Part shown: positions 1 to 64,000 of the stretch, one piece after another | Layout of the letters: each line of letters opens with the position of its first letter | Position numbering within the stretch: position 1 is the first letter of the stretch | DNA from: a virus | Lineage: Duplodnaviria > Caudoviricetes | Reading direction: 5' to 3' (one strand) | Virus record (IMG/VR): IMGVR_UViG_3300031851_000001 | Length of the DNA: 64,000 nt | The notes under the pieces: model-generated | What the model was told of the DNA's origin: nothing | What the model saw: only the letters and a program-made list of their open reading frames with translations | Databases searched by the model: none | Position numbers and translations under genes: made by a program

Positions 1-108
1 ACAGACATCTCAGGCGAAAGCACTGAAGTACAAGCAATATGCAATGCAGTTTGGACAGACGCGATTAAAACGTTATACCAAGAAGCAATGGACGCTGAGG
101 CAGTATAA
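1..108 (+). CDS. 3' end of small conserved phage protein (partial)
   Basis: Frame 1 open from base 1 to TAA 106-108: TDISGESTEVQAICNAVWTDAIKTLYQEAMDAEAV. Resembles the DISGE..EVQAIC.AVWT motif of small marine phage proteins (recalled, not searched). Confidence 0.6.
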   Translation, partial: TDISGESTEVQAICNAVWTDAIKTLYQEAMDAEAV

Positions 109-113
109 AACTA

Positions 114-142
114 TTGACATTTGATTGAATCTATGATATTAT
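114..142 (+). promoter_or_regulatory. sigma70-type early promoter
   Basis: TTGACA(114-119)-N17-TATTAT(137-142) with TGn extension, upstream of ATG 171. Confidence 0.75.
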
Positions 143-170
143 AGATTTAAATTAACTTGAGGTTTATATT

Positions 171-839
171 ATGTTTAATCATGTAGAGCACGATGTAGTG
201 CTCCCAAAACTAACACGTAAAACTACCGAAGCAGGTAGAAGATATTTTACGCCAGATGGATCAGCATATCCATCAATAACCACAGTACTTGGCATATTAA
301 GTAAACAAGGTATTCTTGAGTGGCGTAAACGTGTCGGTGAGGCAGAGGCAAATAGAATTTCTACTCAAGCTGCCACACGAGGGACTGCGGTCCATAAATT
401 AGCAGAAGATTATATTGATAACGTTGAAGGATGGTCTAAAGGTGCTATGCCTGCAAACATCGCTTCGTTTAATGATCTTAAAACAATTTTGGATGAACGT
501 TTAGACAATGTTTGGTTCCAAGAAGAATTTCTATATAGTGATCGCCTTAAGTGTGCGGGACAAGTAGATTGTATTGCAGAGTTTGATGGTCAACTATCTA
601 TCGTTGATTTTAAAACATCTCGCAAACCAAAAAAGGAAGAATGGATTACAAGTTATTTTATCCAAGCATCCTTTTATGCCGCAGCGTTTTATGAACGAAC
701 CGGCATACCAATTAAACAAGGTGTGATTCTGATTACCGTGGATGGTTCAGAGCCTCAAGTTTTTAAAGTAAACACGTATGATTATTTAGAACACTTCTTA
801 AAAGTACGTAAAGAATATAAAAAGCAAAAAGGAATATAA
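171..839 (+). CDS. PD-(D/E)XK (Cas4-like) phage exonuclease
   Basis: YPSITTVL, ATRGTAVH, AGQVDCIA and IVDFKTS motifs typical of the T4-like marine phage exonuclease. Confidence 0.8.
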   Translation: MFNHVEHDVVLPKLTRKTTEAGRRYFTPDGSAYPSITTVLGILSKQGILEWRKRVGEAEANRISTQAATRGTAVHKLAEDYIDNVEGWSKGAMPANIASFNDLKTILDERLDNVWFQEEFLYSDRLKCAGQVDCIAEFDGQLSIVDFKTSRKPKKEEWITSYFIQASFYAAAFYERTGIPIKQGVILITVDGSEPQVFKVNTYDYLEHFLKVRKEYKKQKGI

Positions 840-840
840 T

Positions 841-1071
841 ATGATTGATAGAAACAAAATGTTGGAAGCTATGCGTTCACATGCACAAGGTCACATTGAT
901 AAACATAAAATGAATGTCGAAGTATATCTTGCAAACCCTGCAGGTATTGGCGAACATCCTGATGTGTTTGAAGCAATGGAATTAGAAATCTTAGAAATGG
1001 CAAAATACCAAGACGTATTAGACATGATTGGAATTCATTTTAAAGAACCACAAGAACCACGCGTAGTATAG
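841..1071 (+). CDS. conserved hypothetical phage protein
   Basis: 76-aa ORF starting 1 nt after the upstream stop; NPAGIGEHPD motif. Confidence 0.7.
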   Translation: MIDRNKMLEAMRSHAQGHIDKHKMNVEVYLANPAGIGEHPDVFEAMELEILEMAKYQDVLDMIGIHFKEPQEPRVV

Positions 1072-1072
1072 A

Positions 1073-1101
1073 TTGACATCTGCTATAAACTGTGATATAT
1101 T
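1073..1101 (+). promoter_or_regulatory. sigma70-type early promoter
   Basis: TTGACA(1073-1078)-N17-TATATT(1096-1101), TGn extension. Confidence 0.7.
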
Positions 1102-1126
1102 GATTCTAAATTAAAGGAGAATCAAA

Positions 1127-1294
1127 ATGGTTGAAGTAGCACACGATATAAAAGTTATTGAAAATGCGTTAATAGCAATTAACGAAGGGGCGGCTGATGA
1201 GAAATTTGCTGCCCTTCATAGTTTGGAAAAACTACTGATAGAAAAGAAAGATATGTTGTCAAATTTTGAAGCACTTGAAGCTTCTTGGAAATAA
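1127..1294 (+). CDS. small hypothetical protein (55 aa, not in ORF track)
   Basis: Strong SD AAGGAG, ATG 1127, TAA 1292-1294; MVEVAHDIKVIENALIAINEGAADEKFAALHSLEKLLIEKKDMLSNFEALEASWK; has its own promoter. Confidence 0.75.
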   Translation: MVEVAHDIKVIENALIAINEGAADEKFAALHSLEKLLIEKKDMLSNFEALEASWK

Positions 1295-1307
1295 ATAAAA
1301 TTAACTA

Positions 1308-1336
1308 TTGACATTCGTTATGAAATTGGTTATATT
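1308..1336 (+). promoter_or_regulatory. sigma70-type early promoter
   Basis: AACTATTGACATT...TATATTAGAATCAA; TTGACA 1308-1313, N17, TATATT 1331-1336. Confidence 0.75.
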
Positions 1337-1363
1337 AGAATCAATCAATAAGGAAACTATATT

Positions 1364-1672
1364 ATGACAAAATTTGACAAAACAAAGTTCAGCTACCACG
1401 GTGGATACTTAATGTACCAAGGCGATTATGAAGGTCGTCCAGTATGGGAAGCACATCCTCGCATCCATCCTTCAAACGTTGGAAAAGGTAAGGATCTTTT
1501 CATCGCTCGGTTTAAATATAAAGGACCGATTACAAAAGCAAAGTTTCTTAAAGAACTTATTGCTAATCACACAGTTGAAGATTACGCAAATGCTTACTTG
1601 TTTGGTATGACTCCTCACGCAATTCTTGCTAACAAAAACCCTGAATGGCATGATAAAATAATGGGAAAGTAA
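1364..1672 (+). CDS. hypothetical protein
   Basis: 102-aa ORF, SD AAGGA, follows promoter. Confidence 0.7.
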   Translation: MTKFDKTKFSYHGGYLMYQGDYEGRPVWEAHPRIHPSNVGKGKDLFIARFKYKGPITKAKFLKELIANHTVEDYANAYLFGMTPHAILANKNPEWHDKIMGK

Positions 1673-1673
1673 T

Positions 1674-2258
1674 ATGAATATATTCGTCTTATCAGAAGAG
1701 CCGCGCGAAGCGGCTCAAATGATGTGTGACAAGCACTGCTCAAAAATGATAGTTGAGGCAGGTCAAATGTTGTCCACTGCACATCGTATGCTTGATGGTT
1801 ATATGGAAAAACGACCTTCAAAATCTGGCAAACGTATGGTAAAATACTATGTTCACAACAGTGGAAACATGGAAGAAATACTATATAAAGCTGTTCATCA
1901 CGCACATCCATGTACGGTATGGACGATGGCATCTAAGGCCAATTATATATGGCACTACGAGCACCTTTTAGGGCTTTCTGATGAGTTCCAACTAAGGTAT
2001 AAAAAGACTCATATGACTATAAACAAATTAAAAGATATCCTTTCTACACCTCCTACAAACATACCAGACATTGGTTTGACTGAGTTCCCTCAAGCTATGA
2101 ACCACTATCCAGAATGTAAAGTTGAAGGTAATCCAGTACAGGCATATCGTAATTATTATCATGCTGCTAAGGAATTCGCGGTATGGCAAAAAGGTAGAAT
2201 AGCACCATATTGGTGGGAAGGGTTTAAAGGGTATCCACTTGAAGTACATAATAATTGA
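1674..2258 (+). CDS. pyrimidine-dimer DNA glycosylase / endonuclease V-like family protein
   Basis: MNIFVL...CDKHCSKMIVEAGQMLSTAH, HAHPCTVW and FPQAM...NPVQAYRNYY motifs. Confidence 0.6.
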   Translation: MNIFVLSEEPREAAQMMCDKHCSKMIVEAGQMLSTAHRMLDGYMEKRPSKSGKRMVKYYVHNSGNMEEILYKAVHHAHPCTVWTMASKANYIWHYEHLLGLSDEFQLRYKKTHMTINKLKDILSTPPTNIPDIGLTEFPQAMNHYPECKVEGNPVQAYRNYYHAAKEFAVWQKGRIAPYWWEGFKGYPLEVHNN

Positions 2259-2562
2259 TCCAGACGACGGTGTATTTTTAGGTACACGAAACGATGAGGA
2301 AATGGGTGGAGTAGGAATGTTGTTTTCTGCACATAACTTTTTAGAGTTAACACAAGCGGTTTCTTGGAAGACGCGCAGAGAAGCATTTGAATATATGCAC
2401 AAATTTATTAGACCACATTTAAAGCATTGTTTCGTTGCTGAAATAGAGTCTTATTCTGATTCTTCATTTGTTACTATATACGACATATGTAGATCTGGTT
2501 ACGGAGATCACGGTACGGAAATGATTGACTCATTACCAATGCCAAATCAAACCGTACATTAA
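2239..2562 (+). CDS. hypothetical protein
   Basis: 107-aa ORF overlapping the upstream stop region. Confidence 0.6.
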   Translation: MKYIIIDPDDGVFLGTRNDEEMGGVGMLFSAHNFLELTQAVSWKTRREAFEYMHKFIRPHLKHCFVAEIESYSDSSFVTIYDICRSGYGDHGTEMIDSLPMPNQTVH

Positions 2563-2586
2563 TTTCGTATGAAATGAAATTAACTA

Positions 2587-2615
2587 TTGACATTTACTAT
2601 TTTATTTGGTATATT
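2587..2615 (+). promoter_or_regulatory. sigma70-type early promoter
   Basis: TTGACA 2587-2592, N17, TGG-TATATT 2610-2615; flanks nearly identical to the 1308 promoter. Confidence 0.75.
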
Positions 2616-2642
2616 AGAATCAACAAATAAAGGAATACTAAA

Positions 2643-2915
2643 ATGTTAAACTACGAAATCTTATCAAACGTAAAAGCTGTTAAAGCCGAACTTATTGAGT
2701 TGGCTGGAAATTATGGCGAGTTCCATAACTTGTACATTGACGATGTAAACGATGTTGACACTGCTATCGCACTTTATGAAGCAGCCGATCCTCAAAAATT
2801 AGCAAAACATATTGATGAAATGGACACTGCACCACGTGAAGAATTAATCGTGGCATTTGCAAACGATCTTGGTAAAGATTTTGTCGCAGACGTTCTTGGT
2901 TACGAAGTTAGATAA
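2643..2915 (+). CDS. hypothetical acidic protein
   Basis: 90-aa ORF, SD AAGGA, own promoter. Confidence 0.7.
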   Translation: MLNYEILSNVKAVKAELIELAGNYGEFHNLYIDDVNDVDTAIALYEAADPQKLAKHIDEMDTAPREELIVAFANDLGKDFVADVLGYEVR

Positions 2916-2932
2916 TAAAATGAAAACAACTA

Positions 2933-2961
2933 TTGACATTCTCAATAGAATCAGTTATATT
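2933..2961 (+). promoter_or_regulatory. sigma70-type early promoter
   Basis: AACTATTGACATT; TTGACA 2933-2938, N17, TATATT 2956-2961. Confidence 0.75.
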
Positions 2962-2990
2962 AGTTATATACAAAATGAAAAGGAAATGAA

Positions 2991-3944
2991 ATGTCTCACG
3001 AACTAGAAATGGTTAACGGTCAAGCTCAGATGGCTTACCGCGCAAGTAAAGGTCTACCTTGGCATGGTCTTGGTACACCGGTATCAGACGATATGTCACC
3101 ACAAGAAATGATGAAAGCTGCTGGTCTTGACTGGGAAGTTGAAGAATCAGAATGCTTTGCACGTTGGAAAGGCGATGTTGTAGCAACTGGTCAAAAAGCG
3201 CTTATTCGTTCAACTGACGGAAAAGTACTAACACAAGTTGGTAAAGGTTGGAACCCTGTTCAAAATGCTGATGCATTTGACTTTTTTACTGAATTCGTAT
3301 CAAGTGGCGATATGCAAATGGATACCGCAGGTTCTCTTAAAGATGGACGTTTGGTATGGGCATTAGCAGATGTACAAGATGGTTTTGAACTATTTGGTGG
3401 AGATGAGGTAAAAGGTTACCTACTATTTTCTAATCCACATATCTATGGTAAATCCATTGACATCAAATTTGTTATGGAACGTGTAGTTTGTAACAACACA
3501 TTAGCAGTGGCTTTACATGAAAAAGGTCAACCATCTGTACGTGTAAATCATCGTTCAGTGTTTGATCCAGCAAGTGTAAAAGAAATCCTTGGTATTGGTC
3601 ACAATAAAGTTGAGGAATTCAAAAATGCCGCAGAGTTTCTTGGTTCAAAACGTTACACTGATGAGAAACTTACTGAGTTCTTTGGTGTTGTGTTTGGAAA
3701 ATCCACAAAGGAAAAAGAAACTTTGGCTCGTACTGCTAAAGATGCGATGGCTATCGTCGAGGATCAACCTGGGCACGAATATGCACCCGGAACTTGGTGG
3801 AATGCCTACAACGCAGTTACATATATGACTGACCATAACTTAGGTCGTTCAGCTGACTCGCGTATGGCTTCTGCATGGTTTGGTGGAAACGCAAAACGTA
3901 AAGTTGATGCATTGACTGTCGCATTAGACATGGCTGATGCTTAA
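2991..3944 (+). CDS. DUF932 / phage-plasmid-like protein (TIGR03299-type)
   Basis: MSHELE...MAY....PWHGLG, AGLDWEV, ETAGSL-like DTAGSLKDGR, RVVCNNTL, GTWWNAYNAVT motifs. Confidence 0.8.
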   Translation: MSHELEMVNGQAQMAYRASKGLPWHGLGTPVSDDMSPQEMMKAAGLDWEVEESECFARWKGDVVATGQKALIRSTDGKVLTQVGKGWNPVQNADAFDFFTEFVSSGDMQMDTAGSLKDGRLVWALADVQDGFELFGGDEVKGYLLFSNPHIYGKSIDIKFVMERVVCNNTLAVALHEKGQPSVRVNHRSVFDPASVKEILGIGHNKVEEFKNAAEFLGSKRYTDEKLTEFFGVVFGKSTKEKETLARTAKDAMAIVEDQPGHEYAPGTWWNAYNAVTYMTDHNLGRSADSRMASAWFGGNAKRKVDALTVALDMADA

Positions 3945-4032
3945 ACTTTACGCACAAGTTATTGCATGGGGATTAGTATTTGGTCTAATCCTCATTGCAT
4001 TAGATCCTTTAATGATTATTCGTGGAATATAA
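3937..4032 (+). CDS. putative 31-aa single-pass membrane protein (not in ORF track)
   Basis: ATG overlaps the upstream stop; MLKLYAQVIAWGLVFGLILIALDPLMIIRGI; fills the gap, ending 3 nt before the next ATG. Confidence 0.5.
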   Translation: MLKLYAQVIAWGLVFGLILIALDPLMIIRGI

Positions 4033-4035
4033 CAA

Positions 4036-4392
4036 ATGAACTATACTTTAATTTATATTGGCTTTCATCTCGGTGGAATTATTGGCTATCAATATTTTGA
4101 TGATCCCTATTACTTACTCCTTAGCGCATTACCTATCTTATACGCACTGTTTCAATTTGTAAAAGTAAGCATCTTAGTACTCAGTCCCGCATGGGATGTT
4201 GAATTATCATATGCTGACCATATTCCTGTTAATTGGAAATTTTTACATAACGCAGTTATGGCATTATCAACATATTTAATTTGGTCTGCTGGTTATCAGT
4301 TTTTTGCAGGCATAGTTTCTTTATATATATTCGTTGTAGTTGGCTCACTGATCGTTACAGAGTCCAACGTTAATCTTGGAGATGAGGACTAA
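4036..4392 (+). CDS. hypothetical membrane protein
   Basis: 118 aa, several hydrophobic segments. Confidence 0.65.
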   Translation: MNYTLIYIGFHLGGIIGYQYFDDPYYLLLSALPILYALFQFVKVSILVLSPAWDVELSYADHIPVNWKFLHNAVMALSTYLIWSAGYQFFAGIVSLYIFVVVGSLIVTESNVNLGDED

Positions 4393-4395
4393 TTA

Positions 4396-4827
4396 ATGAA
4401 AATATTGATTTTTGGCTTGCCGGGTTCTGGTAAAACTTGGCTAGCCGAACGATTACAAAAACGTTTAGAATGTGCTTGGTTTAATGCAGACGAAATACGT
4501 CGTATGGCTAATGACTGGGAATTTTCTGAAGCAGCAAGATATCGTCAAGCACATCGAATGGCATCTATTGCTAACCACGAAAAGTATCATGATCGTACAG
4601 TTATATGTGACTTTGTTTGTCCAACTGAAGTTACTAGGGCTATTTTTGATGCTGACTATACTGTATGGATGGACACTATTAAAGAAGGTCGATTTAAAGA
4701 TACGAATAAAATGTTTGAGACACCACTTATTAATAACGTAAATTATCATGTAGAAAAATGGTTTGATAACACAGATGAAGCTTTAGCCGATGCTATCGCA
4801 AGACATATAAGGATTAATGATGTTTGA
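4396..4827 (+). CDS. adenylylsulfate-kinase-like (CysC-like) P-loop kinase
   Basis: GLPGSGKT Walker A, NADEIRR, FSEAAR, VICDFVCP. Confidence 0.7.
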   Translation: MKILIFGLPGSGKTWLAERLQKRLECAWFNADEIRRMANDWEFSEAARYRQAHRMASIANHEKYHDRTVICDFVCPTEVTRAIFDADYTVWMDTIKEGRFKDTNKMFETPLINNVNYHVEKWFDNTDEALADAIARHIRINDV

Positions 4828-5227
4828 TTATAAAAAGCCAACAGTACAAATGTTGGGAAGATGGCAGCCATGGCACGATGGACATACTGAACTGTTTAAA
4901 CGTGCACATTCAGTTACAGGTCAAGTTGTTATTATGATCCGTGACGTGTTTAATTTTGAAGGTGACGCAGGCGCAGGACGTACTGCCAAACAAGATGATA
5001 ATCCTTTTGGTATTATTGATGTAATTGCTAATATTGAAAAAGGATTAGCCCCACATGGCTTTTACAATGGAAACCAGTATTTAATTCTTGAAGTGCCAAA
5101 CATTGTAGATATTAGTTATGGCCGTGGTGTTGGATATACATTTACTGAACATGATTTAGGTAAAGATATACATGATATATCGGCTACTAAAATCCGTAAA
5201 CAAATGAGAGAAGACGGTAAATTATAA
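4817..5227 (+). CDS. HxGH-family nucleotidyltransferase (cytidylyl/adenylyltransferase-like)
   Basis: GRWQPWHDGH, NPF and ISATKIR motifs. Confidence 0.75.
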   Translation: MMFDYKKPTVQMLGRWQPWHDGHTELFKRAHSVTGQVVIMIRDVFNFEGDAGAGRTAKQDDNPFGIIDVIANIEKGLAPHGFYNGNQYLILEVPNIVDISYGRGVGYTFTEHDLGKDIHDISATKIRKQMREDGKL

Positions 5228-5551
5228 ATGTCGTTAGAATCATTCTTTCACGAAGAAGATAAACCTACTAAATGGGGTTCGCCTGTCGAAAAGCAGACGC
5301 ACCTTCGCATCAAACTCAGTATAGCCGCTTATGCTTATGAAATTGAAAATTCTGAAATAATGTCGGATGCTGAGTTTGATAAGAAATGTCTGGAAGTAGA
5401 TACATCTATTGATACTGGTAACGAGGTAATGGATAGGTTCTTTCGAGAACAATTTGATTCCTCAACAGGGCAATGGATACATCGTCATCCAGAATTAAAC
5501 GAGGTCAAACAGACCTACAATAAATACTACAAATTGAAAAGGAATACATAA
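5228..5551 (+). CDS. stand-alone NAD-dependent DNA ligase domain Ia-like protein
   Basis: AAYAYE...IMSDAEFD matches the ligase N-terminal YY...ISDAEYD motif; no KxDG catalytic domain. Confidence 0.55.
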   Translation: MSLESFFHEEDKPTKWGSPVEKQTHLRIKLSIAAYAYEIENSEIMSDAEFDKKCLEVDTSIDTGNEVMDRFFREQFDSSTGQWIHRHPELNEVKQTYNKYYKLKRNT

Positions 5552-5793
5552 TGAATGATACAGCAAGTGTAACAGCGGACGAATTACGTGCGTTTATTGA
5601 ACGGATTGAAACCTTGGAAGAAGAAAAGGCAGCGGTTGCTGACCAAATTAGAGAAGTAATGTCTGAAGCAAAAGGTCGTGGATACGAAGCAAAAATCCTA
5701 CGCAAAATCGTTTCAATTCGTAAACGTAATCGTGACGATGTTGATAATGAAAACGCTATTACTGAACTGTACATGGATGCATTAGGAATGTAA
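5551..5793 (+). CDS. gapR: GapR/DUF2312 nucleoid-associated DNA-binding protein
   Basis: ADELRAFIERIETLEEEKAAVADQIREVMSEAKGRGYEAKILRKIVSIRK. Confidence 0.85.
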   Translation: MNDTASVTADELRAFIERIETLEEEKAAVADQIREVMSEAKGRGYEAKILRKIVSIRKRNRDDVDNENAITELYMDALGM

Positions 5794-6539
5794 TGCGACC
5801 TCAATACGAAATTACAGTACCTTATTATCAACAGCAAGAATCAAACGAGCCACAACTCAATTCAGCTGAAGATGGGCATCGTTACGCGATGTTTGTTAAG
5901 GGTAACGATCATTTAATCAACGGAAGAACTTATTGTTTCCAAGATGAAGATGGTAATTACGTTAGTACTTTTGTAAGCCAATATTCTGATATTATTGAAC
6001 AAAACCTAGAACCGCGTGTGAAGGAGGGTGTACTTGCTTTGCACGCGAAAGGTTATTTAACATTTACTAGTTGCCAAGGGCATGACGACTCAAAGCATAG
6101 GTATATTGGAGTAGTATTCAATAATAAAGAACAAAAGAAAGAATTTATTGAATCAGTAGATAAACTTAATTGTAATATCCACTGGTACGATAATACGATA
6201 AACACTGTTGAAAGACCGTGCCATGAAATACCTTGGTGGTCTGAAGGTGGTATAACGTTACACATTGTTTATGACGACCAAAAATATAACGAAGCACCAC
6301 AACAAAGACGCAGACAAAAACCATATACTGATTTAGAACTTACTAAATTTTGGAATATACAAACTAATCGTAACTATACTCATTATGAATGTATAGTATT
6401 TTCGTTTGGTTATCCAATGGTAGAAAAGAGTATATGGCAGAGAATACACAAATGGTTATTCTACAAACAAGACAAAGTCGAAGATTCATATAATGACTTT
6501 TTGTCTAAAGCGTCATATCTCCCAGACTATCTCGCATAA
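5793..6539 (+). CDS. hypothetical protein with TSCQGH motif
   Basis: 248-aa ORF, TAATG overlap with gapR. Confidence 0.7.
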   Translation: MRPQYEITVPYYQQQESNEPQLNSAEDGHRYAMFVKGNDHLINGRTYCFQDEDGNYVSTFVSQYSDIIEQNLEPRVKEGVLALHAKGYLTFTSCQGHDDSKHRYIGVVFNNKEQKKEFIESVDKLNCNIHWYDNTINTVERPCHEIPWWSEGGITLHIVYDDQKYNEAPQQRRRQKPYTDLELTKFWNIQTNRNYTHYECIVFSFGYPMVEKSIWQRIHKWLFYKQDKVEDSYNDFLSKASYLPDYLA

Positions 6540-6565
6540 AAAAAGGGAAGCCCGAAAGCTTCCCC
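6538..6565 (-). terminator. intrinsic terminator after g23
   Basis: Minus strand GGGAAGCT-TTCG-GGCTTCCC followed by 7 T; UUCG tetraloop. Confidence 0.85.
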
Positions 6566-6594
6566 AGTTAGTATCGTTAACCGATATCTTGCTT

Positions 6595-7911
6595 TTAGAA
6601 CAAGTTGTTTACAATTACACGACGGTAGTAAACGTTTGTGTCTGCTTCTAGTTCGCCCGGAGGTGTACCTTGAGTTGCACCTTTTGCAAATGGGTTTGAA
6701 ACCATTCCGTAACGAGTTTTAAAGCCGATTTTTGGTTGGAAAGAATTCTCACCAACTGCACGAACCATTTGTAATGGCACATATGGACAATAGAATAGAC
6801 CAGCATCGAAAGATGATGAACCTTTATATCCTACTACCATGTAGTTAGCGCCTGCATATGGGTCGATATACACTTTGTAACGTCCGTTAAGAACACCAGC
6901 AAATGTGTTGCCTGTATCATCAACGTTTAGTGAGTTAGAGTTAAGAGCTGGTGTGTAATCTAGGACACCTGCCATTTGAAGTGCAGAAGCAACATCAGAT
7001 GAACAGATAACCATGTTACCTTTACCACGTCTTGTGCCTTTAGCAATCGCGTTAGCTTCTTGCTCGATTTGGAACATAAGACCTTTGAACTTCTCTACTG
7101 ACCAACGACCGTTAGCATCAACATCTAAGTCGAATGTGCCCGGAGTTGCCGTTGCGCTCGCGCCTTGTACCGCGTTAGTGTAGATTGTACGAACTAATTC
7201 ACGGTTGATTTCTACTAGGATTTCAGACTGTAGAATGTTCGCTAGTTCTGTTTCAGCATCCAAACCGTGTACGGCTTTAAGATCCTGAGCAAGCTCTGTT
7301 GTGTATTCAGCTTTTAAAGCTCTTGACTTAGCAGCTACTGTAACTTTTTCGATTGAGAAAGCCATTTCAGCAAATGCGTCGCCAGTTGAACCAAGTGCTT
7401 CAGCATCGGCTGTATCCATACCAGTACCAGTTGTTACTGATGCTTGACCTGGAGCGTTTGCAGAGTGAGTACCTGCACCAGAGAATGAAGTATCTGCTTC
7501 GTTGTAGAATACTTCGTTAGCAGCAGTTTGGTTAGTATGTGTTGAACGCATTGCGAAGATCAAGCCTGTTGGGCCTGTCATTGGCTGAACGCCAGCAATA
7601 TCGTATGCGATCAAGTTTGGCATTGCACGACGTACTAATGAGATAAGTACTGGGTCGTAACCAGCTGTTGGTCCGCCAGCAGCAGAAGTAGAAGCGAAAC
7701 CGCCTGTGCCTACATCGTTCGCAGCTGTTTCAGAAAGCAAGCCTGTCATGTTAGCAGATAAGTCGCCTGACTCTGCTAAAGCTTTTTCTGTGTTTTCAAG
7801 AATTGTCGCTGTGACAGATTTCTTGTGGTTGTCTGTAATAGCAGAAAAAGAGGAATGCTCCAAGATTGGACCCCATTTTTCAACTAATGCTTGATAGTTT
7901 GACTGAGTCAT
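6595..7911 (-). CDS. g23: major capsid protein gp23
   Basis: YDPVLISLVRRAMPNL, GVQPMTGPTGLIFAMR, KSRALKAEYT, FYCPYVPLQ, FQPKIGFKTRYG. Confidence 0.97.
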   Translation of the reverse strand: MTQSNYQALVEKWGPILEHSSFSAITDNHKKSVTATILENTEKALAESGDLSANMTGLLSETAANDVGTGGFASTSAAGGPTAGYDPVLISLVRRAMPNLIAYDIAGVQPMTGPTGLIFAMRSTHTNQTAANEVFYNEADTSFSGAGTHSANAPGQASVTTGTGMDTADAEALGSTGDAFAEMAFSIEKVTVAAKSRALKAEYTTELAQDLKAVHGLDAETELANILQSEILVEINRELVRTIYTNAVQGASATATPGTFDLDVDANGRWSVEKFKGLMFQIEQEANAIAKGTRRGKGNMVICSSDVASALQMAGVLDYTPALNSNSLNVDDTGNTFAGVLNGRYKVYIDPYAGANYMVVGYKGSSSFDAGLFYCPYVPLQMVRAVGENSFQPKIGFKTRYGMVSNPFAKGATQGTPPGELEADTNVYYRRVIVNNLF

Positions 7912-7945
7912 TAGATTCTATCTCCTTGTTGATTTATTCTGGATA

Positions 7946-7953
7946 TATTTATA
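7946..7953 (-). promoter_or_regulatory. T4-type late promoter (g23)
   Basis: TATAAATA on minus strand 35 nt upstream of the g23 ATG. Confidence 0.85.
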
Positions 7954-7978
7954 AAAGTTAGGTTTTTCATTGGGTTAC

Positions 7979-8938
7979 TTAGTTACGGTTCAAATCTGCT
8001 AAAAGAGCATTGATCGTTGAGTGCTCAGAAAGTGGTTGTTTCACTTCTGTGTCCTCTGTGATAATTGCTTCTTCTTCAGTGACTTCCTCAACTACTGGTT
8101 TCGCTTTTTTGAAGAACGATTCCTTTAGTGTTGCAAGGTCTGATTTGTAGCTGTCAACATTATCGAAAGCAAGCTTTTCTGATAATACTTTAAATCTTTC
8201 TTGTTCTACAAGTGTAAGACCTTCAGTCATTTCAGCAAAAACGCCAGCCGCTGTTTGTGCATCAGCTGCTTTTTTGAGCTCAACATTCTCAACAATCGCT
8301 TTATTAGCGTCTGCTTTTAATGTTTCAATTTCTTCTTCAAGTCCAGCAACGACGTCTAGAGTTTCCTCATCAACATCAATGTTGTGCTCTTCGAATAGGC
8401 CTTTAAGACCGTCCATTAACGACTCCGCCATCTCTACCTTAATACCGGCTTCAATAGCAATTTCGTTCTCTGACATCCACTCTTCTACAACGTAGTCAAG
8501 ATATGAGTCAAGATTTTCTAACATCTGTTCAACTGATTCATCAAGCGCAGTTTGCATTGATGTTTCTAGAACTTCTGTTTTCTCAACGATGATAGCGTCA
8601 GCCTTGGCTGTTGCCGCTTCGTTAACCGCAGCTTCGAATACCATAGTTGCTTTAGCTGTAAATTCTTCAGACAAATCCATGCCTTCGAAAATAGTCGCGA
8701 TTGACTCTGCTACTTCAATTACTTCTTCTACGATTTCATCAGAGTCTACTTCTGATTCTTCCGCTTGCATTGGTGCTGGTGCAACTTTATCGGCTGTTGG
8801 ATCAACCTTTTTGTTTACGTCAGCTTTTTTCTTCTTATGTACGCCGCCTGCTGGTGTCGCAGGATCCATAACTTCTGCCGCAGGAACACCTGTTCCGCCA
8901 GATTTTTCGACGAACTTTTCGTCTAAGTCATTTGACAT
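7979..8938 (-). CDS. g22: prohead scaffolding/core protein gp22
   Basis: Acidic coiled coil, LDSYLDYVVEEWMSENE..IEAGIKVEMAES, position between g21 and g23. Confidence 0.9.
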   Translation of the reverse strand: MSNDLDEKFVEKSGGTGVPAAEVMDPATPAGGVHKKKKADVNKKVDPTADKVAPAPMQAEESEVDSDEIVEEVIEVAESIATIFEGMDLSEEFTAKATMVFEAAVNEAATAKADAIIVEKTEVLETSMQTALDESVEQMLENLDSYLDYVVEEWMSENEIAIEAGIKVEMAESLMDGLKGLFEEHNIDVDEETLDVVAGLEEEIETLKADANKAIVENVELKKAADAQTAAGVFAEMTEGLTLVEQERFKVLSEKLAFDNVDSYKSDLATLKESFFKKAKPVVEEVTEEEAIITEDTEVKQPLSEHSTINALLADLNRN

Positions 8939-8981
8939 ATGTTCTACTCCTTTTATTTGGATACTTGTATTATATGAGTAT

Positions 8982-8989
8982 TATTTATA
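8982..8989 (-). promoter_or_regulatory. T4-type late promoter (g22)
   Basis: TATAAATA on minus strand. Confidence 0.8.
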
Positions 8990-9002
8990 ATAATATTATT
9001 TT

Positions 9003-9695
9003 TCAACTTTTTCTAAGTGAGTTCACAAAACGCTCGAATAATTCAGACGCAGTGCCTTCATCGATTTTAGTGACAACACGTCTAATTTGCTTTTCTACTA
9101 CTTCTTGTATTTCTTCAATAACTTGTTCAATAGGTTCCTGAGCAATCCAGTTACCTGAAGCTATATCGTAATAGTATTCAGCATTCTCCATAATACCATT
9201 TACAAAACAATTTGGACCAGATGGGTCAGTCACGATGTCGACAGTGGCTAGATGAAAGTCATTTTGTACTTCCATAATACCATCTCTCGTTGCTTTAACT
9301 GAACCTAATCCGCGGGTAGATACACCGATCTTAACACCCTCGTCCATAAATGTTTTGACTATCTCACCCATTGGTGTACCAAGAATTTTGGCTTTACCAG
9401 TGAAGTTTGATCCCTCTCGTTTCATCTCTGTAATAAGATGAGACACGCGATCGCCGTTGATTGTAGGTCCGTCTGGGTGACCCAATTCGCCTAGCGCTCG
9501 CTTTGTTTCTACAAAGTCAGCATTATATCTGACCATTTCTTTTTCTAAAATCTGCGACGGATAAATTCTTCCGTTGCGGTTTTTAATATCGCCTTGCATA
9601 AAAATACCTTCGATGAAATGAGTTTTCTTACCCGTTTCTTCGTTCATTTCTACGGCAACATTGCATTCTTCTACAACTTCTGTTATTAGTCTCAT
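9003..9695 (-). CDS. g21: prohead protease gp21
   Basis: IEGIFMQGDIKNRNGRIYP, ALGELGHP, GVSTRGLGS, DIVTDPS. Confidence 0.95.
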   Translation of the reverse strand: MRLITEVVEECNVAVEMNEETGKKTHFIEGIFMQGDIKNRNGRIYPSQILEKEMVRYNADFVETKRALGELGHPDGPTINGDRVSHLITEMKREGSNFTGKAKILGTPMGEIVKTFMDEGVKIGVSTRGLGSVKATRDGIMEVQNDFHLATVDIVTDPSGPNCFVNGIMENAEYYYDIASGNWIAQEPIEQVIEEIQEVVEKQIRRVVTKIDEGTASELFERFVNSLRKS

Positions 9696-9716
9696 ATCTT
9701 AGATCCTTTAATTTTT

Positions 9717-9724
9717 TATTTATA
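9717..9724 (-). promoter_or_regulatory. T4-type late promoter (g21), overlapping the upstream stop codon
   Basis: TATAAATA on minus strand. Confidence 0.7.
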
Positions 9725-11006
9725 ACGCTTCTCGGGCAAACCCTACGATCTCTTTAAACCCTGCTTCGTCTTTCATCATTACCTTTGACATGTCTCTGCG
9801 GTTTTTTGCATTAAGATTTTTATAAAAGTCATTTAACAGTTTAGCATCTTGTTTAGATACCTTTACGTTTTTGCCATTTTTTAATCTCATGTTTCCCACT
9901 TTAACAGCTTCGTCTAACATTTCAGAAAAGCTTTCACGCCGAATAATATCTTGACCTCTATCGTCTGTTTGGTCTGTTCTAGTCTTTTTGAAAACCGTAC
10001 GAGTCTTACCGTCTGGTCCTGTTTGAGTAACGCCGTGTTTCATCGCAGAAGAAGTAGTTTCAGCTACTTCAGTCTTTTTTTTACCTTTTGCACGCATGAT
10101 AGCAAAATCGTGTCCATCAATTTTACCATTTTTGTTATGGTCAAGTTTCTTTTGTCCACCACTTAAAGCTTCGTTCCACTTACCAAATGCAATGTCAGAA
10201 ACCTTATCAGAAAGATCTTCTTTATATGTGCCACCATATGTGCCAGTTTTGTCAGAAGTGTGTGGTAAGTCATGATGAACACCCATTTTTATCTTATGGT
10301 GCTTATGGTAAGCTTTCATAGCAGATTTAACGCCTGCGTGATCGCCATCTTTGTTAGCCTTTAAAGCGTTGTTCAAGTGTCCAGCAGCTTTTGCGTGATG
10401 CTTAGCTTCATCATTCGAGAATTTAACTTTACGCTTGATAAATCTTTTTGTTGAAGCAGAATATTTGTCTTTGCCACCGGTTGGCATCTTAGCTTTATGT
10501 TCAGCATCATCTTTATGTTCAGCTTCTCTTTTGTTATGATAGTCTAGAGCAGTATTCAATTGCTTAGCTGCTTTTCTCTTATTCAACATGTTTCCGATAA
10601 TACCTTCGTTAACATCTTCATTTTTATCTTTTTCCCAAGGAGCTTTAGCAAGAGAAACTTTTTTCTTACCTTCAGGAGTTGTTTCAGAAGCTTTGTCTAA
10701 TGCTTTCATATTTGACATTTCTTTTGATTCGTTTGCTCTAAACTGGCTAAACTTTCTGCCTTTACGTAATACAGGCTCTTGGTCTGGTTTATCGCCATAA
10801 GCTGTATCGTATTCAGCATCAGCTTTTTCTGGTGTGTTATCCGCTTTACGTACAGCCTTTGGTTTTCCAATATCACCGCTAAACTGATTGTCTGGAGCTA
10901 CAGGGTGCTGCCCAGGTTTTTGGTTATGTAAATCTTTGAAAGCTTTTTCTTCCGAAGATTTCGGCTGAGCAACTTCGCTAAGGATATTTTTAAACGTTTT
11001 CATCAC
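9720..11006 (-). CDS. probable prohead core/internal head protein (gp67/gp68 position)
   Basis: 428 aa, Lys/His-rich, between g20 and g21, has own late promoter; EF-hand-like DHNKNGKIDGHD. Confidence 0.6.
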   Translation of the reverse strand: MMKTFKNILSEVAQPKSSEEKAFKDLHNQKPGQHPVAPDNQFSGDIGKPKAVRKADNTPEKADAEYDTAYGDKPDQEPVLRKGRKFSQFRANESKEMSNMKALDKASETTPEGKKKVSLAKAPWEKDKNEDVNEGIIGNMLNKRKAAKQLNTALDYHNKREAEHKDDAEHKAKMPTGGKDKYSASTKRFIKRKVKFSNDEAKHHAKAAGHLNNALKANKDGDHAGVKSAMKAYHKHHKIKMGVHHDLPHTSDKTGTYGGTYKEDLSDKVSDIAFGKWNEALSGGQKKLDHNKNGKIDGHDFAIMRAKGKKKTEVAETTSSAMKHGVTQTGPDGKTRTVFKKTRTDQTDDRGQDIIRRESFSEMLDEAVKVGNMRLKNGKNVKVSKQDAKLLNDFYKNLNAKNRRDMSKVMMKDEAGFKEIVGFAREAL

Positions 11007-11030
11007 TTAACTCCTAATTTTGTTTGTATA

Positions 11031-11038
11031 TATTTATA
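11031..11038 (-). promoter_or_regulatory. T4-type late promoter
   Basis: TATAAATA on minus strand upstream of the 11006 start. Confidence 0.8.
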
Positions 11039-11057
11039 TGAATTTATTGTTCTCATT

Positions 11058-12578
11058 TTATTCTTCTGCCTCTTCCGGCGGATTTTCTTTGGCTTCAGCT
11101 TCGATTTGATCCTTCATGTCACCCATTTCTTCCTCTGACATACGAAGAACGTTACGCAATACCCATTCTCTAGAATAGTATGTGCCAACATGTTCTTCAA
11201 CTTCACGTAGAGTACTGAGTCTTTCACGAGTAATTTCAGCTTCTTTAAGCTCTTGGAAATAGTTATCCTGAACAAAATCGTAACGAATAGCGTTTTTAAT
11301 TTCAGCAAATTCTTCTGGCGTTAAAACACCTTTAAGTACTAATTGCTTTTCAAGTAGTGACGTAAAGATAGACGTAAAACGCGCTCTTAGTCTTTTAATG
11401 AATTTACTAAATTTTAATTCATCACGAGTAATTTCTGAAACACGACCAAACGAATACATTGTCTCTGGTTCTAAACGCGATAGCGGAACCTTTAATGATT
11501 TGTATAATTTACGTTGGAAGTATTGCATATTAGTATCGTCTGTTAATCCAGCTGCGTTTCCGCCTGCCATCGTATCAACTTCAGTTGAACGTTCACCACC
11601 ACGACGAGGAAACCAAAAGTCTTCAGTCATAGTCATCATTTTACGAGCATCTGTAATTTCACCGGTTGACGAGTTATATTGTAACTTGTTTTTATGGCGA
11701 ACCATCATGTCTCTTAAATACTGCTCAGCTTTCGATTTAGGTAAGTTGCCAACATCAATATAGAAGACTCTTCTTTCAGGAGCTCGTGTAATTGTGTAAA
11801 TAACTGTTGCATCTTCCAACATCCTTAACTGGTTGAGTGGCTTTATTGAAGGATGTAAATATGATAAGACCAATGAATTGTTTTCATTCATTACGCCTGA
11901 AGTAACTCTAGCAATAGAGTCCTTAGCAATTTTATATCCTTGAGTACCACCGCCTGCAGAGCTTGATTTGTTTGATCCAAATCCTGTTTCAGAATACATA
12001 TAATATTCTGATTTAACTTTTTTAACTGGGATACCTGAATGTGGATCCTTTTCACGTTTATCAACTTCACGAATAAGTTTTAATTTACGTGGATCTACAT
12101 ATCGTAATTCTTTAATCCCTTCAGGGATATTTTCCGGATCAATAATAACGTGATAGTTTAATCGACCATCAACATAGAATTTTTGGAACGTTTCGTAAGC
12201 TGTTGTAGAAAAATCCATTAATGACAAGATGCCATCAAACTCTTCTATAACTATTTTCTTAACTTTGTCTGGTAAGTCTGTATCGTCCAAAAGAACTTCA
12301 ACAACCTTATCATCTGTATCTACACTAATCGCTTCATTGATTACTTCGTCAACAGCTTGTGCAATTTCTGGTTGGTGTGCTAATCCTCGGTATTTTGTTA
12401 CCAATTCCGATTCAGTTTTAGCAGTGCCTTCCATATCCAAGAGTGTACTATAGAAGCCACCCATTGCGTTACCAACGGTGATAGCTCCATCGTCATTTTG
12501 AGGTTCAGCAAAAGAGGAAGGCTGAAAGCCCTCCCCGTCATCTGTGTCTCGTTTAATGTCAAAACCAAAAATCTTCAT
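11058..12578 (-). CDS. g20: portal protein gp20
   Basis: FYVDGRL, LRYVDPRK, NQLRMLEDA.VIY.ITRAPERRVFYIDVGNLPK.KAEQYL, EDFWFPRR, ITRDELKF. Confidence 0.97.
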   Translation of the reverse strand: MKIFGFDIKRDTDDGEGFQPSSFAEPQNDDGAITVGNAMGGFYSTLLDMEGTAKTESELVTKYRGLAHQPEIAQAVDEVINEAISVDTDDKVVEVLLDDTDLPDKVKKIVIEEFDGILSLMDFSTTAYETFQKFYVDGRLNYHVIIDPENIPEGIKELRYVDPRKLKLIREVDKREKDPHSGIPVKKVKSEYYMYSETGFGSNKSSSAGGGTQGYKIAKDSIARVTSGVMNENNSLVLSYLHPSIKPLNQLRMLEDATVIYTITRAPERRVFYIDVGNLPKSKAEQYLRDMMVRHKNKLQYNSSTGEITDARKMMTMTEDFWFPRRGGERSTEVDTMAGGNAAGLTDDTNMQYFQRKLYKSLKVPLSRLEPETMYSFGRVSEITRDELKFSKFIKRLRARFTSIFTSLLEKQLVLKGVLTPEEFAEIKNAIRYDFVQDNYFQELKEAEITRERLSTLREVEEHVGTYYSREWVLRNVLRMSEEEMGDMKDQIEAEAKENPPEEAEE

Positions 12579-12597
12579 TTATTCACTTTCTCATTAT

Positions 12598-13131
12598 TTA
12601 AGTAGTTGGAATGCCGGTATTACCCTCAACACGCCATAAGTCATATTGGAATGTAACTCCAAATTCTTCGATTGTATCAGACTGTGCCCAATCCATTTGG
12701 ATACCGTCGATACCGACTGGATACATACCTTCAAAGATATATGTTCTAAGAATTGAACCATCTTTACTGAACTGAGTAATTTGTCCAGTTGATTTGTAGT
12801 CTTGTGGCAATGCTCTAGTATTAGAGTCATGTGAGTTGATCGCGTTTGACCAAGCTTCCATTGCATTGCGTACTGCAAAGTCTTCATCGTTGATTACCTG
12901 CACGGTCCAATCCTGAAATGTTCTATCACCGGCATACTTGATCTGACGACCAAAGTAAGGTACCGTAAATTGCCCCAGAATTGATTCTGGGATACCTGCT
13001 GAACGGATCATAAACGGAGTTTTGATGTCAGCTTCTGGAGCAATTGGGTTAGTGATTTGACATTGGAACAGGGTAGGACGTGCACCGCCACCGACGAGCT
13101 CTGATTTGAACTGGTTGATATTGAATGCCAT
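12598..13131 (-). CDS. g19: tail tube protein gp19
   Basis: GGGARPTLF, YAGDRTFQDWTV..INDEDF.VR..MEAW, IEEFGVTFQYD. Confidence 0.95.
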   Translation of the reverse strand: MAFNINQFKSELVGGGARPTLFQCQITNPIAPEADIKTPFMIRSAGIPESILGQFTVPYFGRQIKYAGDRTFQDWTVQVINDEDFAVRNAMEAWSNAINSHDSNTRALPQDYKSTGQITQFSKDGSILRTYIFEGMYPVGIDGIQMDWAQSDTIEEFGVTFQYDLWRVEGNTGIPTT

Positions 13132-13164
13132 GTCTATTTTCTCCTATTTTCTATTCTTATTTAT

Positions 13165-15117
13165 TTAAGTTAACTGACCAACAATTTCGTCAAATTCAAT
13201 ACCTGTTCTTGTAGCAACGAATGTTAATTCGATAACGTTAATAGAACGGGCTGGTTTGATGAATATGCTTGCACGGAATTTATTTTGGTCAATTACCTCA
13301 GGAGTGTTAACGGTTGAGTCACTGACTACTCTGTAATCAATAATACCACGCCTTCCTTGGATATCACGTAAGAACGGATCTACAATATTCTTAAACTGTG
13401 TTTGAGTGAATTCATCGTTCAATTCAAACAAGAAGCTTTGAGCTGCTGTAGCGATAGATTTCTCAACCGCGATAAACAACCTACGAACATTTAGACGATC
13501 AAACGCAGATGCTAGACCTAAACCAGTTTTATCACCAAATAGTACAATACCTTGACCTACTTGAGACATAACAGGGTTAATGTCTGAACCATACAATAAA
13601 TCTCTCATTGTTTTGCTAGGGTTAAATGCTAGCTTAACAACGTTTTTGATTACACCTTTTCTGAAACCAGCTGGTGATTCCCAAGGTTCAACTCTAGCTG
13701 CTAATCCAGCCATATCACCGTTTAATGGTGTCCAACGATATACATCGTTATACTTATCATAGCGGTATTTGTATCCAGAGTCAATGAATGTGTATGACGA
13801 ATTTTGTACCTTGTTACGATATGCAATTACGTTTGTAAGTTTAGCATTCATTTTAAGTTCGTCAACAACAGCTTCCTTAGATGGTGAGATAAATGCAACG
13901 CAATCTTTTCTTGTTTCACAAATATTAGAAACAATATAGTTTGCTCTTACTGCAGCATCATCGCCTTTACCTTGTAATACAAATGCAATGTCGATTTCGT
14001 TAGAACTTCTTAAAGTATCATATGCTGCGCCTAATTGAGCTAAGGTAGCCTTAGCTTCAGATAATGCAGTATTTCCACTAGGATTTCCACCTGAGAATGA
14101 TTCATATTTCGCTACTGCTGTATTTGCAGTACCAATTTGCGACGCATAGTCAACTTGTACCCAATTAGAAAAGTTTTCAATCACTGTACCATAATAATTA
14201 GAAGTACCTTGTGGTGAAACCGCACCCGGTGTTGTTGAAATATTTTCGAATTTTTCTAGCATAAATCCTTTTGTACCGGAAATTAAACCATCTTCGTCAA
14301 TCACTGCTACGTGAATATTGCCTGCGTCTGGCTTTCTAGCGAATGTTGCGCCATGTTGCCATTTCTTTTTCATTGACAATTTAGCAAGATCTGTTTCAGC
14401 TAGTGTATATTTGTTAGCAAACTCAATATCGTATGTGTATAAAGCAAGGAATGCAGTATTAGCATCTCCCGGAGTTGCTTCAACTTCTACTCCTGTCTCT
14501 GTGAATGAGCTAACTCTTAGTTCTTGGTATCCGACTGACTCGTTACCAATTTCTAATACGTCACCTGCAGATAAATCTATTAGGTTTTGTGTATTAGCAG
14601 TTTCAAATTGAACATTAGCAGCGTTAAAACTGATAACCTGATCTATTTGAGTATTTGAAACTTTATTTGTTGGAATTCCTGCAACTGCAACGAATTCGCT
14701 TTCAAAGCCGTCTGAAGTTACCCAAGCAACTTGTAATGAATCACCAAGTTCACCTTTATACTTCGCTTTAAAAGCACCATAGTCACTGTTGTCTGCAATT
14801 ACTACATTGTTTGCATTATAAGTTAAATCTAGTGTTGTACTGTTAGCTTCGGTTGAACCATCTTCTGCACGAACAACATACAGAGCATTTGAATACGATA
14901 AGTAATCAGCAGCTGTAAAAAATGTTTCGTAATTGCTATCATTAGGTGCACCAAAACGATCTACGAGTTGATTTTCTGATGATAACAGCAATGGTTCGTT
15001 AGTCGGACCCCATCTAAACACACCTGCCAAAGCAGCTGGTGGTGTTGAAATGGCTGGTACTGCCTGGGAAGCATCAACTTCTCGAACGATAACAGAGGGA
15101 CTTACGGAAAAAGCCAT
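13165..15117 (-). CDS. g18: tail sheath protein gp18
   Basis: SPSVIVREVD, F.WGP, DSGYKYRYDKYND.YRW.PLNGD.AGL, FDRLNVRRLF, KPARSINVIEL.FVATRTG. Confidence 0.96.
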   Translation of the reverse strand: MAFSVSPSVIVREVDASQAVPAISTPPAALAGVFRWGPTNEPLLLSSENQLVDRFGAPNDSNYETFFTAADYLSYSNALYVVRAEDGSTEANSTTLDLTYNANNVVIADNSDYGAFKAKYKGELGDSLQVAWVTSDGFESEFVAVAGIPTNKVSNTQIDQVISFNAANVQFETANTQNLIDLSAGDVLEIGNESVGYQELRVSSFTETGVEVEATPGDANTAFLALYTYDIEFANKYTLAETDLAKLSMKKKWQHGATFARKPDAGNIHVAVIDEDGLISGTKGFMLEKFENISTTPGAVSPQGTSNYYGTVIENFSNWVQVDYASQIGTANTAVAKYESFSGGNPSGNTALSEAKATLAQLGAAYDTLRSSNEIDIAFVLQGKGDDAAVRANYIVSNICETRKDCVAFISPSKEAVVDELKMNAKLTNVIAYRNKVQNSSYTFIDSGYKYRYDKYNDVYRWTPLNGDMAGLAARVEPWESPAGFRKGVIKNVVKLAFNPSKTMRDLLYGSDINPVMSQVGQGIVLFGDKTGLGLASAFDRLNVRRLFIAVEKSIATAAQSFLFELNDEFTQTQFKNIVDPFLRDIQGRRGIIDYRVVSDSTVNTPEVIDQNKFRASIFIKPARSINVIELTFVATRTGIEFDEIVGQLT

Positions 15118-15178
15118 ATTTTTCTCCTTTATGTATTGAAAACGCGTTAATCTTGTTTTATATATTTCTTACTGTTTC

Positions 15179-15186
15179 TATTTATA
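15179..15186 (-). promoter_or_regulatory. T4-type late promoter (g18)
   Basis: TATAAATA on minus strand. Confidence 0.8.
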
Positions 15187-15211
15187 AAAAAAGGTATTCT
15201 ATATAAATGAC

Positions 15212-16801
15212 TCACAGTCTGAGGCCGTCGTCTTCATAGTAAAAATCTTCGCCACTATCAACAAAGCCAAAAGGTAACAGTTCCTCCTCAATTTGTTCTT
15301 CTGTCTTCTCTCGTAACTTTATAAGTGTATTTATGTCAGTCATATCTTTGAAATATGCCTGTTCAGTCATCCATGCGAATAGAACAAGGTTCATAACCAA
15401 ATCGTCATGAAATCCTGACTCTGCTTCATATGAATTAGCCTTTTTAGAGAATCGACTAATCTCTTGTATTGTATCAAAATCTTGAATAATAAGTTGGTTT
15501 TGTTCAATTAACATTTTAAGCATACTGCAGCCAGTTGCTTTAACATTTTTGGTTGTTCGTATTCCATTATCTACTTTTTTACCAAACCCACCAGTAAGCA
15601 TTTTACCAGAGCGTCCGTTATTTGCGGTATATAGTATATTGTCATAACCATAATCCATTAAGAGAACATCAGCAACCTGTTCTCCGATATCGTTAACTTC
15701 AATTAAAACTGCAGCAGTATTATATACTTGGCCTATTCTATAAACAACTGATGCAAAGTCAATTGGTCCGACCATGTTATCTCTAAAGACCGCCACTTGT
15801 TTATATGGCATTTCGGTAATATCAATTACTGAAAAACATGAATAGTCTAAACCTTTACCACGAGCAACATCGACCGTCATACAATACTGTCTTTCTTTAA
15901 TCGGCTTTTCGTATTGTATAAAACCATCAAGCTGCGCTATTGGTGTTGCGTGTAATAATTCTTTTAGTTTCCAACCTGCGATAAGAGTACCAGAACTACC
16001 TAGAAATTGGCAGCAGTATTCTTGGTTGAATTTTTCTTCGTCGTGGTCTAATGCTTCGATCGTTTCCTTACGCCATTTTTCATCTCGACCCGGAACATCA
16101 TGCCACATAACCTCTTCATATTCGTAACCGTTACTACCCTCTTTTGCGCCAGTACATGTTTTCCAAAAATGGTTTAATCCATTTGGAGTAGAAGTCATTA
16201 AAAGTTTTGTTGACTCGCCAGACGAAATAGTAGGATAAACAGATGCGAAAAATTCGTCGTATCCTTCAATAAATGCAACCTCATCGAGATATAGAAAATT
16301 AACAGACTTACCACGAATAGCACTTGACGATGTAGTACCTGCCAAAACTTGACAACCATTCTCAAGTGCAATGTTTCCTTTGTTCCATTCTTCAACCCCT
16401 TGTTGCAGCCATTTAGGTAATGCCTCAAATGCAAGCTTAACTCTTGCCATAACTTCTCGAGCAGCGTCACCTTTGTTAGCCAAAATAGCAACAGTTTTAA
16501 ATTCGTTAAATAAAACATAGTGTAAAATGATAGCCATCGCCGTGGTTGTTTTACCAGACTGACGTGCCGTTAAAACTGCTAGGCGCCTATTGTCTGTAAT
16601 TTTCCGCGTAATGTTTTCTTGGTAATCGTACATCTTAAATGGAACTAATCCTTTATCAACGTGTACAATTTTAATATAGTTTTTCGCAAAGTAAATAGGA
16701 TCTTGTGCGCATTTCATGTACTCCTTTAAAAGTTCAGGAGACCATTCTATCTCTTCACCAATCCTTTTAAGATTTGAGTTTCCTAAATAACCATCAGCCA
16801 T
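15212..16801 (-). CDS. g17: terminase large subunit gp17
   Basis: ARQSGKTT Walker A, LYLDEVAF Walker B, STPNGLNHF, DVARGKGLDYS, HDDLVM. Confidence 0.97.
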   Translation of the reverse strand: MADGYLGNSNLKRIGEEIEWSPELLKEYMKCAQDPIYFAKNYIKIVHVDKGLVPFKMYDYQENITRKITDNRRLAVLTARQSGKTTTAMAIILHYVLFNEFKTVAILANKGDAAREVMARVKLAFEALPKWLQQGVEEWNKGNIALENGCQVLAGTTSSSAIRGKSVNFLYLDEVAFIEGYDEFFASVYPTISSGESTKLLMTSTPNGLNHFWKTCTGAKEGSNGYEYEEVMWHDVPGRDEKWRKETIEALDHDEEKFNQEYCCQFLGSSGTLIAGWKLKELLHATPIAQLDGFIQYEKPIKERQYCMTVDVARGKGLDYSCFSVIDITEMPYKQVAVFRDNMVGPIDFASVVYRIGQVYNTAAVLIEVNDIGEQVADVLLMDYGYDNILYTANNGRSGKMLTGGFGKKVDNGIRTTKNVKATGCSMLKMLIEQNQLIIQDFDTIQEISRFSKKANSYEAESGFHDDLVMNLVLFAWMTEQAYFKDMTDINTLIKLREKTEEQIEEELLPFGFVDSGEDFYYEDDGLRL

Positions 16802-17237
16802 TCTCAGTATCTTTCAACATTTTTAATAAGTCAGCAGTAGACACAATAAGATTGTTATTCACAGTGTTAGTTTGTGCAGCTTCTTTAGGCGCATTAATCT
16901 CTTCCTCTGCAAACTTTTTCTTAGTTGAAACATCAGCGAAATCTTTGTTAGCATCAAGCAGAGTTTTCATTAGAGTAGAAACAACTTCAAAACCGCGAGC
17001 TGACTCTGATTGTTTAGCAATTTCTAACATTTCTCTAACCGCATCGTTTCCTAGCTCGATAACACCTTCTATGTTTTCACGAACCTTTGCGAGATCTCTA
17101 AGGTTTTCATCATCCTCGTCGGTTACTATTGCTGGAAGTATTTCTTCAACAACTTCTTCCGGCTGGGATGCCAATTCCTCTTCTCTAATTTCTGAAAGCG
17201 GTCTCAGTCCGAGGTTTTCAGCTATCTTATCATTCAT
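16794..17237 (-). CDS. g16: terminase small subunit gp16
   Basis: ESARGFEVVSTLMK, NNNLIVSTADLLKML; lies between g15 and g17; start probably 17237 (track gives 17246). Confidence 0.85.
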   Translation of the reverse strand: MNDKIAENLGLRPLSEIREEELASQPEEVVEEILPAIVTDEDDENLRDLAKVRENIEGVIELGNDAVREMLEIAKQSESARGFEVVSTLMKTLLDANKDFADVSTKKKFAEEEINAPKEAAQTNTVNNNLIVSTADLLKMLKDTENG

Positions 17238-17238
17238 A

Positions 17239-19350
17239 TTATTCACTCACTATGGTTTTAATAATACCCCAGTTGTCATTAAATTCAATGTCTTGGTATG
17301 GAACTGATCCAAAGTCTGGAGACGATATAGTCACTGCAGGTGGATTTCTGTATCCGGATCCTGCGTCGGTTATAGTTATTGATTGAACATCCCCGTTATT
17401 ACCGACATTTGCTATAGCAGTTGCCTGTGACGATGTTGGCGGAGAAACAGTAATTACTGGAGCGTTCGCGTAGAACTTCCCTGCATTATTTATTGTAATT
17501 GAGTCTATGATACCATTTACTAATGTTGGAGTTGCTGTAGCAACGAACGTCGCAGGAATATCGTCAGGATCATCAATCGTAACAATTGGAGCCGTGGTAT
17601 ACCCAGATCCACCAGAAGTAACATCAATAGAAATTACCTCACCGTCAGTCACTGTTATTGAGGCTACTGGAAGATCCTTATCAAAGTTTTTGGTAAATAA
17701 ATCACCTGTTCTTGCAGTTGTTGGTATCGTATATGGATCACCACTAGACGCAGTAGGCATATCGCCTGTTGTTTCCCAAGTTACATTATCTAAGTATCCA
17801 AGGAAGCTTCTATTAGCTCCATCAAATACCGACTCGTTACCTTGAGCATCACCAGCTCGATATGTATGTCCTGGGAATGCAACGTTACCTGCTCCACGTG
17901 TTTCTTGCGTACCATATAAGCCATTAACATTAATACGAATAAGGTTTGTGTAATGTTCTACTTCTACATGGTTCCATTGATTAATGATTAAGTTAGTATC
18001 AGAAGTAACGACTGGTGCACCACCATATTGGAACCTAACATTACCAGTATCAGCAGTAAAGAATATTTTTGTAAATGGCGCAAAGAGTACTGACATTGGA
18101 TTATTACCACCCGGAAATGATGTTGGGTAAATCCAAAATGATACTTTATATCCAGTGTTAGAATTAAAATATCCAGTAAATGTATGTAATAGAGTAACAT
18201 CATCTTCGCTACTGTGTGCTAATGCATCATCGCCAAACTTAAACTCTGCAGCCACATTTGGTGGAGGTGCTATTGAAAAACCCGGAGTATTATAAAAATT
18301 GCCTGGGTTTGTTATAGATACGTTAGCAACGGAATCTCCACTTAATGTGGCAGTTGCGGTAGCCGTTGTTAAAGGCGTGTCTGGTAACCCTACAGTTACT
18401 GTTGGTATATTACTGAAATAACCACCACCATCATTGATTGTCAAACCAGTCACTGCACTATTTGTTATAGTCGACGTTATGTCTGCATTTGCTACGTCAG
18501 GCGCGCTAATAGTGACGGCAGTATTTGAGTTATAGTTTTCACCATCGTTAGTTATTCTAATGTTACTTACTGAACCTGTTGACAAAGATGATATAGCGGT
18601 TGCTGTTTCACCGACGTCAGTTATTGGCGTATTTGCGGTTGATAGACCCGGTTGAATATCAATGCCTTCTAAGAATGGGGAGTTAGTATCAGTACCATTA
18701 AACATATCGACGTCAACAAATTTAATAACCTTTTTCTTTTTCTCTGGGCCAAAGTAATAACCTCTAAGCGTAAAGGTAAGTGTATGTAAAACCATTTGTC
18801 TTTCGTCAAACGCACCTTCATAAAGATCCTCGATTGTTACGCTGTTTAAAACAACAGGTATGTCAATAGGATCTAAATCTGGTATCATTTTAGCGCCTAC
18901 GGTCCAATCTGGTGTAAAGAATGGTATAATTTGTTCTAGTATTTTTGTCGCATCTTCTGAATACTTTGTCATAATATACAAAGAAAAATCTAAGTTATAT
19001 GGTACAGGATTATATACGTAAGACCTAGCATCATCTGTTTCTGCCTTACCTCGTTTAATCATTTTACCAGTTGTTGCTAATTTGCGTGTAGGATCATATG
19101 AAATGTTTTGTATTTCAAAAGACATACGTGGTAACGTCATAGCAGGACGACGACTATTAATTAAATCTGGATCACCGGCTACCCTTGCTAATATCTTTTG
19201 ATATGGAGCATAGGCTAATGGAACAATCATTTCTTTTTTAAGTACACCAGCGTTATCGTGCCTTTGGATCTTTAACTGATTAAACAGTGTTCCAAACAAA
19301 GCTACGTATTTTCTTGTAGTTGAATTATAAAAATAATTTGCGATTGCCAT
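17239..19350 (-). CDS. g15: tail sheath stabiliser/terminator gp15 with long C-terminal extension
   Basis: N-terminal ~235 aa: ALFGTLFN, VPLAYAP.QK, LPRMSFEI, PVPYNL.F.L, ILEQI.PFF.P; then repeats and a LamG-like segment. Confidence 0.9.
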   Translation of the reverse strand: MAIANYFYNSTTRKYVALFGTLFNQLKIQRHDNAGVLKKEMIVPLAYAPYQKILARVAGDPDLINSRRPAMTLPRMSFEIQNISYDPTRKLATTGKMIKRGKAETDDARSYVYNPVPYNLDFSLYIMTKYSEDATKILEQIIPFFTPDWTVGAKMIPDLDPIDIPVVLNSVTIEDLYEGAFDERQMVLHTLTFTLRGYYFGPEKKKKVIKFVDVDMFNGTDTNSPFLEGIDIQPGLSTANTPITDVGETATAISSLSTGSVSNIRITNDGENYNSNTAVTISAPDVANADITSTITNSAVTGLTINDGGGYFSNIPTVTVGLPDTPLTTATATATLSGDSVANVSITNPGNFYNTPGFSIAPPPNVAAEFKFGDDALAHSSEDDVTLLHTFTGYFNSNTGYKVSFWIYPTSFPGGNNPMSVLFAPFTKIFFTADTGNVRFQYGGAPVVTSDTNLIINQWNHVEVEHYTNLIRINVNGLYGTQETRGAGNVAFPGHTYRAGDAQGNESVFDGANRSFLGYLDNVTWETTGDMPTASSGDPYTIPTTARTGDLFTKNFDKDLPVASITVTDGEVISIDVTSGGSGYTTAPIVTIDDPDDIPATFVATATPTLVNGIIDSITINNAGKFYANAPVITVSPPTSSQATAIANVGNNGDVQSITITDAGSGYRNPPAVTISSPDFGSVPYQDIEFNDNWGIIKTIVSE

Positions 19351-19354
19351 ATTG

Positions 19355-20032
19355 TTAATCCTGTATAGAAATGTTTTCGCTGAATGGATCCATTTCAGAG
19401 AAGTCTAATATATCATCTGCCTGATCTTCAAACGCAAGGTTATTTGCAAGTGGGTCAACACCTTCAAGTGATGTAAGTGATGTAACCGTATTTGCTGATG
19501 TATCAATGTCCGCAAAGTAGTTATCAATTTCATAATAGCCAGTATCAAACGTTTCACCAGAGTATTCAGCCAATTCACAACGCATGTCATATACTTGCAG
19601 CGCGCCAGTTTGATAGAATACACTTTCGTGTTCAACGTGTTGGATCTTATACATTTTTTGATTGAGTGGCATCCAAATCATTTCACCTTCAAGTGGACGT
19701 TTTCGCGTATCTTGTTCGCGTGTAACGTATTGCTCAAAAGTACGAATAGCAACAGTGAATGTAATTGAGTCACGAATTTGTAAACCAAACTTAGATAAAA
19801 AGTCACCTTCGCCTTCAAATCCATCAACGTTTTTAATGTATACTTCAAAATCATAATACTTATCAAACGTTGGCAAATCATCTTCGTTTAGAATTCTGTC
19901 AATGTTTTCGTGTAATCTTGTAATGAATTTGACGTCTATGCCATAAATCTTAATTGACTCAATAACTAAATCGTCAATTAAGTTTTGCTCATATACGTTA
20001 TCATGATTTCTAAAATATGCGTTCGTTGCCAT
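19355..20032 (-). CDS. g14: neck protein gp14
   Basis: EQNLIDDLVIESIKIYG, GFEGEGDFLSKFGL, P.EGE.IW.P, FYQTG. Confidence 0.93.
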   Translation of the reverse strand: MATNAYFRNHDNVYEQNLIDDLVIESIKIYGIDVKFITRLHENIDRILNEDDLPTFDKYYDFEVYIKNVDGFEGEGDFLSKFGLQIRDSITFTVAIRTFEQYVTREQDTRKRPLEGEMIWMPLNQKMYKIQHVEHESVFYQTGALQVYDMRCELAEYSGETFDTGYYEIDNYFADIDTSANTVTSLTSLEGVDPLANNLAFEDQADDILDFSEMDPFSENISIQD

Positions 20033-20035
20033 AAC

Positions 20036-20779
20036 TTATCCAATAAAATTGTAAGTGAGAGGTTGAAGCGATCTGATTGCGTCTTCTTCAATTCTCTCCC
20101 TGTCAGCTCTCGCCTCTGCTAATATTTGTTCTCCGTTGAACTGTACACCACCAACTAAAGTCATTTGGTTAAATTTAGTAAGGTTCATGCCCCATTGCTC
20201 TCTGACTAAAACCGCGGCATAATTTTGCAGCCATCTGTCTGTCCATAATTCTGCATATGCGTCTTCATCAAGAATGTCGTATGCTTCAATAATAATATAG
20301 CCGCCAACTCTCCATTGTTTAGTATCAGTATCAATGTGTAATTTGTTTACGTACTTATTATAACGAATTAATGGTTTACCAACAAGTAGCTCTTGCATAA
20401 ACTCAATATGTTGCATTGTCATATAATAAGTCTGCATAGAGTAACTAGTCATATCTTGTATGTTATTTAAAACGAATTGATAGTTAACGTTAAACATACC
20501 AGTACCTGTAGAAATATTAGTATCAAAACCAAATATTTTAGAAATACCAAGTAAGTTTGGTGGCAAAGGAATATATCCGTTTTCCTTATCAGCTTCAGTA
20601 ATCTGATGCTTAAGATATACTAATTGACTACCATTATAATGATAATCTCTCCAAAAAGAAACTGCCTCATCTACACGATCATCAACCTGTTCGTCAGCAA
20701 CGTTAATTTCAATTACTGGTGCGCCGATCTTTCTTAAAATAAAATCTTTAAAATCTTCTCTAGATTGAGGTTGTGCCAT
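20036..20779 (-). CDS. g13: neck protein gp13
   Basis: LRKIGAPVIEINV...QVDDRVDEA, WLQNY, QWGMNL.KF....L.GGV.FNG. Confidence 0.93.
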   Translation of the reverse strand: MAQPQSREDFKDFILRKIGAPVIEINVADEQVDDRVDEAVSFWRDYHYNGSQLVYLKHQITEADKENGYIPLPPNLLGISKIFGFDTNISTGTGMFNVNYQFVLNNIQDMTSYSMQTYYMTMQHIEFMQELLVGKPLIRYNKYVNKLHIDTDTKQWRVGGYIIIEAYDILDEDAYAELWTDRWLQNYAAVLVREQWGMNLTKFNQMTLVGGVQFNGEQILAEARADRERIEEDAIRSLQPLTYNFIG

Positions 20780-20782
20780 GTC

Positions 20783-21115
20783 TTATCCTAACTCTTCTCT
20801 AATGATTATTTTGATGTATCCTGAGTTAGGAAACGTTTCAATTTGACCGTTAGTATATGTTACTTGGAATTCGGCGTTGTGAATTCCCGTATTTGATGTA
20901 TCTCCAGCCTGCCAAGGATAAGATACTATACCCTTCGTGGCATTAATAATAGATGCAGTGCCTAAATTAACTAAGCTTGAGCCTTCTTCTGTTGACATAT
21001 TAAACTTTACTTGCGAAGCAAGGATCAATGATTTTGCTCGGCCAGTTGAGTCTGTTAAGACGGCTTCAATGGACGGAGCAGTGTCGTTTTGCTTTATGTA
21101 AAAATTCGCCGCCAT
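20783..21115 (-). CDS. BppU-N-like small virion protein
   Basis: FYIKQNDTAPSI, G.VSY.W..GDT...G...AEF.VT..NG..ETFP. Confidence 0.65.
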   Translation of the reverse strand: MAANFYIKQNDTAPSIEAVLTDSTGRAKSLILASQVKFNMSTEEGSSLVNLGTASIINATKGIVSYPWQAGDTSNTGIHNAEFQVTYTNGQIETFPNSGYIKIIIREELG

Positions 21116-21155
21116 GTGTTTATCTCCAAGGTTTACTTTTATTTATTAAAATAAA

Positions 21156-21746
21156 TTAGTTTCTAACTTCAGCATAAGTTAAACCAATATTTTTTAGTTT
21201 TATATTGTTTGGTTCTGATGTTCTACGTATAAGAACATTATTTTCTTTAGTATTTGTCAGCTCTATAGAATTTGGACCAGACCGTGCTCTATTTGTAAGC
21301 GTATAGTTAATTACTGTTGAATTAAGAGCAAACCCAAATGCTCCTGTAGTTTGACCCAACGAGAATTGCGCCATAGTACCGGATATTGTAATTGGGAATA
21401 TTATATCTGCACCACCAGAAATTACTGAGAAACCACTTGAAGAAGCAGTAAAGTCAATTTCATTATTGCCAGAATATAAGTAACTCTGTATACCAAACTC
21501 AATACGAGCAGGTTCAGTCAAAGTAAATGGTATAGTTCCACTAAATTCACCGTATACCGTCGGGGTCTCAACGGCAACTTGAACATCAAATGTTAAGGTT
21601 TGATTTAATTCAGCAAGTACTGGTACAAAAACATCAGAACTAAATGTATAGTCAAATGTACTAGAAGCCTCTCCAGCGATAGTTGAAAAACCACCTCCAA
21701 AGAAGCTTAAATCTAGTGTTGATGTAAATACGCCATTTGCGGACAT
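21156..21746 (-). CDS. hypothetical virion protein
   Basis: 196 aa, Thr/Ser/Gly/Phe beta-rich, in late cluster. Confidence 0.6.
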   Translation of the reverse strand: MSANGVFTSTLDLSFFGGGFSTIAGEASSTFDYTFSSDVFVPVLAELNQTLTFDVQVAVETPTVYGEFSGTIPFTLTEPARIEFGIQSYLYSGNNEIDFTASSSGFSVISGGADIIFPITISGTMAQFSLGQTTGAFGFALNSTVINYTLTNRARSGPNSIELTNTKENNVLIRRTSEPNNIKLKNIGLTYAEVRN

Positions 21747-21757
21747 TTATTCAGTCC

Positions 21758-22165
21758 TTATGCGCCACCAGCGGTAATTGAAAATGTTGTTATTGTAATT
21801 TGCTGACCAATAGCAATGTTAGTGTTATCTAACTGCATATCTCCACCGCCACCTGACGCTGTGATTGTACCTTGCATGTGGCAAACTGTTCCATCGCTTT
21901 GATGAATTCTAAAATAACCTGCTGTACCTGACGCATCAGCAGATAAGTCTTGCCAATTACCAGACAACTGAATTACGCCGCCTGAAGGAACTGCTAACCA
22001 TTCGGTAGGCAATATCATAGTAGCAACGATGTTACCAGTATTTGCTGATTGACATTCTGTAGGTGCCACACCAGTTGCGATAGTTAAAATAGGGTTTGCA
22101 CCGACTGTTGTCTCTAATGACTGAAGTGTACCATTACGAGCTCCCGGTGATAACTGAAAAGCCAT
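21758..22165 (-). CDS. hypothetical virion protein
   Basis: 135 aa, SD AGGAGAG, late promoter upstream, AGYFRI motif. Confidence 0.7.
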   Translation of the reverse strand: MAFQLSPGARNGTLQSLETTVGANPILTIATGVAPTECQSANTGNIVATMILPTEWLAVPSGGVIQLSGNWQDLSADASGTAGYFRIHQSDGTVCHMQGTITASGGGGDMQLDNTNIAIGQQITITTFSITAGGA

Positions 22166-22198
22166 CTTTCTCTCCTTTGTTTCAATATTATTTATCTA

Positions 22199-22206
22199 TA
22201 TTTATA
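22199..22206 (-). promoter_or_regulatory. T4-type late promoter
   Basis: TATAAATA on minus strand upstream of 22165. Confidence 0.8.
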
Positions 22207-22215
22207 AAAAAAGAG

Positions 22216-22243
22216 TTGACATATAAATCCAGTGTGGTATAAT
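22216..22243 (+). promoter_or_regulatory. consensus sigma70-type promoter with no sense gene downstream
   Basis: TTGACA(22216-22221)-N16-TATAAT(22238-22243) with TGn. Confidence 0.55.
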
Positions 22244-22273
22244 AGATTTATCTACTACAAAACAATAATAATG

Positions 22274-23047
22274 TTATCTTCGTTCAATATCATCTTCCGA
22301 TAGAGTATTTCCCATCCATACTTCAATTACTTTGACTGGACGGTCGCCAACATTGGTCGCGTGATGCCAACATTTTACTGGAATATCAATACTGTCACCG
22401 GTTTTATATACTTTAGATGTAGAGTAACCATTATTAAATTCTAAATCCATTTTTAATTCACCATCAACGATATGCCAATGTTCGGAACGAACAAAATGGC
22501 GTTGGTCTGATAATGATTTACCAACATCAACCGATAACTCTTTTACTTTCCAATGACCATTTTGGTCTAAGTCTCTATATTTACCCCATAGTCTTTGCGT
22601 TGTTGGCTTATCCCATTCCTTTAGGATCCACGATGAACTGTTCTTTTTATCTTCACCACCAACTCCAAACATAAACGATACATTACACTCATCACGTAAT
22701 TCTTTAGCAAACTCTACTTCTGGCGTTGTTCCTTTTTTACGATCACCGCCATTAACAAATATGATTTCTGAATTTCGTGGAGCTTGTTTTGCTACATACC
22801 GAATAGCATCACATGCAGTATCGTCTGAGTCATCAAAAGTAAATACATGGCCTACACAGCCAAGTTCTTTAATAATAGCCATGCGTTCTTCAACAGACAT
22901 AAAAGGTTTACCCTTTTTACGAGTTAACCATTCATCGCTGTTTACGCCAACAAACAAAATACTACCAAGTTCTTTTGCTGCTTTAAAATATTCAATATGT
23001 CCTGAGTGTAGGGGATCAAACCCACCTGTACAAATTACCGGTTTCAT
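22274..23047 (-). CDS. cytidylyltransferase (HxGH, TagD/RfaE-like) fused to mannose-6-P-isomerase-type cupin
   Basis: TGGFDPLHSGH, GVNSDEWL.RKKG, NGGDR, NSSS; C-terminal SDQRHFVRSEHW and IPVKCWHH; start 23047 by TAATG overlap (track 23077). Confidence 0.85.
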   Translation of the reverse strand: MKPVICTGGFDPLHSGHIEYFKAAKELGSILFVGVNSDEWLTRKKGKPFMSVEERMAIIKELGCVGHVFTFDDSDDTACDAIRYVAKQAPRNSEIIFVNGGDRKKGTTPEVEFAKELRDECNVSFMFGVGGEDKKNSSSWILKEWDKPTTQRLWGKYRDLDQNGHWKVKELSVDVGKSLSDQRHFVRSEHWHIVDGELKMDLEFNNGYSTSKVYKTGDSIDIPVKCWHHATNVGDRPVKVIEVWMGNTLSEDDIERR

Positions 23048-24279
23048 TACATTCTCTCCTTCATCATATAATTCCAAGCAAAATTGGTCTTTTTGTTTGT
23101 ACGCATATTTTGGTTAACAAACCCGGGATGTACCCACCAATCTTCGTACGCATTTGTTTCATCAACTGCAACATTTGGTACTAACAATATATATCCAATT
23201 TCTTTTAGTATTTTTCTGGTCTTATCTTTAAGATCCGATCCCCACCAACATTCGTTGTGTTGAATTTGAATTATTGAAAACTCATATTCGTTAAATGGTA
23301 TATTTTCTAATGTTACTAAAGATGCGTTATCTGCATTGATACGTAAAAAATCTACGTGTTGTTCAATACAGTTTTGTTTAAATAAATCTTTAAAGTTAAC
23401 TTGACTCGCATCAGCAAGAACCGCGGTTGTGTTACGTTTCCTACTAAATATAGCGCACATTCTTTCAGAAACATCAACTGATAAGCCTTTCCAGCCAAAG
23501 TCTTTTTCTAATAGGTATGTATTATTAAACAATGTCGGGTGACCTGATCCTACTTCAATAAACGTGCCATTCTTTTTACCATTTAAAGTTGATAAAACAA
23601 ACATATCTTGGAAGTGACGAGAATAGTTTTTCTTTACTTTATCTAAACCATCAAATGTAAATTTATATTTACTACTTTCAGCATCGGTATATGGCAGTGT
23701 ACTAGGATAGCCAACTTGACTTATCCACCAATCAACGCTTTCGCGCATTTCTTTATTCATATCTAATTTACGTTTATGTTTTAAATCAAAGAATAAATTT
23801 TTAGAGTCATCTCGCCCATCTGATTTCCATTTAGATACAGCAAAGCAATATTCTAAACCAACTGATCCGGGATAATCTAATTCTTTATTTGGTTCAACGT
23901 CTTCGCAATCCATACCCATTTTGGCGTACATCGCTCCATCTCTAAAATTACTTTGTTCTATTGAATATTTAGCAGCCCAATAATAAGCCTCTGGTCTCGC
24001 AGGTAAAACTGATATGGCACTTTTAATTAAACCGTTAACCGTTTGATTTCTGGCTTCTGATCTGGCAAACAATGCAGCGCCAAGTACCATACATCTATAC
24101 TGAAGTTCTTTTTCTTCGTCTGTTTCACCTTCGCAAAAATCTGCAGCACGTAAATACCAGCCAAAGGCAGCAGCACCTTGTTTTAATTTATCATATTCTT
24201 TTGCCAAATTAAACATTTTAAAAGGATTATCATAATCCATAATAACATCATGCAATAACTGTTTATTTTTAAATATCAT
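23047..24279 (-). CDS. TPR-like domain + FkbM-like methyltransferase
   Basis: N-terminal helical repeats (PARPEAYY); C-terminal QDMFV...GTFIEVGS.HP...NNTY.LEK..GWKGLSVD. Confidence 0.7.
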   Translation of the reverse strand: MIFKNKQLLHDVIMDYDNPFKMFNLAKEYDKLKQGAAAFGWYLRAADFCEGETDEEKELQYRCMVLGAALFARSEARNQTVNGLIKSAISVLPARPEAYYWAAKYSIEQSNFRDGAMYAKMGMDCEDVEPNKELDYPGSVGLEYCFAVSKWKSDGRDDSKNLFFDLKHKRKLDMNKEMRESVDWWISQVGYPSTLPYTDAESSKYKFTFDGLDKVKKNYSRHFQDMFVLSTLNGKKNGTFIEVGSGHPTLFNNTYLLEKDFGWKGLSVDVSERMCAIFSRKRNTTAVLADASQVNFKDLFKQNCIEQHVDFLRINADNASLVTLENIPFNEYEFSIIQIQHNECWWGSDLKDKTRKILKEIGYILLVPNVAVDETNAYEDWWVHPGFVNQNMRTNKKTNFAWNYMMKERM

Positions 24280-25319
24280 ATTTCACCCATAGCCAAAAAG
24301 TTAGCAAACACTGTTTTAGGCAGCTTTAATATATAAGAAGCGTTATCCTGCCATCCATAAGATATTAGAATGTCGTCCCCTATTATCGCAACACCAGTAA
24401 CAAACTCAATATTATAATCCTGACCTTTTACGTGGTCGTAATACGTTCCCATAAAATGGAATTCTCTAGACTTATGAACAATATTCCAATCGTTATCCCA
24501 GATAATTACTCGATGCGCATAGTTACCATCTTTTCTACCAAAAGGATCTCTTAGTAAATTTGTTTCGTGGATAAATGCCATTCGCTGGTTATCGTTAATA
24601 CGAATAACTTGTGAACCACCTCTAAAGTCTTTATTGGCTTCCATATATTTGTCTTTATCATATACCGCGTCTTCAGTTGTTTGCGTTTCAATATCGTATT
24701 TGATAACTTGTGTTGGGTTAGTCCATTTAACAAAGTGGTATGGCATATCAAGTATTGGCATCCAATTCTTTTCGCAATATGATTTATCACCATTTGGAGA
24801 AGGAATAGGATTACGAGAAACCTCTGTCCATTGACCATCAATAAATTCAATCTCTGCCATTTCCATACGACCACGGCCTTTATCATCATAACAATCTCTG
24901 CGTACACCACATAGGAACATTCTATCTTCCCAACTAAATAGTCGGCAATCTTCTAAACCAATAAAGTTCCATGTCGGCTTACCTGTATCTAAAGCCATAT
25001 GAACACGCTGTGCGTTGACCATATTTAAATTACTGTCAAGTTCGCACATAACATTATGAGTTGTAAGTGTTACATCATTTTCTGGATGTATGTACACCAA
25101 AGGACCCCACTGATGAGGAAACTTTTTACCTTCGCTGTGATATAGATAATAGTTAACGTGTCTTACGTTAATAAAGAGTTTATCTTTGTGCTGAAAAACC
25201 GAGGGATTCATAATCCCAGTTTCATTACCAAGTACTTCTGTTGGTATGATAATAGGATGGATTGAACCACCTCGTTTTAAAGCATATGTGGCCAAGCCAC
25301 CCATGTGCAAATCGTGCAT
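24276..25319 (-). CDS. glycoside hydrolase/phosphorylase-like beta-propeller protein
   Basis: NPSV, GLEDCRLF, EKNW.P, RGGSQ, IEFVTG, ISYG..D motifs (GH130/GH43-like propeller). Confidence 0.6.
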   Translation of the reverse strand: MHDLHMGGLATYALKRGGSIHPIIIPTEVLGNETGIMNPSVFQHKDKLFINVRHVNYYLYHSEGKKFPHQWGPLVYIHPENDVTLTTHNVMCELDSNLNMVNAQRVHMALDTGKPTWNFIGLEDCRLFSWEDRMFLCGVRRDCYDDKGRGRMEMAEIEFIDGQWTEVSRNPIPSPNGDKSYCEKNWMPILDMPYHFVKWTNPTQVIKYDIETQTTEDAVYDKDKYMEANKDFRGGSQVIRINDNQRMAFIHETNLLRDPFGRKDGNYAHRVIIWDNDWNIVHKSREFHFMGTYYDHVKGQDYNIEFVTGVAIIGDDILISYGWQDNASYILKLPKTVFANFLAMGEI

Positions 25320-25348
25320 AATAACTCCATAATATAAAGTTTAGATAA

Positions 25349-25684
25349 TTACCAATTAGGGGTAATCATAGTCATTGTATTTTGTTCAACCTTTGAGTCG
25401 AGAATATTATTTATAGTGGCAATCTTATCAGCACCTAATGCTTCTTCAACCCACGCTATAACATTGGCTTTAGTAACACTATCCAAATCAATATAATCTG
25501 CAGCCGATGTTGTTGATAAGTCAAGCTTTGTAGTTGAAACGTAGCTTGCTTTTTTATTCGCCTCGTTGGTTGCTATCTTTTTCCATTTAACAGAAATGAT
25601 GGCATCTGATAAAACTTCACCTGCGGCATTAGTTTGGTCTAATGTTCCAAGCTTTAGTATCTCCCAAGTATAAGTCATGCTCAT
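25349..25684 (-). CDS. small fibre-associated hypothetical protein (paralog 1)
   Basis: TYTWEI..L, YI..DSVTKANVIAWVEEAL; similar to neighbour. Confidence 0.7.
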   Translation of the reverse strand: MSMTYTWEILKLGTLDQTNAAGEVLSDAIISVKWKKIATNEANKKASYVSTTKLDLSTTSAADYIDLDSVTKANVIAWVEEALGADKIATINNILDSKVEQNTMTMITPNW

Positions 25685-25688
25685 ACTC

Positions 25689-26066
25689 TTATTCTACAGG
25701 AGCTTCAGGTTCTACACCCCAAGGTAATTCTGGACCAGAAACTTCAGTTTGTACATTTATGTCAATATCTTTTTGGATTTGATCATCAATATGCGCTTTG
25801 TATTGTGGATCAGCATTAATCACTGCAGCGATCCAGCCTGTTACATGCGATTCTTCTAATTCTTCAAACGCCGTGAATGATCCAGCTGGTACATTGGCAG
25901 CCGAGAATGGAGTTGCGCCAGAAAATTTTCCAACTTGTCCTGCTTCATTTGTGCCTTGAATTTCCCAGTAAGTTTGAACTACCGCGTTTGTTAAAGTTTC
26001 ACCGGCCGCGTTTACTTGATCTTGTACCTTCAAGTTACGGACAGAATAAGTATATGTAAATGCCAT
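25689..26066 (-). CDS. small fibre-associated hypothetical protein (paralog 2)
   Basis: SD GGAGA supports start 26066 (MAFTYTY); F.AFEELEESHVTGWI, LPW at C-terminus. Confidence 0.7.
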   Translation of the reverse strand: MAFTYTYSVRNLKVQDQVNAAGETLTNAVVQTYWEIQGTNEAGQVGKFSGATPFSAANVPAGSFTAFEELEESHVTGWIAAVINADPQYKAHIDDQIQKDIDINVQTEVSGPELPWGVEPEAPVE

Positions 26067-26125
26067 TATTGTCTCCATTTAATTATAGTGTTTGATTCAT
26101 CTTACACTCTTTTAATTTATAGTTC

Positions 26126-26133
26126 TATTTATA
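26126..26133 (-). promoter_or_regulatory. T4-type late promoter
   Basis: TATAAATA on minus strand. Confidence 0.75.
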
Positions 26134-26135
26134 CA

Positions 26136-26699
26136 TTACCCACCGCGATACAAATATAAGTCAACCGGTACACATATTCTAAGACTAGAATAATAAGGAT
26201 TGACGTGGTGGTATGTAAAGCTTGGAAATATCATAAAATCTCCAGTTTTTGGTGTGATTGCTTTTTTATCAAATACATCGTTCCACCAATCATCGTAGCC
26301 ACGATTTGCGTTTGTTCTTGGATCTGAAAAAACAATATCGCCACCAGAGTTTTGGTCTTCAGCTAGTATATAAAATACACCAGACAAATGAGCACCTGAG
26401 TGATTATGTATAGTCATGTTATAATCTTTTCCATGACCAGTAATCCACGCTTTCATCTCGTGCGCTTTATAATCTGTAATATGTTTTCCAATGCTTGCAT
26501 AGAGATAGCGATCAAAGTTGCTATATACCATGTCTTTAAATTTATTCATTTCATCTGAATTATCTTTGAATATATTTCCACCGTTTACTTCACCTTCCAT
26601 GTTATTTAAATCATAGTTAGTAAAAATATATTCTATTAATCCATCAGTATCAAATTTTCCTGAGCCAATCTTTGTTGGCCACATTTCTTTAAATTCCAT
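26136..26699 (-). CDS. Fe(II)/2OG-dependent oxygenase (TIGR02466-like)
   Basis: HNHSGAHLSGVFYI, GDIVFSDPR, GDFMIFPS.TYH.V. Confidence 0.8.
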   Translation of the reverse strand: MEFKEMWPTKIGSGKFDTDGLIEYIFTNYDLNNMEGEVNGGNIFKDNSDEMNKFKDMVYSNFDRYLYASIGKHITDYKAHEMKAWITGHGKDYNMTIHNHSGAHLSGVFYILAEDQNSGGDIVFSDPRTNANRGYDDWWNDVFDKKAITPKTGDFMIFPSFTYHHVNPYYSSLRICVPVDLYLYRGG

Positions 26700-26725
26700 A
26701 ACACAATCTCCATAATATATGAATC

Positions 26726-26733
26726 TATTTATA
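26726..26733 (-). promoter_or_regulatory. T4-type late promoter
   Basis: TATAAATA on minus strand upstream of 26699. Confidence 0.75.
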
Positions 26734-26745
26734 ACATATAACTGG

Positions 26746-26779
26746 TTGACATATTCGCTTCTTTGTGGTATTATAAATA
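26746..26779 (+). promoter_or_regulatory. overlapping sigma70-type and T4 late promoters for the + strand radical SAM operon
   Basis: TTGACA(26746-51)-N17-TATTAT(26769-74) with TGn, overlapping TATAAATA(26772-79). Confidence 0.7.
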
Positions 26780-26809
26780 CATATCGTATATTACCATTGG
26801 AACTACATT

Positions 26810-27280
26810 ATGATAGAAACATTTGAAGAATTTGAAAACTGGTTAATGACAGAAGAATGCTTTGAGAACCATGATGTATCTCATATAGATAATAACGGCA
26901 ATCAACATTATTTAGAACATTCAGAATACATTTCTTACCTTGGTGCTATTACAATTTTATTAGCAAACAAAGCTACGATTAAAGTAGAACAAGCCGAGCA
27001 ATGGTTTCCACATATAGCTGGAACTGCACACATCTTCTATAACAATGACAATGGTCCATCGTTTGATACTCACACGGATCCTATAGATATTTTAATAGAG
27101 TGCATAGCCGGTAAAAAGACTTTAGAAATAGATGGTAAAGAATATACACTAGGACCTCGCGACAAAATTGGTATTGCTAAAAATACTAAACACAGAGCAC
27201 TTAATTATGAAAAGGCATTGATGATCTCATATGGCATTGGCGATACAGAAACACTTACTCGTATACGTAAAAACGACTGA
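26810..27280 (+). CDS. JmjC/cupin-4-like hydroxylase
   Basis: SFDTHTD (HxD) ...GKKT...KH facial triad in cupin fold. Confidence 0.7.
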   Translation: MIETFEEFENWLMTEECFENHDVSHIDNNGNQHYLEHSEYISYLGAITILLANKATIKVEQAEQWFPHIAGTAHIFYNNDNGPSFDTHTDPIDILIECIAGKKTLEIDGKEYTLGPRDKIGIAKNTKHRALNYEKALMISYGIGDTETLTRIRKND

Positions 27281-28259
27281 AACCTGCAATCTTAATTGCG
27301 CACACTGCTTTACGTCTGGTATTAACGGTAGAAAAATCTACTTTGATGCTGAAAAGACTGCTAAGTGGTGTAATGAGTTGTGTGATGGTACAAACGAAAT
27401 ACATTTTGAATACCACGGTGGTGAACCTTTATTAGCACCTATGGCAGACCTAATGAAGTTTTATAATATTACTAAAGAACATTGGGGTGACCGATGTACG
27501 CATGGTATTACAACTAATTTGGTTTATAAACTTACTGATGAAAGACTTGAGTTTTTAAAATTATTAGATGGTGGTTCTGTAGGCACATCTTGGGATCCAA
27601 ACATTAGGTTCTCTAACGAAAAGCAGCGTAAACTATGGGAAGACAATGTAAAACGTTTAGTTGACGAAGGATGTTTTGTTAAATGTTTTATATCAGTCTC
27701 AAAAGATGTAGTTAAAATGGATCCGCTTGAAATAGCTGACTATATGCATTCATTAGGTGTTGAGTGTATAAACTATGAGCGTTTAACACATGATGGTAAT
27801 GCAACAATTAACTTAGATATTTTTCCGCATAACAGTGAGTTAGATGCCTTTTGGATGAAGATGCACGAAACTACACAAGACCATCCTGTAGCCAATGCGT
27901 TTCTTGGTTCTGTTTATGATAAGTTTAGTAAAGGACAATTTTTTAACGGAACTTTTTGTAGAGACTGCGAACAAAAATTACATACCATCAATGCCGATGG
28001 GACTGTAGCCGGTTGTCCTAACACTGCACCAACTCAATGGTATGGTACTATTGATACTCCTGCAAAAGAAGTTCGTCAATCGCCAAAACGTATGGAAGTT
28101 ATATCATGTGAAATGCACGAAAGAGATCCACGCTGTTATGATTGTCCTGTGTTTATATATTGCCATTCTGATTGTCACCAACTTCAATGGATGGAAGATG
28201 TTTGCCCAGCACCTAAAACATTAATGATGAAACTTGCAAAGGATAAGGGATGGATTTAA
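27231..28259 (+). CDS. radical SAM/SPASM protein (rSAM-A)
   Basis: CNLNCAHC, HGGEP, C-terminal CRDC..CPN and CYDCPVFIYCHSDC...C. Confidence 0.92.
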   Translation: MALAIQKHLLVYVKTTETCNLNCAHCFTSGINGRKIYFDAEKTAKWCNELCDGTNEIHFEYHGGEPLLAPMADLMKFYNITKEHWGDRCTHGITTNLVYKLTDERLEFLKLLDGGSVGTSWDPNIRFSNEKQRKLWEDNVKRLVDEGCFVKCFISVSKDVVKMDPLEIADYMHSLGVECINYERLTHDGNATINLDIFPHNSELDAFWMKMHETTQDHPVANAFLGSVYDKFSKGQFFNGTFCRDCEQKLHTINADGTVAGCPNTAPTQWYGTIDTPAKEVRQSPKRMEVISCEMHERDPRCYDCPVFIYCHSDCHQLQWMEDVCPAPKTLMMKLAKDKGWI

Positions 28260-29290
28260 TTATTAAACCAACAGAGGCTTGTAATTTCAAGTGTACCTTC
28301 TGTTCATCAACTGATATTGATGCTGATAAGGCTGGTTTACTTGATTTAGAATATGTTTATAAATTTCTAAAACGCTATCCTGACACCAATACGATTATTG
28401 TAAATGGTGGTGATCCGTTAATGGTTGATCCAAAATGGTATTGGGATTTGATTGCTCACCTTGACGAACACGATTACCCTGCATCAATTAGTTTTACATC
28501 AAATCTTTGGCCATTCCTTATTAGACCAGAGAAATGGTTACCTTTATTTAAACACGAAAGATTTGGATGTACTACATCATTTCAATATGGTGGTGGAAGA
28601 TTAAAAGGTGATTACTCTGAGTTTACTGAAAAAGATTTTTGGCGGGTATCAGATGCTATGTTAAAACATACTGGTGAACGTCCAAGTTTTATTTCTGTAA
28701 TCGTTGATGAAAACTTTGATGATGCAATTAAAAATGTAGAGCTTGCTAAAGAAATGGGAGTTGAATGTAAACTTAATTACGCTATGGCTTCTGGCGTACA
28801 AGGTTCTACGTTTAGGCTAAGTAAAATATACGAAACCTATATAAAGATATATGATATGGGCTTAGCAGAATATGAACACAATACTAAACAAATGATGGTA
28901 AGATTAAATAAAAATAGTTACACCTCTTGCCCACAGAATAGGCAATGCGATAGTGGTATTCGTGCATTTAATCCGGGTGGTGATTACTATTCTTGTGGTT
29001 CGTTTGCTGACGATTACGATTACCCTATTAATTTTGAAGAAGAGATGAATGGTGAAATGCAGACACCATTGCAGAATGATCCTAATATACAGACAATGAA
29101 AATGGCTTGTTATACATGTCCAATGTTTGATATATGTAATGGTTGTAAGAAAACTGTACGTGATATGAAACGCGAAGGTCAAGCTGAGGATCATTGTTAT
29201 CATATGAAAAAACTAGCACCAAGAATACTTGAAATAAACGGAATGGATCCGGGATTGGCGACACCTTATGTTAATGAATCTATCAATTAA
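28250..29290 (+). CDS. radical SAM/SPASM protein (rSAM-B)
   Basis: CNFKCTFC, NGGDP, CPQNRQC..SC and CYTCPMFDICNGC...C. Confidence 0.92.
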   Translation: MDLIIKPTEACNFKCTFCSSTDIDADKAGLLDLEYVYKFLKRYPDTNTIIVNGGDPLMVDPKWYWDLIAHLDEHDYPASISFTSNLWPFLIRPEKWLPLFKHERFGCTTSFQYGGGRLKGDYSEFTEKDFWRVSDAMLKHTGERPSFISVIVDENFDDAIKNVELAKEMGVECKLNYAMASGVQGSTFRLSKIYETYIKIYDMGLAEYEHNTKQMMVRLNKNSYTSCPQNRQCDSGIRAFNPGGDYYSCGSFADDYDYPINFEEEMNGEMQTPLQNDPNIQTMKMACYTCPMFDICNGCKKTVRDMKREGQAEDHCYHMKKLAPRILEINGMDPGLATPYVNESIN

Positions 29291-30182
29291 TCCAACATAC
29301 TATTGTAACTTTGCTTGTGATTTCTGTTATTTAACTACAGAGCAATTAAACGATAGACATAAAATTACTCCTTTATGGTTAGAAAACAGCCTACAACAAA
29401 TTACTGACAAGGTTGGTCATGTTGATTTATATGGTGGAGAGATTGGTTTACTATCGCCAGAATATTATTATTCATTAAAGAAAGTAATACGCAATCATTA
29501 TAAAGGTCCTATTAATATCAATACTAACTTATCGGCATTCCCTGACTTTTTTAGAGATGAGGATGTAACGTTATCCGTATCATATGATTTCCATGCCAGA
29601 GAAAAAGAGCAGCACATTTTAAATAACATGATGAATGCCAATAAAGATTTATCTGTATTGATATTAGCCTCGCCAAAAGTATTAGAGATGGATGTAGAGT
29701 TTATGATCTTTACGCTTAATATGATTTCTAATGTTCAGTCAGTTGAAATTAAACCATATTCAATTAATCAAGCAAACCAACATAATGTAACACATAAAGA
29801 CTTTGAAGATTTCGTTATTAAGTTTGATGAAGCAAATACAGAAAAGAATTTTAATTTCCAAAACATTGATAATATATACAATAGCATAGAAGGTAAGTAT
29901 GATGCTTTTAGTAATGACCACGTTTACATAACGCCACGTGGAAAATTTGGCGTCTTGGAATTTGATAAATATGATAGAGAATACTTTAAAGAGTACGACA
30001 CTTACCATGAATATTTAACGTGGGCACGTGAAGAACCTGAGAATAATTTGAGCGATATATGTAAGGCATGTTCTTATTATGGGAAATGTTTAACAGAACA
30101 TTATCGGTATGTACACGACTTAACCAATAGTTGTAATGGATATAAAGGGTTATTAGATTATTATGAAAGAATGGAAAGCTAG
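29268..30182 (+). CDS. radical SAM protein (rSAM-C)
   Basis: CNFACDFC, YGGEI, C-terminal CKACSYYGKC...C. Confidence 0.88.
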   Translation: MLMNLSINPTYYCNFACDFCYLTTEQLNDRHKITPLWLENSLQQITDKVGHVDLYGGEIGLLSPEYYYSLKKVIRNHYKGPININTNLSAFPDFFRDEDVTLSVSYDFHAREKEQHILNNMMNANKDLSVLILASPKVLEMDVEFMIFTLNMISNVQSVEIKPYSINQANQHNVTHKDFEDFVIKFDEANTEKNFNFQNIDNIYNSIEGKYDAFSNDHVYITPRGKFGVLEFDKYDREYFKEYDTYHEYLTWAREEPENNLSDICKACSYYGKCLTEHYRYVHDLTNSCNGYKGLLDYYERMES

Positions 30183-30561
30183 GCAAAGCGCATATCATTT
30201 AACGGCATCGTTGTTTAAAGATGATCTGACTGACGTAGAAATTAATTGGCAGCCAGATAATATTGTTGATTATGCTCTTATACATTTCAGAGAATATGTT
30301 GACGAATGGATTTATCCTGCAAAATCATATGTGGTTGCGATATGTTATGCGCATTGGTTAAACAGAGATTTTAAAGAACCATTCTTTGATGCGCTTAATG
30401 ACGAAGCTTTATTGTTTAATAACGATCCACACTTTGTTCCATATTGGCAAGACAAAGATACATATGACGAAATATTATTTAAATTAGACTTTAACGAAAA
30501 ACTTGGTATGGTACCTGACATATACGAATACTATAAAGAGGAAATGTTATTTGGACTTTGA
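30163..30561 (+). CDS. hypothetical protein in radical SAM operon
   Basis: 132 aa, overlaps both neighbours. Confidence 0.7.
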   Translation: MKEWKARQSAYHLTASLFKDDLTDVEINWQPDNIVDYALIHFREYVDEWIYPAKSYVVAICYAHWLNRDFKEPFFDALNDEALLFNNDPHFVPYWQDKDTYDEILFKLDFNEKLGMVPDIYEYYKEEMLFGL

Positions 30562-31627
30562 AATAACAAAAACACTATTAGAAACTAAACGTCCGGATAT
30601 AGCCGAGATTGAGTTGACTTTATTTGAAAACTGTCATCTCAATTGTTCGTTCTGTCACCACGATAAAAAATCTACCGTAGGTTTGAGCAGGGAAGAGATA
30701 TTTTCTAAATTAGATTTGGTTGAACAACATGTCATTAAGATGAAAGGCAGAGTTGATATAATACAAATCAATATGGTTGGTGGCGAGTTATTCCAAGATA
30801 GAATATCAGAATGGGCTTACCCTGTTTACTTTGATTTTTTAGTAGCAATCAAAAAGATATTTGATGAACATAAACAAAAGATTAAAGTTGTATGGGTAAC
30901 ATCGTTTCAATTCAGTAAACGAGATAGAGTTCAGCGACTACTCGACGACTTAAACGCTGAAGCTATCCCTTCCTATATTATATGTTCATACGATTTTGAC
31001 GGGCGACCAACAAAAGGTCCATACGCTAAAAATATAGAATACTTTGCTGATTATATCATATCTATTAATATGGTTGCTACTACTTTGTCAATCAAAAAGT
31101 TTATGGCAGACGACGATGAGTATTTCCATTACTTATATGAAAAGTTTGATGAATTTTACTTTGATGATTATATTCCAGATCGTGGATATGATTATATGAT
31201 TCCATCAGATAGTGAGTACCTCGAGTTTTTAAAATTTGTATACCATCACTATCCTGACATTAACCCTATTAAAGATCTCATATATAATGAGAGTAACCAT
31301 ATGCATTGCTTGGCTTTAAACAAGGTTACGATATTCCCAGATAATTCTACATCAAATTGTCGGTGGGATAGATACGATCAACGAGATTTTAATACAGAAT
31401 ACAAACCTAAAGATAACGCCGGAATGATGCAAGCCTATATGGACGAGAATGGTTGCTTATCTTGTAAGTGGTGGAATAAATGTGGTTTCCGCTGCTATAC
31501 ACAATGGGATTGGAAAAACAGAGAACGCGATTTACCTGACTGCATAATGAGAATGTGGTTTAATTATATGGACAAAACAGGTCAAAATTTGATAACAGGA
31601 TTTAATTATGATAAAGAAAAAACTTAA
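30503..31627 (+). CDS. radical SAM/SPASM protein (rSAM-D)
   Basis: CHLNCSFC, VGGEL, HC..NC and CLSCKWWNKCGFRC...C; true start may be TTG 30551 (SD GAGG). Confidence 0.88.
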   Translation: MVWYLTYTNTIKRKCYLDFEITKTLLETKRPDIAEIELTLFENCHLNCSFCHHDKKSTVGLSREEIFSKLDLVEQHVIKMKGRVDIIQINMVGGELFQDRISEWAYPVYFDFLVAIKKIFDEHKQKIKVVWVTSFQFSKRDRVQRLLDDLNAEAIPSYIICSYDFDGRPTKGPYAKNIEYFADYIISINMVATTLSIKKFMADDDEYFHYLYEKFDEFYFDDYIPDRGYDYMIPSDSEYLEFLKFVYHHYPDINPIKDLIYNESNHMHCLALNKVTIFPDNSTSNCRWDRYDQRDFNTEYKPKDNAGMMQAYMDENGCLSCKWWNKCGFRCYTQWDWKNRERDLPDCIMRMWFNYMDKTGQNLITGFNYDKEKT

Positions 31628-32327
31628 ACTTGATTTTTACACAGCACACCAAACACTTGTAGACTTACAACCAATTAAAGCCAGAACTAAGCCACCAACG
31701 TGGTGGAAATCTATTAAGAATTCGTATGACCAATTTAGGTCTAGGGTTGGCGTTAACGTTCCAACTCCGACGATTAAAACATGCCCAGGAATTGTTGATT
31801 ATATGCGTAAGCCTATCGTTCTTAAATTGTGGTCAGATGGTATTTTTAGAGTAAAACCAAATGGCAATGTTGAGTGCATTGAGCCATTACATAATTCTGG
31901 TCAACTTGATGGATCTCAACATGAACGTAAACAATTTGGCGATACATTATATCCAAATAGAACTGTATTTAAATTACATGGACCTTGGGCTGTTAAGGCA
32001 AGCGAACGTAAAGAGTTTATGATTACTGAATGCCATTATAGTGAGGATTTGCGTAAGCACGATATTTTAATATCACCTGGGATTACAAACTTTTATGACC
32101 AACACACATTAAACGTATTCTTAGCGTTTCCAATTAAAGACGAAGAATATACTGTTACACTTAAATATGGTACGCCTTTAATGTCAATATACCCAATGCA
32201 CGAAATGGAACTTGATATTAAAATGCATGAGGTAGAATCAAAAGAGAAATGGCATAGAATACAACACGTATATCCATCAACCTTTATCGGACGTTATCAC
32301 TCCCGGAAACACACACGCAGTAAGTGA
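31608..32327 (+). CDS. hypothetical protein, marine-phage family
   Basis: 239 aa, TIKTCPGIVDY...LWSD and LKYGTPLM..YP motifs; last gene of the + operon. Confidence 0.65.
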   Translation: MIKKKLKLDFYTAHQTLVDLQPIKARTKPPTWWKSIKNSYDQFRSRVGVNVPTPTIKTCPGIVDYMRKPIVLKLWSDGIFRVKPNGNVECIEPLHNSGQLDGSQHERKQFGDTLYPNRTVFKLHGPWAVKASERKEFMITECHYSEDLRKHDILISPGITNFYDQHTLNVFLAFPIKDEEYTVTLKYGTPLMSIYPMHEMELDIKMHEVESKEKWHRIQHVYPSTFIGRYHSRKHTRSK

Positions 32328-33332
32328 ATGGTGTTCCATATAAGATAGGACACCTTTATCAATACATGTCATTAAATTTTTACAAGAAGCACAATTGTCA
32401 GTTTCACTTGAATAAGTCAACTGTGACATAAACTTATTTTCTTTTACTTGAGTCCATGACTCAATATCGTTTTCATCTTTGACCACAAAATTATCTGTAC
32501 CAATTAAAGCAATATCATATACGAATGGTGTCCAAAAGAAACGTTCGTTACAATAAGTATAATTTAATTCTAAAGAACCACCTTGTGCTTGGTCAATAAA
32601 TGTTTTAGGCATAAGGTCGTCGGCAAAGTCATAGTTTTTCCATTTCTCAATAAGATGCTTTTGCACTTTAGATTTAGGTGCTCGGAAGAATGATGGATTT
32701 AAAGTAAGTATAGAATCAAACCGTTCCTCAACAAGTTTTGACATCTCGAGTACTTTATTATTCTCAACATCATCATTACCCATATTATATACCATATAAT
32801 AATTTAAATCATCTGTCAACTCATTTAATATTCCTAATTTATATTCAAGTACATTCCAATTAACTGGCGGCTGCAGGGCTATGTTACAATCATACATAAA
32901 TCCCTCGGCCTTTGGAATACTATTCAGCATTTCAATAATATTAAAATCAATCTTTTCTAATGTTGTAACGAATTGAATAGTAGTTACTTTACTTAAACAC
33001 TCTCGGAATGTTTCGTCTTTCAACAACTCGGTGATATTATTATTACCAAATAAATCAGTTGGACCAATATTAATGGTTGACACGCGATAGCCATTGGTAT
33101 TAAATAAATCAATGGCGTTGTTTAATCTATCAAATGATCCCATATTTGATCCGAGTTTATTGACAAAACAACCTTTACATTTAAACTCGCAGCCAGATAA
33201 TACTTCGCAATTAAATTGTACTTTGATTTCATGTCCTTCACTAAAGGATAAATCAAAATCTTTATCAGCTTGTGCAGCACGCTTATTGTTAGTAACTATT
33301 CCCATGGTATACCTCATCATCATATAAACCAA
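32277..33332 (-). CDS. divergent radical SAM protein (rSAM-I)
   Basis: CEFKCKGC, IGPTDLF, C-terminal CASCKNLMTC...C. Confidence 0.85.
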   Translation of the reverse strand: MVYMMMRYTMGIVTNNKRAAQADKDFDLSFSEGHEIKVQFNCEVLSGCEFKCKGCFVNKLGSNMGSFDRLNNAIDLFNTNGYRVSTINIGPTDLFGNNNITELLKDETFRECLSKVTTIQFVTTLEKIDFNIIEMLNSIPKAEGFMYDCNIALQPPVNWNVLEYKLGILNELTDDLNYYMVYNMGNDDVENNKVLEMSKLVEERFDSILTLNPSFFRAPKSKVQKHLIEKWKNYDFADDLMPKTFIDQAQGGSLELNYTYCNERFFWTPFVYDIALIGTDNFVVKDENDIESWTQVKENKFMSQLTYSSETDNCASCKNLMTCIDKGVLSYMEHHSLTACVFPGVITSDKG

Positions 33333-34443
33333 TTACATCTTTATTTAAGATGCATTCTTTTCTTCCATCAAACACAGTATCCATAATCATTGGAACCATT
33401 CTATTCGCACATATATTTAAATACTTACAACTGCCACACTCTTTTTCAGAACTTTTTTCAATTTGGCTATTGACAATCTCGTTCTTTTTGTTTAATATAT
33501 AATCAACAATATCGGCATCAGGTAACCAAAGCCAACTATTATCAACTTTAAAATCATCTGTATGGATTTGAGCATTCTCATATATGAATGGCGACAAATA
33601 CATATCTCCGTGGTATATACTAACTACAGAATAATGAAACGCTTTATGTGATACGTCACCTTGTAAGAAATGGAATTTGTTTTTAAACTTATGTGGATCT
33701 GCAGCCAATCGAGTTAACATATCATTCCATTCAAATAGTTTGTCTCCGTGCTTTGCGCTATGATTAAAAGAACGTACTACTGACGGTAATACTTCGATTA
33801 CTGTTTCATACCTAGCTCTAACAAATTCAATAGCAGGAAATAATATATCTTCTACACCTTGCACGATATTAGTAGCCATACTTATTTCAAAGTTTAAAGA
33901 ACTATTTTTAAATGTTTCAACTCTTTCATCAAGTGCATCTAGGTATACCTGATCATTCATTAATCTATTTAAATCCAAAGCAATTTGTACATCCCATGCT
34001 TCGACTACTTCGCCTAGCATTGAGTTTTCAATAGCTTTTATTTTACCTTCAATATCTTTTTCAGATAATGATCCGAGTATAGAACAGTTATGTTGGATAT
34101 TTCTATTATCTTCAGGCATCATGGATATGGCATCAGCAAGCCTTTGATTATTAATAATCTCTTCTAAATTTTGAGCACCATAAAAGTCGGTTGGGCCAAT
34201 CACAATGTCGTCTAATACAATATCAGTTCTATCTTTTAATTCAAATGCCAAGGAATGAAATGTTGCGATTGAGTTTGGGTTCCAATTACCTTTACGTTTA
34301 ACAAAACAACCCGGACACATATATGAACAACCTTCGAGTATTTCAAGGTTGACCTGTATTTTATATTCTTTCATATTGTCGATTGAAGTAAATTCCTCAC
34401 CTCGCCCACCGTCTACAATATTTTTCCAATCATTATTTAACAT
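33289..34443 (-). CDS. divergent radical SAM protein (rSAM-H)
   Basis: CSYMCPGC, IGPTDFY, CGSCKYLNIC...C. Confidence 0.85.
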   Translation of the reverse strand: MLNNDWKNIVDGGRGEEFTSIDNMKEYKIQVNLEILEGCSYMCPGCFVKRKGNWNPNSIATFHSLAFELKDRTDIVLDDIVIGPTDFYGAQNLEEIINNQRLADAISMMPEDNRNIQHNCSILGSLSEKDIEGKIKAIENSMLGEVVEAWDVQIALDLNRLMNDQVYLDALDERVETFKNSSLNFEISMATNIVQGVEDILFPAIEFVRARYETVIEVLPSVVRSFNHSAKHGDKLFEWNDMLTRLAADPHKFKNKFHFLQGDVSHKAFHYSVVSIYHGDMYLSPFIYENAQIHTDDFKVDNSWLWLPDADIVDYILNKKNEIVNSQIEKSSEKECGSCKYLNICANRMVPMIMDTVFDGRKECILNKDVIGLYDDEVYHGNSY

Positions 34444-35590
34444 ATGATATATCCTTTAATCGTTTTAGTTCTGGATCGTCATCATCAGTAACTAAAAACT
34501 TTTTACGATAACCGTTCTTATCGTTTTCAACAGAATAACCATCCCATCCATACATTGTCTGAGCAGGACCATTATAATTGTTTATATTATTTAGCATATT
34601 CTCTTTTGGTGCTATGCAGCGGTCTACTCCAAGGTAATCCCTTAACATTATTATTTTTCTGTTATAACAACTAAAGAATAATGGGCAATCCTCGCATTCA
34701 GTACCTTTTGCTCTTTTAATTTGATGTTCAACCATTGGAACAACATCATCAAAAGATTTGACTTTAAACATATCATCATATATCGCCATGTTCTCATACA
34801 TAAATGGACTTAAATACCATTCACCGCGTTTGTAGTTTAATACAGTGTAATTAATACCTGCGTGAGAATGGTCTACCATAATATTGTTTAGCTTGGACTC
34901 TTGGTGCCATGTGCTAAAGTATTCGTTAAACTCATCAAGCGTTTTTAAGATTATGTTTGCTTTATGCGAACGAGATACTGACGGAATAAAATCTAATATA
35001 GTATCAAAACGTTTTACAGCCTGATCATGCAATGCCTCATAATCTAATCCATAATCTTTAATGTTAACAACAAACGTATAAGTAACCTCATGTTGAATGT
35101 GTGTATCTATATAGGCTAACATATCTGATATATGTTTTGTGTATTCGTCAGTAAAAAACTTATGTGGATTTGTAGCGATACCAATTTCTATTTCAGTATC
35201 TAAATTAATATTATCAATAAGGAAATCGCAAAACTTTTTAATATCACCATCAATAAGAGTAGAGACAAAAGCTAGGATAGGTGAGTTTTCATTAATGATA
35301 TCTACGAGTTCTGGCATTACTTGATAGAAATTTTCTGATGCTAAAAAGTCTGTAGGACCAATTAATATTTCATCAACAAGTATCCCTTGGTCAGTAATAG
35401 AACGTATGAACTCTTTTGCCATATATACTTGGCTTTTATCACTAGAGTTACCCCGTCGATGTACAAAGCATCCAGGGCACTTGTGGTGACAACCGTCTAG
35501 TACATCCATTTGAATTTTAACAGCGCTGACGGGCTTAGTTTGGGTCTCTGTCGTCATCTCATAATAGAGATTATTTTTAATCAGAGGCAT
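34433..35590 (-). CDS. divergent radical SAM protein (rSAM-G)
   Basis: CHHKCPGC, IGPTDFL, CEDCPLFFSC...C. Confidence 0.85.
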   Translation of the reverse strand: MPLIKNNLYYEMTTETQTKPVSAVKIQMDVLDGCHHKCPGCFVHRRGNSSDKSQVYMAKEFIRSITDQGILVDEILIGPTDFLASENFYQVMPELVDIINENSPILAFVSTLIDGDIKKFCDFLIDNINLDTEIEIGIATNPHKFFTDEYTKHISDMLAYIDTHIQHEVTYTFVVNIKDYGLDYEALHDQAVKRFDTILDFIPSVSRSHKANIILKTLDEFNEYFSTWHQESKLNNIMVDHSHAGINYTVLNYKRGEWYLSPFMYENMAIYDDMFKVKSFDDVVPMVEHQIKRAKGTECEDCPLFFSCYNRKIIMLRDYLGVDRCIAPKENMLNNINNYNGPAQTMYGWDGYSVENDKNGYRKKFLVTDDDDPELKRLKDISYVK

Positions 35591-36599
35591 ACATATATTC
35601 CTTTAATGCGACGCAGCTATCTAATCCTCGCGACTCCATATATAAATGTATATTACGTTCAGCACAACTCATCATATACTCGCAGCCATTACAATCATCA
35701 ACCTGTTGAGCATAATCTATATTTTCATATAAAGTATTCGCATCCATTGTTGTTTCAAAATTTGGAGTTCTTTGAATAATAACATCATACAAGAATGGAT
35801 TTAAATATAGTTTATTATTATAGAAGCTATAATTTTGGCAGCCATATCCATTAAACTTTGCATCAAAAAATGTATAAAGGTTAAGCCATTTCTTATCAAT
35901 ATCTTGCTCAATCATTTCACGTCTAAAGTTTGCAAGGTGTTGTTCTACTTTACCACGCGCGTTCCTATCTGTTAAAAACGACGGTGTAATTATAACTGGT
36001 GCATTATAGTCATCATATATCCGTTGACATAAGTCGTTATATGTGATACGCTTAAATACATCTTTATGATAATTAACTCTAAATTGAACTGAACCTAACT
36101 CAAACATTTTAAGTTTACGGTTCCAATCGTCTAGTTCTCCATCAAGGTACTTGTCTATATCTAAAACGATTTTAAAATCAATATCAGGTACTCTATGAAC
36201 ACCTTCATATAAACTCCATATCATATCAAGTTTAGTTCTTATCTCGGCATATGATTGAAGTAATGTTGATGTAAATCCAACTGCTGATATTTCGTAAAGC
36301 TTTTTCATATATGGATGTTTCATAATTTCATGGAAGTTCTCTGCATCAAAAATGTCAGTAGGTCCAATCGTTATCTCGTCAGGATAATATGCGCCGTCCA
36401 TTAATAAATTGTATAATGTTTCTAAGTATTCAGGTTTAGTAAGGTTTTTACGTGGAATAAAACATCCTGGGCACGACTGAGCGCAGCCATGTAATATGTC
36501 TAGGTTTATTTCAGTACGTAAGAAGTCTGTATTAATAGGGCTCTTATCTTTATCATACGTATAATAACCTGCATATGTTTTATTCAGTTTTACTATCAT
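35577..36599 (-). CDS. divergent radical SAM protein (rSAM-F)
   Basis: CAQSCPGC, IGPTDIF, CNGCEYMMSC...C. Confidence 0.85.
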   Translation of the reverse strand: MIVKLNKTYAGYYTYDKDKSPINTDFLRTEINLDILHGCAQSCPGCFIPRKNLTKPEYLETLYNLLMDGAYYPDEITIGPTDIFDAENFHEIMKHPYMKKLYEISAVGFTSTLLQSYAEIRTKLDMIWSLYEGVHRVPDIDFKIVLDIDKYLDGELDDWNRKLKMFELGSVQFRVNYHKDVFKRITYNDLCQRIYDDYNAPVIITPSFLTDRNARGKVEQHLANFRREMIEQDIDKKWLNLYTFFDAKFNGYGCQNYSFYNNKLYLNPFLYDVIIQRTPNFETTMDANTLYENIDYAQQVDDCNGCEYMMSCAERNIHLYMESRGLDSCVALKEYMYASD

Positions 36600-37416
36600 C
36601 GGCTACACTAGCGGCATTGGCTTTAGCCTCTGCTTCGATTTCAGCTTGTAAATCTTCATCAGACTTTGGTTTTGGAATTTCAACGCTGTTAATAAACCCA
36701 GGAGGCATCATTGATAAAATGTTACTAGTAATATTACTTTGTGTCAATAAGAAAAACAAATCTTTACCAAAGTATGCAGGTTTATCATTATACATCTGTT
36801 TATTATATTCTTGTTTAAATCCAAGCATAGAACAAACTAATAGGAAACCATCCCAGCCATCTATAAGAAGGCGTGCAACGTTTGGACCACAATTTGCTGG
36901 CTTGTCAGTTACTTCAATTTGCTCAACAGCTTCTTTTACATCAACTTCAATTGCTTTGTTTTCATCTGATAAGTTTTCGTAAAATTTGCAGAGTGTGAAT
37001 GGAATAAGTTCAGCCATTGCATTACAAACATCTTCTATAAGTTCATAGTTTTTGTCTACGAAGTCGTGCAATTGTTCTTTACTAAAGAGGCCAAGTAATT
37101 GTTCTTCTAAGCCATTAAACTCATACATGTATCTTACTTTGATTGCCATTACAACAAACCGTGATAGCAGTGGTGCTTCTACGATAAAGTCTGATTTAAT
37201 ATATTCTATTAATAGTTCTTCGTCAACCTGCGCAAAGGTTGTTTTAAAATTAGTATTGGCCAAATAGATTAGAATATGTTTGGCTGATAACTTTTCTTTT
37301 GATGCTAAATAATCTACCCATAAAACAAAGTTTTCGTTGTCTTCTTTTAATTTATATATTTCAACTAAATTTTGCGGTGCTAATGGCAGCGTATATAAAG
37401 TTTGCTCTTCACTCAT
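36580..37416 (-). CDS. hypothetical helical protein in radical SAM operon
   Basis: 278 aa, overlaps next gene. Confidence 0.75.
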   Translation of the reverse strand: MSEEQTLYTLPLAPQNLVEIYKLKEDNENFVLWVDYLASKEKLSAKHILIYLANTNFKTTFAQVDEELLIEYIKSDFIVEAPLLSRFVVMAIKVRYMYEFNGLEEQLLGLFSKEQLHDFVDKNYELIEDVCNAMAELIPFTLCKFYENLSDENKAIEVDVKEAVEQIEVTDKPANCGPNVARLLIDGWDGFLLVCSMLGFKQEYNKQMYNDKPAYFGKDLFFLLTQSNITSNILSMMPPGFINSVEIPKPKSDEDLQAEIEAEAKANAASVADDSKTE

Positions 37417-37431
37417 AATAAAATCACTTTC

Positions 37432-38535
37432 TTATATCAATGGGTATTTATGAATTAAATATGGAATTCTGTTTTGACGTTTTGAAAAGAACTGAACATC
37501 TGTGTTAATTAATGCCAAGTCTTCTCTAATATTATCTGTGTTAAAGTTTCTTTCTAAAACTTTTTTAACAATAGGGAACACGTTATTGATTTCAGTATAT
37601 AAATCCATGTATTCCCAACCGTCAGCAGTCGTATCAGCTTTATTTTGATGAACGGCTATAAAGGCAGCGTCGTCTTTAACTTTATTCCACATTTCTTCTA
37701 ATTTATAAAACGCTAATGTATAGTTAGATTTATTAGCAGCATTTACATATACGTCTTTAAAGAATTGTTGTTTATCTGTAGCCCAGCCATTTTCTTCAGT
37801 TGCATTAGCATTCATATAATCAATAACTGACATAATATATGCCGAGTAGTGACGACGTGAAGTAAAGTGTTCCATAACATCTTTTGCCATAACTGGTGAA
37901 TGAATAGTAAATTTTTCAACAATCAATTCTGAAACGCCTGCACATGAATAGAAATCGTTTAAGAAGAATAGCAAGTCATAACTAAAGTTTTTACCATTCT
38001 GATATGTAATTACCCAAGGTGTTTCGCCTTCAGCATTTAATAAAGTATTTGTATGGTTTCTAACATCGTTATAAACTGTCGAGTTGCTCATTAAAGATAA
38101 TACTAAATCTTGGTTAATAACTGCTTCCATATAATGAGCAACCATCGCATTAATTGTTGTTGCATCTGCGTCAGGATAAAAACCACATGATGTTAACAAA
38201 CCAGCAGTATATTTTGCAAATACTTTAATCATATCCTCTTCGTCTGTAAACATAAGAATACGCTTATCACTATTTTGAATATAAGTAGGATTGGCAATAG
38301 TATCCCATTCTTCAAAATCTAATAGTTCTGATGAGCCTGATCGTGCACCTTCTGCCAGCGCTTCATACTCAGCAGGCTGAAGAAATGAGTCTACAAGGTC
38401 AGGCTGTACAATAGTAATTCGTCTTGGTTCAGCAGTGTGGTAAAAAGAATTTAATTCACCAATTACTGTTTCAACGTTTTGTGTATTCGTAATATACTTT
38501 TTATTATTTAAGTAATATAAACTCTGCCCAATCAT
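37432..38535 (-). CDS. hypothetical protein in radical SAM operon
   Basis: 367 aa, ATGA overlap with rSAM-E stop. Confidence 0.75.
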   Translation of the reverse strand: MIGQSLYYLNNKKYITNTQNVETVIGELNSFYHTAEPRRITIVQPDLVDSFLQPAEYEALAEGARSGSSELLDFEEWDTIANPTYIQNSDKRILMFTDEEDMIKVFAKYTAGLLTSCGFYPDADATTINAMVAHYMEAVINQDLVLSLMSNSTVYNDVRNHTNTLLNAEGETPWVITYQNGKNFSYDLLFFLNDFYSCAGVSELIVEKFTIHSPVMAKDVMEHFTSRRHYSAYIMSVIDYMNANATEENGWATDKQQFFKDVYVNAANKSNYTLAFYKLEEMWNKVKDDAAFIAVHQNKADTTADGWEYMDLYTEINNVFPIVKKVLERNFNTDNIREDLALINTDVQFFSKRQNRIPYLIHKYPLI

Positions 38536-39707
38536 GATCTTACTCCTAATTTTTCTATTGCGTCATCGTTCCAAGTAAAATCATACGGGTTATATTCTGC
38601 AAGGACATCTTTGTTCAATACACAACCGTTGACGTTTAATGATTCTTGGGCTTCAAAGATTAATCTGCTTGCACAGGCAACTGCAAATTTACAGTCAGCA
38701 CAATCTTTTACTTTACTAGACCTATTTATACCTTTTGTCACTAGTTCATTTTTACGATCTAATATTTGCTCGAATGTTAAACCAGTAACATCTAAATTTT
38801 TATTACCTAAGAAAAACGCTTGCTCATGCAGCATTACATTTAGGTGTGTAGTTGGACCATTTTCTCCTGGGACAATAGTAAGTCCAACAAAGTTAATTGA
38901 GTTACAATAAAGATTAGCCATTGACATAACGGTTTCTTGCGCATTATCTTTATCAATAACTCTACCAAGGAAATCGTTCCAACCAAATAAATTCTTTCTT
39001 TGTATCAATTGTGAATTGGCTCTAGAGAAAGCAGGGTTCATTTCTACAATTGTTTCATATTCGTTTACAGATTTTTGAATAATTTTATTATAAGTTTCTT
39101 TATCAATTTTTCTACCAACAACGTTAGAAGCCTGTAATGTCCACGACCAATCCATTTGTTTTGGTGTATTATTTTTAAAGAACTCTACCTTTTCCATAAC
39201 GTTATTAAAATATTCGTCATCGTTTAACATCTGATCTACTCTACCGATTGGCATAATAAATTCGATAATCATTTCGCGACGATACTTATCCTCATCATCA
39301 AGTACGGCAAAGATTTCTTTTACTTTATCCATAGTAGCCAAATCAAATTTAGCAGGTGCCGCGATACGAGCGCCAGTATGTTCTCTCATAATTTCTTGGA
39401 CTACTGAATTATTTAATACTGACTCTGTATTTTTAGCAGTGAAAAAGTCTGTTGGTCCAATAACGAACTCTCTTAAGTTAAGTCCAGTTCTTTTTACACC
39501 ATCTGCTAATTCTTTTGCTCTATCAATAATTTGTTGGTTCATAGCAGGGTCTATGTTTTTATCAACGAAACAACCTAAGCAGCCGTGATTACATCCTGCT
39601 AAAACTTCCATTTGAATTAGAACATCAAACTTAGTAGCATCTGACGGTGTTAGGCTTTCTGGACCAGAGTACCGCATTTGCTTACAATATGATTTTTGCA
39701 TTGACAT
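38532..39707 (-). CDS. divergent radical SAM protein (rSAM-E)
   Basis: CNHGCLGC, IGPTDFF, CADCKFAVAC...C; start at 39707, 1 nt after the upstream stop (track's 39800 extension lies in the upstream gene). Confidence 0.85.
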   Translation of the reverse strand: MSMQKSYCKQMRYSGPESLTPSDATKFDVLIQMEVLAGCNHGCLGCFVDKNIDPAMNQQIIDRAKELADGVKRTGLNLREFVIGPTDFFTAKNTESVLNNSVVQEIMREHTGARIAAPAKFDLATMDKVKEIFAVLDDEDKYRREMIIEFIMPIGRVDQMLNDDEYFNNVMEKVEFFKNNTPKQMDWSWTLQASNVVGRKIDKETYNKIIQKSVNEYETIVEMNPAFSRANSQLIQRKNLFGWNDFLGRVIDKDNAQETVMSMANLYCNSINFVGLTIVPGENGPTTHLNVMLHEQAFFLGNKNLDVTGLTFEQILDRKNELVTKGINRSSKVKDCADCKFAVACASRLIFEAQESLNVNGCVLNKDVLAEYNPYDFTWNDDAIEKLGVRS

Positions 39708-39708
39708 C

Positions 39709-40092
39709 TTATCTTCTTCCTCTCGAACTGTGGCAACTAGTATGACAACTTGCGTGACAATAGTATGCGTTAATAGTTCTGTTTGACATTCTTCCTTCAA
39801 TTAGATCAACTGTTCTTCTAGTTATATCTTCCAATGTATCAACAATATCCTGTCCGTAAATAATATTACCACTATTGATACCACCATCTACATAGTTATC
39901 ATATACATAGTAGTTTGCATTAACATATTCAAATCTATGGTAATGCCACTGTCCTCTAGTATAACTGGTAGCAGCACTACTAGCTCTTACATATGCGTTA
40001 ACATAAATTCCAACCGTTCTATCGAACGTTCTTAATTGTTGACCACTATATGTTCTTACCCACGACCTAACGTCATTTCTATCCATAGTCAT
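39709..40092 (-). CDS. putative radical SAM substrate/precursor protein 2 (C-terminal CHASCHTSCHSSRGRR)
   Basis: 127 aa, Tyr/Asn/Arg-rich, TAATG-coupled to its paralog. Confidence 0.8.
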   Translation of the reverse strand: MTMDRNDVRSWVRTYSGQQLRTFDRTVGIYVNAYVRASSAATSYTRGQWHYHRFEYVNANYYVYDNYVDGGINSGNIIYGQDIVDTLEDITRRTVDLIEGRMSNRTINAYYCHASCHTSCHSSRGRR

Positions 40093-40472
40093 TAGCGGCG
40101 CCCTCTCGAACTATGACACGAAGAATGGCAACTTGCGTGGCAATAATATGCATTAATAGTTCTGTTAGATATTCTACCTTCGCATAAATCAACCGTTCTA
40201 CGAACAACGCTACGAATAGAATCAATAACATCACCAGAACGAATAATTCCGCCAGTGTATATACCGCTATCCAGATAATTGTTATATACATAGTAGTTTG
40301 CATTTACGTATTCAAACCGCGTATAATGCCATTGACCTCTGGTATAACTTGTTCCCCAGTTAGAACCTCTAACATAAGCGTTGATATAAAATCCTACGGT
40401 TCTATCAAATGTTCTTAATTGTCGACCACATTGGTTTCTTACATTTGTATTTAACTGTGCATACGTTGGCAT
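40092..40472 (-). CDS. putative radical SAM substrate/precursor protein 1 (C-terminal CHASCHSSCHSSRGRR)
   Basis: 126 aa, starts 1 nt after the tail fibre stop; 83/111 residues identical to paralog (manual count). Confidence 0.8.
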   Translation of the reverse strand: MPTYAQLNTNVRNQCGRQLRTFDRTVGFYINAYVRGSNWGTSYTRGQWHYTRFEYVNANYYVYNNYLDSGIYTGGIIRSGDVIDSIRSVVRRTVDLCEGRISNRTINAYYCHASCHSSCHSSRGRR

Positions 40473-40473
40473 A

Positions 40474-43400
40474 CTATACTTTAACCTCTACTTCACCATT
40501 TTCACTATCAGATATCGCAATACCAATAATATCAAAGCTATTTATACCAGCAGTACCATAGTCTACGGCACGGCCTTTACCATCACGATCAGCAATAATC
40601 CATTGACCTTTAGTTGCATCGCCATTAATAAGAACTGGAATACGTCCTTTAAGAGCAACGAATGGGTTCATCTTAGACTCAATAGAGTCATCGTTGTCAT
40701 ATTCAATATGCTCATTCATTCTGTATGCAGGATTTGTAGAAACCGCACCAGCAACTGGCATTCCGGGTTGATACAATGTTACTTCTTTATCGCCGCCGAT
40801 ACCTAGGATATACCCAGGACCATAAATCGCGTCTGCTTCATATCTCTCTGCAAGGTCAGCCCATCTTGCTGACGTAGCCGTACCAACAAACACACCATCG
40901 TTTGCGATATAAGATCTATCAGAACCATTTTGTCTAAACTGACAAATTCTGTTTGAGTTTCCGCCTGCAACGATATAGAAACGGTTTGAGTGATATTCAA
41001 TTTTACCAACGTCGTTTCCTGGGTTACCTGTCCAGCTTTCGTTACCTGATTCTTCAAATCTAATACATGGTGAATAACCATCTTGGTGGCGAGTTCTTAA
41101 CTGCCATTGTCCTGCAGCATTTAAATCACCGGACCATGTTCTGTCACCATACATCCAACGACACATTGTACCGTTATATGTCGCTCTAAGTTGGAAAGAC
41201 ATAGATGAAGAGTTATTGTTACCAGTAGCAGCCCAATACTGACCTTGATAAGAATAAAAGTGTCCACCTGTACCTTGGTTATATAATCCATTGCGTGCTG
41301 AATCATTTCGGAGCCAACTCCTAGCATAAATATCGTTGCCTCTCATACCTGTATTAAAGTTAGAAAACGATGCTGGATCACAATAATAACCGGTGTTGTT
41401 TGAGTCATAGAAGATAGGCGCACGGAAGCTAAATCCTGAGTAAGCATAGTTTGCATCACCATAAACTCTAAACAAGTCAGAGTTACCAATACCACCAGTT
41501 GCCTGACCGTGTCGGCCAATATAGAAGTCTGCGCCAGAAGTATTGTTGTTATTTGAGTCTAAGTTAATATACACAGAACCATATGAGTTGATACGAATAT
41601 CGTCAGAAGTGTTACCATTAAGATCTCTAGCAGAGATTGAGTGGTTTGTGCTGTTATCACCGTATAAGGTAATAAAGTCACCACGATCACGCATATCAAA
41701 CTGGTCAGCTCGTACAACATTCATTTGAGATGTAGATGCAGGGTCTGTATAACGACCCGTGTTATTATTGTCATAGAATATTTGAGCTCTTAATGAACTA
41801 CGTGCTTGTAATGAGTTATTTACATAAACATCATTAGCACCTAATGGATCAGTCGCATTGTTGATTGACATAACCTGATTATTCATGTTGTAGTCATCAT
41901 AGAAACGCATACCATTATAGTTTGCATTAGCACCAAACTTAATACCTGTATGGAAAGCAATTCTTAAATCAGGGTAACGATATGACCAACCACCGCCTTC
42001 ACGGTAAATAGCATAAGCAGCTGATTCATTAGATGAAAAGTATAAACCAAACGTATCGTCTTGTGATACATCATCTTTATGTATAAACCTATTTGCTCGA
42101 ACATCGCCAGCAAAACTGTTGTCACCGGCTGGATTTAAGAAGTATGAAGAGTTGTTACGATCGTAATAAACATCGGCATACATATTACCATATACTTCAG
42201 TTGTACCACCGCGAGTTCTTAATGCCCATCCTGCACTATTATTAAGGAAACCAATATCATTCGAGTTATTTGCATATACATAACCTCGAATAGTACCGGC
42301 GTTTTCATCTCTAAATCGTATACCATTAGCAGATGAACCACCAGCAATGTTCCAATAGTCATCATTATCTGAATAGAAATGCTGACCTGTTGCAGTGTTA
42401 TATAAACCTCTACCATTTGTATCGTTACGGAACCAACCATCGTTATATACTTCAGAACGAATATCAAGTGTGTGCATTACCGATGTACTAGCAAAGTCAC
42501 CATAATAACCTGTGCTATCTCTATCGTAATATCTGCCAGCGTAAGCTCCGCCTGTTACGAATACATTACCGTCACCACGAACGAGAAGATTTGTTGTTCC
42601 GGATAATCCGCCATCTTTAAATGCGATGTCTTCACCACCCGATGTAGCAATAATTAAATGATTATCGTTTGTATCAGTAGCTTGGATATAACCACGAACA
42701 TTACCAGCACCCGTAATAAATTGAGCTTCACCACCATCAGCAAACTGAATAACATCAACTTTTGATGTATTTGATGGATCCATATAGAAAGACGTATTAT
42801 CTGAGTCAACTAATCTACTTGCATAGAAGTATGAACTTGTACCACCACCTGGGTTAGCGTTATAGATAGCAATATCAGAATAAGAAGAATAGGCTGTACC
42901 TGAGTTCCATGACTGTTGCCATAGACGCATACCACGACCAGACTTTTTAAACATCAATAAGTTATCTGAACCACCAGAAGAGTCTGTGTAAGATCTTAAG
43001 TGTAAGTAATCGGCATATGGTGCAGTGTTATCGTTGTTCCAAGATGTGAAACCAAACGTTAGTCGACCCGCAGTATCTTCATTTGGTTCAATAATACGGT
43101 TATCTTTTCGTAACAATGTTTGAGCATAACCATCAACATTACCTTGGATTACGTTATCAACTTGTAGTGTTAATAGTCTTGAAGTACCGTTACCATCAAT
43201 TTTATATGCAGTGTTATCACTATCATACCAAATTGGTGAACGTAACTGATTAGTACCTAAGAAGAAACCATCTTTAGTAGAGGCTTGTTCTGTACCAGCC
43301 CAATGAAGTTCTGTATCACCTGCTTGGCGATAGATCGTAGCCCACTGATTGTTCGTATCGTTATAGATACCAGCAATACCAGCTCCACTTGACATGAATA

Positions 43401-46400
43401 CCCAGTCATCGTTAATAGCATAACCTGCGTAACCACCTTTATTACCAGTTACACTAATGGAACCATAATTACCAGTAGATGTATCTAATTGATAAGTTGA
43501 GCCACCAAATTGAACTGCGTTTGCACGAAGAACATTAGTAAGAGATGTTGAAGCAGGATCTAAATAATAAGCATTATCGTCTGAGTCATAGAACCGACTT
43601 GCATAAGAACCGTTTAGAGCAGTATGCGTACCTGTTACAACAACATTACGAGACATAGCCCAATCACCATTAGCATCAGTCCAGTTATCGTCAGTAACAA
43701 ATCTTAGTCTGTCTGGGTTAGTACCCTCTGCCATTCTAAGCATTTGAGTTCCACCAGCAACCAACTGCATATCGTCAGCGCCAATAAATCTGATATATGT
43801 ATTTGTATCACCATTATGTCTGATATATTCATCAGCACGTATTTCGTTAAATACAGATGTTGAAGCAGGGTCAGCATAATAAGCTGAGTTATTAGAGTCA
43901 TAAAACCTTTGAGCATATGAATAACGTCCAGCCCAAACATCACCGTCAGACTCAACACGTAAACGATATGTACCATTACCGGCGCCAGATGTAAATTGTA
44001 AATTACCACCAGAATTTGTTGCTAAGTCATTTGGTGACTCATAAATTTGCCATAGGTTTCCGCCGTTCCATGCTAGTCCTTCAGACGGTCCCGGATCGTT
44101 GAATGTTAATTTGTTTACGTTATTAATATTACCATTTGTCCAATCCCAGTTACCTGCGACTTTAGATGGACCTTTTGGTTCAATATAATAGTTAGTATCG
44201 TTAAGATCTCTAAACCTACCAGCATCAATAATATTTGCTGATATGTTGTCTGCAGAAACATCACCAGTAACAGTAAGATCCCCACCGATTGAAGCATCAG
44301 TAACGACAGTTAATCCTTCAGCTTTTATACTCGATTGTACATCAACTCTCTTTAGAATTGGTGGACCAAATTCACGAGTTGCACCGTTTGGCGCAAAGTT
44401 CATAAGAGAAACTAATCTAACAAACCGAACACCTGCACCATCTGAACCATTAAATGGCGTATGGGTAGTTGGAAGCGTATGCTCACCTTTATATTCAGTC
44501 CAGCCTGTGGCGGTGTGGTCAACCGCAGATGCCGCGAAGTATACAATACCATCGTTAGCAGCAATTGGATTTTTATCTTTATCGTATTGTCTAACACCTA
44601 AGTAAAATAAACCGCCAGTACCACTGATGCGTCGTACTGCCTGTTCTGCATAAATTGTTTCTCCCGGCTCAACTGGAATAAAGTCAGAGTCAAAATCTCT
44701 GTAACCGTTAGTTCTTAATACATAACTTGATGCGAATGGGCCATCACCATTTAAAACATAATCACTGGTAGATGTAGTTGCGCTATTTTCAATACCTTGC
44801 ATTGGTTGGATAACTCGTTTATCCCAATAATCTGATGCATCAAACATTTTCATATCAGCAAGGCCAGAGCCATACGTTTTTAACAATCCAAGATTTTCAT
44901 TACCACCATTAAGAGCAAGTGATCCAAATATACCAGCGCCATAAGCTTGTATGTCACCATTTTCTGAGAACCAGAAACGCTCACCTATATTATTAAACGA
45001 AATACCCATCGCAGAGCGAGAGTTTCTTGTTTGGTGGAATATAGATGGGAAGTTAGCATCAGCAGTAGTATTTTGTAAAACGATCAAACGTTGTTGTGCA
45101 GACTTAACTTCAAGTGGATATGTAGTATTATTAAAGATTGCGCTATCGCCTGCCTTAACAGATTTAAGTCTAGATTGACCAGACGGTTGCATATAAAATG
45201 CAGCGTTATTTAAATCATAGAATATTGGAGAACGCATACTGTTTGGAGCAGAACCATAACCGTTTTCAGCACCAATTTGGTGAATGTTATTTGAATGTAA
45301 TCTTGTAAAGTTATTTCTGTTTGCAGTCAGTGACCATTCATTATCAGTCTCGTTATACAGACCCATCTCTGTAGCACCGCTGGATATAAAGCCCCAGTCA
45401 TTACTAATCATATAACCTGCATAACCATCTCTTTCGCCTTCAACCATAATAGTCCCTTTAGGACCTGATGGTGAGTCGATAGTTAGAGAACTGCCATCCA
45501 TTTGGATTTGATTTGTTCTAACAACATTAAGTATAGATGTTGAAGCAGGATCTAAATAATAAGCATTGTTTCCTGAGTCATAATAACGTGGAGCGTAAAC
45601 ATCAAGGTTAAAGTCAGCAGAGTTATCATCAATGTTTAATCTCTGTGTATTATTGATAAACAATTTATAGATACCAGCGGCTGAGAAACCGAAGTATGTA
45701 TCTTCATCACCTTTATGTCTAATATAATCGTCTAAGTCAATTCTATTCATTACTGATGTACCAGCAAAGTCACCATAATAAGCGTTGTCATTATAATCGT
45801 AATAAGTAGGGAAATATGCCATGTCATTGGCATCGGCTGCTGATATGCCGCCGTTGAAATTCACTCTCTTATTGAATAGGAATATTGCTCTGTCTGTATC
45901 AAACTGAGCTGACCCTGCAACCTTAGATCCAATATCTAAAGTACCAGTTGGTGTTGTGAACCTATGAGCATTGGCTGTATTTGGCTCAAACTTGTAAGTT
46001 CCACCAGCATCAGAGAATATTGGAGAACGCATATCTGTTGCAGCTTCAGCATATGTTGAATATACATCAAGCTGTGCGGTTCCACCGGCAGTAAATATAA
46101 TTTGGTCAGCGCCAAAACCAATTTTAGTATTAGTATTTCCGTCGTGTATAATTTCACCGACAAGACTTATATTATTCATTCGTGATGTACTAGCAAAGTC
46201 ACCGTAGAATAAAACATCATCTGCATCTAGGTATTGAGCGAATGAAGCATTACCTGTTGATGTGAGTAATTTATTATTTCTAATTCTAAGATTGTTGGCA
46301 TCGTTCATATAGAAACCGCCACCTTGACCAAAGCCAAGTTCATCCATTCTTAGGAATGTAGCAGTTCCATTACCGACAACATATGCATCATCAGTACCAT

Positions 46401-48861
46401 TAAGTTGAAGCGATCCATCTATGTGAAGTTTACTATCTGTTTTTGTTCCGCTATTTAATATCGGTGTATTATCATGTTGAGTATATGCGACTGAGTCATT
46501 ACCGATTGTAATATCCCCTGTGCTAAGCATTGCTAATCTAGTTGATGCACCACTATCGTAGAAGTAAACTCCTTGGTCTGCATCAGATATAAAGTAAGCA
46601 TTCCTTGAGTTATCACCACGAATAGAGAACGCCGCTGCGCCATCTGATAAGAACTCTGCCCAATAAGCATTTTTACTTTGGTATGGATTACCACCAATGT
46701 CAATTCTATTAAGTGATAAGAGCGATAGCCCGCCATTATTACCAGCGATTGAAATTGTAGGGTTAGTAGTTGCACCTAATCCTGCGTATGGCGCGATCAT
46801 AATTCCGCCAGTGCCTGAGTTATTATCTACAAGATTAAAGTCTGTGCCTGCTCCAACATTAATACGACCACCAACTCTAAGTGAGTCAGAAGCACCAGTT
46901 TGACCAAGATCCAAATAATTTGTGGTTCCTGATGTATCATAATATACCGGTGCTTTCATATTGTCAACGGCAGTTACACCAGAATCTCTTACGAATAATC
47001 TATCAGAACCACCAGTTCTTACTTTAAATTCGTTTGCAGCAGAGAATGTAATAAGTGTATCAGCATCTCCTTGATGAATAATATCACCTTGTAAACTAAT
47101 ATTATTCATTACCGATGTACCAGCAAAGTCACCATAATATGAGTTATTATCAGAGTCGACAAATTGTGGTGCAAGAACATTATACGTGAATGTTGCATTT
47201 GAATTATTAAGAGTTAATCGTGCAGCGCCATTTGTTGTAAATGTTTGCGTATCTGCGCCAAAAGAAATCTTATTATTAGTATCACCATTATGGAATAAGT
47301 CATCGTTAATCCCAAGGTTATTAAATACCGATGTACCGGCAGGATCAGCATAAAAGTTATTGTCACTTGAGTCAAGGAACCTTGGTGCGATTAAGTCAAC
47401 TGATGATGTAACCGACGTATCAGTGATTGCTAATCTTGTTGCTCCACCTGTGTTTAAATTGATTGTGTCGGTATCAAATGATAACTTAGTATCGGTATCA
47501 CCATTATGGAAAAGATCGCTGTCAATTCCAATCGTATTCATTACAGATGTACCAGCAAAGTCACCAAGATATGCATTATTACCGCTATCTAAATAGCGAG
47601 GAGCCTTTACATCAACTAATGATGTTACGTCAGTGTCAGTAATTAATAACCTTTGACCTCCACCAGTATAAACTTCAAATTGGTTAGCAGCCGGGAAATT
47701 AATATATGTATCAGCATCGCCATCGTGCGAAATTGTCCCAACAAGACTGATGTTATTTAACCTAGATGTATCAGAAGGCCAAGATAGATATGTATTATCA
47801 GCAGAGTCTAAAAATTTATCAGCAATAAGATTACGACCAACAGTCCAATCTCCATTTAAATCTGAATATGTTTGATAAGCAAATACGCCATCAAGGAAAC
47901 CAATTTTACCATTGTCTGATGCCATAACTCTATTGTTACCCGCACCACGCATAGTAAGTAGTGCTGAGCCAGTTCCATCACCAATAGCAACTGTACCTTC
48001 AAACTCTAAGTTACCTGTAGCAACATCGTTAACATCTGAGCGAATAAACTGAGCAGCTTCTAATCCATCAACCGTGTCAGCATCAAATAAGTTACCTGCA
48101 CCTTCATCATCAGTTGTAATAATACGACCTAAGTCTGTACCTCCTGATATTAGTTTAAACCAATCATTTGTTTCATCCCATTGTAAAGATGAATTTGGTA
48201 AATTACCACGAAGAACTTCCCAACCAGCATTTTCTGTCGGAGCTCCTGTAGTAAAATTACTATTAAGAGTAATTAAGTTATCGGCAATTAAAACTGTTTC
48301 TGATTGAACTTCGGTACGTGTACCTTGTACTGTAAGGTTACCAGTGATAATATAATCACCGTCCAATGTATCATTTTGGTCAGAACGAACAAACGATAAT
48401 GAGTCAATTCCATCAAGAAAATCGGCATCTAAGCCTGATCCTGTACCATCGTTACCACTATACCAAACTGGTACGCCGTTAATGGAAGGAACATTAGTAA
48501 AATCCGCTTCAGTAGTATTAATTGTAAGCTGGACGTTATTACCGGCTTTGAATACCAAACCGCTTGCCGTATTATCATTAAATTTTATTTCGTTTGAGCC
48601 TGAGGTATTGTAAATACTGTAGTCACCACTACCTGTATTTTTAATTCGTAATGCACCTACGCCGCCTGCAAAATCCATTAAAGGAGTATCAATACCTCCT
48701 GTGTTCTCAACAGTAATTGGAACCGATGAGCCTGTGCTTGTAAGTTTGGCTGTGCCTGATACTTGTAATTTATTTACACCATCATCAGAGGATGTGCCGA
48801 CAAGAACGTTATTCTCCGATTGAAGACCGTTCTTTACTATGAATTTCTTATCATTTGCCAT
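40474..48861 (-). CDS. giant long tail fibre protein (~2.8k aa)
   Basis: ADFLDGIDS/ADTVDGLEA trimer motifs, many YD.DN..YY.DPASTS repeats, C-terminal TATSARWADLAERYEAD chaperone-like domain; start likely MANDKKF 48861. Confidence 0.85.
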   Translation of the reverse strand: MANDKKFIVKNGLQSENNVLVGTSSDDGVNKLQVSGTAKLTSTGSSVPITVENTGGIDTPLMDFAGGVGALRIKNTGSGDYSIYNTSGSNEIKFNDNTASGLVFKAGNNVQLTINTTEADFTNVPSINGVPVWYSGNDGTGSGLDADFLDGIDSLSFVRSDQNDTLDGDYIITGNLTVQGTRTEVQSETVLIADNLITLNSNFTTGAPTENAGWEVLRGNLPNSSLQWDETNDWFKLISGGTDLGRIITTDDEGAGNLFDADTVDGLEAAQFIRSDVNDVATGNLEFEGTVAIGDGTGSALLTMRGAGNNRVMASDNGKIGFLDGVFAYQTYSDLNGDWTVGRNLIADKFLDSADNTYLSWPSDTSRLNNISLVGTISHDGDADTYINFPAANQFEVYTGGGQRLLITDTDVTSLVDVKAPRYLDSGNNAYLGDFAGTSVMNTIGIDSDLFHNGDTDTKLSFDTDTINLNTGGATRLAITDTSVTSSVDLIAPRFLDSSDNNFYADPAGTSVFNNLGINDDLFHNGDTNNKISFGADTQTFTTNGAARLTLNNSNATFTYNVLAPQFVDSDNNSYYGDFAGTSVMNNISLQGDIIHQGDADTLITFSAANEFKVRTGGSDRLFVRDSGVTAVDNMKAPVYYDTSGTTNYLDLGQTGASDSLRVGGRINVGAGTDFNLVDNNSGTGGIMIAPYAGLGATTNPTISIAGNNGGLSLLSLNRIDIGGNPYQSKNAYWAEFLSDGAAAFSIRGDNSRNAYFISDADQGVYFYDSGASTRLAMLSTGDITIGNDSVAYTQHDNTPILNSGTKTDSKLHIDGSLQLNGTDDAYVVGNGTATFLRMDELGFGQGGGFYMNDANNLRIRNNKLLTSTGNASFAQYLDADDVLFYGDFASTSRMNNISLVGEIIHDGNTNTKIGFGADQIIFTAGGTAQLDVYSTYAEAATDMRSPIFSDAGGTYKFEPNTANAHRFTTPTGTLDIGSKVAGSAQFDTDRAIFLFNKRVNFNGGISAADANDMAYFPTYYDYNDNAYYGDFAGTSVMNRIDLDDYIRHKGDEDTYFGFSAAGIYKLFINNTQRLNIDDNSADFNLDVYAPRYYDSGNNAYYLDPASTSILNVVRTNQIQMDGSSLTIDSPSGPKGTIMVEGERDGYAGYMISNDWGFISSGATEMGLYNETDNEWSLTANRNNFTRLHSNNIHQIGAENGYGSAPNSMRSPIFYDLNNAAFYMQPSGQSRLKSVKAGDSAIFNNTTYPLEVKSAQQRLIVLQNTTADANFPSIFHQTRNSRSAMGISFNNIGERFWFSENGDIQAYGAGIFGSLALNGGNENLGLLKTYGSGLADMKMFDASDYWDKRVIQPMQGIENSATTSTSDYVLNGDGPFASSYVLRTNGYRDFDSDFIPVEPGETIYAEQAVRRISGTGGLFYLGVRQYDKDKNPIAANDGIVYFAASAVDHTATGWTEYKGEHTLPTTHTPFNGSDGAGVRFVRLVSLMNFAPNGATREFGPPILKRVDVQSSIKAEGLTVVTDASIGGDLTVTGDVSADNISANIIDAGRFRDLNDTNYYIEPKGPSKVAGNWDWTNGNINNVNKLTFNDPGPSEGLAWNGGNLWQIYESPNDLATNSGGNLQFTSGAGNGTYRLRVESDGDVWAGRYSYAQRFYDSNNSAYYADPASTSVFNEIRADEYIRHNGDTNTYIRFIGADDMQLVAGGTQMLRMAEGTNPDRLRFVTDDNWTDANGDWAMSRNVVVTGTHTALNGSYASRFYDSDDNAYYLDPASTSLTNVLRANAVQFGGSTYQLDTSTGNYGSISVTGNKGGYAGYAINDDWVFMSSGAGIAGIYNDTNNQWATIYRQAGDTELHWAGTEQASTKDGFFLGTNQLRSPIWYDSDNTAYKIDGNGTSRLLTLQVDNVIQGNVDGYAQTLLRKDNRIIEPNEDTAGRLTFGFTSWNNDNTAPYADYLHLRSYTDSSGGSDNLLMFKKSGRGMRLWQQSWNSGTAYSSYSDIAIYNANPGGGTSSYFYASRLVDSDNTSFYMDPSNTSKVDVIQFADGGEAQFITGAGNVRGYIQATDTNDNHLIIATSGGEDIAFKDGGLSGTTNLLVRGDGNVFVTGGAYAGRYYDRDSTGYYGDFASTSVMHTLDIRSEVYNDGWFRNDTNGRGLYNTATGQHFYSDNDDYWNIAGGSSANGIRFRDENAGTIRGYVYANNSNDIGFLNNSAGWALRTRGGTTEVYGNMYADVYYDRNNSSYFLNPAGDNSFAGDVRANRFIHKDDVSQDDTFGLYFSSNESAAYAIYREGGGWSYRYPDLRIAFHTGIKFGANANYNGMRFYDDYNMNNQVMSINNATDPLGANDVYVNNSLQARSSLRAQIFYDNNNTGRYTDPASTSQMNVVRADQFDMRDRGDFITLYGDNSTNHSISARDLNGNTSDDIRINSYGSVYINLDSNNNNTSGADFYIGRHGQATGGIGNSDLFRVYGDANYAYSGFSFRAPIFYDSNNTGYYCDPASFSNFNTGMRGNDIYARSWLRNDSARNGLYNQGTGGHFYSYQGQYWAATGNNNSSSMSFQLRATYNGTMCRWMYGDRTWSGDLNAAGQWQLRTRHQDGYSPCIRFEESGNESWTGNPGNDVGKIEYHSNRFYIVAGGNSNRICQFRQNGSDRSYIANDGVFVGTATSARWADLAERYEADAIYGPGYILGIGGDKEVTLYQPGMPVAGAVSTNPAYRMNEHIEYDNDDSIESKMNPFVALKGRIPVLINGDATKGQWIIADRDGKGRAVDYGTAGINSFDIIGIAISDSENGEVEVKV
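41350..47830 (-). repeat. ~19 dispersed protein-level repeats (F/Y)xDxDNxxYYxD(P/F)A(S/G)TS in tail fibre
   Basis: Manual count in the translation; coordinates approximate. Confidence 0.75.
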
Positions 48862-48898
48862 TCGGTTCACTCTCCCCAGTTAGGCTTATTCTTTATTG

Positions 48899-48906
48899 TA
48901 TTTATA
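48899..48906 (-). promoter_or_regulatory. T4-type late promoter (fibre / precursor / rSAM operon)
   Basis: TATAAATA on minus strand just upstream of the fibre start. Confidence 0.8.
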
Positions 48907-48910
48907 ATGA

Positions 48911-51016
48911 TTACTTAATCAGTGTTCCCGCAATTTTATATACTGTTGAAGATGCTGAACTTGAATTCACATTAAGTTTAACGAGAAACCCATCAATTTC
49001 AACATCAAACGTTGCTAGCTCTGTACTCGTAAACACAACGCCGTATTCAGTAGCAATTGCGGTTGACCCGTCGTGTGTAACCAATAGTTTAGTTATTTGA
49101 CGATCAGTACCTTCAGTTGCGGTTACTGTATATTCAGCACCACTAAAACTACTATACGGAAATGCGTGAATGTTTGTCGAGCTTGTTGTAGTTGTCGTGG
49201 TTGTTGATGATATAAATGTACTTTGGTCTAAACTTAAGTTGCCTTCAACCGTTAAGTTACCTGTAATCGTATCACCAGTAACATTAACAAATCTGTTATC
49301 AGCTTCAGTTTCAGTATAATAGCGATTGTCTAATTGACCCGCATCTAACTCTGTTTCAGTATAATATCTGCTATCAAGTTGACCATTATCTAATTCAGTC
49401 TCTGTGTAATAAAGAGAATTAAGTTGACCATTATCTAGCTCGGTCTCTGTATAATAACGACTGTCAAGTTCACCATTATCTAGCTCGGTCTCTGTATAAT
49501 AACGACTGTCAAGTTCACCGCTTGTTAATTCGGTTTCAGTAAAGTATCTGTTATCGAGTTGACCAGCATCTAATTCTGTTTCGGTATAATAACGATCGTC
49601 AAGTTGTGTATTTGCATGTGTTAGTACGTGACCATTCGTATCAAAGGTTAGACCAGTGAGTACACGACCTGATGCTAATGAAGTATCAACAACTGAAGAT
49701 GTATCGTCGTGGGTTATTGTAATTATTGTATTAATGGAATCATTTAAGTTAAAGTTTCCAGTACCAGTTAGTCCTGATCCACCTTGAACTGTAACATTAC
49801 CATTTCCGATTTGGTTTGCCGCAGTATTTGCAGCCTGTGATAAAATATCTGATGCATGTAATCCATCAAGTTTATCAGCATCTAAGTCAGTTCCTGTACC
49901 ATCAACTGTAATAAGTTCCGCAAGGATTTCGGCAGCAGTTTGGTCAGCGGTTGCGCCATCTTCAATTAAATCGAGTTTAGCACCATCAACCGAAACGTCT
50001 CTACCATCAACATTGCCAGTAACAGTAATATTACCTGTTACATCAATATCCTGTCCAAAGGTATCAACCTCAACGTAATAGCTTGTACCATCACCTGTTT
50101 GTAATGCCAAAGTGTTGTTTGCACTAATCCAAGAAAAGTCATCAACGCCAGATACTGAAGATGTTGTGACAGATGTTAAACGCCCGTCTTCGTCAACAGT
50201 AATTACCGGAACGGCGGTTGCCGAACCATATGAGCCTGCTGTTACACCAGTATTTGCTAACTCAGTAGTAAGAGTCATTACACCAGTATTTGAAGAAGCT
50301 GTACCCGTAACCTTACCAGTTAATGTGAGATCCAATCCATCTTCTAATAAATCTAACTTTGCACCGTCGGCAGCAACATCCCGGCCATCTACCAAGCCTG
50401 TTACTGTAATGTTTCCAATAACACCAAGGCCGGTAAACGTATCAATAAGTGTGTCGTAAAAGTTACCATCAGCGGTACCAATAGTAAATGTATTATTAGC
50501 AATAGTCCATGTAGTGTTTGCCACACCTGCCACGGAAACGGTATTGGCTGTAGTAATTCGACCATCTTCATCAACCGTGAAAACGGGTACAAGAGAAGCC
50601 GAACCATACGAGCCTGCGGTTACACCAGTATTTGATAACTCTGTTGTAAGAGTCATAACACCAGTATTAGAGAATGCATTGCCTGTTACTTTACCGTCTA
50701 ATGTGAGGTCTAAAGTAGCAGGTGGTACATTCGTAAAGTTATTATAATCTAAGTAATAATCGCCAGACTGACCATCTAATAGGTCTGAGTCAAGGCCGGA
50801 TCCTACGCCATCAACTGTTTTAAGGAGGGTAAGAACCGCGCTGGCATCTAAGTCTGCCGATACATCGATAATTGATTCTGTGTTAGCAACGGCATCATAT
50901 TTTTTAAAATATAGTTTACCGTCAGCAGTGTTAATGGCGATTTCACCAAAATCTAACTGTGCAACTGTAGGTACACGCCCCGCAACTGAACTGCGGCGTA
51001 ATTTTATTGTTGACAT
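48911..51016 (-). CDS. tail fibre / virion structural protein
   Basis: IKLRRS.V.GRVPT..QL..GEIAINTADGKLY N-terminus, SGLDSDLLDG, duplicated GVTAGSYGSA blocks. Confidence 0.8.
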   Translation of the reverse strand: MSTIKLRRSSVAGRVPTVAQLDFGEIAINTADGKLYFKKYDAVANTESIIDVSADLDASAVLTLLKTVDGVGSGLDSDLLDGQSGDYYLDYNNFTNVPPATLDLTLDGKVTGNAFSNTGVMTLTTELSNTGVTAGSYGSASLVPVFTVDEDGRITTANTVSVAGVANTTWTIANNTFTIGTADGNFYDTLIDTFTGLGVIGNITVTGLVDGRDVAADGAKLDLLEDGLDLTLTGKVTGTASSNTGVMTLTTELANTGVTAGSYGSATAVPVITVDEDGRLTSVTTSSVSGVDDFSWISANNTLALQTGDGTSYYVEVDTFGQDIDVTGNITVTGNVDGRDVSVDGAKLDLIEDGATADQTAAEILAELITVDGTGTDLDADKLDGLHASDILSQAANTAANQIGNGNVTVQGGSGLTGTGNFNLNDSINTIITITHDDTSSVVDTSLASGRVLTGLTFDTNGHVLTHANTQLDDRYYTETELDAGQLDNRYFTETELTSGELDSRYYTETELDNGELDSRYYTETELDNGQLNSLYYTETELDNGQLDSRYYTETELDAGQLDNRYYTETEADNRFVNVTGDTITGNLTVEGNLSLDQSTFISSTTTTTTTSSTNIHAFPYSSFSGAEYTVTATEGTDRQITKLLVTHDGSTAIATEYGVVFTSTELATFDVEIDGFLVKLNVNSSSASSTVYKIAGTLIK
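49292..49606 (-). repeat. 7 tandem 45-bp repeats encoding (Q/E)LDxRYYTETELDxG
   Basis: Period of 45 nt read directly; repeats 3 and 4 nearly identical at DNA level. Confidence 0.9.
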
Positions 51017-51078
51017 ATGTATGCCCCTTTGTTATAATAGATATATATCTTAATAATCAATAATATAGTTTTAATAAA

Positions 51079-54000
51079 TTAAAACGTTCCACCGTCAATT
51101 TCATTAATAGCAATTGCGACATTTCCCGCAGTTACTGTAGTATCGACTCCATCAGTACCAGTAAAGGTTAGATTTGTGCCTAGAGATATATCAGATGTTG
51201 CACCACTTTCATCAATAACTGTAAACGTAGAGTTCTCTAATTTAGCGTTAGTGATATCACCATCGGTTATAGAGAATTCAGTACCAGTTAATGTTAACGC
51301 GCTTCCAGCCGAGTATGTACCCGCACCAGAGAATTGATACCAAATAACGTCGTCAGTACCAAGCGCAAATGTTTCAGCATCTGTTACCGTCGCAACATAA
51401 CCAGTACCATTATTTATAGTACCATCAGTTACGAATTGGAAGGCTCCTGGGATTTCCGAGGTTTCATTAAAGTATTCACCTCGAGTAATTACCCAATCAA
51501 TAGCCGCGCTACCGATTGTAGTAACTTCATAGGAACCATTTTCTAGTGAAGCAGTTTGATCTTTAACAAGAATTCTATCTCCGAGAGACCAATTTGCTAC
51601 ACCGTCGATGTCAAGTATAATATTAGCAGGAATAGTAAGTGTACCATTTCCATGATTATACGTTGCACCTAAATCAGCAGTCGTTGCTGCAAGAGCAGAA
51701 GGAATAACTCTTAACCCTTGTGCTACACCATCAACGTAAGCCTTAGTTGCCGCATCCTGTAAACTAACAGGGTCAGCAAGATCTTTAATTATATTATTAC
51801 TTACACTTATTTCGTTTGTATCAGAGTCAAGAATTAAATCGTGGCCAGTTCCTGCGTCTGTAGAAACTGTTCTGTTATTAATTAAAACTGAACCTGATTT
51901 TAAATTACCATCAACTTCAAGTGCTTTGAATATAGAGTCTGTACCACCCGGATGTAAGAAGTAAGATGTGGCATCTGTATCAACAAATTTTTCTGCTAAT
52001 ACATTATTGTTTACATACCAATTACCGGTTGACCTTTCGGAATAAGCAGAGAAGTTAAACGTATTATCAAGGAAACCAATTTTACCTTGACCGGCGTAAA
52101 GCGTTGACTGAGATCCGGGACCATCAGCAAATCCAATTTGCGAGAATGTTAGACCATAACCAACTCTTAATTGGTTTAGTCTTGTTTCTCCAGCAAAATC
52201 GCCATAGTAGTTATTATTGTCTGAGTCAAAATATCTCGGAGCAAATACGTTACCAGTGAATGTTGAACCATCAAGCGTGGCATAAACCGTATCAAGATGG
52301 CTATAATCTAAACCAATCGCAACGTTTGCGTTAGCTCCTGTACCAATAAACTCTTGGTTAACTGTAACACCAGATGTAATTCCGTCTGGGTAAATAAACC
52401 TTACATACTGTGTAGTAATATCAGCATCAATAGTTGTATCTGTAAGTCTTGTAACTTGTGCCGAACCATCAAGGTCTCCACCCAGTGTAATAGTGAAGTT
52501 ATCTGCAAAGAGATTCATTACATCGTTGACATCATCGTTTACGGCAAATACACCTGCACCATTTGCATTACCGTCTGTAAACATCAAACCAATAATATCA
52601 CGTGATGTTTCAGTAAAGTTTGGAATCGCGTTAGCTTGTAATTCTAATGGAATGTCTGTAGCAAAATCAATTCTACCATCTTCAGTAATACGTATACGAG
52701 GAGTAAATCCATCAGTACCATACATTTCAGCAGAAACGCCAGTAACATCAAGTCCAATTTTTAATTCGTTGTTTGCACTATCAATATCCTGAAGTTCTAA
52801 ACCACGGCCAAGATTTAATGTTGGATTTTGTAGTAAGTCAATATCCGTTAAGTGTGAATTAGCACCATCTTCAATTTGTAATTTAGAAGAGAATGATCCG
52901 CCAAGATAATTAAGAGTAACAACATCACTAAGATTAACTGGGTCAGCAACATTAGTAATTGTATTATTTGCGGCATCAATATTACCAGTAGGATCAAGTA
53001 CTAAGTTAGCATTTGAAACAATTTTAGTATTGACTTCTAAATTACCTGTGTTATAATTAAGTACAATTTGATTAAGATTTTGACCAAAGTTTAAATTACC
53101 AAGCTCATCAATTTGCATTCTTTGAGTATTGGCAGTATAGAAATCTAAATCGTTATTATCAACACCTGCAGCGGTTTCAGCAATGATATATGTATTTCTG
53201 TCGAGATCCATAACTGAGCCAGCAAGACCAGCCCAAGCAGTACCATCGTAACCTTCAAACCGAGCATCTTCAGTATTATAGCGTAATCCACCAACGATAC
53301 CAACTGGCCTTTCAGCGGTCGTACCTTTTGGCATAACCAACGCGCCATTAGTATCAATTCTAATTAACTCATCGTCTGAACCAAGCTTACCTGTAAAGAT
53401 TTTATCAAAGTTATAATTTGGTGCACCGAGTGTTAAAGAACCGGTTACATTTGGTCTTAGGGAAGTTGATATGACAGGAACATTAACATCACCATAGAAA
53501 GTGGTAACATTGTTCGCATTCATCATAGCAACTCTAGAACCGCCAGTAAAGAATTGTAATTGATCGTCGTCAGACCCTGGGCTGTTTTCTGCTATAACCT
53601 TTGTATCTTGGTCAACATCAACAGTACCACCTAAGCCTGCCCATGCAACTCCATCATAACCTTCGAATTGGCTATCCTGAGTATTAAAGCGAATTTGACC
53701 AGTTGCTTCAGTTGGTCTTTCTAGTGTTGTACCTTGTGGTAAACGAACTGCGCTTGTTCCTGAGATTATTAAATCATCACCTACTGGATTAATCTGATTT
53801 AATGGAAGAGTTTCGTTTACACTAAATCGAGTTCCGTTAAGGACTAAACCAGCACCTGCTGTAAATGTACCTTCACCTTGGAACTGAGCCCATTCAACAG
53901 GGTCTGTATTAAGGTTAAAGTTAGCAGCATCAAGAACTGTAGAAACCCAACCTGTACCACCATTAATTGTACCGTCAGTAACAAATTCGTATGAACCCGG

Positions 54001-54963
54001 AAGTTGTTCGCTTGTATTGAAATCAGCTCTTTGGAATATCCATTCAGTATTGGCAGAACCAACTTGGATTACATCATAAGAACCGTTTTGTGTTTTATCA
54101 GTTTGGTCTTTAACGAGAAGGTTTTTGCCAAGTGTCCAAGTAGTAACATCGTCGATATATAAAAAGTTAACTGGCGGAATAGTAAGAGTATCACGTACCG
54201 TCGAGTTTCCTGTTTCAAACGTGGCACCTAAATCTTCTGTCGTTGCGGCAAGAGCCTGTGGTCTAACCACGAAACCCTGTACTAAATTATCAACATATCT
54301 TTTGTTTGTAGCATCAGTTGCGATAATAGGATCGTCAAAAACTTTAATCGTTGTTTCAACACGATCTAATTCAAACTCAAGATACGTTTTGTTAATAGCA
54401 TCAAATCCATCAATAGGATCAAGTATACCAGAAACTCTATGGAAAGACATATCCACAACGTTATTAGAACCTGGGTCAAATGTTATGTTGGCATTCGCAG
54501 TAAATGTACCATCAAATAATTCAACACCGCCTGCTTCAAATGTTGTAAGTCCAACGATATTGTTTGAAGACTCACCAAGAGTTAAGGCTGTTGTACCAAG
54601 TGTAATATCGTTAGTTGAAATTACGTTATTAGAATAAGCAAAGTTGTCTTCGCTAAACGAACGATTATTAAATTGAGTAATGTGACCATATTGGTCTAAA
54701 TCAATATTACCAGCAAATACTAAACCGGCATTATTAGAACTTATTTCCGTTGATGTAGCTGCGTGAGATATAACAAGATTTGCATTCTCTGTATTAAGTT
54801 CTGGTGTAACGATAATACCAGAACCTGCATCAACTTTTGCAACGTATTGACCAACTGTATCAATTCCAAGCGTAATGGAATCTGGCGTAATGAGTGGTTT
54901 TTTCTCAGCGGCTGCGACAATCCTAATCTTATTGGACTGACCTACTTTTACTTTAATGCTCAC
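51079..54963 (-). CDS. large virion structural/fibre protein
   Basis: Duplicated LP.GTT.ERP...G.IRFNT....FEGY.G..W modules and duplicated ALAATT.DLGAT...LVKDQT...NGSY.V...FVTDGT modules. Confidence 0.8.
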   Translation of the reverse strand: MSIKVKVGQSNKIRIVAAAEKKPLITPDSITLGIDTVGQYVAKVDAGSGIIVTPELNTENANLVISHAATSTEISSNNAGLVFAGNIDLDQYGHITQFNNRSFSEDNFAYSNNVISTNDITLGTTALTLGESSNNIVGLTTFEAGGVELFDGTFTANANITFDPGSNNVVDMSFHRVSGILDPIDGFDAINKTYLEFELDRVETTIKVFDDPIIATDATNKRYVDNLVQGFVVRPQALAATTEDLGATFETGNSTVRDTLTIPPVNFLYIDDVTTWTLGKNLLVKDQTDKTQNGSYDVIQVGSANTEWIFQRADFNTSEQLPGSYEFVTDGTINGGTGWVSTVLDAANFNLNTDPVEWAQFQGEGTFTAGAGLVLNGTRFSVNETLPLNQINPVGDDLIISGTSAVRLPQGTTLERPTEATGQIRFNTQDSQFEGYDGVAWAGLGGTVDVDQDTKVIAENSPGSDDDQLQFFTGGSRVAMMNANNVTTFYGDVNVPVISTSLRPNVTGSLTLGAPNYNFDKIFTGKLGSDDELIRIDTNGALVMPKGTTAERPVGIVGGLRYNTEDARFEGYDGTAWAGLAGSVMDLDRNTYIIAETAAGVDNNDLDFYTANTQRMQIDELGNLNFGQNLNQIVLNYNTGNLEVNTKIVSNANLVLDPTGNIDAANNTITNVADPVNLSDVVTLNYLGGSFSSKLQIEDGANSHLTDIDLLQNPTLNLGRGLELQDIDSANNELKIGLDVTGVSAEMYGTDGFTPRIRITEDGRIDFATDIPLELQANAIPNFTETSRDIIGLMFTDGNANGAGVFAVNDDVNDVMNLFADNFTITLGGDLDGSAQVTRLTDTTIDADITTQYVRFIYPDGITSGVTVNQEFIGTGANANVAIGLDYSHLDTVYATLDGSTFTGNVFAPRYFDSDNNNYYGDFAGETRLNQLRVGYGLTFSQIGFADGPGSQSTLYAGQGKIGFLDNTFNFSAYSERSTGNWYVNNNVLAEKFVDTDATSYFLHPGGTDSIFKALEVDGNLKSGSVLINNRTVSTDAGTGHDLILDSDTNEISVSNNIIKDLADPVSLQDAATKAYVDGVAQGLRVIPSALAATTADLGATYNHGNGTLTIPANIILDIDGVANWSLGDRILVKDQTASLENGSYEVTTIGSAAIDWVITRGEYFNETSEIPGAFQFVTDGTINNGTGYVATVTDAETFALGTDDVIWYQFSGAGTYSAGSALTLTGTEFSITDGDITNAKLENSTFTVIDESGATSDISLGTNLTFTGTDGVDTTVTAGNVAIAINEIDGGTF

Positions 54964-54965
54964 TG

Positions 54966-55292
54966 CTAAACCTCCGTGATTGTTGGTATAACTATTGCTA
55001 GACCTTCAACAATTTTGGACATTTCACCACTGGATTTTCTCATTAAAACATCATACTCGTATTTTCCCGGCCTTAGATTGGCTGTAACATCAGCCTCTAA
55101 AACTAGTGTAATGTCATTCTCGTTTTTCTCTACAACGAATTCCGCTGCGCGTTTTGATGAATACATTTTTCTTAAGTCTGCGAAAAAACTAAATGTGTTT
55201 ATCACCAAATCATCATCGTCTCCGTCGAACATTTCCAACGTAATACGAAAATCAGTACCTTGATCTATATAGATATTTGCTTTGGATCCCAT
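54966..55292 (-). CDS. small virion structural protein
   Basis: ANIYIDQGTDF, G.YEYDVL, KIVEG motifs; late promoter upstream. Confidence 0.75.
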   Translation of the reverse strand: MGSKANIYIDQGTDFRITLEMFDGDDDDLVINTFSFFADLRKMYSSKRAAEFVVEKNENDITLVLEADVTANLRPGKYEYDVLMRKSSGEMSKIVEGLAIVIPTITEV

Positions 55293-55318
55293 TTTTTCAT
55301 CTCTTTATTACTTTTATC

Positions 55319-55326
55319 TATTTATA
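55319..55326 (-). promoter_or_regulatory. T4-type late promoter
   Basis: TATAAATA on minus strand. Confidence 0.8.
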
Positions 55327-55365
55327 AAAAATAAGGAGGCACAATCGCTTGACCCCCTCACTTAT
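55326..55365 (-). terminator. possible weak intrinsic terminator after collagen fibre gene
   Basis: ATAAG/CTTAT + GAGG/CCTC imperfect stem, 16-nt loop, followed by a T-run on the minus strand. Confidence 0.3.
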
Positions 55366-55386
55366 AATGACTGAGATTTGCAAGAA

Positions 55387-58300
55387 TTATTGACCTTTAA
55401 TTTGGTCAACCTCATCTTTTAAATCTTTGATAGCTTCAACTAACAGACCGACTAATGAGGCATATGCGACTGATTTAATCTTATCTTCAGTTTTATCTTC
55501 AATCACAACTTCAGGAATAACTCTTTCAACTTCCTGAGCAATTAAACCAATTTTTCTGGCATCAGGATTTGTTTTCTTGTTAAAATATACACCACGCAAG
55601 TCTGTAACTTTAGAAAGTGCGTTATCAACAGTAATAACATTTTCTTTAAGTCTTTCATCAGAGTTTGTAGTAATATCGCCTGTTGCAGTAAATTCTCCGG
55701 TTGTTGTATCAAAAGTAAATACCGCAGTACCGCCTGCTCTTTCTTCAATCCTAACTGATGTTACTGTAGTTGTATCAGCATCTAATAAGAATGCACCAGT
55801 ACCTGATTCCACACCAAGCTTCATTGCATTAGTAGTACCAAAACCAAAGTACGTATCATCAGGTAAGTTCATATCAGATGTAATACCTGTAAGATTGCCT
55901 GCGGTTAATGTACCACCAACAGTCATGTTACCAGCAGCATCAATGTTTTCAACACTAAGCTCATCATCTCCAGATGTATAGAAGAAGTTTTGTTCACCAC
56001 CTGGGTTAGGTCCTAACGTGGCCATCAACGGTCGTTGGTCTGCTCCAGCTTCAAAGAATGGAATGAATAACGCAGTATCCTGTAATGGAGATGTGTGAAT
56101 GTTTTGTAAGTTACCAACACCACCTTCGTTACCCGGTCCCTGAACACCTTGAGTACCTTGGAAACCGTAATCCCCTTGGAAGCCTGCAGTACCTTGATAA
56201 CCTTGAACACCGCCACCAATAGCACCTTGGAAACCTAAGTCACCTTGCATACCTTGTATACCTTGAACACCCTGTGCACCAAACCCGGTTGCACCTTGTA
56301 CACCTTGCCAACCATCAGCACCTTGAGTACCTTGGAAACCTTGTGTACCAGTTCCACCAACGCCACCTGAAATACCTTGTAAACCTTGCGATCCTTGGAA
56401 GCCTTCATAACCTTGAACACCACCTTCACCAGACTCACCTGAAATACCTTGTGGACCAGATGGACCATTGTCACCTTGTAAACCAGTATCACCGATACCT
56501 GCGGCACCTTGGAAACCTTGAACACCTTGTTGTCCTGAACCGTTTGGTCCTTGGAAACCTAATCCACCTTGGAAACCTTGGAAACCGTTACCACCTTGTG
56601 CACCTTGATTACCTTCACCTGCAGTACCTTGGTTACCGCCAAATCCTTGGAAACCCTCAGCTCCTTGGAAGCCTTGCATACCTTGTACACCTTGAGTACC
56701 AAATCCTATTGGACCTGTAATACCTTGTATACCTTGAGAAGCCTGAGGACCTTGAGTACCTTGGAAACCATCGTTACCTTGGAAACCTGCCGCACCCGGA
56801 GCACCAATACCTTGTGGACCTTGGAAACCCTGCATACCTTGGAAGCCATCGCCACCTTGTAAACCAAAGCTACCTTGTACACCTTGTGGTCCATCGCCAC
56901 CAACTTCACCTTCTTCACCTTGTTCACCATCAGTACCTTGTGGACCAGATGCTCCTTGGAAACCGGTAGCACCTTGAGCACCAACACCGTCTAAACCTTG
57001 AAGTCCTTGTAATCCTTGAGTACCTTGAGCACCAACTGTACCAATTCCACCGTCTAAACCTTGAATACCAGTATCACCTTGGATACCAGTAGTACCTTGT
57101 GAACCAGTGGCACCTAAGTCACCAGTTCTTGCGAAAGTAATTACAACATCAAGTCCATCAGTCATACTTGTAACTGAACCATTTACATATGAACATATTA
57201 TGTTAAAGTAACCTGCGACTTCCTGAACACTAGTGATAGTAAATACCGCAAAGTTTTCCGGAGCACCATTTTCAGATAACTTAAAGTGACCTTTGATAGG
57301 GCTTGTTGAGTCATCAATAGTTCTAAGGAATGGTTGAATGTCTGTAAAGTTATCATCTCTATCGTCCATATACAGGTTACCTGCAGAGTTAAACGATGCA
57401 TTATTGAACTTAAGTGTACCTACACCCGGATCTGATGTAGCAGTATTTGTGCTAAATGTGTAATCAAAAGTAACACCACCAAACGAACCTGTTTGACCTT
57501 GAACACCTGATCCACCTTGTAGACCATCAGTACCTTGAGTACCCTGCGGACCAACAAGTCCCGGCACACCTTGAACGCCTTGGAAACCTAAGTCACCTTG
57601 GAAGCCATCAGTACCTTGAATTGATTGTGGACCTTGCGTACCTTGGAAACCTAGTAATCCTTGAATACCCTGAATGCCTTGTATACCTTGAACACCCTGT
57701 GTACCTTGAGGACCAAGATCTGAAGTAACAATATCGCCACCCATTGCAGCATGTACTGTACACTGATAATAAAGCGATGCAGGAGCATCAAATGGTACTC
57801 GGAATATAATTAAACCGCTTGCTGACGCGTTACCTGTTACACCAGTATTATAAGCAGCTCCACCTTGGGCAACTCTAATTTCAAACGGGTGACCTGCTGC
57901 GCTTACATCAAAGATATAAGTAAATCCACGGATAAGGTGAATTGTTGGATCAGCTACACCATCAATTAAATAATCACTTGTGCCATTATTTGTTACAATA
58001 AATGTACGAGCACCTTCTTGACCTTGAATACCTTGAGCACCTTGGATACCAGTAGTACCTTGGATTGACTGTGGTCCTTGAGTACCTTGCAGCCCTTGTA
58101 GACCCTGTAAACCTTGTAATCCCTGTACGCCTTGTACACCTTGGGTACCAGCTTCGCCGCGTGGAACAAAGTTAATTAATGTTTTAGCAGGGTGTAATGT
58201 ATCAATAACATCTGTTTGCCAATTATTATTAGGCAAGCCATATGAACCAACATAAGTAACATCGAACCAACCAAATGTTTTTCCAGCGCCATCCCATGTA

Positions 58301-60087
58301 AAGTTTGTGAATTCGTATACAACTTGATGGTGACCACCCGGCCCATTACCATCGTCAAATGATTCAACAACAATTAAGCCTTTTGAACCTGACCCTTGTG
58401 GAATAGTTTGTAGCCAATCAAATACTTCATCAACATCGTTAGTGTAGTTATTTAAAGGAATATCGTCAAGTGTTAAAACAGTTGCTAACGAAACATCAGC
58501 GTTGTTTATTTTCCATTTACTAGTTCCTGGGAATGTAGAAGCAGTGTTATTATTAAGGAAATCCCACTCGTAAGTTAAACCACCATAATGTCCAACCGCA
58601 CCTTGAACTCCTTGTGTTCCCTGATCGCCTTGTGTACCTTGGTTACCTTGTAAACCAGCTCCACCTTGGACGCCTTGCACACCTTGAACAGATTGAGTAC
58701 CTTGTATACCTTGAACACCGGTTCCACCTTGTAGACCCTGTAAACCTTGAACACCTTGTACTGATTGAACACCTTGCAGCCCTTGTAGACCCTGTGTTCC
58801 TTGGCTACCTTGAATACCTTTTTGTCCTTGGATACCCTGCATACCAGTAGTACCTTGGATTGACTGTGGTCCTTGAATACCTTGGAAGCCTAAAATACCT
58901 TGAACGCCTTGGACACCTTGAGTTCCCTGTGGTCCTTGAATACCTTGGAAACCTCTGTCACCAGATATATTAAATGCAACCAATACTGGTAAACGCTGTG
59001 TTGTACCCGGAGTTGGTGTATCTAATTGAACAAAATCGCCCTTAACGCCTTCGCCTGCTACATAAGTAACATCTAATTGCCAATAACCTGTTTGGTCAGT
59101 AGCTGCCTGAACTGAGAATATAACATAATCATCAGGATTGTTGCGAAGAGTAATCTTCATATAAGCTTTGTTTGTAGAAGATGATGCGGCGATTGCTGTG
59201 TATAAACCTTCAAGATTTACACTATAGAATGCTTCATCATCAATCCAAATTCTTGTAACACCGGAAAAATCGTCTGCTGGATTAGCAGCGCCATTCATAA
59301 TCATTTCACCAGTAGTTGGATCTGCTTGTACTATTTCATCTTTAATTCTAAATTCTACTACATGACCGGCATCATCACCAGAAAAACCTTGAAAACCAAG
59401 ATCCCCTTGGATACCAGTAGTACCTTGAATAGATTGCGGTCCCTGTGTACCTTGGTTACCTAATAACCCTTGTACTCCTTGAGTTCCCTGAACTCCTTGG
59501 ACACCTTGAATTCCTTGAGTACCTTGTGGTCCTTGAACACCCTGTACGCCTTGGATACCATCAGCACCTTGAATACCTTGTGTACCTTGATAACCACGGA
59601 AACCACGTGAACCTTGAATACCTTCTTCACCAATAGTTCCTTGCACACCTTGTGTACCTTGGTTACCAATGAAACCTTGAACACCTCTAAACGATCCAAC
59701 GTTTACCCATACCGCACCATCATAAACCCATAACTCATCATCTGCGTTATCAATAACACCTTGACCAGTTGTAGCTGATGGGAATGCCGTATTAAGAGTT
59801 GCTTGCTGATCGCCACCTGTATCAACATCAGTAACAGAACCAATAACGTCAAAACCCGGTCCATATGTACCTTGTGTACCTTGTAAACCTGCATCGCCTT
59901 GTAAACCGGATGTACCTTGAACCCCTGCACCAACTGCGTTCCATGCTGTGCCATTAGAAACATAAATTAACCCGTCTGAACCATAAGCAATGGCTCCATT
60001 GTACGGGGCTGGATCTAATTGAATAGGTACTGCTTGCGGAGTACCCTGCCCAATTATTCGTGAACCGCTAATTGATTTGAAAGCCAT
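55387..60087 (-). CDS. collagen-like tail fibre with C-terminal S74-type chaperone domain
   Basis: Long Gly-X-Y runs; [22 protein letters not shown]...[13 protein letters not shown]. Confidence 0.88.
56130..59930 (-). repeat. six collagen-like (Gly-X-Gln-rich) blocks
   Basis: Recurrent accttg/acctgt DNA motifs; [10 protein letters not shown] etc.; coordinates approximate. Confidence 0.9.
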
Positions 60088-60509
60088 TATACATCATCCT
60101 CCTCGGATTGACCAAGTGTAAAGGATAAGGTAGCATCAACTGCGAGGTTTGTATCGCATTTGATTTCTAATAGATCGCCTGATCTAAAGAATTGACCGTT
60201 GAGTGGTAAAGGAACAGTATCATATGCTGGAATTTGTAAATTTCTAATAATCCAAAACTCTGCATTAATTTCTTCCCTGTGTGTTCTTACATCAACTGCT
60301 ACAGTATTTGCTGTAAAGTTACATAAGATAAGTGGCGAAATAACTTCACCAACACCGGGTTCTGTTGTAGTTGAACCACCGAAAACTAGTTCCGGAACTT
60401 CATAGTTTGGTACCTCAATCATTGTCTGCCAGTTCGTGGTCAATGTAAAGGACTTGGCGACCGGTTTAGCATCTGGCGCCTGGGATGTTGCGATTGTGTA
60501 TATAGCCAT
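60087..60509 (-). CDS. small virion protein
   Basis: 140 aa, TAATG-coupled on both sides. Confidence 0.7.
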
Positions 60510-63500
60510 TATAGAGATGCCCTACTGTTAGATGCACGTCGTGCAAGTTTTCTCACTGATGAAGTAAACGGACGACCTTCAATTCGACCTGTTCTACCGT
60601 TGATTTTGAGACCTCTTGCGAAGTACTGGTTGTTTAATTCGTCTGACCCTGACCATCTGATCCGGCCTCCGCCTTCTGACAATACAGAGGCATTAGCACC
60701 AATTGCGGCACCTACGTTTCTAAAGTTCAGCGGTAAGGCGTTTCTGTTAACACCTGCCGATGCACCGTTAAACTGGTGAGCAATAGATTCAACCAACGAA
60801 CCAAACGTTAAGAAGTTAGGTCTTATGACACTGTCTATGATAAGGTTATCTATCAATTCGGTTACCATGGTTCTATGATCTGCATCAGGAGCGATATTGT
60901 TATTTATATAAGTTTTCATTCTTGACCATGCGCCAGTGAACGAGTCAAGTAAATCTGTATTGTTAGCGCCTTCACTTATAATATTCCAAACGCCTGCACC
61001 GTTGTATACGTAAATGTTACCTACATAACGGTTAGCGCTAGGAGTAGTTGATACAATTCTTGCATCCCATTTCTTTGAAATAGAGTTTAAGGCAGCCAAT
61101 GCTGGAACATTGTCAACCGTACCTTTAAATCTTAACCTACGCCAATCAGCATATGCCTCTGGTGGATTAAATACTGGGAATACATGTTGAGCATCGATGT
61201 TAAACAACGCACCAACAAACGATCTTGAACCTTTATCAGAACCAACTGTACCAACAACTGGATCAATAACTCTACCTTTGAAATCGTTTTGTAGAACTTT
61301 AAGGAAGTTACCACCATCACGATATGTTTTAGGCAAGTCGATAAATTTGTATGTTGAAGTAATGTGACGTTGTACTTCACGCTGTAATTTAGTTCTGTTA
61401 TTAGATAAAATATCTTTAGCAAAGCTAAACTCTTTACTTTCTTCCCATGCAAAGTTAGGTTCAATTTTTGGACCAAGTGATTGAGGTGAGTCATAGAACA
61501 TTACGTTATGTAATATATCACCGAGTTCAATCGCTTGAGCTTCTTGAGTAGTTGTACCTAGCTCAGAACGAACAGCTTGATTTGGATGCTTACCAATAAC
61601 AACTTGACTTACGATTTTACCAAGTTGACGATATGCTTTCGCTGTCGCAACTCTTGTATCTTCTGGGATACGTAATTCGTTATTCCAATAATAGAAATCT
61701 GCATTCCATCTTGTAGCTAAGTTACCGCCATAGTTGAGATCCCAAGACATCGCATCAACGATATATCCAGCATCTCTGCGGCATTTAGCTTTAGAGTAAT
61801 CAATAATAGTGAATGTATCTTTAAGGAACTTAGTAACATCGTCAGCAAGTTCGTCAAGATTATCATCAATAATTTTTGAAGCTTCAATCTTAGTAGCGTT
61901 AACCCAAGAAGTGTCAGGCTCAACGATATCTGGTAGACCGTCAATATTATCTCTTCTGATTGCATCCTCTACGATACGAACTAAGTCAGCAACCTCTTCA
62001 CCTTCAACCGCGGTTGCTGGAGTGATTGATGTAGTATCTTGTGTTGTCCAAGTTCTAACCGCTTTCTTCAGTCCACCTTCAGTTGCACTTACGAATGTAT
62101 GAGCACCAGAATAAGTAGCTGCTGGTCCTACCCACATTGTTATTACGTTACCTTCAACGTAAAGGATTGGACAAGGAACATCGTAATATGGATGATGTGA
62201 CTCAGGTACCGCATGGTTAACTGGACCAGAACCAACATCACATGAGAATGTAAAGCTTTCAGGTTCAAACGATACGTAATCGCCAATTTCTAAACCGTGG
62301 TCAGCATCAATAGTTGCAGTGAAGTAACCTGTATCAGGATCGTATGTTGCACCAGTTGAAGTAAATCCTCTCTGATACGCTGTCTGACCTTGAACAACTG
62401 ACTTAACAACGCCGGCCATCTCTGTAAAGAACTCGGCGGTTTGTTGTCTTTGGTCTGCAGGTAATATTGAATGCGCGCCTTCGAAGTATAGACCTGCAGT
62501 CATTATCATTGCATAGTTTGTGGTATAGTTAACATCGTGTGATACGGCATCAATCATTACGCCAACATCTCTGCGGCATTTCTCTTTCGAGTATGATATA
62601 CCATTGTAAGCGTTACCAATATGTATTTGTAGATCTTTCGCCATTTGAATTGAATTATCGTCAATTACATTTTTAGCAGTCATCAATCCTGTTTCAATCC
62701 AAGAAGTATCTGGATCAATTCTTGATGGAATATTTGCTGGGCTATTATCATCAGCAACTTTTGCCAACATGGTTGCTAAGTTCATCGCTTCATCTGCGAT
62801 TGTGCGACGAGCAGCTCTGTGTTTAAACTCTTGTCTAACCGTGTTACCAGTTAGGTGAGTAATTGCATTCATTGTTGCGCTTACGAATGTATGAGCACCG
62901 CCACCTTTACCATATGGAACTTTACCAACATTCATAGTAATAGTTGTTCCAGTTCTTGCAGTGATTTTCATCGGTGCATTGTAATATGGATGATGTGCTT
63001 CTGGCGCAGGGTGGTTATGAACGTCGCCATCTAGAGCACATGTAAACACAATACTGTTTGGTGCGATCATAACGTAATCGCCAATTTTAAGATTGTGGTT
63101 TGCCATAGTAGCAGTAAATATGCCTGTATCAGGATCGTATGTGGCTGTTGTTGGTGTAAACTTGCGACCTTCTTTACGAGGTACTGTTTCATTGCGTGTT
63201 ACCCAACGAACTACTTTACCAAGATATTCAAATGCTTCTCTAGTTGATTGACGTTGGTCAATTGGTAGAATATTCACTGCATTCTTAAAGTAAAGTTCAG
63301 CAGTACCATGCATTGCAGAGTTACCACCATATTGAATATCGTGTGATATCGCATCAACAATATAACCTGTATCTCTTCGGCAACGATCCTCATCGTACTC
63401 AAGGTAACCAAAGTTATTTCTTAAGTATTGAGTAATAGTATCTTGTAGATTATCTTTACGTCCTGCGATAATTGTTGCAGATGGATCATATAGATAGTTT

Positions 63501-64000
63501 TCAGCACCTACAGTATTCGTAGGAATTTCAACAAGATCAGGCATATTGATTAAGGAGTCATCAGCAATTAAATCGCCAACGATTTTCCATAGTGATGTAA
63601 TGTGCTGTGCAATTGGAACAGTAACCACACCAAACGATGTATTTTGAGTAACGGTATTACCAGCTGATCTTGATACTGTTTGTTTCAGAACGATTTGACT
63701 TGCTACTGAACTTAAGTGAGTATATAATGCAGCGGTCGGTGCCCTTTGAGCAGTACTTAAAGTGGATAGACCATTTTCAAAATATAGTTTAGCAACATCA
63801 AGCATTGCTGTATTTGACTCGTGTTGTGTATCGTATGATACCGCGTCAACCATAATACCTGTGTCGCGTTTACATTTATTTACATCATATGATAATCCGC
63901 CATAGTTTGTATTAACCCAAGCTGTTGCTTCTTCTTTTAAGAATTCTCTGTTAAGTTGAAGCGCTTGACGAGCAAACACGTGGTTATCAGAAATTTGACC
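60509..64000 (-). CDS. large virion structural protein (5' end outside window)
   Basis: Frame open to base 64000; four KC.RD.G..VDA...D repeats and two ATYDPDTG...HHPYY...HTFVSAT modules. Confidence 0.8.
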   Translation of the reverse strand, partial: GQISDNHVFARQALQLNREFLKEEATAWVNTNYGGLSYDVNKCKRDTGIMVDAVSYDTQHESNTAMLDVAKLYFENGLSTLSTAQRAPTAALYTHLSSVASQIVLKQTVSRSAGNTVTQNTSFGVVTVPIAQHITSLWKIVGDLIADDSLINMPDLVEIPTNTVGAENYLYDPSATIIAGRKDNLQDTITQYLRNNFGYLEYDEDRCRRDTGYIVDAISHDIQYGGNSAMHGTAELYFKNAVNILPIDQRQSTREAFEYLGKVVRWVTRNETVPRKEGRKFTPTTATYDPDTGIFTATMANHNLKIGDYVMIAPNSIVFTCALDGDVHNHPAPEAHHPYYNAPMKITARTGTTITMNVGKVPYGKGGGAHTFVSATMNAITHLTGNTVRQEFKHRAARRTIADEAMNLATMLAKVADDNSPANIPSRIDPDTSWIETGLMTAKNVIDDNSIQMAKDLQIHIGNAYNGISYSKEKCRRDVGVMIDAVSHDVNYTTNYAMIMTAGLYFEGAHSILPADQRQQTAEFFTEMAGVVKSVVQGQTAYQRGFTSTGATYDPDTGYFTATIDADHGLEIGDYVSFEPESFTFSCDVGSGPVNHAVPESHHPYYDVPCPILYVEGNVITMWVGPAATYSGAHTFVSATEGGLKKAVRTWTTQDTTSITPATAVEGEEVADLVRIVEDAIRRDNIDGLPDIVEPDTSWVNATKIEASKIIDDNLDELADDVTKFLKDTFTIIDYSKAKCRRDAGYIVDAMSWDLNYGGNLATRWNADFYYWNNELRIPEDTRVATAKAYRQLGKIVSQVVIGKHPNQAVRSELGTTTQEAQAIELGDILHNVMFYDSPQSLGPKIEPNFAWEESKEFSFAKDILSNNRTKLQREVQRHITSTYKFIDLPKTYRDGGNFLKVLQNDFKGRVIDPVVGTVGSDKGSRSFVGALFNIDAQHVFPVFNPPEAYADWRRLRFKGTVDNVPALAALNSISKKWDARIVSTTPSANRYVGNIYVYNGAGVWNIISEGANNTDLLDSFTGAWSRMKTYINNNIAPDADHRTMVTELIDNLIIDSVIRPNFLTFGSLVESIAHQFNGASAGVNRNALPLNFRNVGAAIGANASVLSEGGGRIRWSGSDELNNQYFARGLKINGRTGRIEGRPFTSSVRKLARRASNSRASL

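Follow-up and report, generated by a model that had tools for sequence, protein, structure and literature searches.

Introduction

Protein-modifying radical SAM (rSAM) enzymes with a SPASM domain may lack a RiPP recognition element (RRE), as does QhpD, to which the enzymes described here might be likened. Two described activities serve as precedents: HxsB and HxsC mature a protein bearing His-x-Ser (HxS) repeats (PMC13128918), and cross-links at His residues are made by HtkB and HaaB (PMC11499958). Among phages, a T4-like marine genome has been mentioned as having 12 rSAM genes (PMC5332604), and the host-recognition cluster of pelagimyophages has been noted to contain rSAM cassettes (PMC7029224). 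Such rSAM arrays are not rare, and the literature mentions them without explaining them.

The DNA analyzed here, a stretch of 64,000 nucleotides (hereafter the window), comes from a marine T4-like myovirus, of whose genome it is a part. The rSAM island on it represents one instance of a widespread cassette, bearing no name, which is shared by hundreds of phages and also occurs in predatory bacteria. In a manner not yet described, this cassette probably completes a protein of the virus particle by chemical modification.

Gene content of the island

The island (positions 26136-40472) encodes nine CxxxCxxC proteins, a 2OG oxygenase, a cupin, four unknown proteins, and two CHxS paralogs (Table 1). 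All ORFs that an earlier note had assigned to it are present, with coordinates as listed. That note had counted four CxxxCxxC proteins on the plus strand and five on the minus strand, and each of these nine indeed carries a C-terminal Cys cluster as well. Profile searches against Pfam and NCBIfam likewise agree with its statement that no transporter or peptidase is recognizable, as no such family matched any ORF.

Table 1. Features of the island and the adjacent fibre gene.
Feature	Position	Strand	Description
2OG-Fe(II) oxygenase	26136..26699	-	PF13759; TIGR02466-like below cut-off; phrog_81, E 4e-26
Cupin	26810..27280	+	HxD...H motif; Cupin_2 24.4 bits; opens plus-strand operon
rS1	27231..28259	+	rSAM/SPASM; directly upstream of CHxS gene in Type I
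rS2	28250..29290	+	rSAM/SPASM; most conserved cassette gene
rS3	29268..30182	+	rSAM; C-terminal 4-Cys cluster; orthologs RSL2 ORF077, DT01
unk132	30163..30561	+	Conserved accessory protein, phrog_20737
rS4	30503..31627	+	rSAM; phrog_1802, E 3e-19; directly downstream of CHxS gene in Type I
unk239	31608..32327	+	phrog_7084; restricted to part of marine clade
rS5	32277..33332	-	Five-paralog rSAM family; GCxxxCxGCF, IGPTD, CxxCx5C...C
rS6	33289..34443	-	rS5-rS9 paralog; weak SPASM match
rS7	34433..35590	-	rS5-rS9 paralog; distant homologs RSL2 ORF071, DT01 gp57/58
rS8	35577..36599	-	rS5-rS9 paralog
unk278	36580..37416	-	Acidic helical protein; conserved beside CHxS genes
unk367	37432..38535	-	Conserved in Type II cassettes
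rS9	38532..39707	-	rSAM paralog; translationally coupled to CHxS_B
CHxS_B	39709..40092	-	127 aa; candidate substrate; tail CHASCHTSCHSSRGRR
CHxS_A	40092..40472	-	126 aa; candidate substrate; tail CHASCHSSCHSSRGRR; hypervariable beta-hairpin tip
Giant fibre protein	40474..48870	-	2798 aa; C-terminal domain about 160-190 aa

Family-model support is uneven across the nine CxxxCxxC proteins. The Pfam Radical_SAM gathering threshold is passed by rS2 alone (39.8 vs. 29.5 bits), with DynA and anSME as weak NCBIfam matches. The rS1, rS3, and rS4 proteins fall under this threshold and match phrog_1802 'radical SAM' (E 2e-55 to 3e-19); these three and rS2 are classed as rSAM/SPASM enzymes from sequence. 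The best NCBIfam matches of rS1 are the DarE, CbpB, DynA, anSME, and HxsB models, all far under their cut-offs. Among 26 rS1 orthologs, the CxxxCxxC motif, the GGEP motif, and eight SPASM-type Cys residues are invariant, as is the Cys set of rS2 among its orthologs. Moreover, rS2 retains 52-60% identity between marine T4-like phages and both phiKZ-like/Rak2-like jumbo phages and Bdellovibrionota, a conservation that fits one shared invariant substrate.

The remaining five enzymes, rS5-rS9, form a single paralog family that is nearly invisible to Pfam and NCBIfam. The AlphaFold2 model of rS9 (pLDDT 83, pTM 0.87) aligns to rSAM/SPASM-twitch maturases along its whole length, and the top Foldseek matches are anSMEcpe, ChlB, CteB, SuiB, and EpeE (probability 1.0). 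Across the fold and sequence match lists of the enzymes, viperin structures and the viperin, MoaA, and NrdG family models also occur at lower ranks. The atlas neighbours of rS9 carry Radical_SAM and SPASM domains, and rS5 is presumed to share the fold of the rS9 model.

Concerning the two oxygenases proposed earlier, the TIGR02466-like protein passes PF13759 (52.8 bits) and scores 41.9 bits against a TIGR02466 cut-off of 62.5. The 'JmjC-like' ORF can be retained as a cupin only (Cupin_2, 24.4 vs. a cut-off of 27.2 bits; HxD...H motif recognized by eye), and its JmjC assignment is unsupported. Cupin orthologs are found in RSL2 (ORF066) and DT01 (gp67), and Type I cassettes keep this gene in a cupin-rS1 pair. 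The unk132 gene is shared by both cassette types (I and II) and is found in jumbo phages as well as Bdellovibrionota. The unk278 gene, present also in some Type I cassettes, had no family match in Pfam, NCBIfam, and PHROG searches, and unk367 had none in family or atlas searches.

The CHxS proteins and their setting

The two paralogs end in CHxSCHxSCHSSRGRR, as had been reported, and are 73% identical to each other. The tail, (Cys-His-x-Ser)x3-RGRR, is invariant in 25/25 and 54/54 aligned homologs, which is far beyond chance, although the rest of these proteins is only about 25% identical; its entropy is 0.30 bits, compared with 1.1-2.2 bits elsewhere in the protein. Carriers range from 125 to 300 aa. 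The number of repeat units also varies (three; four in Bdellovibrionota; about 13 on one Dysosmobacter contig), in which respect the tail resembles repeat-type cores. Structure models of the CHxS proteins contain a small alpha/beta domain, with a hypervariable beta-hairpin tip, followed by 16 low-confidence residues that probably form a flexible tail.

The junctions of the minus-strand operon read as described in the earlier note, namely TAG-t-ATG (fibre/CHxS_A), TAATG, and TAA-g-ATG (CHxS_B/rS9), and the CHxS paralogs are translationally coupled to the 2798-aa fibre. The fibre, which has a weak Phage_cement match (E 0.02), ends in a C-terminal domain that, throughout the marine clade, is invariably followed by the CHxS genes; this domain is found again in the Atu_ph07 virion protein gp176 (E 1e-15). 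The T4-type late-promoter motif TATAAATA is found at 26726 (minus strand), immediately upstream of the 2OG oxygenase; at 26772 (plus strand), upstream of the cupin, where TTGACA-N17-TATTAT is also located; at 40539 (minus strand), 67 nt upstream of CHxS_A; and at 48899 (minus strand), directly upstream of the fibre. These motifs and the coupling to the fibre would fit late, structural expression.

Distribution of the cassette

The tail recurs before a stop codon on more than 116 viral and 23 genome contigs, and 13 of the latter belong to Bdellovibrionota. At the 116 IMG/VR loci found by motif alone, neighbours were labelled via homology to the proteins of the window; all but two loci (L072 and L098) have a tail-ending ORF. 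Homologs of the rSAM enzymes adjoin the tailed ORF at every IMG/VR locus with flanking sequence and lie beside the tailed gene in 23/23 genome contigs. Two gene orders are fixed, cupin-rS1-CHXS-rS4-rS2-rS3-unk132 and fibre-CHXS-CHXS-rS9...rS5. In the reverse search of 80 rS2-centred loci, all 21 that reach far enough have a CHXS gene; 58 others break off before reaching the place where the gene would lie, and a single locus is rearranged. Co-occurrence of motif and rSAM genes, for which the earlier note had looked to phage and virome contigs, is thus strong both ways. Of arrays without CHxS proteins, common occurrence of which was taken there as a potential objection, one related locus (L237) is an example: it has rS4, rS2, and rS3 but no CHXS gene over 19 kb, which counts against the tail as the substrate of these enzymes. 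Overall, comparative genomics argues for a very strong, two-way link between the enzymes and the tailed protein.

Describing the nine-rSAM array as highly unusual was too strong, given that rS2 relatives are present on more than 339 IMG/VR stretches, in addition to the published mentions. The cassette is also chromosomal in a metagenome-assembled Pseudobdellovibrio genome and is therefore not confined to phages.

The idea that the CHxS proteins are virion or fibre components rather than secreted peptides gains direct support from phage Atu_ph07. Its homolog gp170 ends in CHSSCHASCHNSRSRR and lies in the order cupin-rSAM-gp170. Published mass spectrometry identified gp170 in purified virions (8 peptides, 35% coverage), with the rSAM and cupin neighbours absent; gp165, gp168, gp171, and gp172 were not found, and gp176 is in the virion too. 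In the gel, gp170 peaks in band 1, unlike other proteins of around 30 kDa, for which the maximum falls in bands 7-8. Some non-structural proteins are also present in this preparation, which weighs against a virion role.

Possible functions

The best explanation, with a probability of about 0.6, is that a hypervariable virion protein associated with the fibre has its tail modified by enzymes expressed late. The rSAM/SPASM enzymes, the cupin, and the 2OG-Fe(II) oxygenases would modify the invariant (Cys-His-x-Ser)x3-R-G-R-R C-terminus of a small folded protein, which would then join the fibre/host-contact module of the virion. As probable late genes, these are expected to be co-expressed with the fibre and partly coupled to its translation. 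The substrate, as modelled, would be a small alpha/beta domain with a hypervariable hairpin tip and a probably flexible 16-residue tail. A universal core (cupin, rS1, rS4, rS2, rS3, unk132, and the 2OG oxygenase) may act on this tail and, by analogy with enzymes working on H-x-X motifs, would most likely produce His-to-Ser and/or Cys-based side-chain cross-links as well as hydroxylation. The lineage-specific rS5-rS9, together with unk278 and unk367, may tailor the product further or serve the duplicated substrates. Judging from the homolog, the product would be in the virion and the enzymes outside, and it could anchor to the fibre end through cross-links or metal binding, the variable hairpin pointing towards the host. 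Counted against tail modification is that no leader peptide, RRE, peptidase, or exporter is recognizable in the cassette. Furthermore, a tail of 16 residues hardly seems to need nine enzymes, which makes additional substrates likely, with the fibre end and unk278/unk367 as candidates.

This surplus of enzymes could also mean that the tail is left unmodified as a metal site (Zn, Fe, or Fe-S) or disulfide anchor, while the rSAM enzymes target the fibre C-terminal domain or unk278/unk367. Three Cys and three His residues at fixed spacing are a plausible metal site, and in Atu_ph07 and among marine T4-like phages the cassette comes together with the fibre C-terminal domain. In addition, the high apparent mass of gp170 could stem from disulfides alone, since no reductant appears in the description of the loading buffer. 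However, RSL2, DT01, and Bdellovibrionota keep both tail and enzymes without this domain, the tailed protein is the only partner common to all cassettes, and repeat numbers of three, four, or about 13 are typical of modified cores but uncommon in defined metal sites, which makes this alternative unlikely. Alternatively, the tailed protein may be a sacrificial precursor, its C-terminal residues becoming a small molecule or cofactor of the PQQ or mycofactocin type, or a released peptide. There is precedent for such synthesis, as the rSAM/SPASM enzymes PqqE and MftC build cofactors from C-terminal peptide residues, and the cassette has variable tailoring genes resembling those of a BGC, among them B12-binding rSAMs in Bdellovibrionota. 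This scenario is nonetheless very improbable, because the cassette has no peptidase or exporter, the carrier is folded, measures 125-300 aa, and has a hypervariable loop, gp170 remains part of the virion, and the genes lie within the fibre module behind late promoter motifs.

A role of the array in Fe-S-related auxiliary metabolism or DNA/tRNA hypermodification, unrelated to the small proteins, would be in line with the DHFR gene embedded in the RSL2-group cassette and with the grouping of the 12 rSAM genes with Fe-S metabolism genes (PMC5332604). Against it stand the two-way co-occurrence of tailed protein and enzymes, the late promoter motifs and fibre-module position, and the best sequence and fold matches, which are peptide and protein maturases, with viperin, MoaA, and NrdG ranking lower. 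Given also that family searches found no nucleotide-metabolism genes within the island, such a role is hardly credible. Finally, bacterial HXS blocks phage DNA entry via its rSAM-matured HxS-repeat protein (PMC13128918), and matured CHxS proteins might be counter-defence or entry factors that mimic or antagonize such host effectors at DNA entry. The phage tail is basic and has HxS repeats, and a virion-borne homolog could reach the periplasm. We regard this as equally far-fetched, since homology to HxsA, B, C, and D is limited to the superfamily, the Bdellovibrionota cassette is chromosomal and adjoins pilus and fibre-like genes, and no supporting evidence places HXS in the hosts of these phages.

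Comparison with known systems

The T-even gp38 adhesin/chaperone offers a likeness that is positional only. Both concern small genes directly after, and coupled to, the distal fibre gene, with conserved segments around a hypervariable loop and faster evolution than neighbouring genes; no sequence or fold similarity between gp38-type and CHxS proteins was found. To our knowledge, gp38-type proteins have no enzyme cassette.

Membership in anSME was rejected (32-42 bits vs. a cut-off of 349). Like the cassette enzymes, anSME (PDB 4K36-4K39) has a minimal rSAM+SPASM architecture without RRE, acting on Cys/Ser of a folded or nascent protein that stays functional; anSMEcpe heads the structural matches of the rS9 model, and anSME is among the rS1 and rS2 matches. 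The motif that anSME targets, C/S-x-P/A-x-R, does not occur in the CHxS tail. The triceptide, darobactin, and ranthipeptide maturase families tested were also rejected, with scores far below cut-offs, and the CXXX-repeat maturase model was not among the best 25 of 48 families for rS1 or the best 25 of 32 for rS2. Triceptide (three-residue cyclophane) and other cross-linking maturases (the His-specific HaaB and HtkB, PMC11499958; DynA; DarE) are SPASM-type and act on short aromatic-x-X motifs, which H-x-S fits, and the NCBIfam models best matched by rS1 and rS2 are those of DarE and DynA. In contrast, rS1 and rS2 score at least 10-fold under the equivalog cut-offs, the CHxS substrate is a protein of 125-300 aa without leader or RRE, and every CHxS unit adds an invariant Cys.

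The enzymes fall far below both HxsB and HxsC profile cut-offs (rS1, 31 vs. 370 bits for HxsB; rS2, 23 vs. 268 for HxsC), HxsD was not detected in the cassette, and membership in HxsABC was rejected. Nevertheless, in the HXS system (HxsA/B/C/D; TIGR03976-03979; Nat Commun 2026, PMC13128918), rSAM enzymes mature a folded protein rather than a short secreted peptide, the target has His-x-Ser units in tandem with many basic residues, and several rSAM genes adjoin the target gene without a classical RiPP protease or exporter. The cassette resembles HXS at the superfamily level only and differs in having four to nine or more rSAMs with a cupin and 2OG oxygenases, and a target without signal peptide or peptidoglycan-binding domain. 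At its very C-terminus this target carries the Cys-His-x-Ser motif and then RGRR, and the cassette is phage-encoded inside a fibre module, with a virion-borne homolog.

Conservation and distribution of the cassette

All ORFs named in the earlier note were found in the window: nine CxxxCxxC ORFs on the plus (rS1–rS4) and minus (rS5–rS9) strands, the cupin and 2OG oxygenase genes, four ORFs without known function (unk132, unk239, unk278, and unk367), and the paired 126/127-aa candidate substrates CHxS_A and CHxS_B beside the 2798-aa fibre protein. The coupling junctions TAG-t-ATG, TAATG, and TAA-g-ATG are as described there. For comparison among relatives, a cassette was defined as a protein ending in (CHxS)n-R-x-R-R beside orthologs of rS1, rS2, rS3, rS4, the cupin, unk132, and the 2OG oxygenase. 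Every component of this CHxS-tail/multi-radical SAM (rSAM) cassette is present in the window, and the synteny is common to the relatives' loci L005–L014, L015–L130, and L131–L153. Ten close relatives (L005–L014) have full synteny, with enzymes 65–98% identical compared to 50–85% for the CHxS proteins. The C-terminal domain of the fibre is kept beside the CHxS genes in L011–L014, where the remaining fibre diverges.

A forward search of IMG/VR with a DNA pattern consisting of the tail plus a stop codon, in which neighbouring ORFs were labelled by homology to the window proteins, found more than 116 stretches, and two architectures were recognized (see table). In the reverse search, more than 339 viral stretches have rS2 relatives. 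A tailed ORF is present in all 21 rS2 loci that reach the expected position among the 80 fetched; another 58 stop short of that position, and the remaining one (L237) has a rearranged locus. The earlier note had held that rSAM arrays commonly found without CHxS proteins would speak against its reading; as far as the fetched loci reach, such arrays were not common, and those extending to the expected position (21/21) have the tailed protein. The rearranged locus (IMGVR_UViG_3300008110_000030, 214 kb) contains rS4, rS2, rS3, unk132, three 2OG oxygenases, and two 544-aa ORFs, and neither rS1 nor a CHxS-tailed ORF was found in the 19 kb examined. On the 151-kb phage contig IMGVR_UViG_3300025138_000014 (L061, L074, and L216), a fibre gene followed by a twin short-CHxS locus occurs together with a separate rS1-CHXS(204 aa)-rS4-rS3 locus, indicating that two cassettes are possible per genome.

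Among 50,697 phage records, the cassette is held only by the RSL2/RSF1/FLC/SURPRISE13 group, Pseudomonas phage DT01, Agrobacterium phage Atu_ph07, and Sinorhizobium phage Phosso, with rS2 identity of 52–60% throughout. A megablast search of the island against these records had no match, nor did a tblastn search with CHxS_A, a query too short and too variable for this purpose. Scanning species-representative genomes gave 23 hits, 13 of which are metagenome-assembled Bdellovibrionota genomes, with rSAM genes adjacent in all. On a 299-kb Pseudobdellovibrio contig (G002:C4; L156/L157), the cluster is chromosomal, with PilQ secretin/PilM on one side and carA/carB, lepA, and metK on the other. The protein adjoining rS1 in this cluster combines a pilin methylation motif at the N-terminus with a Peptidase_S74 fibre-chaperone domain at the C-terminus, and a 575-aa B12-binding rSAM is also present. 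Directly after the CHxS gene, Bdellovibrionota and jumbo phages share two extra conserved protein families; neither has detectable similarity to unk278 or unk367 of the window.

The 64.1-kb window record has an estimated completeness of ~29%. It contains T4-type genes for head, portal, sheath, terminase, and sheath-stabiliser proteins, and its major head protein shares ~66% identity with its counterparts in phiM12-like/Melnitz-like phages of the T4 superfamily. DNA nearly identical to the window is found in marine metagenomes from at least seven studies. RNA libraries of three studies hold contigs identical to the island, which carry little weight because contigs cannot show transcription.

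Coordinates and composition of features in the window and in relatives (L003, RSL2; L004, DT01; L160, Atu_ph07)
Feature	Coordinates	Description
Island	26136-40472	
2OG oxygenase gene	26136-26699	
Sites of the T4-type late promoter motif	7946, 8982, 9717, 11031, 15179, 22199, 26126, 26726, 26772, 40539, 48899, 55319	
Two proteins of 347 and 410 aa	23047-25319	No family assignment; always flank 2OG in the marine clade
Two tandem paralogs of 111 and 129 aa	25349-26078	phrog_7802, no family assignment; always flank 2OG in the marine clade
Fibre C-terminus	40474-41073	Last 200 residues weakly match Pfam Phage_cement (E 0.02)
Type I architecture		(fibre-end domain)-cupin-rS1-CHXS-(unk278)-rS4-rS2-(2OG)-rS3-unk132
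Type II architecture (window's type)		fibre-CHXS-CHXS-rS9-unk367-unk278-rS8...rS5, facing rS4...rS1-cupin
Downstream family 1	L156:17067-18930 region	204-aa ORF = RSL2 ORF070 (L003) = DT01 gp64 (L004) = Atu_ph07 gp169 (L160)
Downstream family 2	L156:17067-18930 region	363-aa ORF = RSL2 ORF069 (L003) = DT01 gp63 (L004)
348-aa protein	L157:4597-5643	Adjoins Pseudobdellovibrio rS1
Dihydrofolate reductase gene	L003:12941-13477	RSL2 ORF073; mid-cassette in the RSL2/FLC/SURPRISE13 group

Radical SAM enzymes

The earlier assignment of nine radical SAM proteins was right, based on the Cys motifs, matches to phrog_1802 and to maturases, the fold of rS9, and atlas neighbours. CxxxCxxC is present in all nine ORFs, each of which also has a C-terminal Cys cluster. 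A SAM motif is found as GGE/GGD in rS1–rS4; in rS5–rS9, IGPTD occupies the corresponding position and is invariant. The gathering score of Pfam PF04055 is passed by rS2 alone (39.8 versus 29.5); rS1, rS3, rS4, and rS7 score under this cut-off, and rS5, rS6, rS8, and rS9 have no match to this model. The plus-strand proteins rS1–rS4 belong to phrog_1802 ("radical SAM"), and their best NCBIfam matches are the SPASM maturases DarE, DynA, CbpB, anSME, HxsB, PapB, and AmcB, all far under the cut-offs. SPASM/twitch character (TIGR04085, PF13186) was assessed by CX2CX5CX3C with flanking Cys plus the model score. A SPASM-like C-terminal pattern with eight invariant Cys is present in the orthologs of both rS1 and rS2, and in 26 rS1 orthologs CxxxCxxC and GGEP are invariant as well; the TIGR04085 scores are 25.7 (rS1) and 22.3 (rS2) versus a cut-off of 27. 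The C-terminal Cys of rS3 and rS5–rS9 form only a twitch-like CxxCx5C...C. Many relatives (L161, L162, L167, L168, L179, L185, and others) have tblastn matches to rS2 of ~1285–1350 bp compared to 1035 bp elsewhere, with residues 1–346 still covered. The ~250–315 bp of extra DNA suggests an insertion within the gene, which may be an intron or some small mobile element.

The minus-strand proteins rS5–rS9 are mutual paralogs (20–27% identity) that share GCxxxCxGCF, IGPTD, and CxxCx5C...C and are nearly invisible to Pfam and NCBIfam. An AlphaFold2 model of rS9 built from 38 homologs (pLDDT 83, pTM 0.87) has anSMEcpe, ChlB, CteB, SuiB, and EpeE as its best PDB matches over the whole length (~390 columns, probability 1.0, E 7e-5 to 1e-3), and the atlas neighbours of rS9 bear Radical_SAM and SPASM. 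From their homology to rS9, rS5–rS8 would also adopt the partial TIM-barrel rSAM fold. An hhalign comparison of the rS5–rS9 and rS1–rS4 profiles gave a weak N-terminal match (probability 11%, E 0.003), such that homology of the two sets rests on motifs and fold. PDB sequence searches with rS1 and with rS5–rS9 profiles found nothing significant.

Oxygenase, cupin, and accessory proteins

Two oxygenases had been claimed for the island. The 2OG oxygenase passes PF13759 (52.8 versus 27) but misses TIGR02466 (41.9 versus 62.5 bits), and the ORF called JmjC-like was borne out as a near-threshold cupin only. Consistent with the earlier note, no transporter or peptidase was detected by Pfam/NCBIfam family searches. 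Atlas searches with unk367 and unk132 gave no usable result, nor did permissive Pfam scans of the four proteins of unassigned function.

CHxS proteins and their tail

CHxS_A and CHxS_B are 73% identical. The last 16 residues, C-H-x-S-C-H-x-S-C-H-x-x-R-G-R-R, are essentially fixed among 54 metagenomic homologs, RSL2 ORF068, and DT01 gp65, the latter two having ~25% identity apart from the tail. Entropy is 0.30 bits in this tail, a Cys repeat of period 4, versus 1.1–2.2 bits in the remaining protein. Among the 40 insertion columns, 33 are at residues 38–41, which the AlphaFold2 model (pLDDT 83) places at the tip of a long beta-hairpin; the tail is modelled at low confidence. By eye, the N-termini are polar and lack a signal-like segment. 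The CHxS_A fold has no PDB match at E <= 0.001 by Foldseek (the top row, the endosialidase intramolecular chaperone 3gw6, is not significant at E 0.3), and TM is below 0.5 throughout the atlas. Only weak rows were obtained in BFVD, including a 296-aa Atu_ph07 protein; a 178-aa row is, judging from protein length, presumably the DT01 homolog.

The repeat number varies: some Bdellovibrionota have four CHxS units, and a Dysosmobacter contig has ~13. The latter, a 4.3-kb Dysosmobacter segnis isolate contig (L142), has an ORF with blocks of units split by SNV(P)V and the end SARGRR, adjoining rS4 and rS2 homologs. We take the start of this ORF (MCIRDS) to be adaptor read-through at the contig end.

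Late promoter motifs and virion location of a homolog

The cupin operon, the 2OG gene, and the fibre gene are each immediately preceded by the T4-type late promoter motif TATAAATA, which also occurs 67 nt before CHxS_A. The motif has the same position upstream of the head and other structural genes; in genes for the head, portal, sheath, and fibre and in those of the island, it lies 20–70 nt ahead of the start codon. Its total of 16 occurrences is not enriched over shuffles; the positions are. TTGACA-N17-TATTAT is also found just upstream of the cupin operon.

In Atu_ph07, the gene order is cupin (gp172)-rSAM (gp171)-gp170, and gp170 ends in CHSSCHASCHNSRSRR. This protein is listed in the virion table with eight unique peptides (35% coverage); it was detected in bands 1–9 and peaks in band 1, whereas proteins of ~30 kDa otherwise peak in bands 7–8 and those of 87–137 kDa in bands 1–2 (Supplementary Table S5, PMC6102473). 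That table lists neither the cupin gp172 nor any of the rSAM proteins gp165, gp168, and gp171 (Supplementary Table S5, PMC6102473). Masses computed for gp170, gp176, and gp177 equal the table values exactly, indicating that both follow one gene numbering. Another protein of the Atu_ph07 virion is gp176, which contains the C-terminal domain found in the window fibre (E 1e-15).

Proposed function and alternatives

We consider it probable (roughly 60%) that the enzymes modify a fibre-associated virion protein at its tail. The H-x-S units resemble rSAM-matured HxsA and the targets of the His cross-linkers HtkB/HaaB, and the period-4 Cys resemble thioether-forming systems; by these analogies, tail chemistry may involve either residue type. 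The number of enzymes suggests several steps or extra substrates. DNA hypermodification was rejected as the main reading, because the promoter motifs are of the late type, the enzymes match maturases, and their pairing with a tailed protein is strict. The high-mass form of gp170 may be explained by disulfides, because the Atu_ph07 loading buffer is described without reductant.

If the tail is indeed modified, a more tentative and rather doubtful possibility is that rSAM cross-links in the Cys-His-Ser tail form a covalent staple of the hypervariable protein onto the fibre end, or a metal-binding "claw". The receptor-contacting virion tip would then be a product of radical chemistry, representing a new class of virion post-translational maturation in T4-like phages, jumbo phages, and the Bdellovibrionota pilus/fibre apparatus. 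To our knowledge, radical-SAM maturation has not yet been described for a structural virus protein. Tail modification, if real, would mean that up to ~14 kb of phage genome is devoted to oxygen-sensitive chemistry that finishes a host-contact protein. It would also explain the pile-up of radical-SAM genes in host-recognition regions of abundant ocean phages, bring to light an enzyme chemistry, new in kind, that acts on a Cys-His-x-Ser motif, and connect the fibres of phages with the adhesion machinery of predatory bacteria. This reading is readily testable in cultured phages, with Agrobacterium, Ralstonia/Burkholderia, Pseudomonas, and Sinorhizobium as hosts.

Comparison with known systems

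The rSAM genes of such phages have been noted (PMC5332604, PMC7029224, PMC8066314, PMC11898562); the CHxS tail and a link between enzymes and tail are not mentioned in these reports. HxsA matured by rSAM enzymes has +8 Da on SHRSS (PMC13128918), and HtkB and HaaB are His cross-linking enzymes (PMC11499958). Membership in HxsB or HxsC, for which the earlier note had proposed a check, did not hold: scores are 31 versus 370 bits for HxsB (TIGR03978) and 23 or 16 versus 268 for HxsC (TIGR03977), below equivalog level, and no window ORF matches the HxsA or HxsD models. HxS units also occur in the window; however, unlike in HxsABCD, they lie within CHxS and are C-terminal. The CXXX-repeat maturase model is not among the best 25 of 48 families for rS1 or the best 25 of 32 for rS2. 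Equivalog similarity to triceptide/cyclophane synthases was not found either (AmcB, 28 versus 425; YhhB, 26 versus 445; FxsB, 22 versus 370; GrrM, 16 versus 310 bits). For anSME (TIGR03942), the scores are 32.5 and 41.8 versus 349 bits, and its target motif C/S-x-P/A-x-R is not in the tail; the likeness is one of fold only, as seen in the rS9 model.

The features of a classical RiPP pathway were not found: no leader is recognisable, and family searches had no match to a PqqD/RRE, peptidase, or transporter. The candidate substrates, at 126 and 127 aa, are folded proteins, and the enzymes begin at the rSAM motif without an N-terminal extension. The closest working likeness is to protein maturation of the HXS and anSME/QhpD types, with a gene position that is that of a fibre accessory protein.

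Follow-up and report, generated by a model that had tools for sequence, protein, structure and literature searches.

The window analysed here, a 64,000-nucleotide stretch of a tailed-phage record from IMG/VR (IMGVR_UViG_3300031851_000001, Caudoviricetes), carries radical-SAM (rSAM) genes on both strands (Table 1). The plus strand encodes four canonical enzymes, canon1 to canon4, all of which have the GGE or GGD motif reported for them in the original prediction, and in which an aromatic residue or a histidine precedes the third cysteine of the cluster loop. The minus strand encodes five proteins, p1 to p5, hereafter called GC-type. They can be aligned with one another at pairwise identities of 19-27%, and the columns invariant in all five are C-x3-C-x-G-C-F, I-G-P-T-D and C-x2-C-x5-C, followed by a cysteine 16 residues on. 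Hence, the CxxxCxGC motif, the IGPTD motif and the single C-terminal cysteine cluster that had been claimed are present in 5/5 proteins, and the tetrads are as stated (CKGC, CPGC three times and CLGC). The longer consensus I-x-IGPTD that was also proposed for all five holds for p2 to p5 and fails for p1, which reads F-V-IGPTD. The mechanical ORF of p1 begins at a TTG (39800). The likely true start is the ATG given in Table 1, which lies one base past the TAA of the upstream gene and is preceded by a purine-rich stretch. Megablast found no match to the region among 50,697 phage records, and scans for sigma-70 promoters and terminators found sites no more often than in shuffled sequence.

Table 1. 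The rSAM locus of the window and the genes that surround it
Feature	Coordinates	Strand	Description
2OG-Fe(II) oxygenase	26136..26699	-	Conserved near the system
Cupin-domain protein	26810..27280	+	Conserved in the system
rSAM/SPASM core enzyme canon1	27231..28259	+	CNLNCAHC, GGEP, CX2CX5CX3C
rSAM core enzyme canon2	28250..29290	+	CNFKCTFC, GGDP
rSAM core enzyme canon3	29268..30182	+	CNFACDFC, GGE; C-terminus with only CX2CX5C-X14-C, as in GC-type proteins
132-aa protein	30163..30561	+	Conserved in the system of both phages and Bdellovibrionota
rSAM core enzyme canon4	30503..31627	+	CHLNCSFC, GGE, CX2CX5CX3C
GC-type rSAM paralogue p5	32277..33332	-	351 aa; CEFKCKGCF, INIGPTDLF
GC-type rSAM paralogue p4	33289..34443	-	384 aa; CSYMCPGCF, IVIGPTDFY
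GC-type rSAM paralogue p3	34433..35590	-	385 aa; CHHKCPGCF, ILIGPTDFL
GC-type rSAM paralogue p2	35577..36599	-	340 aa; CAQSCPGCF, ITIGPTDIF; structure modelled
278-aa protein	36580..37416	-	Confident model, no known fold
367-aa protein in operon	37432..38535	-	Conserved in marine loci; unrelated to the GC-type family
GC-type rSAM paralogue p1	38532..39707	-	391 aa from ATG at 39707; CNHGCLGCF, FVIGPTDFF, CX2CX5C-X16-C
Putative substrate B	39709..40092	-	127 aa, ends CHASCHTSCHSSRGRR
Putative substrate A	40092..40472	-	126 aa, ends CHASCHSSCHSSRGRR
Giant repeat-rich protein	40474..48870	-	2798 aa; immediately upstream of both tail proteins (putative substrates A and B); putative fibre from reading of its sequence

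The invariant core of the system comprises four well-conserved canonical rSAM enzymes and a small protein whose C-terminus reads (CHxS)3-RxRR, usually with a cupin, 2OG oxygenases and two proteins without assigned function. A (CHxS)3-type tail protein is encoded in 22/22 loci with sufficient upstream sequence, and the four canonical enzymes were found in the loci whose flanks extend to them. Canon2 shares 54-60% identity with its jumbo phage orthologues. The system is next to genes for fibres or adhesins in the marine phage window, in phages Atu_ph07 and Phosso and in the three Bdellovibrionota loci examined; the genes upstream of it in Atu_ph07 and Phosso encode giant virion structural proteins. 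Profile searches weakly match the 278-aa operon protein to proteins encoded at the corresponding position in the loci of RSL2, DT01, Atu_ph07, Phosso and Bdellovibrionota. The model of the 278-aa protein reaches a best Z of 5.0, and its sole match in AlphaFold DB is an uncharacterised protein. Searches of Pfam, NCBIfam, PHROGs and the ESM Atlas returned nothing usable for the 367-aa and 278-aa proteins, and the idea that they are degenerate GC-type paralogues was rejected (hhalign probability <1%).

We define GC-type proteins by CX3CXGC, GPTD and CX2CX5C-X16-C, together with a neighbouring (CHxS)3-RxRR protein and four core rSAM genes; this combination is found for p1 to p5 and for members in RSL2, DT01, IMG/VR loci and Bdellovibrionota. 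The family is small, with only 216 clusters at 50% identity among 1.84 billion representatives. Among the best 150 cluster representatives, CX3CX2C was detectable in 134, the 16 others being fragments or having N-terminal extensions past the scanned window. The residue preceding the third cysteine in those 134 is G in 125, D in 7, A in 1 and N in 1, and in no case aromatic; GPTD or a close variant is present in 100/150 and CX2CX5C-X16-C in 128/150. Since these motifs are near-invariant across the best 150 representatives, they are hallmarks of the family, far past chance. Furthermore, CX3CXGC and GP(T/S)D are kept in every unique orthologue (30-35 per orthogroup), down to 33% identity, and the C-terminal CX2CX5C...C pattern in all orthologues except 3/33 of p1.

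No Pfam or NCBIfam model matches p1 to p5 at threshold. The best score with Radical_SAM (PF04055) is 18.2 bits for a gathering threshold of 29.5, two of the five having no match, and the SPASM model TIGR04085 gives 13.9 bits for one protein (cut-off 27 bits) and none for the other four. The sole library family matched by p1 to p5 is phrog_31457, which has no annotation in PHROGs, and this match is weak (E 1e-5 to 1e-7). These data, with the small number of clusters, bear out the proposal of a distinct subfamily, and no characterised family with a small-molecule substrate was found to include it.

The AF2 model of p2 (pLDDT 92.8, pTM 0.91) has a partial (beta/alpha)6 TIM-barrel core of six beta-alpha units. 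The best 30 structural matches (Z 14.3 to 7.0) are all solved radical-SAM enzymes, and the top ones cover residues 27-340: anSMEcpe (Z 14.3 over 280 residues), then ChlB (13.2), CteB (13.1), TigE (12.5), PqqE (12.2), SuiB (12.1) and SkfB (12.0). Foldseek gives the same enzymes, with AlbA, PqqE, anSME and MftC among the Swiss-Prot neighbours. Some rSAM proteins of Campylobacter phages also appear as fold neighbours; a search of Campylobacter phages with canon2 found no copy of the system. At the sequence level, the family profile has no solved match in the PDB, only a marginal match of the cluster loop to GDGT-MAS (E 0.009).

At the SAM site, the GC-type proteins resemble the activase NrdG (TIGR02491). 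For their N-terminal 114 residues, the best alignment is with NrdG, and the NrdG of E. coli, which is active as a radical-SAM enzyme, itself reads CPGC in its CxxxCPGC cluster loop. GPTD, which sits at the C-terminal end of beta2 in the p2 model, aligns on the SGGD of NrdG with the acidic residue kept (hhalign, probability 90%) and is a variant form of the GGE-type SAM motif. The altered SAM chemistry that had been suggested from the glycine and GPTD is thus not supported and, judged from these alignments, the GC-type motifs are less exotic than first proposed. However, NrdG is a 154-aa single-domain protein, whereas GC-type proteins have 340-391 aa, with a full barrel and an Fe-S domain, and score only 13-21 bits with TIGR02491 (cut-off 126). 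No NrdD partner is encoded within the window, which belongs to a record that is 29% complete.

Over their full length, C-terminal Fe-S domain included, the GC-type proteins resemble rSAM/SPASM enzymes that modify peptides and proteins (anSMEcpe, CteB, ChlB, SuiB, PqqE, AlbA, MftC). Like anSME, they have no N-terminal RRE (peptide-recognition) domain and, as for rSAM/SPASM enzymes, their genes adjoin one for a Cys-rich peptide-like tail. They differ by retaining four of the seven SPASM cysteines, by glycine in place of the aromatic residue and by GPTD in place of GGE. After the barrel, the p2 model has a beta-hairpin (strands 254-260 and 263-266) and then helices, as in the C-terminal SPASM domain, and the alignments with anSME, ChlB and CteB extend to residue 340. 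The SPASM motif, CX9-15GX4C-gap-CX2CX5CX3C-gap-C, binds two auxiliary clusters (PMC6231123). Only CX2CX5C-X16-C is present in GC-type proteins: their CX2CX5C...C aligns with the CX2CX5CX3C...C of canon1, the beta-hairpin cysteines and that of CX3C being missing. Within the core, canon4 is the best profile-profile match of the family (probability 73%). Motif correspondence and a low-probability profile alignment suggest that the four C-terminal cysteines match the Aux II half of SPASM, those of Aux I being absent. Twitch enzymes (BtrN, MoaA, SkfB) likewise have a truncated form of the SPASM domain, in which the first cysteines of the seven-Cys motif bind a single auxiliary cluster, Aux I (PMC6231123). 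GC-type proteins would differ from them in keeping the Aux II half, according to the same motif correspondence. We know of no described example of an arrangement with Aux II only.

Genome contigs were searched with the back-translated tail pattern. Chromosomes of Bdellovibrionota carry the GC-type family with the same motifs, and housekeeping genes flank the one core locus examined there in this respect. The family had been thought to be phage-specific, and its presence in these genomes does not support this. The number of GC-type copies per system varies from 0 to 6. The complete genomes of Atu_ph07 and Phosso lack the family, as do four loci (L124, L125, L135 and L148) that have a B12-domain rSAM in its place, and the presence of the family changes at least eight times on the canon1 tree. 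The GC-type family is a dispensable, facultative module, often gained and lost.

In the tree, p1 to p5 belong to five orthogroups (SH-aLRT support 99-100) with conserved operon positions; each orthogroup is represented once per locus, and the order is constant. The p1 orthogroup is the most conserved, p1 and p3 are the pair retained in two-copy loci, and the p5 orthogroup is duplicated again in the six-copy locus L030. The expected expansion by duplication did take place, and the duplications are ancient. Recent, functionally redundant tandem duplicates, as the tandem layout and common architecture might suggest, are hardly credible: identity between pairs is low, and the deep orthogroups, each with one member per locus in fixed order, refute this reading. 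The proposal that each copy acts on one position fares less well, being weakly supported at best. Copies vary from 0 to 6 among systems, nearly all of which have three repeats in the tail. Copy number shows no relation to how many tail proteins or repeats there are, or to any visible tail feature, and no paralogue can be tied to a given residue.

On balance, we favour the view that p1 to p5 are ancient, non-redundant and active rSAM paralogues, which together would form a facultative module tailoring the (CHxS)3 protein, with a distinct step for each. The SAM-cleaving [4Fe-4S] cluster would be held on the NrdG-like CxxxCxGC loop of the (beta/alpha)6 core, GPTD at the end of beta2 would serve as the GGD/GGE variant and the SPASM-derived C-terminal domain would retain only the Aux II cysteines. 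The GC-type enzymes would put extra radical-mediated modifications on the same protein as the core enzymes. Prediction of a complex between p1 and tail protein B, with SAM and two 4Fe-4S clusters included, returned no answer (score 0.01) and counts neither way. Active enzymes with another target are unlikely, and several points speak for them. Their substrate could be the tail protein's N-terminal domain, which is variable, the neighbouring fibre proteins, the two operon proteins without assigned function or a small molecule. GC-type proteins diverge much faster than the core enzymes (between the window and RSL2, E ~1e-10 vs 1e-64 to 1e-132) and the tail is almost invariant, so that a variable substrate other than this tail would also fit; core systems also exist without GC-type enzymes. 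Moreover, p1 to p5 lie in a region called the host-recognition cluster of pelagimyophages, where rSAM cassettes differ between close relatives (PMC7029224). However, GC-type proteins were not found outside the tail-protein system among the loci examined, p1 starts one base past the stop codon of a tail-protein gene and no other conserved substrate motif was seen.

A non-catalytic role for GC-type proteins, as Fe-S scaffolds or as partner subunits of the canonical enzymes, had also been suggested and is quite unlikely. No member reaches the Pfam Radical_SAM threshold, the positions of the aromatic residue and of GGE depart from the superfamily consensus, and multi-rSAM systems with partner proteins exist, e.g. 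HxsC-HxsD (PMC13128918). The conservation of the three SAM-cluster cysteines, of the glycine and of GP(T/S)D in every orthologue of the five groups nevertheless disfavours it, a SAM-site signature being needless for a pure scaffold, and the active NrdG shares this glycine as well as a motif that aligns with GPTD. Even less probable are NrdG-like activases that would abstract a C-alpha hydrogen from the glycine of RGRR, giving a glycyl radical or a Cys-to-Gly thioether. Besides the N-terminal likeness to NrdG, they would account for the glycine found at this position in every family-bearing system, the only Ser/Ala variants (Atu_ph07, Phosso, L159, L160 and G006) being family-less. These raw counts are suggestive, but the non-Gly variants form just two clades, and the independent pairs (1 in the same direction, 0 in the opposite one, 4 without difference) are uninformative and therefore give the co-variation no statistical support. 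The glycine is also kept in many systems that lack GC-type enzymes, and an oxygen-sensitive radical is implausible in phages of the oxic ocean. In addition, the residues around it are unlike what we take to be the glycyl-radical motif, which counts against an activase.

A further parallel is the HXS antiphage system, in which HxsA, a protein with His-x-Ser repeats, is matured by the rSAM enzymes HxsB and HxsC with HxsD, the modification mapping to an H-x-S repeat (PMC13128918). In both cases, several rSAM enzymes would mature a protein with tandem H-x-S repeats. However, p1 to p5 have no match to HxsB (TIGR03978) or HxsC (TIGR03977) at E up to 1, and the proteins neighbouring them match no HxsA or HxsD model. 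Furthermore, the repeats here are C-H-x-S at the extreme C-terminus, and the genes, in phages as in predatory bacteria, lie beside fibre genes and not in a defence island.

Maturases of the rSAM type that act on folded proteins, not on short peptides, are rare, and here up to ten radical-SAM genes surround one tiny, almost invariant Cys/His/Ser tail. Since the same core occurs with 0, 1, 2, 3, 4, 5 or 6 added enzymes, or with a B12-type one, comparison of the products could reveal new radical chemistry stepwise. Cultured carriers of the system are Ralstonia phage RSL2, Pseudomonas phage pPa_SNUABM_DT01 and Agrobacterium phage Atu_ph07. If confirmed, a single-cluster half-SPASM domain would bear on the role of Aux II without Aux I, an open question for SPASM enzymes. 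The proximity of fibre and adhesin genes hints at a common post-translational step in the recognition apparatus of bacterial invaders. We tentatively propose, as a possible and more speculative extension, a new rSAM subclass in which an NrdG-like SAM site is joined to a 'reverse twitch' domain (a SPASM remnant with Aux II only). Its enzymes would perform up to five or six distinct, lineage-specific radical reactions that tailor the (CHxS)3-RGRR tail carried by a fibre-associated protein, in a hitherto unrecognised maturation system for host or prey recognition common to tailed phages and Bdellovibrio-like predators. In our best reading, GC-type enzymes can be viewed as optional additions to a protein-finishing system common to phages and predatory bacteria.

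The five radical-SAM paralogues p1-p5 belong to a real and well-defined new subfamily of a known superfamily, hereafter the GC-type family. The record that encodes them is an uncultured IMG/VR virus (64,102 bases, estimated completeness 29%) and the window belongs to a T4-like myovirus, whose tail sheath shares 40-43% identity with those of Stenotrophomonas DLP_6, Caulobacter Cr30 and Sinorhizobium phiM phages and of Pelagibacter myophages. The minus-strand genes of interest form a single tightly packed run, and a convergent plus-strand run includes four canonical radical-SAM enzymes (canon1-canon4). Library searches of p1-p5 gave only sub-threshold Radical_SAM, Fer4_12 and NrdG matches and an unannotated PHROG, and searching solved structures by sequence with the family profile found none. 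A word-indexed search retrieved 289 close relatives, none with a Pfam domain. When 1.84 billion cluster representatives were searched exhaustively with the profile, a compact family of 216 clusters (E up to 0.001) emerged, which bears out the distinct subfamily of the original prediction. A fused form of 528 aa (P0194), extended at its N-terminus by about 200 residues of unknown function, adjoins canon1, canon2 and canon4 homologues.

Features of the window, in gene order within each run, and of related loci
Feature	Location	Strand	Remarks
2798-aa protein		minus	repeat-rich, fibre-like
Tail protein A	40092-40472	minus	A and B: 126/127 aa, C-terminus CHxSCHxSCHxSRGRR
Tail protein B	39709-40092	minus	putative substrate, as A
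p1	38532-39707	minus	GC-type
367-aa protein	37432-38535	minus	unknown protein
unk278	36580-37416	minus	unknown protein, 278 aa
p2	35577-36599	minus	GC-type
p3	34433-35590	minus	GC-type
p4	33289-34443	minus	GC-type
p5	32277-33332	minus	GC-type
Cupin		plus	convergent run
canon1	27231-28259	plus	radical-SAM/SPASM-type
canon2	28250-29290	plus	radical-SAM/SPASM-type
canon3	29268-30182	plus	radical-SAM/SPASM-type
132-aa protein		plus	
canon4	30503-31627	plus	fourth radical-SAM enzyme
239-aa protein		plus	
1566-aa protein	55387-60087	minus	similar to Bdellovibrionota S74-domain proteins
Fused GC-type form P0194	L064:2107-3693		
B12-binding-domain radical-SAM, 540-650 aa	L124:6638-8554; L135:6605-8554; L148:6991-8697; L147:5854-7485 and 8093-9709; L195:2284-4125		
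RSRR/RARR comparison	L067:10983-11873; L068:10940-11860; L159; L160; L193:2090-2647		tail/locus entries
Repeat-rich tail protein, 119 aa	L170:3907-4266		Dysosmobacter segnis
Bacteriovoracia tail proteins	L171:864-1433; L179:156-764		
Whole system, Bdellovibrionota	L192/L193 (G006:C1:285000-324999); L194/L195 (G010:C5:70000-109999); L153-L186		chromosomal
Divergent Bdellovibrionota subgroup	L157:5892-6905; L161:166-1188; L153:1634-2644; L182:4998-5999		

A full-length alignment (19-27% identity) confirmed the non-canonical motifs in all five proteins. Invariant columns are C-x3-C-x-G-C-F, I-G-P-T-D and C-x2-C-x5-C with a further Cys 16 residues on; the predicted I-x-IGPTD holds in four, but p1 reads F-V-IGPTD. 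Translation of p1 almost certainly starts at the ATG at 39707, which follows the stop codon of the preceding gene by one base. As predicted, the four plus-strand enzymes have GGE or GGD; His or Phe precedes their third Cys. Among the best 150 family representatives, this residue is Gly in 125, Asp in 7, Ala in one, Asn in one and aromatic in none, while GPTD or GATD/GPSD is found in 100 and CX2CX5C-X16-C in 128. CXGC, GPTD and CX2CX5C-X16-C are therefore strongly constrained family signatures.

Gly and GPTD had been proposed to alter SAM chemistry, which was not borne out. The corresponding segments of E. coli NrdG, an active and much-studied radical-SAM activase, are GCVHECPGCY and SGGDP. Its profile alignment with the GC-type family (probability 90%) superposes the cluster loops, sets G-P-T-D over S-G-G-D with the acidic residue kept, and also matches a conserved Asn 7 residues past this residue. 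Furthermore, the AlphaFold2 model of p2 (134-sequence alignment; pLDDT 92.8, pTM 0.91) places GPTD at the C-terminal end of beta2, the position of the GGE motif in radical-SAM enzymes. Gly before the third Cys and GPTD are less unusual than originally thought, and neither argues for lost or altered SAM cleavage, an activity that we infer.

Exhaustive structural alignment of the p2 model placed peptide- and protein-modifying radical-SAM enzymes with SPASM or twitch domains at the top: anSMEcpe (Z 14.3, 280 residues aligned), ChlB (Z 13.2), CteB (Z 13.1), TigE (Z 12.5), PqqE (Z 12.2), SuiB (Z 12.1) and SkfB (Z 12.0). The alignments extend through the last residue of p2, and Foldseek and Swiss-Prot searches concur. 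The SPASM seven-cysteine motif is CX9-15GX4C-gap-CX2CX5CX3C-gap-C (PMC6231123). In contrast, the GC-type family retains CX2CX5C...C only, its hairpin (strands 254-266) being present without cysteines and the CX3C cysteine being replaced. The retained set is presumably that of the Aux II ligands, as in the anSME structure; if so, the GC-type C-terminal domain would be the converse of a twitch domain. Each paralogue is expected to carry two [4Fe-4S] clusters in total. The canon3 C-terminus has the same four-Cys pattern only (CX2CX5C-X14-C) and is weakly matched by the GC-type profile. Canon3 may have a single auxiliary cluster, like the GC-type proteins, and may be the evolutionary source of their domain; the shared pattern and the weak match point to an origin of the family by duplication within the system.

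A tree of 67 family members, drawn from 17 loci, separates the paralogues into five orthogroups (SH-aLRT 99-100), whose stem branches measure 1.2 to 2.6 changes per column. Each five-copy locus contributes one member to every orthogroup, and operon positions are conserved. The copies retained in two-copy loci are p1 and p3; the three-copy locus has p2 as well, and the four-copy locus p2 and p5, whereas p5 is doubled in the six-copy locus. Jumbo-phage copies lie on long branches outside all five orthogroups. CX3CXGC and GP(T/S)D are kept by every one of the 30-35 unique orthologues per group, down to 33-57% identity, as is the auxiliary Cys pattern except in 3 of 33 in p1. The proposed expansion by duplication stands, but it is not recent: p1-p5 are old, non-redundant paralogues.

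We compared 56 IMG/VR loci carrying the family, together with Ralstonia phage RSL2, Pseudomonas phage pPa_SNUABM_DT01 (DT01) and the window. RSL2 has a single GC-type gene and DT01 has two. In all 22 loci whose sequence reaches 4.5 kb or further upstream of the first GC-type gene, one or two proteins with a (CHxS)3-type terminal tail occur, and the four canonical genes are present wherever the flanks extend to them. The tail is almost invariant, with no variation in columns C, H, S, C, H, C, H, S, R, G, R, R (59 sequences). Between the window and RSL2, core enzymes match at E 1e-64 to 1e-132 and the GC-type protein at about 1e-10; core enzymes are far better conserved. The confident model of unk278 (pLDDT 87.8) matches no known fold. 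This protein is probably a core component, since weak profile matches recur at the equivalent position in RSL2, DT01, Agrobacterium phage Atu_ph07, Sinorhizobium phage Phosso and Bdellovibrionota. Its 367-aa neighbour is found in marine loci only. Many radical-SAM genes have been noted in marine T4-like genomes (PMC5332604), and radical-SAM cassettes in the pelagimyophage host-recognition cluster (PMC7029224), uncharacterised in both cases. Among described systems, HXS comes nearest in its logic, with radical-SAM enzymes that mature an H-x-S-repeat protein (PMC13128918); Hxs models gave no match to the proteins here. The Dysosmobacter segnis tail protein consists mostly of tandem CH(S/T)SCHSS, then a terminal CHSARGRR, and two GC-type genes lie on a different contig of this genome (G017:C67). 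In the two Bacteriovoracia tail proteins, the CHxS repeats number four rather than three.

A canon2 search also revealed the system in Atu_ph07 and Phosso, behind giant virion structural proteins, with canon1-4, an unk278-like protein and a tail protein whose last residues are ...SRSRR; no GC-type member was found in these complete genomes. Roughly 330 viral contigs bear canon2. Moreover, four IMG/VR loci (L124, L125, L135 and L148) have a complete core and an RGRR tail, with a 570-650-aa B12-domain-type radical-SAM protein in place of GC-type enzymes. GC-type-free systems carry one or two such proteins (STRGCPFKCAFCEWG), which look like an alternative accessory module; one Bdellovibrionota genome (G010) has both types. 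The canon1 tree requires at least eight changes in family presence and places a GC-less system as the nearest outgroup of the window. In their variability, GC-type enzymes therefore resemble tailoring enzymes of a biosynthetic cluster and not core machinery. The idea of one copy per repeat finds no support.

We lean, slightly beyond even chances, towards p1-p5 being catalytically active as radical-SAM enzymes, each of which would put its own optional modification on the tail-bearing proteins. Action on another substrate, with which the fast evolution of GC-type proteins is consistent, seems unlikely to us. That p1-p5 are non-catalytic Fe-S partners is quite improbable, the SAM-site signature being retained universally. 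An NrdG-like attack at the RGRR glycine might be read from the tail ends, RSRR or RARR occurring only in systems without GC-type enzymes and RGRR in all GC-type systems. However, the non-Gly variants represent two clades only, so this association is statistically empty, and we give such an attack very little credence.

The back-translated tail pattern, scanned over one genome per prokaryotic species, gave 40 matches against about 0.1 expected (estimated from base frequencies). Of these, about 27 represent true C-terminal tails beside core or GC-type genes; the majority belong to Bdellovibrionota, on contigs reaching 1.29 Mb, where the whole (CHxS)3-RxRR system is found. In Halobacteriovoraceae G006, the context is chromosomal with no prophage, the flanks encoding serine dehydratase, acyl-CoA dehydrogenase, YchF, a Mrp-type ATPase and a class A PBP. 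S74-terminated fibres are phage-like prey adhesins of Bdellovibrio (PMC10769870). Peptidase_S74-domain (fibre chaperone) proteins adjoin the system in G006, G010 and L156, which suggests a link to prey-recognition fibres in Bdellovibrionota. The 1566-aa protein of the window probably represents a tail fibre that includes an intramolecular chaperone domain.

G010 encodes a typical family member (CKFNCKGCF, GPTD, X16 spacing), a B12-type radical-SAM protein and two S74 proteins. Hence the family is not phage-specific as proposed, although p2 neighbours in the ESM Atlas are 96-100% viral: known members are mostly from phages, and the family is common to phages and predatory bacteria. Other carriers of the system lack it. 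A second, divergent Bdellovibrionota subgroup has CxxGCKNCF, in which Asn precedes the third Cys (the L182 member, CFKTCESCF, has Ser there), no GPTD and a last-Cys spacing of X15 to X19.

The motif deviations are mostly explained. The interest of p1-p5 lies in their genomic behaviour, an ancient five-fold paralogy in the facultative module of a widespread, uncharacterised system.

What the first reader, a model, noticed from the sequence alone, without database searches (positions are those of the whole stretch)
39709..40472. Tandem paralogous precursor-like proteins with a C-terminal (CHxS)3-RGRR core
Seen: 126 and 127 aa, 83/111 identical after residue ~16. Both end in NRTINAYYCHASCH(S/T)SCHSSRGRR and share a conserved Tyr/Trp/His/Asn-rich segment (TSYTRGQWHYxRFEYVNANYYVY). 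The 4-residue period combines a Cys-x3 spacing with His-x-Ser triads. Inference: the Cys could form thioethers and His-x-Ser or the aromatic-x-x motifs could form cyclophanes; alternatively the motif chelates metal, like His motifs in fibre tips. The ~110-aa N-terminal part is long for a leader and may be a folded, fibre-binding domain.
Basis: partly seen in the sequence, partly recalled or inferred. Interest (0 to 1): 0.9.

Follow-up and report, generated by a model that had tools for sequence, protein, structure and literature searches.

The report
Twin Cys-His-tailed phage fibre proteins
Two small neighbouring phage genes encode proteins that end in the same invariant 16-residue Cys-His-x-Ser tail. 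They belong to a large undescribed family that always sits beside radical-SAM enzymes and tail-fibre genes, so the tail is probably chemically modified on a host-recognition fibre, a kind of virion maturation nobody has studied.

Summary

The window is a fragment of an uncultured marine T4-like myovirus. The twins lie in a late operon behind a 2,798-aa fibre gene and ahead of five radical SAM (rSAM) paralogs.

- **Family:** over 300 distinct homologs keep the tail almost unchanged, while the protein bodies are unrelated apart from the last ~54 residues.
- **Synteny:** in 135 loci from phages and predatory Bdellovibrionota, the tail protein sits with rSAM/SPASM enzymes, an unknown ~240-aa protein, a cupin, and a fibre protein carrying an intramolecular-chaperone-type C-terminus.
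- **Virion evidence:** a homolog, Agrobacterium phage Atu_ph07 gp170, is in the published virion proteome. It runs far above its own mass.

Best reading (~0.55): fibre-associated structural proteins whose tail is the substrate of the co-encoded rSAM/SPASM maturases, perhaps through His-to-Ser cross-links. The chemistry is unproven, and a complex prediction gave no verdict. It is not a classical secreted RiPP.

The closest analog is the bacterial HXS defence system, but membership tests fail.

No paper describing this family was found. Earlier agents of this scan noted the same family on other DNA.

The parts
40092..40472 (-). Paralog A (126 aa), the 'A-type' tail protein. It has a folded body (helix 4-19, long hairpin 23-54, helix 79-100) plus a flexible tail at residues 111-126.
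   Evidence: A-type is always the first of the pair, in 42/42 tandem loci.
39709..40092 (-). Paralog B (127 aa), the 'B-type' tail protein. Its start overlaps the stop of A (ATGA).
40095..40142 (-). Tail of A: CHAS-CHSS-CHSS-RGRR, the last 16 codons.
39712..39759 (-). Tail of B: CHAS-CHTS-CHSS-RGRR, the last 16 codons.
40474..48870 (-). Giant repeat-rich fibre protein (2,798 aa). Its stop lies 1 nt before the start of A. Its last ~185 aa (about 40477-41030) are the conserved 'FIBc' domain, shared with 355- to 3,194-aa proteins at the same position in relatives.
   Evidence: A type I family member matches Pfam Peptidase_G2 IMC weakly (E 2e-5, 24.5 bits against a cut-off of 25).
38532..39707 (-). 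rSAM 'b1' (391 aa from the ATG at 39707), orthogroup clade 3. It is always immediately downstream of the A/B pair and has CX3CX2C plus a C-terminal Cys cluster.
37432..38535 (-). Unknown 367-aa protein (U370b), conserved in the tandem-type loci.
36580..37416 (-). Unknown 278-aa protein (U240), the most constant companion of the tail protein (117 of 135 loci). The AF2 model is confident but matches no known fold.
32277..36599 (-). Four more rSAM paralogs (b2-b5): 35577-36599, 34433-35590, 33289-34443 and 32277-33332. Each is a separate orthogroup present once per locus.
26810..32327 (+). Convergent operon: cupin (26810-27280); the clade-0 rSAM/SPASM enzyme (27231-28259), which is the universal partner of the tail protein in single-copy loci; rSAMs at 28250-29290, 29268-30182 and 30503-31627; and unknowns at 30163-30561 and 31608-32327.
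26136..26699 (-). 2OG-Fe(II) oxygenase (PF13759, TIGR02466-like), a frequent member of the island.
48899..48906 (-). T4-type late-promoter motif TATAAATA, 29 nt upstream of the fibre gene. Further copies lie at 40539-40546 (-), 67 nt upstream of A, and at 26772-26779 (+), upstream of the cupin.
   Evidence: The function of these motifs is inferred from T4 biology.

Best explanation
A and B are small, late-expressed proteins of the phage's host-recognition (fibre) module, not antibiotic-type peptide precursors. Each has a folded ~105-aa body and a flexible 16-residue C-terminal tail, (Cys-His-x-Ser)x3-Arg-Gly-Arg-Arg-COOH.

The tail is most likely both the recognition site and the modification site of the co-encoded radical SAM/SPASM enzymes. 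In the infected cell these enzymes would abstract hydrogen atoms and install cross-links in the tail. The most plausible cross-links are His-to-Ser C-beta links across each H-x-S triad (i to i+2), as in three-residue cyclophane and daropeptide chemistry and as in the HXS system. The Cys residues would then act as a second cross-link donor or as metal or disulfide ligands. The result would be a rigid, protease-resistant and possibly covalently anchoring end-piece.

A and B are an ancient duplication that is always paired, so they probably work as a heteromer on the fibre encoded just upstream. That fibre's conserved chaperone-like C-terminal domain is the other constant of the locus.

Shown: family, tail invariance, synteny with rSAM and fibre genes, late-operon position, and virion presence of one homolog. 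Inferred: that the tail is the substrate, the chemistry, the heteromer, and attachment to the fibre.
For: (1) Tail invariance against free-varying bodies. All 120 close homologs and 134 of 149 distant representatives keep the tail. In 361 distinct tails His is 100/100/99% and Ser is 96/89/97%, otherwise Asn or Ala. The two subfamilies share only the last ~54 residues (hhalign probability 99%).
(2) Linkage. In 135 loci the tail protein co-occurs with U240 (117 loci), rSAM family a (113), rSAM family b (58), a cupin (65) and FIBc fibre proteins (76). One rSAM orthogroup (clade 0, 63 loci) lies directly upstream of the tail gene in 45 loci and one gene further in 8. Its window ortholog is 27231-28259.
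(3) That enzyme has CX3CX2C, GGEP and an invariant SPASM CX2CX5CX3C motif. Its best profile matches are peptide or protein cross-linking maturases: DarE 1.7e-13, DynA, anSME, HxsB, PapB and AmcB. Among solved structures the best are CteB, ChlB and anSME.
(4) Tight coupling in the window between fibre stop and A, A and B, and B and rSAM, with a TATAAATA motif before the operon.
(5) Atu_ph07 gp170 (296 aa, 31,894 Da, same tail) is in the virion proteome with 8 peptides and 35% coverage, and is most abundant in gel band 1 among proteins of about 90-130 kDa. Its neighbouring rSAMs and U240 were not detected (PMC6102473 Table S5).
(6) In two Bdellovibrionota genomes the same cassette lies among cellular genes, next to small proteins with a Peptidase_S74 fibre-chaperone domain. 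So the constant partner is a fibre, not phage DNA or phage metabolism.
(7) Precedent: rSAM-dependent modification of an H-x-S motif in a folded protein, HxsA (PMC13128918).
Against: There are no chemical data for any member. The complex prediction of the clade-0 rSAM with the tail segment scored 0.01; this is no verdict and is not evidence either way. The island has nine rSAMs, a cupin and a 2OG oxygenase, so some or all could act on the fibre or on another substrate. The five b-type rSAMs next to A/B are specific to the tandem subfamily, so they cannot be the universal tail enzymes. Virion evidence comes from one phage only. That gel's loading buffer, as described, lists no reducing agent, so the high apparent mass could be due to disulfides. 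All family-model hits are far below their curated cut-offs.
Confidence: 0.55

Rival explanations
1. The tail is an unmodified metal-binding or disulfide-forming assembly element. Three Cys and three His, possibly pooled across a trimer, would clamp the small protein to the fibre. The rSAMs, cupin and oxygenase would modify something else: the fibre, another protein or a small molecule.
For: The Cys/His composition and CX3C spacing fit this. AF2 puts a low-confidence helix at 113-120, which would line the Cys residues on one face. His-metal sites are known in fibre tips, such as the T4 gp37 HxH-iron site (my own knowledge, not tested here). gp170 runs at the top of a gel whose buffer, as described, lists no reductant.
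Against: Metal or disulfide binding does not explain the near-invariant Ser (96/89/97%), the absolute RGRR-COOH, or the fact that one SPASM enzyme orthogroup is glued to the tail gene in 53 of 63 loci. When Ser is replaced it becomes Asn or Ala, not a metal ligand.
Confidence: 0.2
2. The tail is a docking tag: a C-terminal recognition peptide that recruits the enzymes, while the modifications are placed elsewhere, either in the body of A/B or on the fibre protein to which A/B is bound.
For: The subfamily-specific b-type rSAMs co-vary with the subfamily-specific body. This subfamily has further invariant motifs outside the tail: QLRTFD, RFEYVNA and YNNYLD.
Against: Recognition elements usually tolerate more change than catalytic target residues, yet every Cys and His of 16 residues is fixed across bodies that share no other similarity. 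The HXS precedent places the modification on the H-x-S motif itself.
Confidence: 0.15
3. A and B are true RiPP precursors. A ~110-aa leader would be cut off and a ~16-residue modified peptide released as a toxin, signal or metallophore.
For: The core-like motif sits at the C-terminus next to rSAM/SPASM genes, as in many RiPPs. There is a non-significant hit to the CLI_3235 bacteriocin-precursor model (E 0.07-0.13).
Against: No protease, exporter or immunity gene is found among the conserved neighbours. The body is a confidently folded domain. The genes lie inside a late structural operon. The Atu_ph07 homolog is detected as a virion protein with 35% coverage.
Confidence: 0.05

Closest known systems
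HXS antiphage system (HxsA matured by the rSAM enzymes HxsB/HxsC with HxsD; Nat Commun 2026, PMC13128918)
   Same: A folded protein, not a short peptide, carries tandem His-x-Ser repeats and is encoded with several radical SAM enzymes and small accessory proteins. His and the terminal Ser of one repeat are essential and carry an rSAM-dependent covalent change of +8 Da. The repeats are rich in basic residues.
   Different: HXS is a bacterial defence effector exported to the periplasm. This system is a phage (and predator) fibre-module protein. Here each H-x-S is preceded by an invariant Cys, there are exactly three repeats, they lie at the extreme C-terminus, and they end in RGRR. No HxsA or HxsD model hit was found, and HxsB/HxsC hits are far below cut-off (31 bits against 370; 23 against 268).
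Three-residue cross-link RiPPs: triceptides (XyeB, GrrM, FxsB, HaaB, HtkB) and daropeptides (DarE, DynA)
   Same: These have repeated aromatic-x-x triads near the C-terminus of the substrate. SPASM rSAM enzymes link the ring of residue i to C-beta of residue i+2, and His is a known donor (HtkB and HaaB, PMC11499958, title and abstract seen). The clade-0 enzyme's best family hits are DarE and DynA.
   Different: All hits are 10-fold or more below the curated cut-offs. The substrate is a 125-600-aa structural protein that appears to stay intact. No leader protease or exporter is present. The invariant Cys and the RGRR have no counterpart. The cross-link itself is unproven.
Anaerobic sulfatase-maturating enzyme (anSME)
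   Same: It is a minimal rSAM/SPASM enzyme that acts on a full-length protein. It converts Cys or Ser in a C/S-x-P/A-x-R motif to formylglycine. The profile of the clade-0 enzyme aligns to anSME over its full length (4k37, E 2e-6). The last tail repeat reads C-H-x-S-R, so Arg is at +4.
   Different: anSME model scores are 32-42 bits against a cut-off of 349. Position +2 is Ser, Thr or Gly, not Pro or Ala. No sulfatase fold is present. The invariant His residues are unexplained by this chemistry.
Phage fibre accessory proteins and tip adhesins (T4 gp38 and gp57A; S74 and G2 intramolecular chaperones)
   Same: These are small proteins encoded directly after a fibre gene. Bodies are variable on a constant attachment element. 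The association is with fibres that end in chaperone-type domains (MAT fibres of Bdellovibrio, PMC10769870).
   Different: No sequence or fold similarity to any of them was found. None of them is known to need radical SAM enzymes (my own knowledge).

Membership tests
Radical SAM / SPASM maturases (the neighbouring enzymes) | CX3CX2C cluster motif and a SAM-binding GGE-type motif | tested here: met
   All nine window rSAMs have CX3CX2C in the N-terminal part. Clade 0 has invariant C19, C23, C26 and G63-G64-E65-P66. Pfam Radical_SAM scores 39.8 bits against a cut-off of 29.5 for 28250-29290.
Radical SAM / SPASM maturases (the neighbouring enzymes) | C-terminal SPASM motif CX2CX5CX3C with further upstream Cys residues | tested here: met
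   Clade 0 has invariant C302, C305, C311 and C315, plus C243, C246, C262 and C325. The SPASM domain model scores 25.7 bits against a cut-off of 27. rSAM b1 has only CX2CX5C plus one later Cys.
HXS system (HxsA/B/C/D) | Substrate matches the HxsA model and carries tandem H-x-S repeats | tested here: not met
   H-x-S occurs three times, but A and B gave no NCBIfam HxsA hit at E up to 1.
HXS system (HxsA/B/C/D) | Paired maturases that match the HxsB and HxsC equivalogs | tested here: not met
   HxsB scores 31 bits against 370, over the N-terminal part only. HxsC scores 23 and 16 bits against 268. The b-type rSAMs gave no such hit.
Triceptide / daropeptide RiPPs | Repeated aromatic-x-x triads in the substrate | tested here: met
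   There are three H-x-S triads, with His 99-100% conserved and Ser 89-97% conserved.
Triceptide / daropeptide RiPPs | Maturase that matches a known cyclophane or daropeptide synthase equivalog | tested here: not met
   DarE scores 50 bits against 650, DynA 35-48 against 450, AmcB 28 against 425, YhhB 26 against 445 and FxsB 22 against 370.
Triceptide / daropeptide RiPPs | A ring-to-C-beta cross-link (minus 2 Da per triad) | not testable with these tools
   This needs mass spectrometry or NMR of the matured protein.
Classical RiPP precursor | An unstructured leader removed by a cluster protease, and a product exported by a cluster transporter | tested here: not met
   The body is folded (pLDDT 82). 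The conserved neighbours include no peptidase or transporter family. The homolog gp170 is present in virions.
anSME / formylglycine system | The C/S-x-P/A-x-R motif and an anSME equivalog | tested here: not met
   Only the third repeat has Arg at +4, and position +2 is S, T or G. anSME scores 32-42 bits against 349.
Virion structural protein | Detected in purified particles | tested here: inconclusive
   This is shown for one distant homolog only, Atu_ph07 gp170 (PMC6102473 Table S5). It is not shown for this phage or this subfamily.

The most novel reading that the evidence does not exclude
Radical SAM enzymes turn the tail into a covalent staple or a reactive warhead. One possibility is cross-links that bond the small protein to the fibre or to its paralog. 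Another is a Cys-derived aldehyde or similar group that lets the fibre tip bind its receptor covalently. This would make enzyme-forged covalent chemistry a general, previously unseen part of how large phages and predatory bacteria build host-recognition fibres. The top-of-gel migration of gp170 would be its first trace.
Probability: 0.15. Interest if true: 0.9.

Novelty: new variant of a known kind. Interest (0 to 1): 0.75.

Why it matters
Radical SAM maturation is known for small secreted peptides, a few enzymes and, since 2026, one bacterial defence effector. It is not known for proteins of a virus particle.

This cassette is common. It occurs in abundant marine T4-like phages, in cultured jumbo phages of plant pathogens, and in predatory bacteria. 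It always sits in the host-recognition module and can take up 14 kb of a genome.

If the tail is modified, this would be a new layer of fibre biology affecting stability, attachment and perhaps host range. It would also add a new substrate class and probably new chemistry for SPASM enzymes.

The question is directly testable in cultured phages (Atu_ph07, RSF1/RSL2, FLC6/S13) and by co-expression in E. coli.

Tried and rejected
- **Complex prediction** of the clade-0 rSAM (alignment A2) with residues 76-126 of A (alignment A1): score 0.01 against a mark of 0.32, controls not run. This is no verdict and is not evidence either way.
- **Fold searches with the A model** (PDB, BFVD and AFDB clusters by Foldseek; PDB by VIA-align): nothing above noise. 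Best Foldseek E was 0.04-0.5 and best Z was 5.8, on generic helical proteins.
- **Fold and profile searches for U240** (pLDDT 90): only its own uncharacterised family matched. Z reached at most 4.7, and the profile search against PDB sequences gave E of at least 0.5.
- **Atlas feature searches** for U240 and U370b: scores of 0.82-0.89, at noise level.
- **Merging U370a and U370b** into one alignment: only ~10% identity, so homology is not shown.
- **tblastn against the cultured-phage collection** with A, a single-copy tail protein, and U240: no match. The low-complexity filter appears to mask the tail, because matches to RSF1 ORF071 stop at residue 170 of 186. The rSAM query did find carriers.
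- **Pfam, PHROGs and NCBIfam on A and B:** only two unnamed PHROGs (35144 and 19078) and a non-significant bacteriocin-precursor hit.
- **Literature searches** for a description of the system: papers only list 'radical SAM', 'cupin' and '2OG' genes in these phages (PMC7029224, PMC8066314, PMC11898562).
- **Rejected:** the idea that the Tyr/Trp/Asn-rich segment is a second core peptide. It lies in the confidently folded hairpin and is specific to this subfamily.

Full report
**1. What is there**

The window is almost all (bases 105-64102) of a 64,102-bp IMG/VR viral record estimated to be 29% complete. Its portal, sheath and tube genes are 65-69% identical in DNA to Pelagibacter phage HTVC008M and to T4-like cyanophages. 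So it is an uncultured marine T4-like myovirus.

On the minus strand the order is as follows:
- a 2,798-aa repeat-rich fibre gene (40474-48870);
- paralog A (40092-40472, 126 aa), starting 1 nt after the fibre stop;
- paralog B (39709-40092, 127 aa), with a start that overlaps the stop of A;
- a radical SAM gene, starting 1 nt after the stop of B (ATG at 39707);
- two unknown genes (367 and 278 aa);
- four more rSAM paralogs.

A convergent plus-strand operon at 26810-32327 holds a cupin, four further rSAMs and two unknowns. A 2OG-Fe(II) oxygenase gene follows on the minus strand.

The T4 late-promoter motif TATAAATA lies 29 nt before the fibre gene, 67 nt before A, and just before the cupin. 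Most of the other copies lie about 25-60 nt upstream of a co-oriented gene start. Late expression is therefore likely, but it is inferred.

**2.

- BLASTP gives 85/116 identical residues.
- The tail pattern occurs only at these two sites, against none in 100 shuffles.
- Of 111 aligned codons, 33 differ synonymously and 28 non-synonymously, and the two tails use different codons. This is old, selected similarity.

**3. The family**

A word-indexed search gave 180 clusters, and all 120 listed end in the tail. An exhaustive profile search of 1.84 billion representatives gave 162 hits. Of the 149 examined, 134 end in the tail. The others are fragments, frame-shifted ends or a few long unrelated proteins.

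Most distant members are 170-260 aa, and some reach 609 aa. Across 361 distinct tails:
- His is 100/100/99% conserved;
- Ser is 96/89/97% conserved, otherwise Asn or Ala;
- the x positions are small residues;
- the residue before the first Cys is hydrophobic;
- the ending is R-G/S-R-R.

A profile-profile comparison of the window's subfamily with the single-copy subfamily aligns only the last ~54 residues (a loop, an amphipathic helix, a strand and the tail) at 99% probability. The family is thus a constant C-terminal module on interchangeable bodies.

The AF2 model of A is confident for the body (pLDDT 82: helix, long hairpin, helix) and poor for the tail. It matches no known fold.

**4. Genomic context**

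I clustered the ORFs of 135 loci. The tail protein co-occurs with:
- an unknown ~240-aa protein, U240 (117 loci);
- rSAM family a (113 loci);
- a fibre protein family defined by one ~185-aa C-terminal domain, FIBc (76 loci);
- unknown ~370-aa proteins (68 + 36 loci);
- a cupin (65 loci);
- rSAM family b (58 loci);
- 2OG oxygenases (30 loci).

Loci without an rSAM are those with almost no flank.

Two architectures recur.
- **Type I:** big fibre, 77-aa protein, FIBc protein, cupin, rSAM, one tail protein (170-260 aa), U240, U370a, then more rSAMs.
- **Type II (this window):** FIBc protein, A, B, rSAM b1, U370b, U240, rSAM b2-b5, with the cupin-rSAM module nearby.

The upstream proteins range from 355 to 3,194 aa but share their last 185 aa at 56-77% identity. 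In one type I member this domain matches Pfam Peptidase_G2 IMC at borderline level (E 2e-5).

In an rSAM tree, the nine window enzymes fall into nine orthogroups, each present once per locus. Clade 0 (63 loci) sits directly before the tail gene in 45 loci and one gene further in 8. Clade 3 (30 loci) sits directly after the A/B pair.

**5. The pair**

In 42 of 42 tandem loci the order is A-type then B-type. A and B form separate clades with parallel branching, apart from one divergent lineage. Within-locus A-B identity (mean 0.55) exceeds between-locus A-B identity (0.45). This suggests an old duplication kept as a co-evolving pair. A heteromer is a reasonable inference but is untested.

**6. 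The enzymes**

Clade 0 has CX3CX2C, GGEP and an invariant SPASM CX2CX5CX3C motif.

Its best NCBIfam hits are peptide or protein cross-linking maturases: DarE 1.7e-13, CbpB, DynA, DarW, anSME, HxsB, PapB and AmcB. All score far below their curated cut-offs. Among solved structures, the best profile hits are an unnamed rSAM (8vpo), CteB, ChlB and, over the full length, anSME.

These are therefore SPASM maturases of no described equivalog.

**7. Cultured carriers and virion evidence**

The rSAM query found Ralstonia phages RSL2 and RSF1, Burkholderia phages FLC6, FLC8 and S13, Pseudomonas phage pPa_SNUABM_DT01, Agrobacterium phage Atu_ph07 and Sinorhizobium phage Phosso.
- RSF1 ORF069-ORF075 show the type I order behind a 'virion structural protein'.
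- Atu_ph07 gp172-gp168 show the same order, and gp170 (296 aa) ends in the tail with RSRR.

Its computed mass of 31,894 Da equals the 31.89 kDa listed for gp170 in the published virion proteome. That entry shows 8 unique peptides, 35% coverage, detection in bands 1-9, and greatest abundance in band 1 (PMC6102473, Table S5).

In the same table 30-kDa proteins peak in bands 7-8, while band 1 holds 87-127-kDa proteins. So gp170 runs far above its mass. The loading buffer, as described, lists no reducing agent. A disulfide link, another covalent link and an SDS-resistant complex are therefore all possible.

The neighbouring rSAMs and U240 are absent from the table.

The papers on these phages only list the rSAM, cupin and 2OG annotations.

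**8. Predatory bacteria**

In a Pseudobdellovibrio MAG (299-kb contig) the cassette lies among PilQ, PilM, prepilin peptidase, carAB, pyrB and signal peptidase genes. Beside it is a 348-aa protein with a pilin-type N-methylation motif and a Peptidase_S74 chaperone domain.

In a Halobacteriovoraceae MAG (382-kb contig) the cassette lies next to a 345-aa S74 protein, among metabolic genes.

S74-ended trimeric fibres are prey-recognition adhesins in Bdellovibrio (PMC10769870).

The element common to phages and predators is thus a chaperone-ended fibre, plus the tail protein, plus rSAM and U240.

**9. Interpretation**

The most economical reading is that the tail is what the SPASM enzymes recognise and modify, on a protein that ends up in or on a fibre.

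The H-x-S triads fit the i to i+2 geometry of three-residue cyclophane and daropeptide enzymes. They also fit the one precedent on a folded protein: HxsA, where His and Ser of an H-x-S repeat are essential and carry an rSAM-dependent +8 Da change.

Ser is occasionally replaced by Asn or Ala, but never by a metal ligand. This suits a C-beta acceptor better than a ligand or a dehydration site (inference).

What the invariant Cys and RGRR do is open.

The rivals cannot be excluded without mass spectrometry. They are an unmodified metal or disulfide clamp, a docking tag for modification elsewhere, and a true secreted RiPP. The last is unlikely, given the folded body, the lack of a protease or exporter, and the virion detection.

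**10. Novelty**

I found no paper that describes the tail family or links it to the rSAM genes.

Earlier agents of this scan noted the same family on other DNA, and one of their claims was later reported to have partly fallen. I therefore re-derived every point used here and mark the substrate role and the chemistry as inferred.

Noticed in passing
L152/L153 (G001:C4:177000-216999) and L154/L155 (G002:C7:236000-275999): In two Bdellovibrionota MAGs the whole cassette (rSAMs, tail protein, U240, U370a, cupin, a B12-binding rSAM) sits in ordinary chromosomal context. In one it lies beside type IV pilus genes. In both it lies next to small proteins with a Peptidase_S74 fibre-chaperone domain, and one of these also has a pilin N-methylation motif.
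   Followed up: partly
PMC6102473 Supplementary Table S5 (Atu_ph07 gp170; L149:17119-18009): The 31.9-kDa tail-protein homolog is most abundant in gel band 1, where 87-127-kDa proteins run. The described loading buffer lists no reducing agent. This could be a covalent or disulfide-linked complex.
   Followed up: partly
window 36580-37416 (-): U240 is the most constant companion of the tail protein. It gives a very confident AF2 model (pLDDT 90, pTM 0.83) with no recognisable fold match. The weak VIA-align rows include rSAM enzymes (ChlB Z 3.8, anSME Z 3.2), which is too weak to interpret.
   Followed up: partly
window 39709-40472 (-): A and B contain no lysine at all but 15-16 arginines each, in an AT-rich genome. 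Many homologs do have Lys (FDKT), so this is local to this phage.
   Followed up: no
window 7946-60908, 16 sites: 15 of 16 TATAAATA motifs are on the minus strand, and most lie about 25-60 nt upstream of a co-oriented gene start. This is consistent with T4-type late promoters across the structural region. The total count is not enriched over shuffles (16 against 10 +/- 4).
   Followed up: partly
type I loci, e.g. L092:2698-2916, L044:4971-5225: A conserved ~77-aa protein with a C-terminal coiled coil always lies between the large fibre gene and the FIBc protein in single-copy loci (20 loci). It may be a fibre joint or an assembly factor.
   Followed up: no
window 24276-26078 (-): Two small paralogous proteins (111 and 129 aa) and a 347-aa protein next to the 2OG oxygenase recur beside the island in other loci in the same arrangement (clusters c15, c15 and c17; 9-10 loci). 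Their function is unknown.
   Followed up: no
type I loci, e.g. L140:2152-3879: Many cassettes also hold a ~550-aa B12-binding-domain radical SAM protein (cluster c14, 19 loci). This hints at a methylation or other class-B rSAM step that is absent from this window.
   Followed up: no
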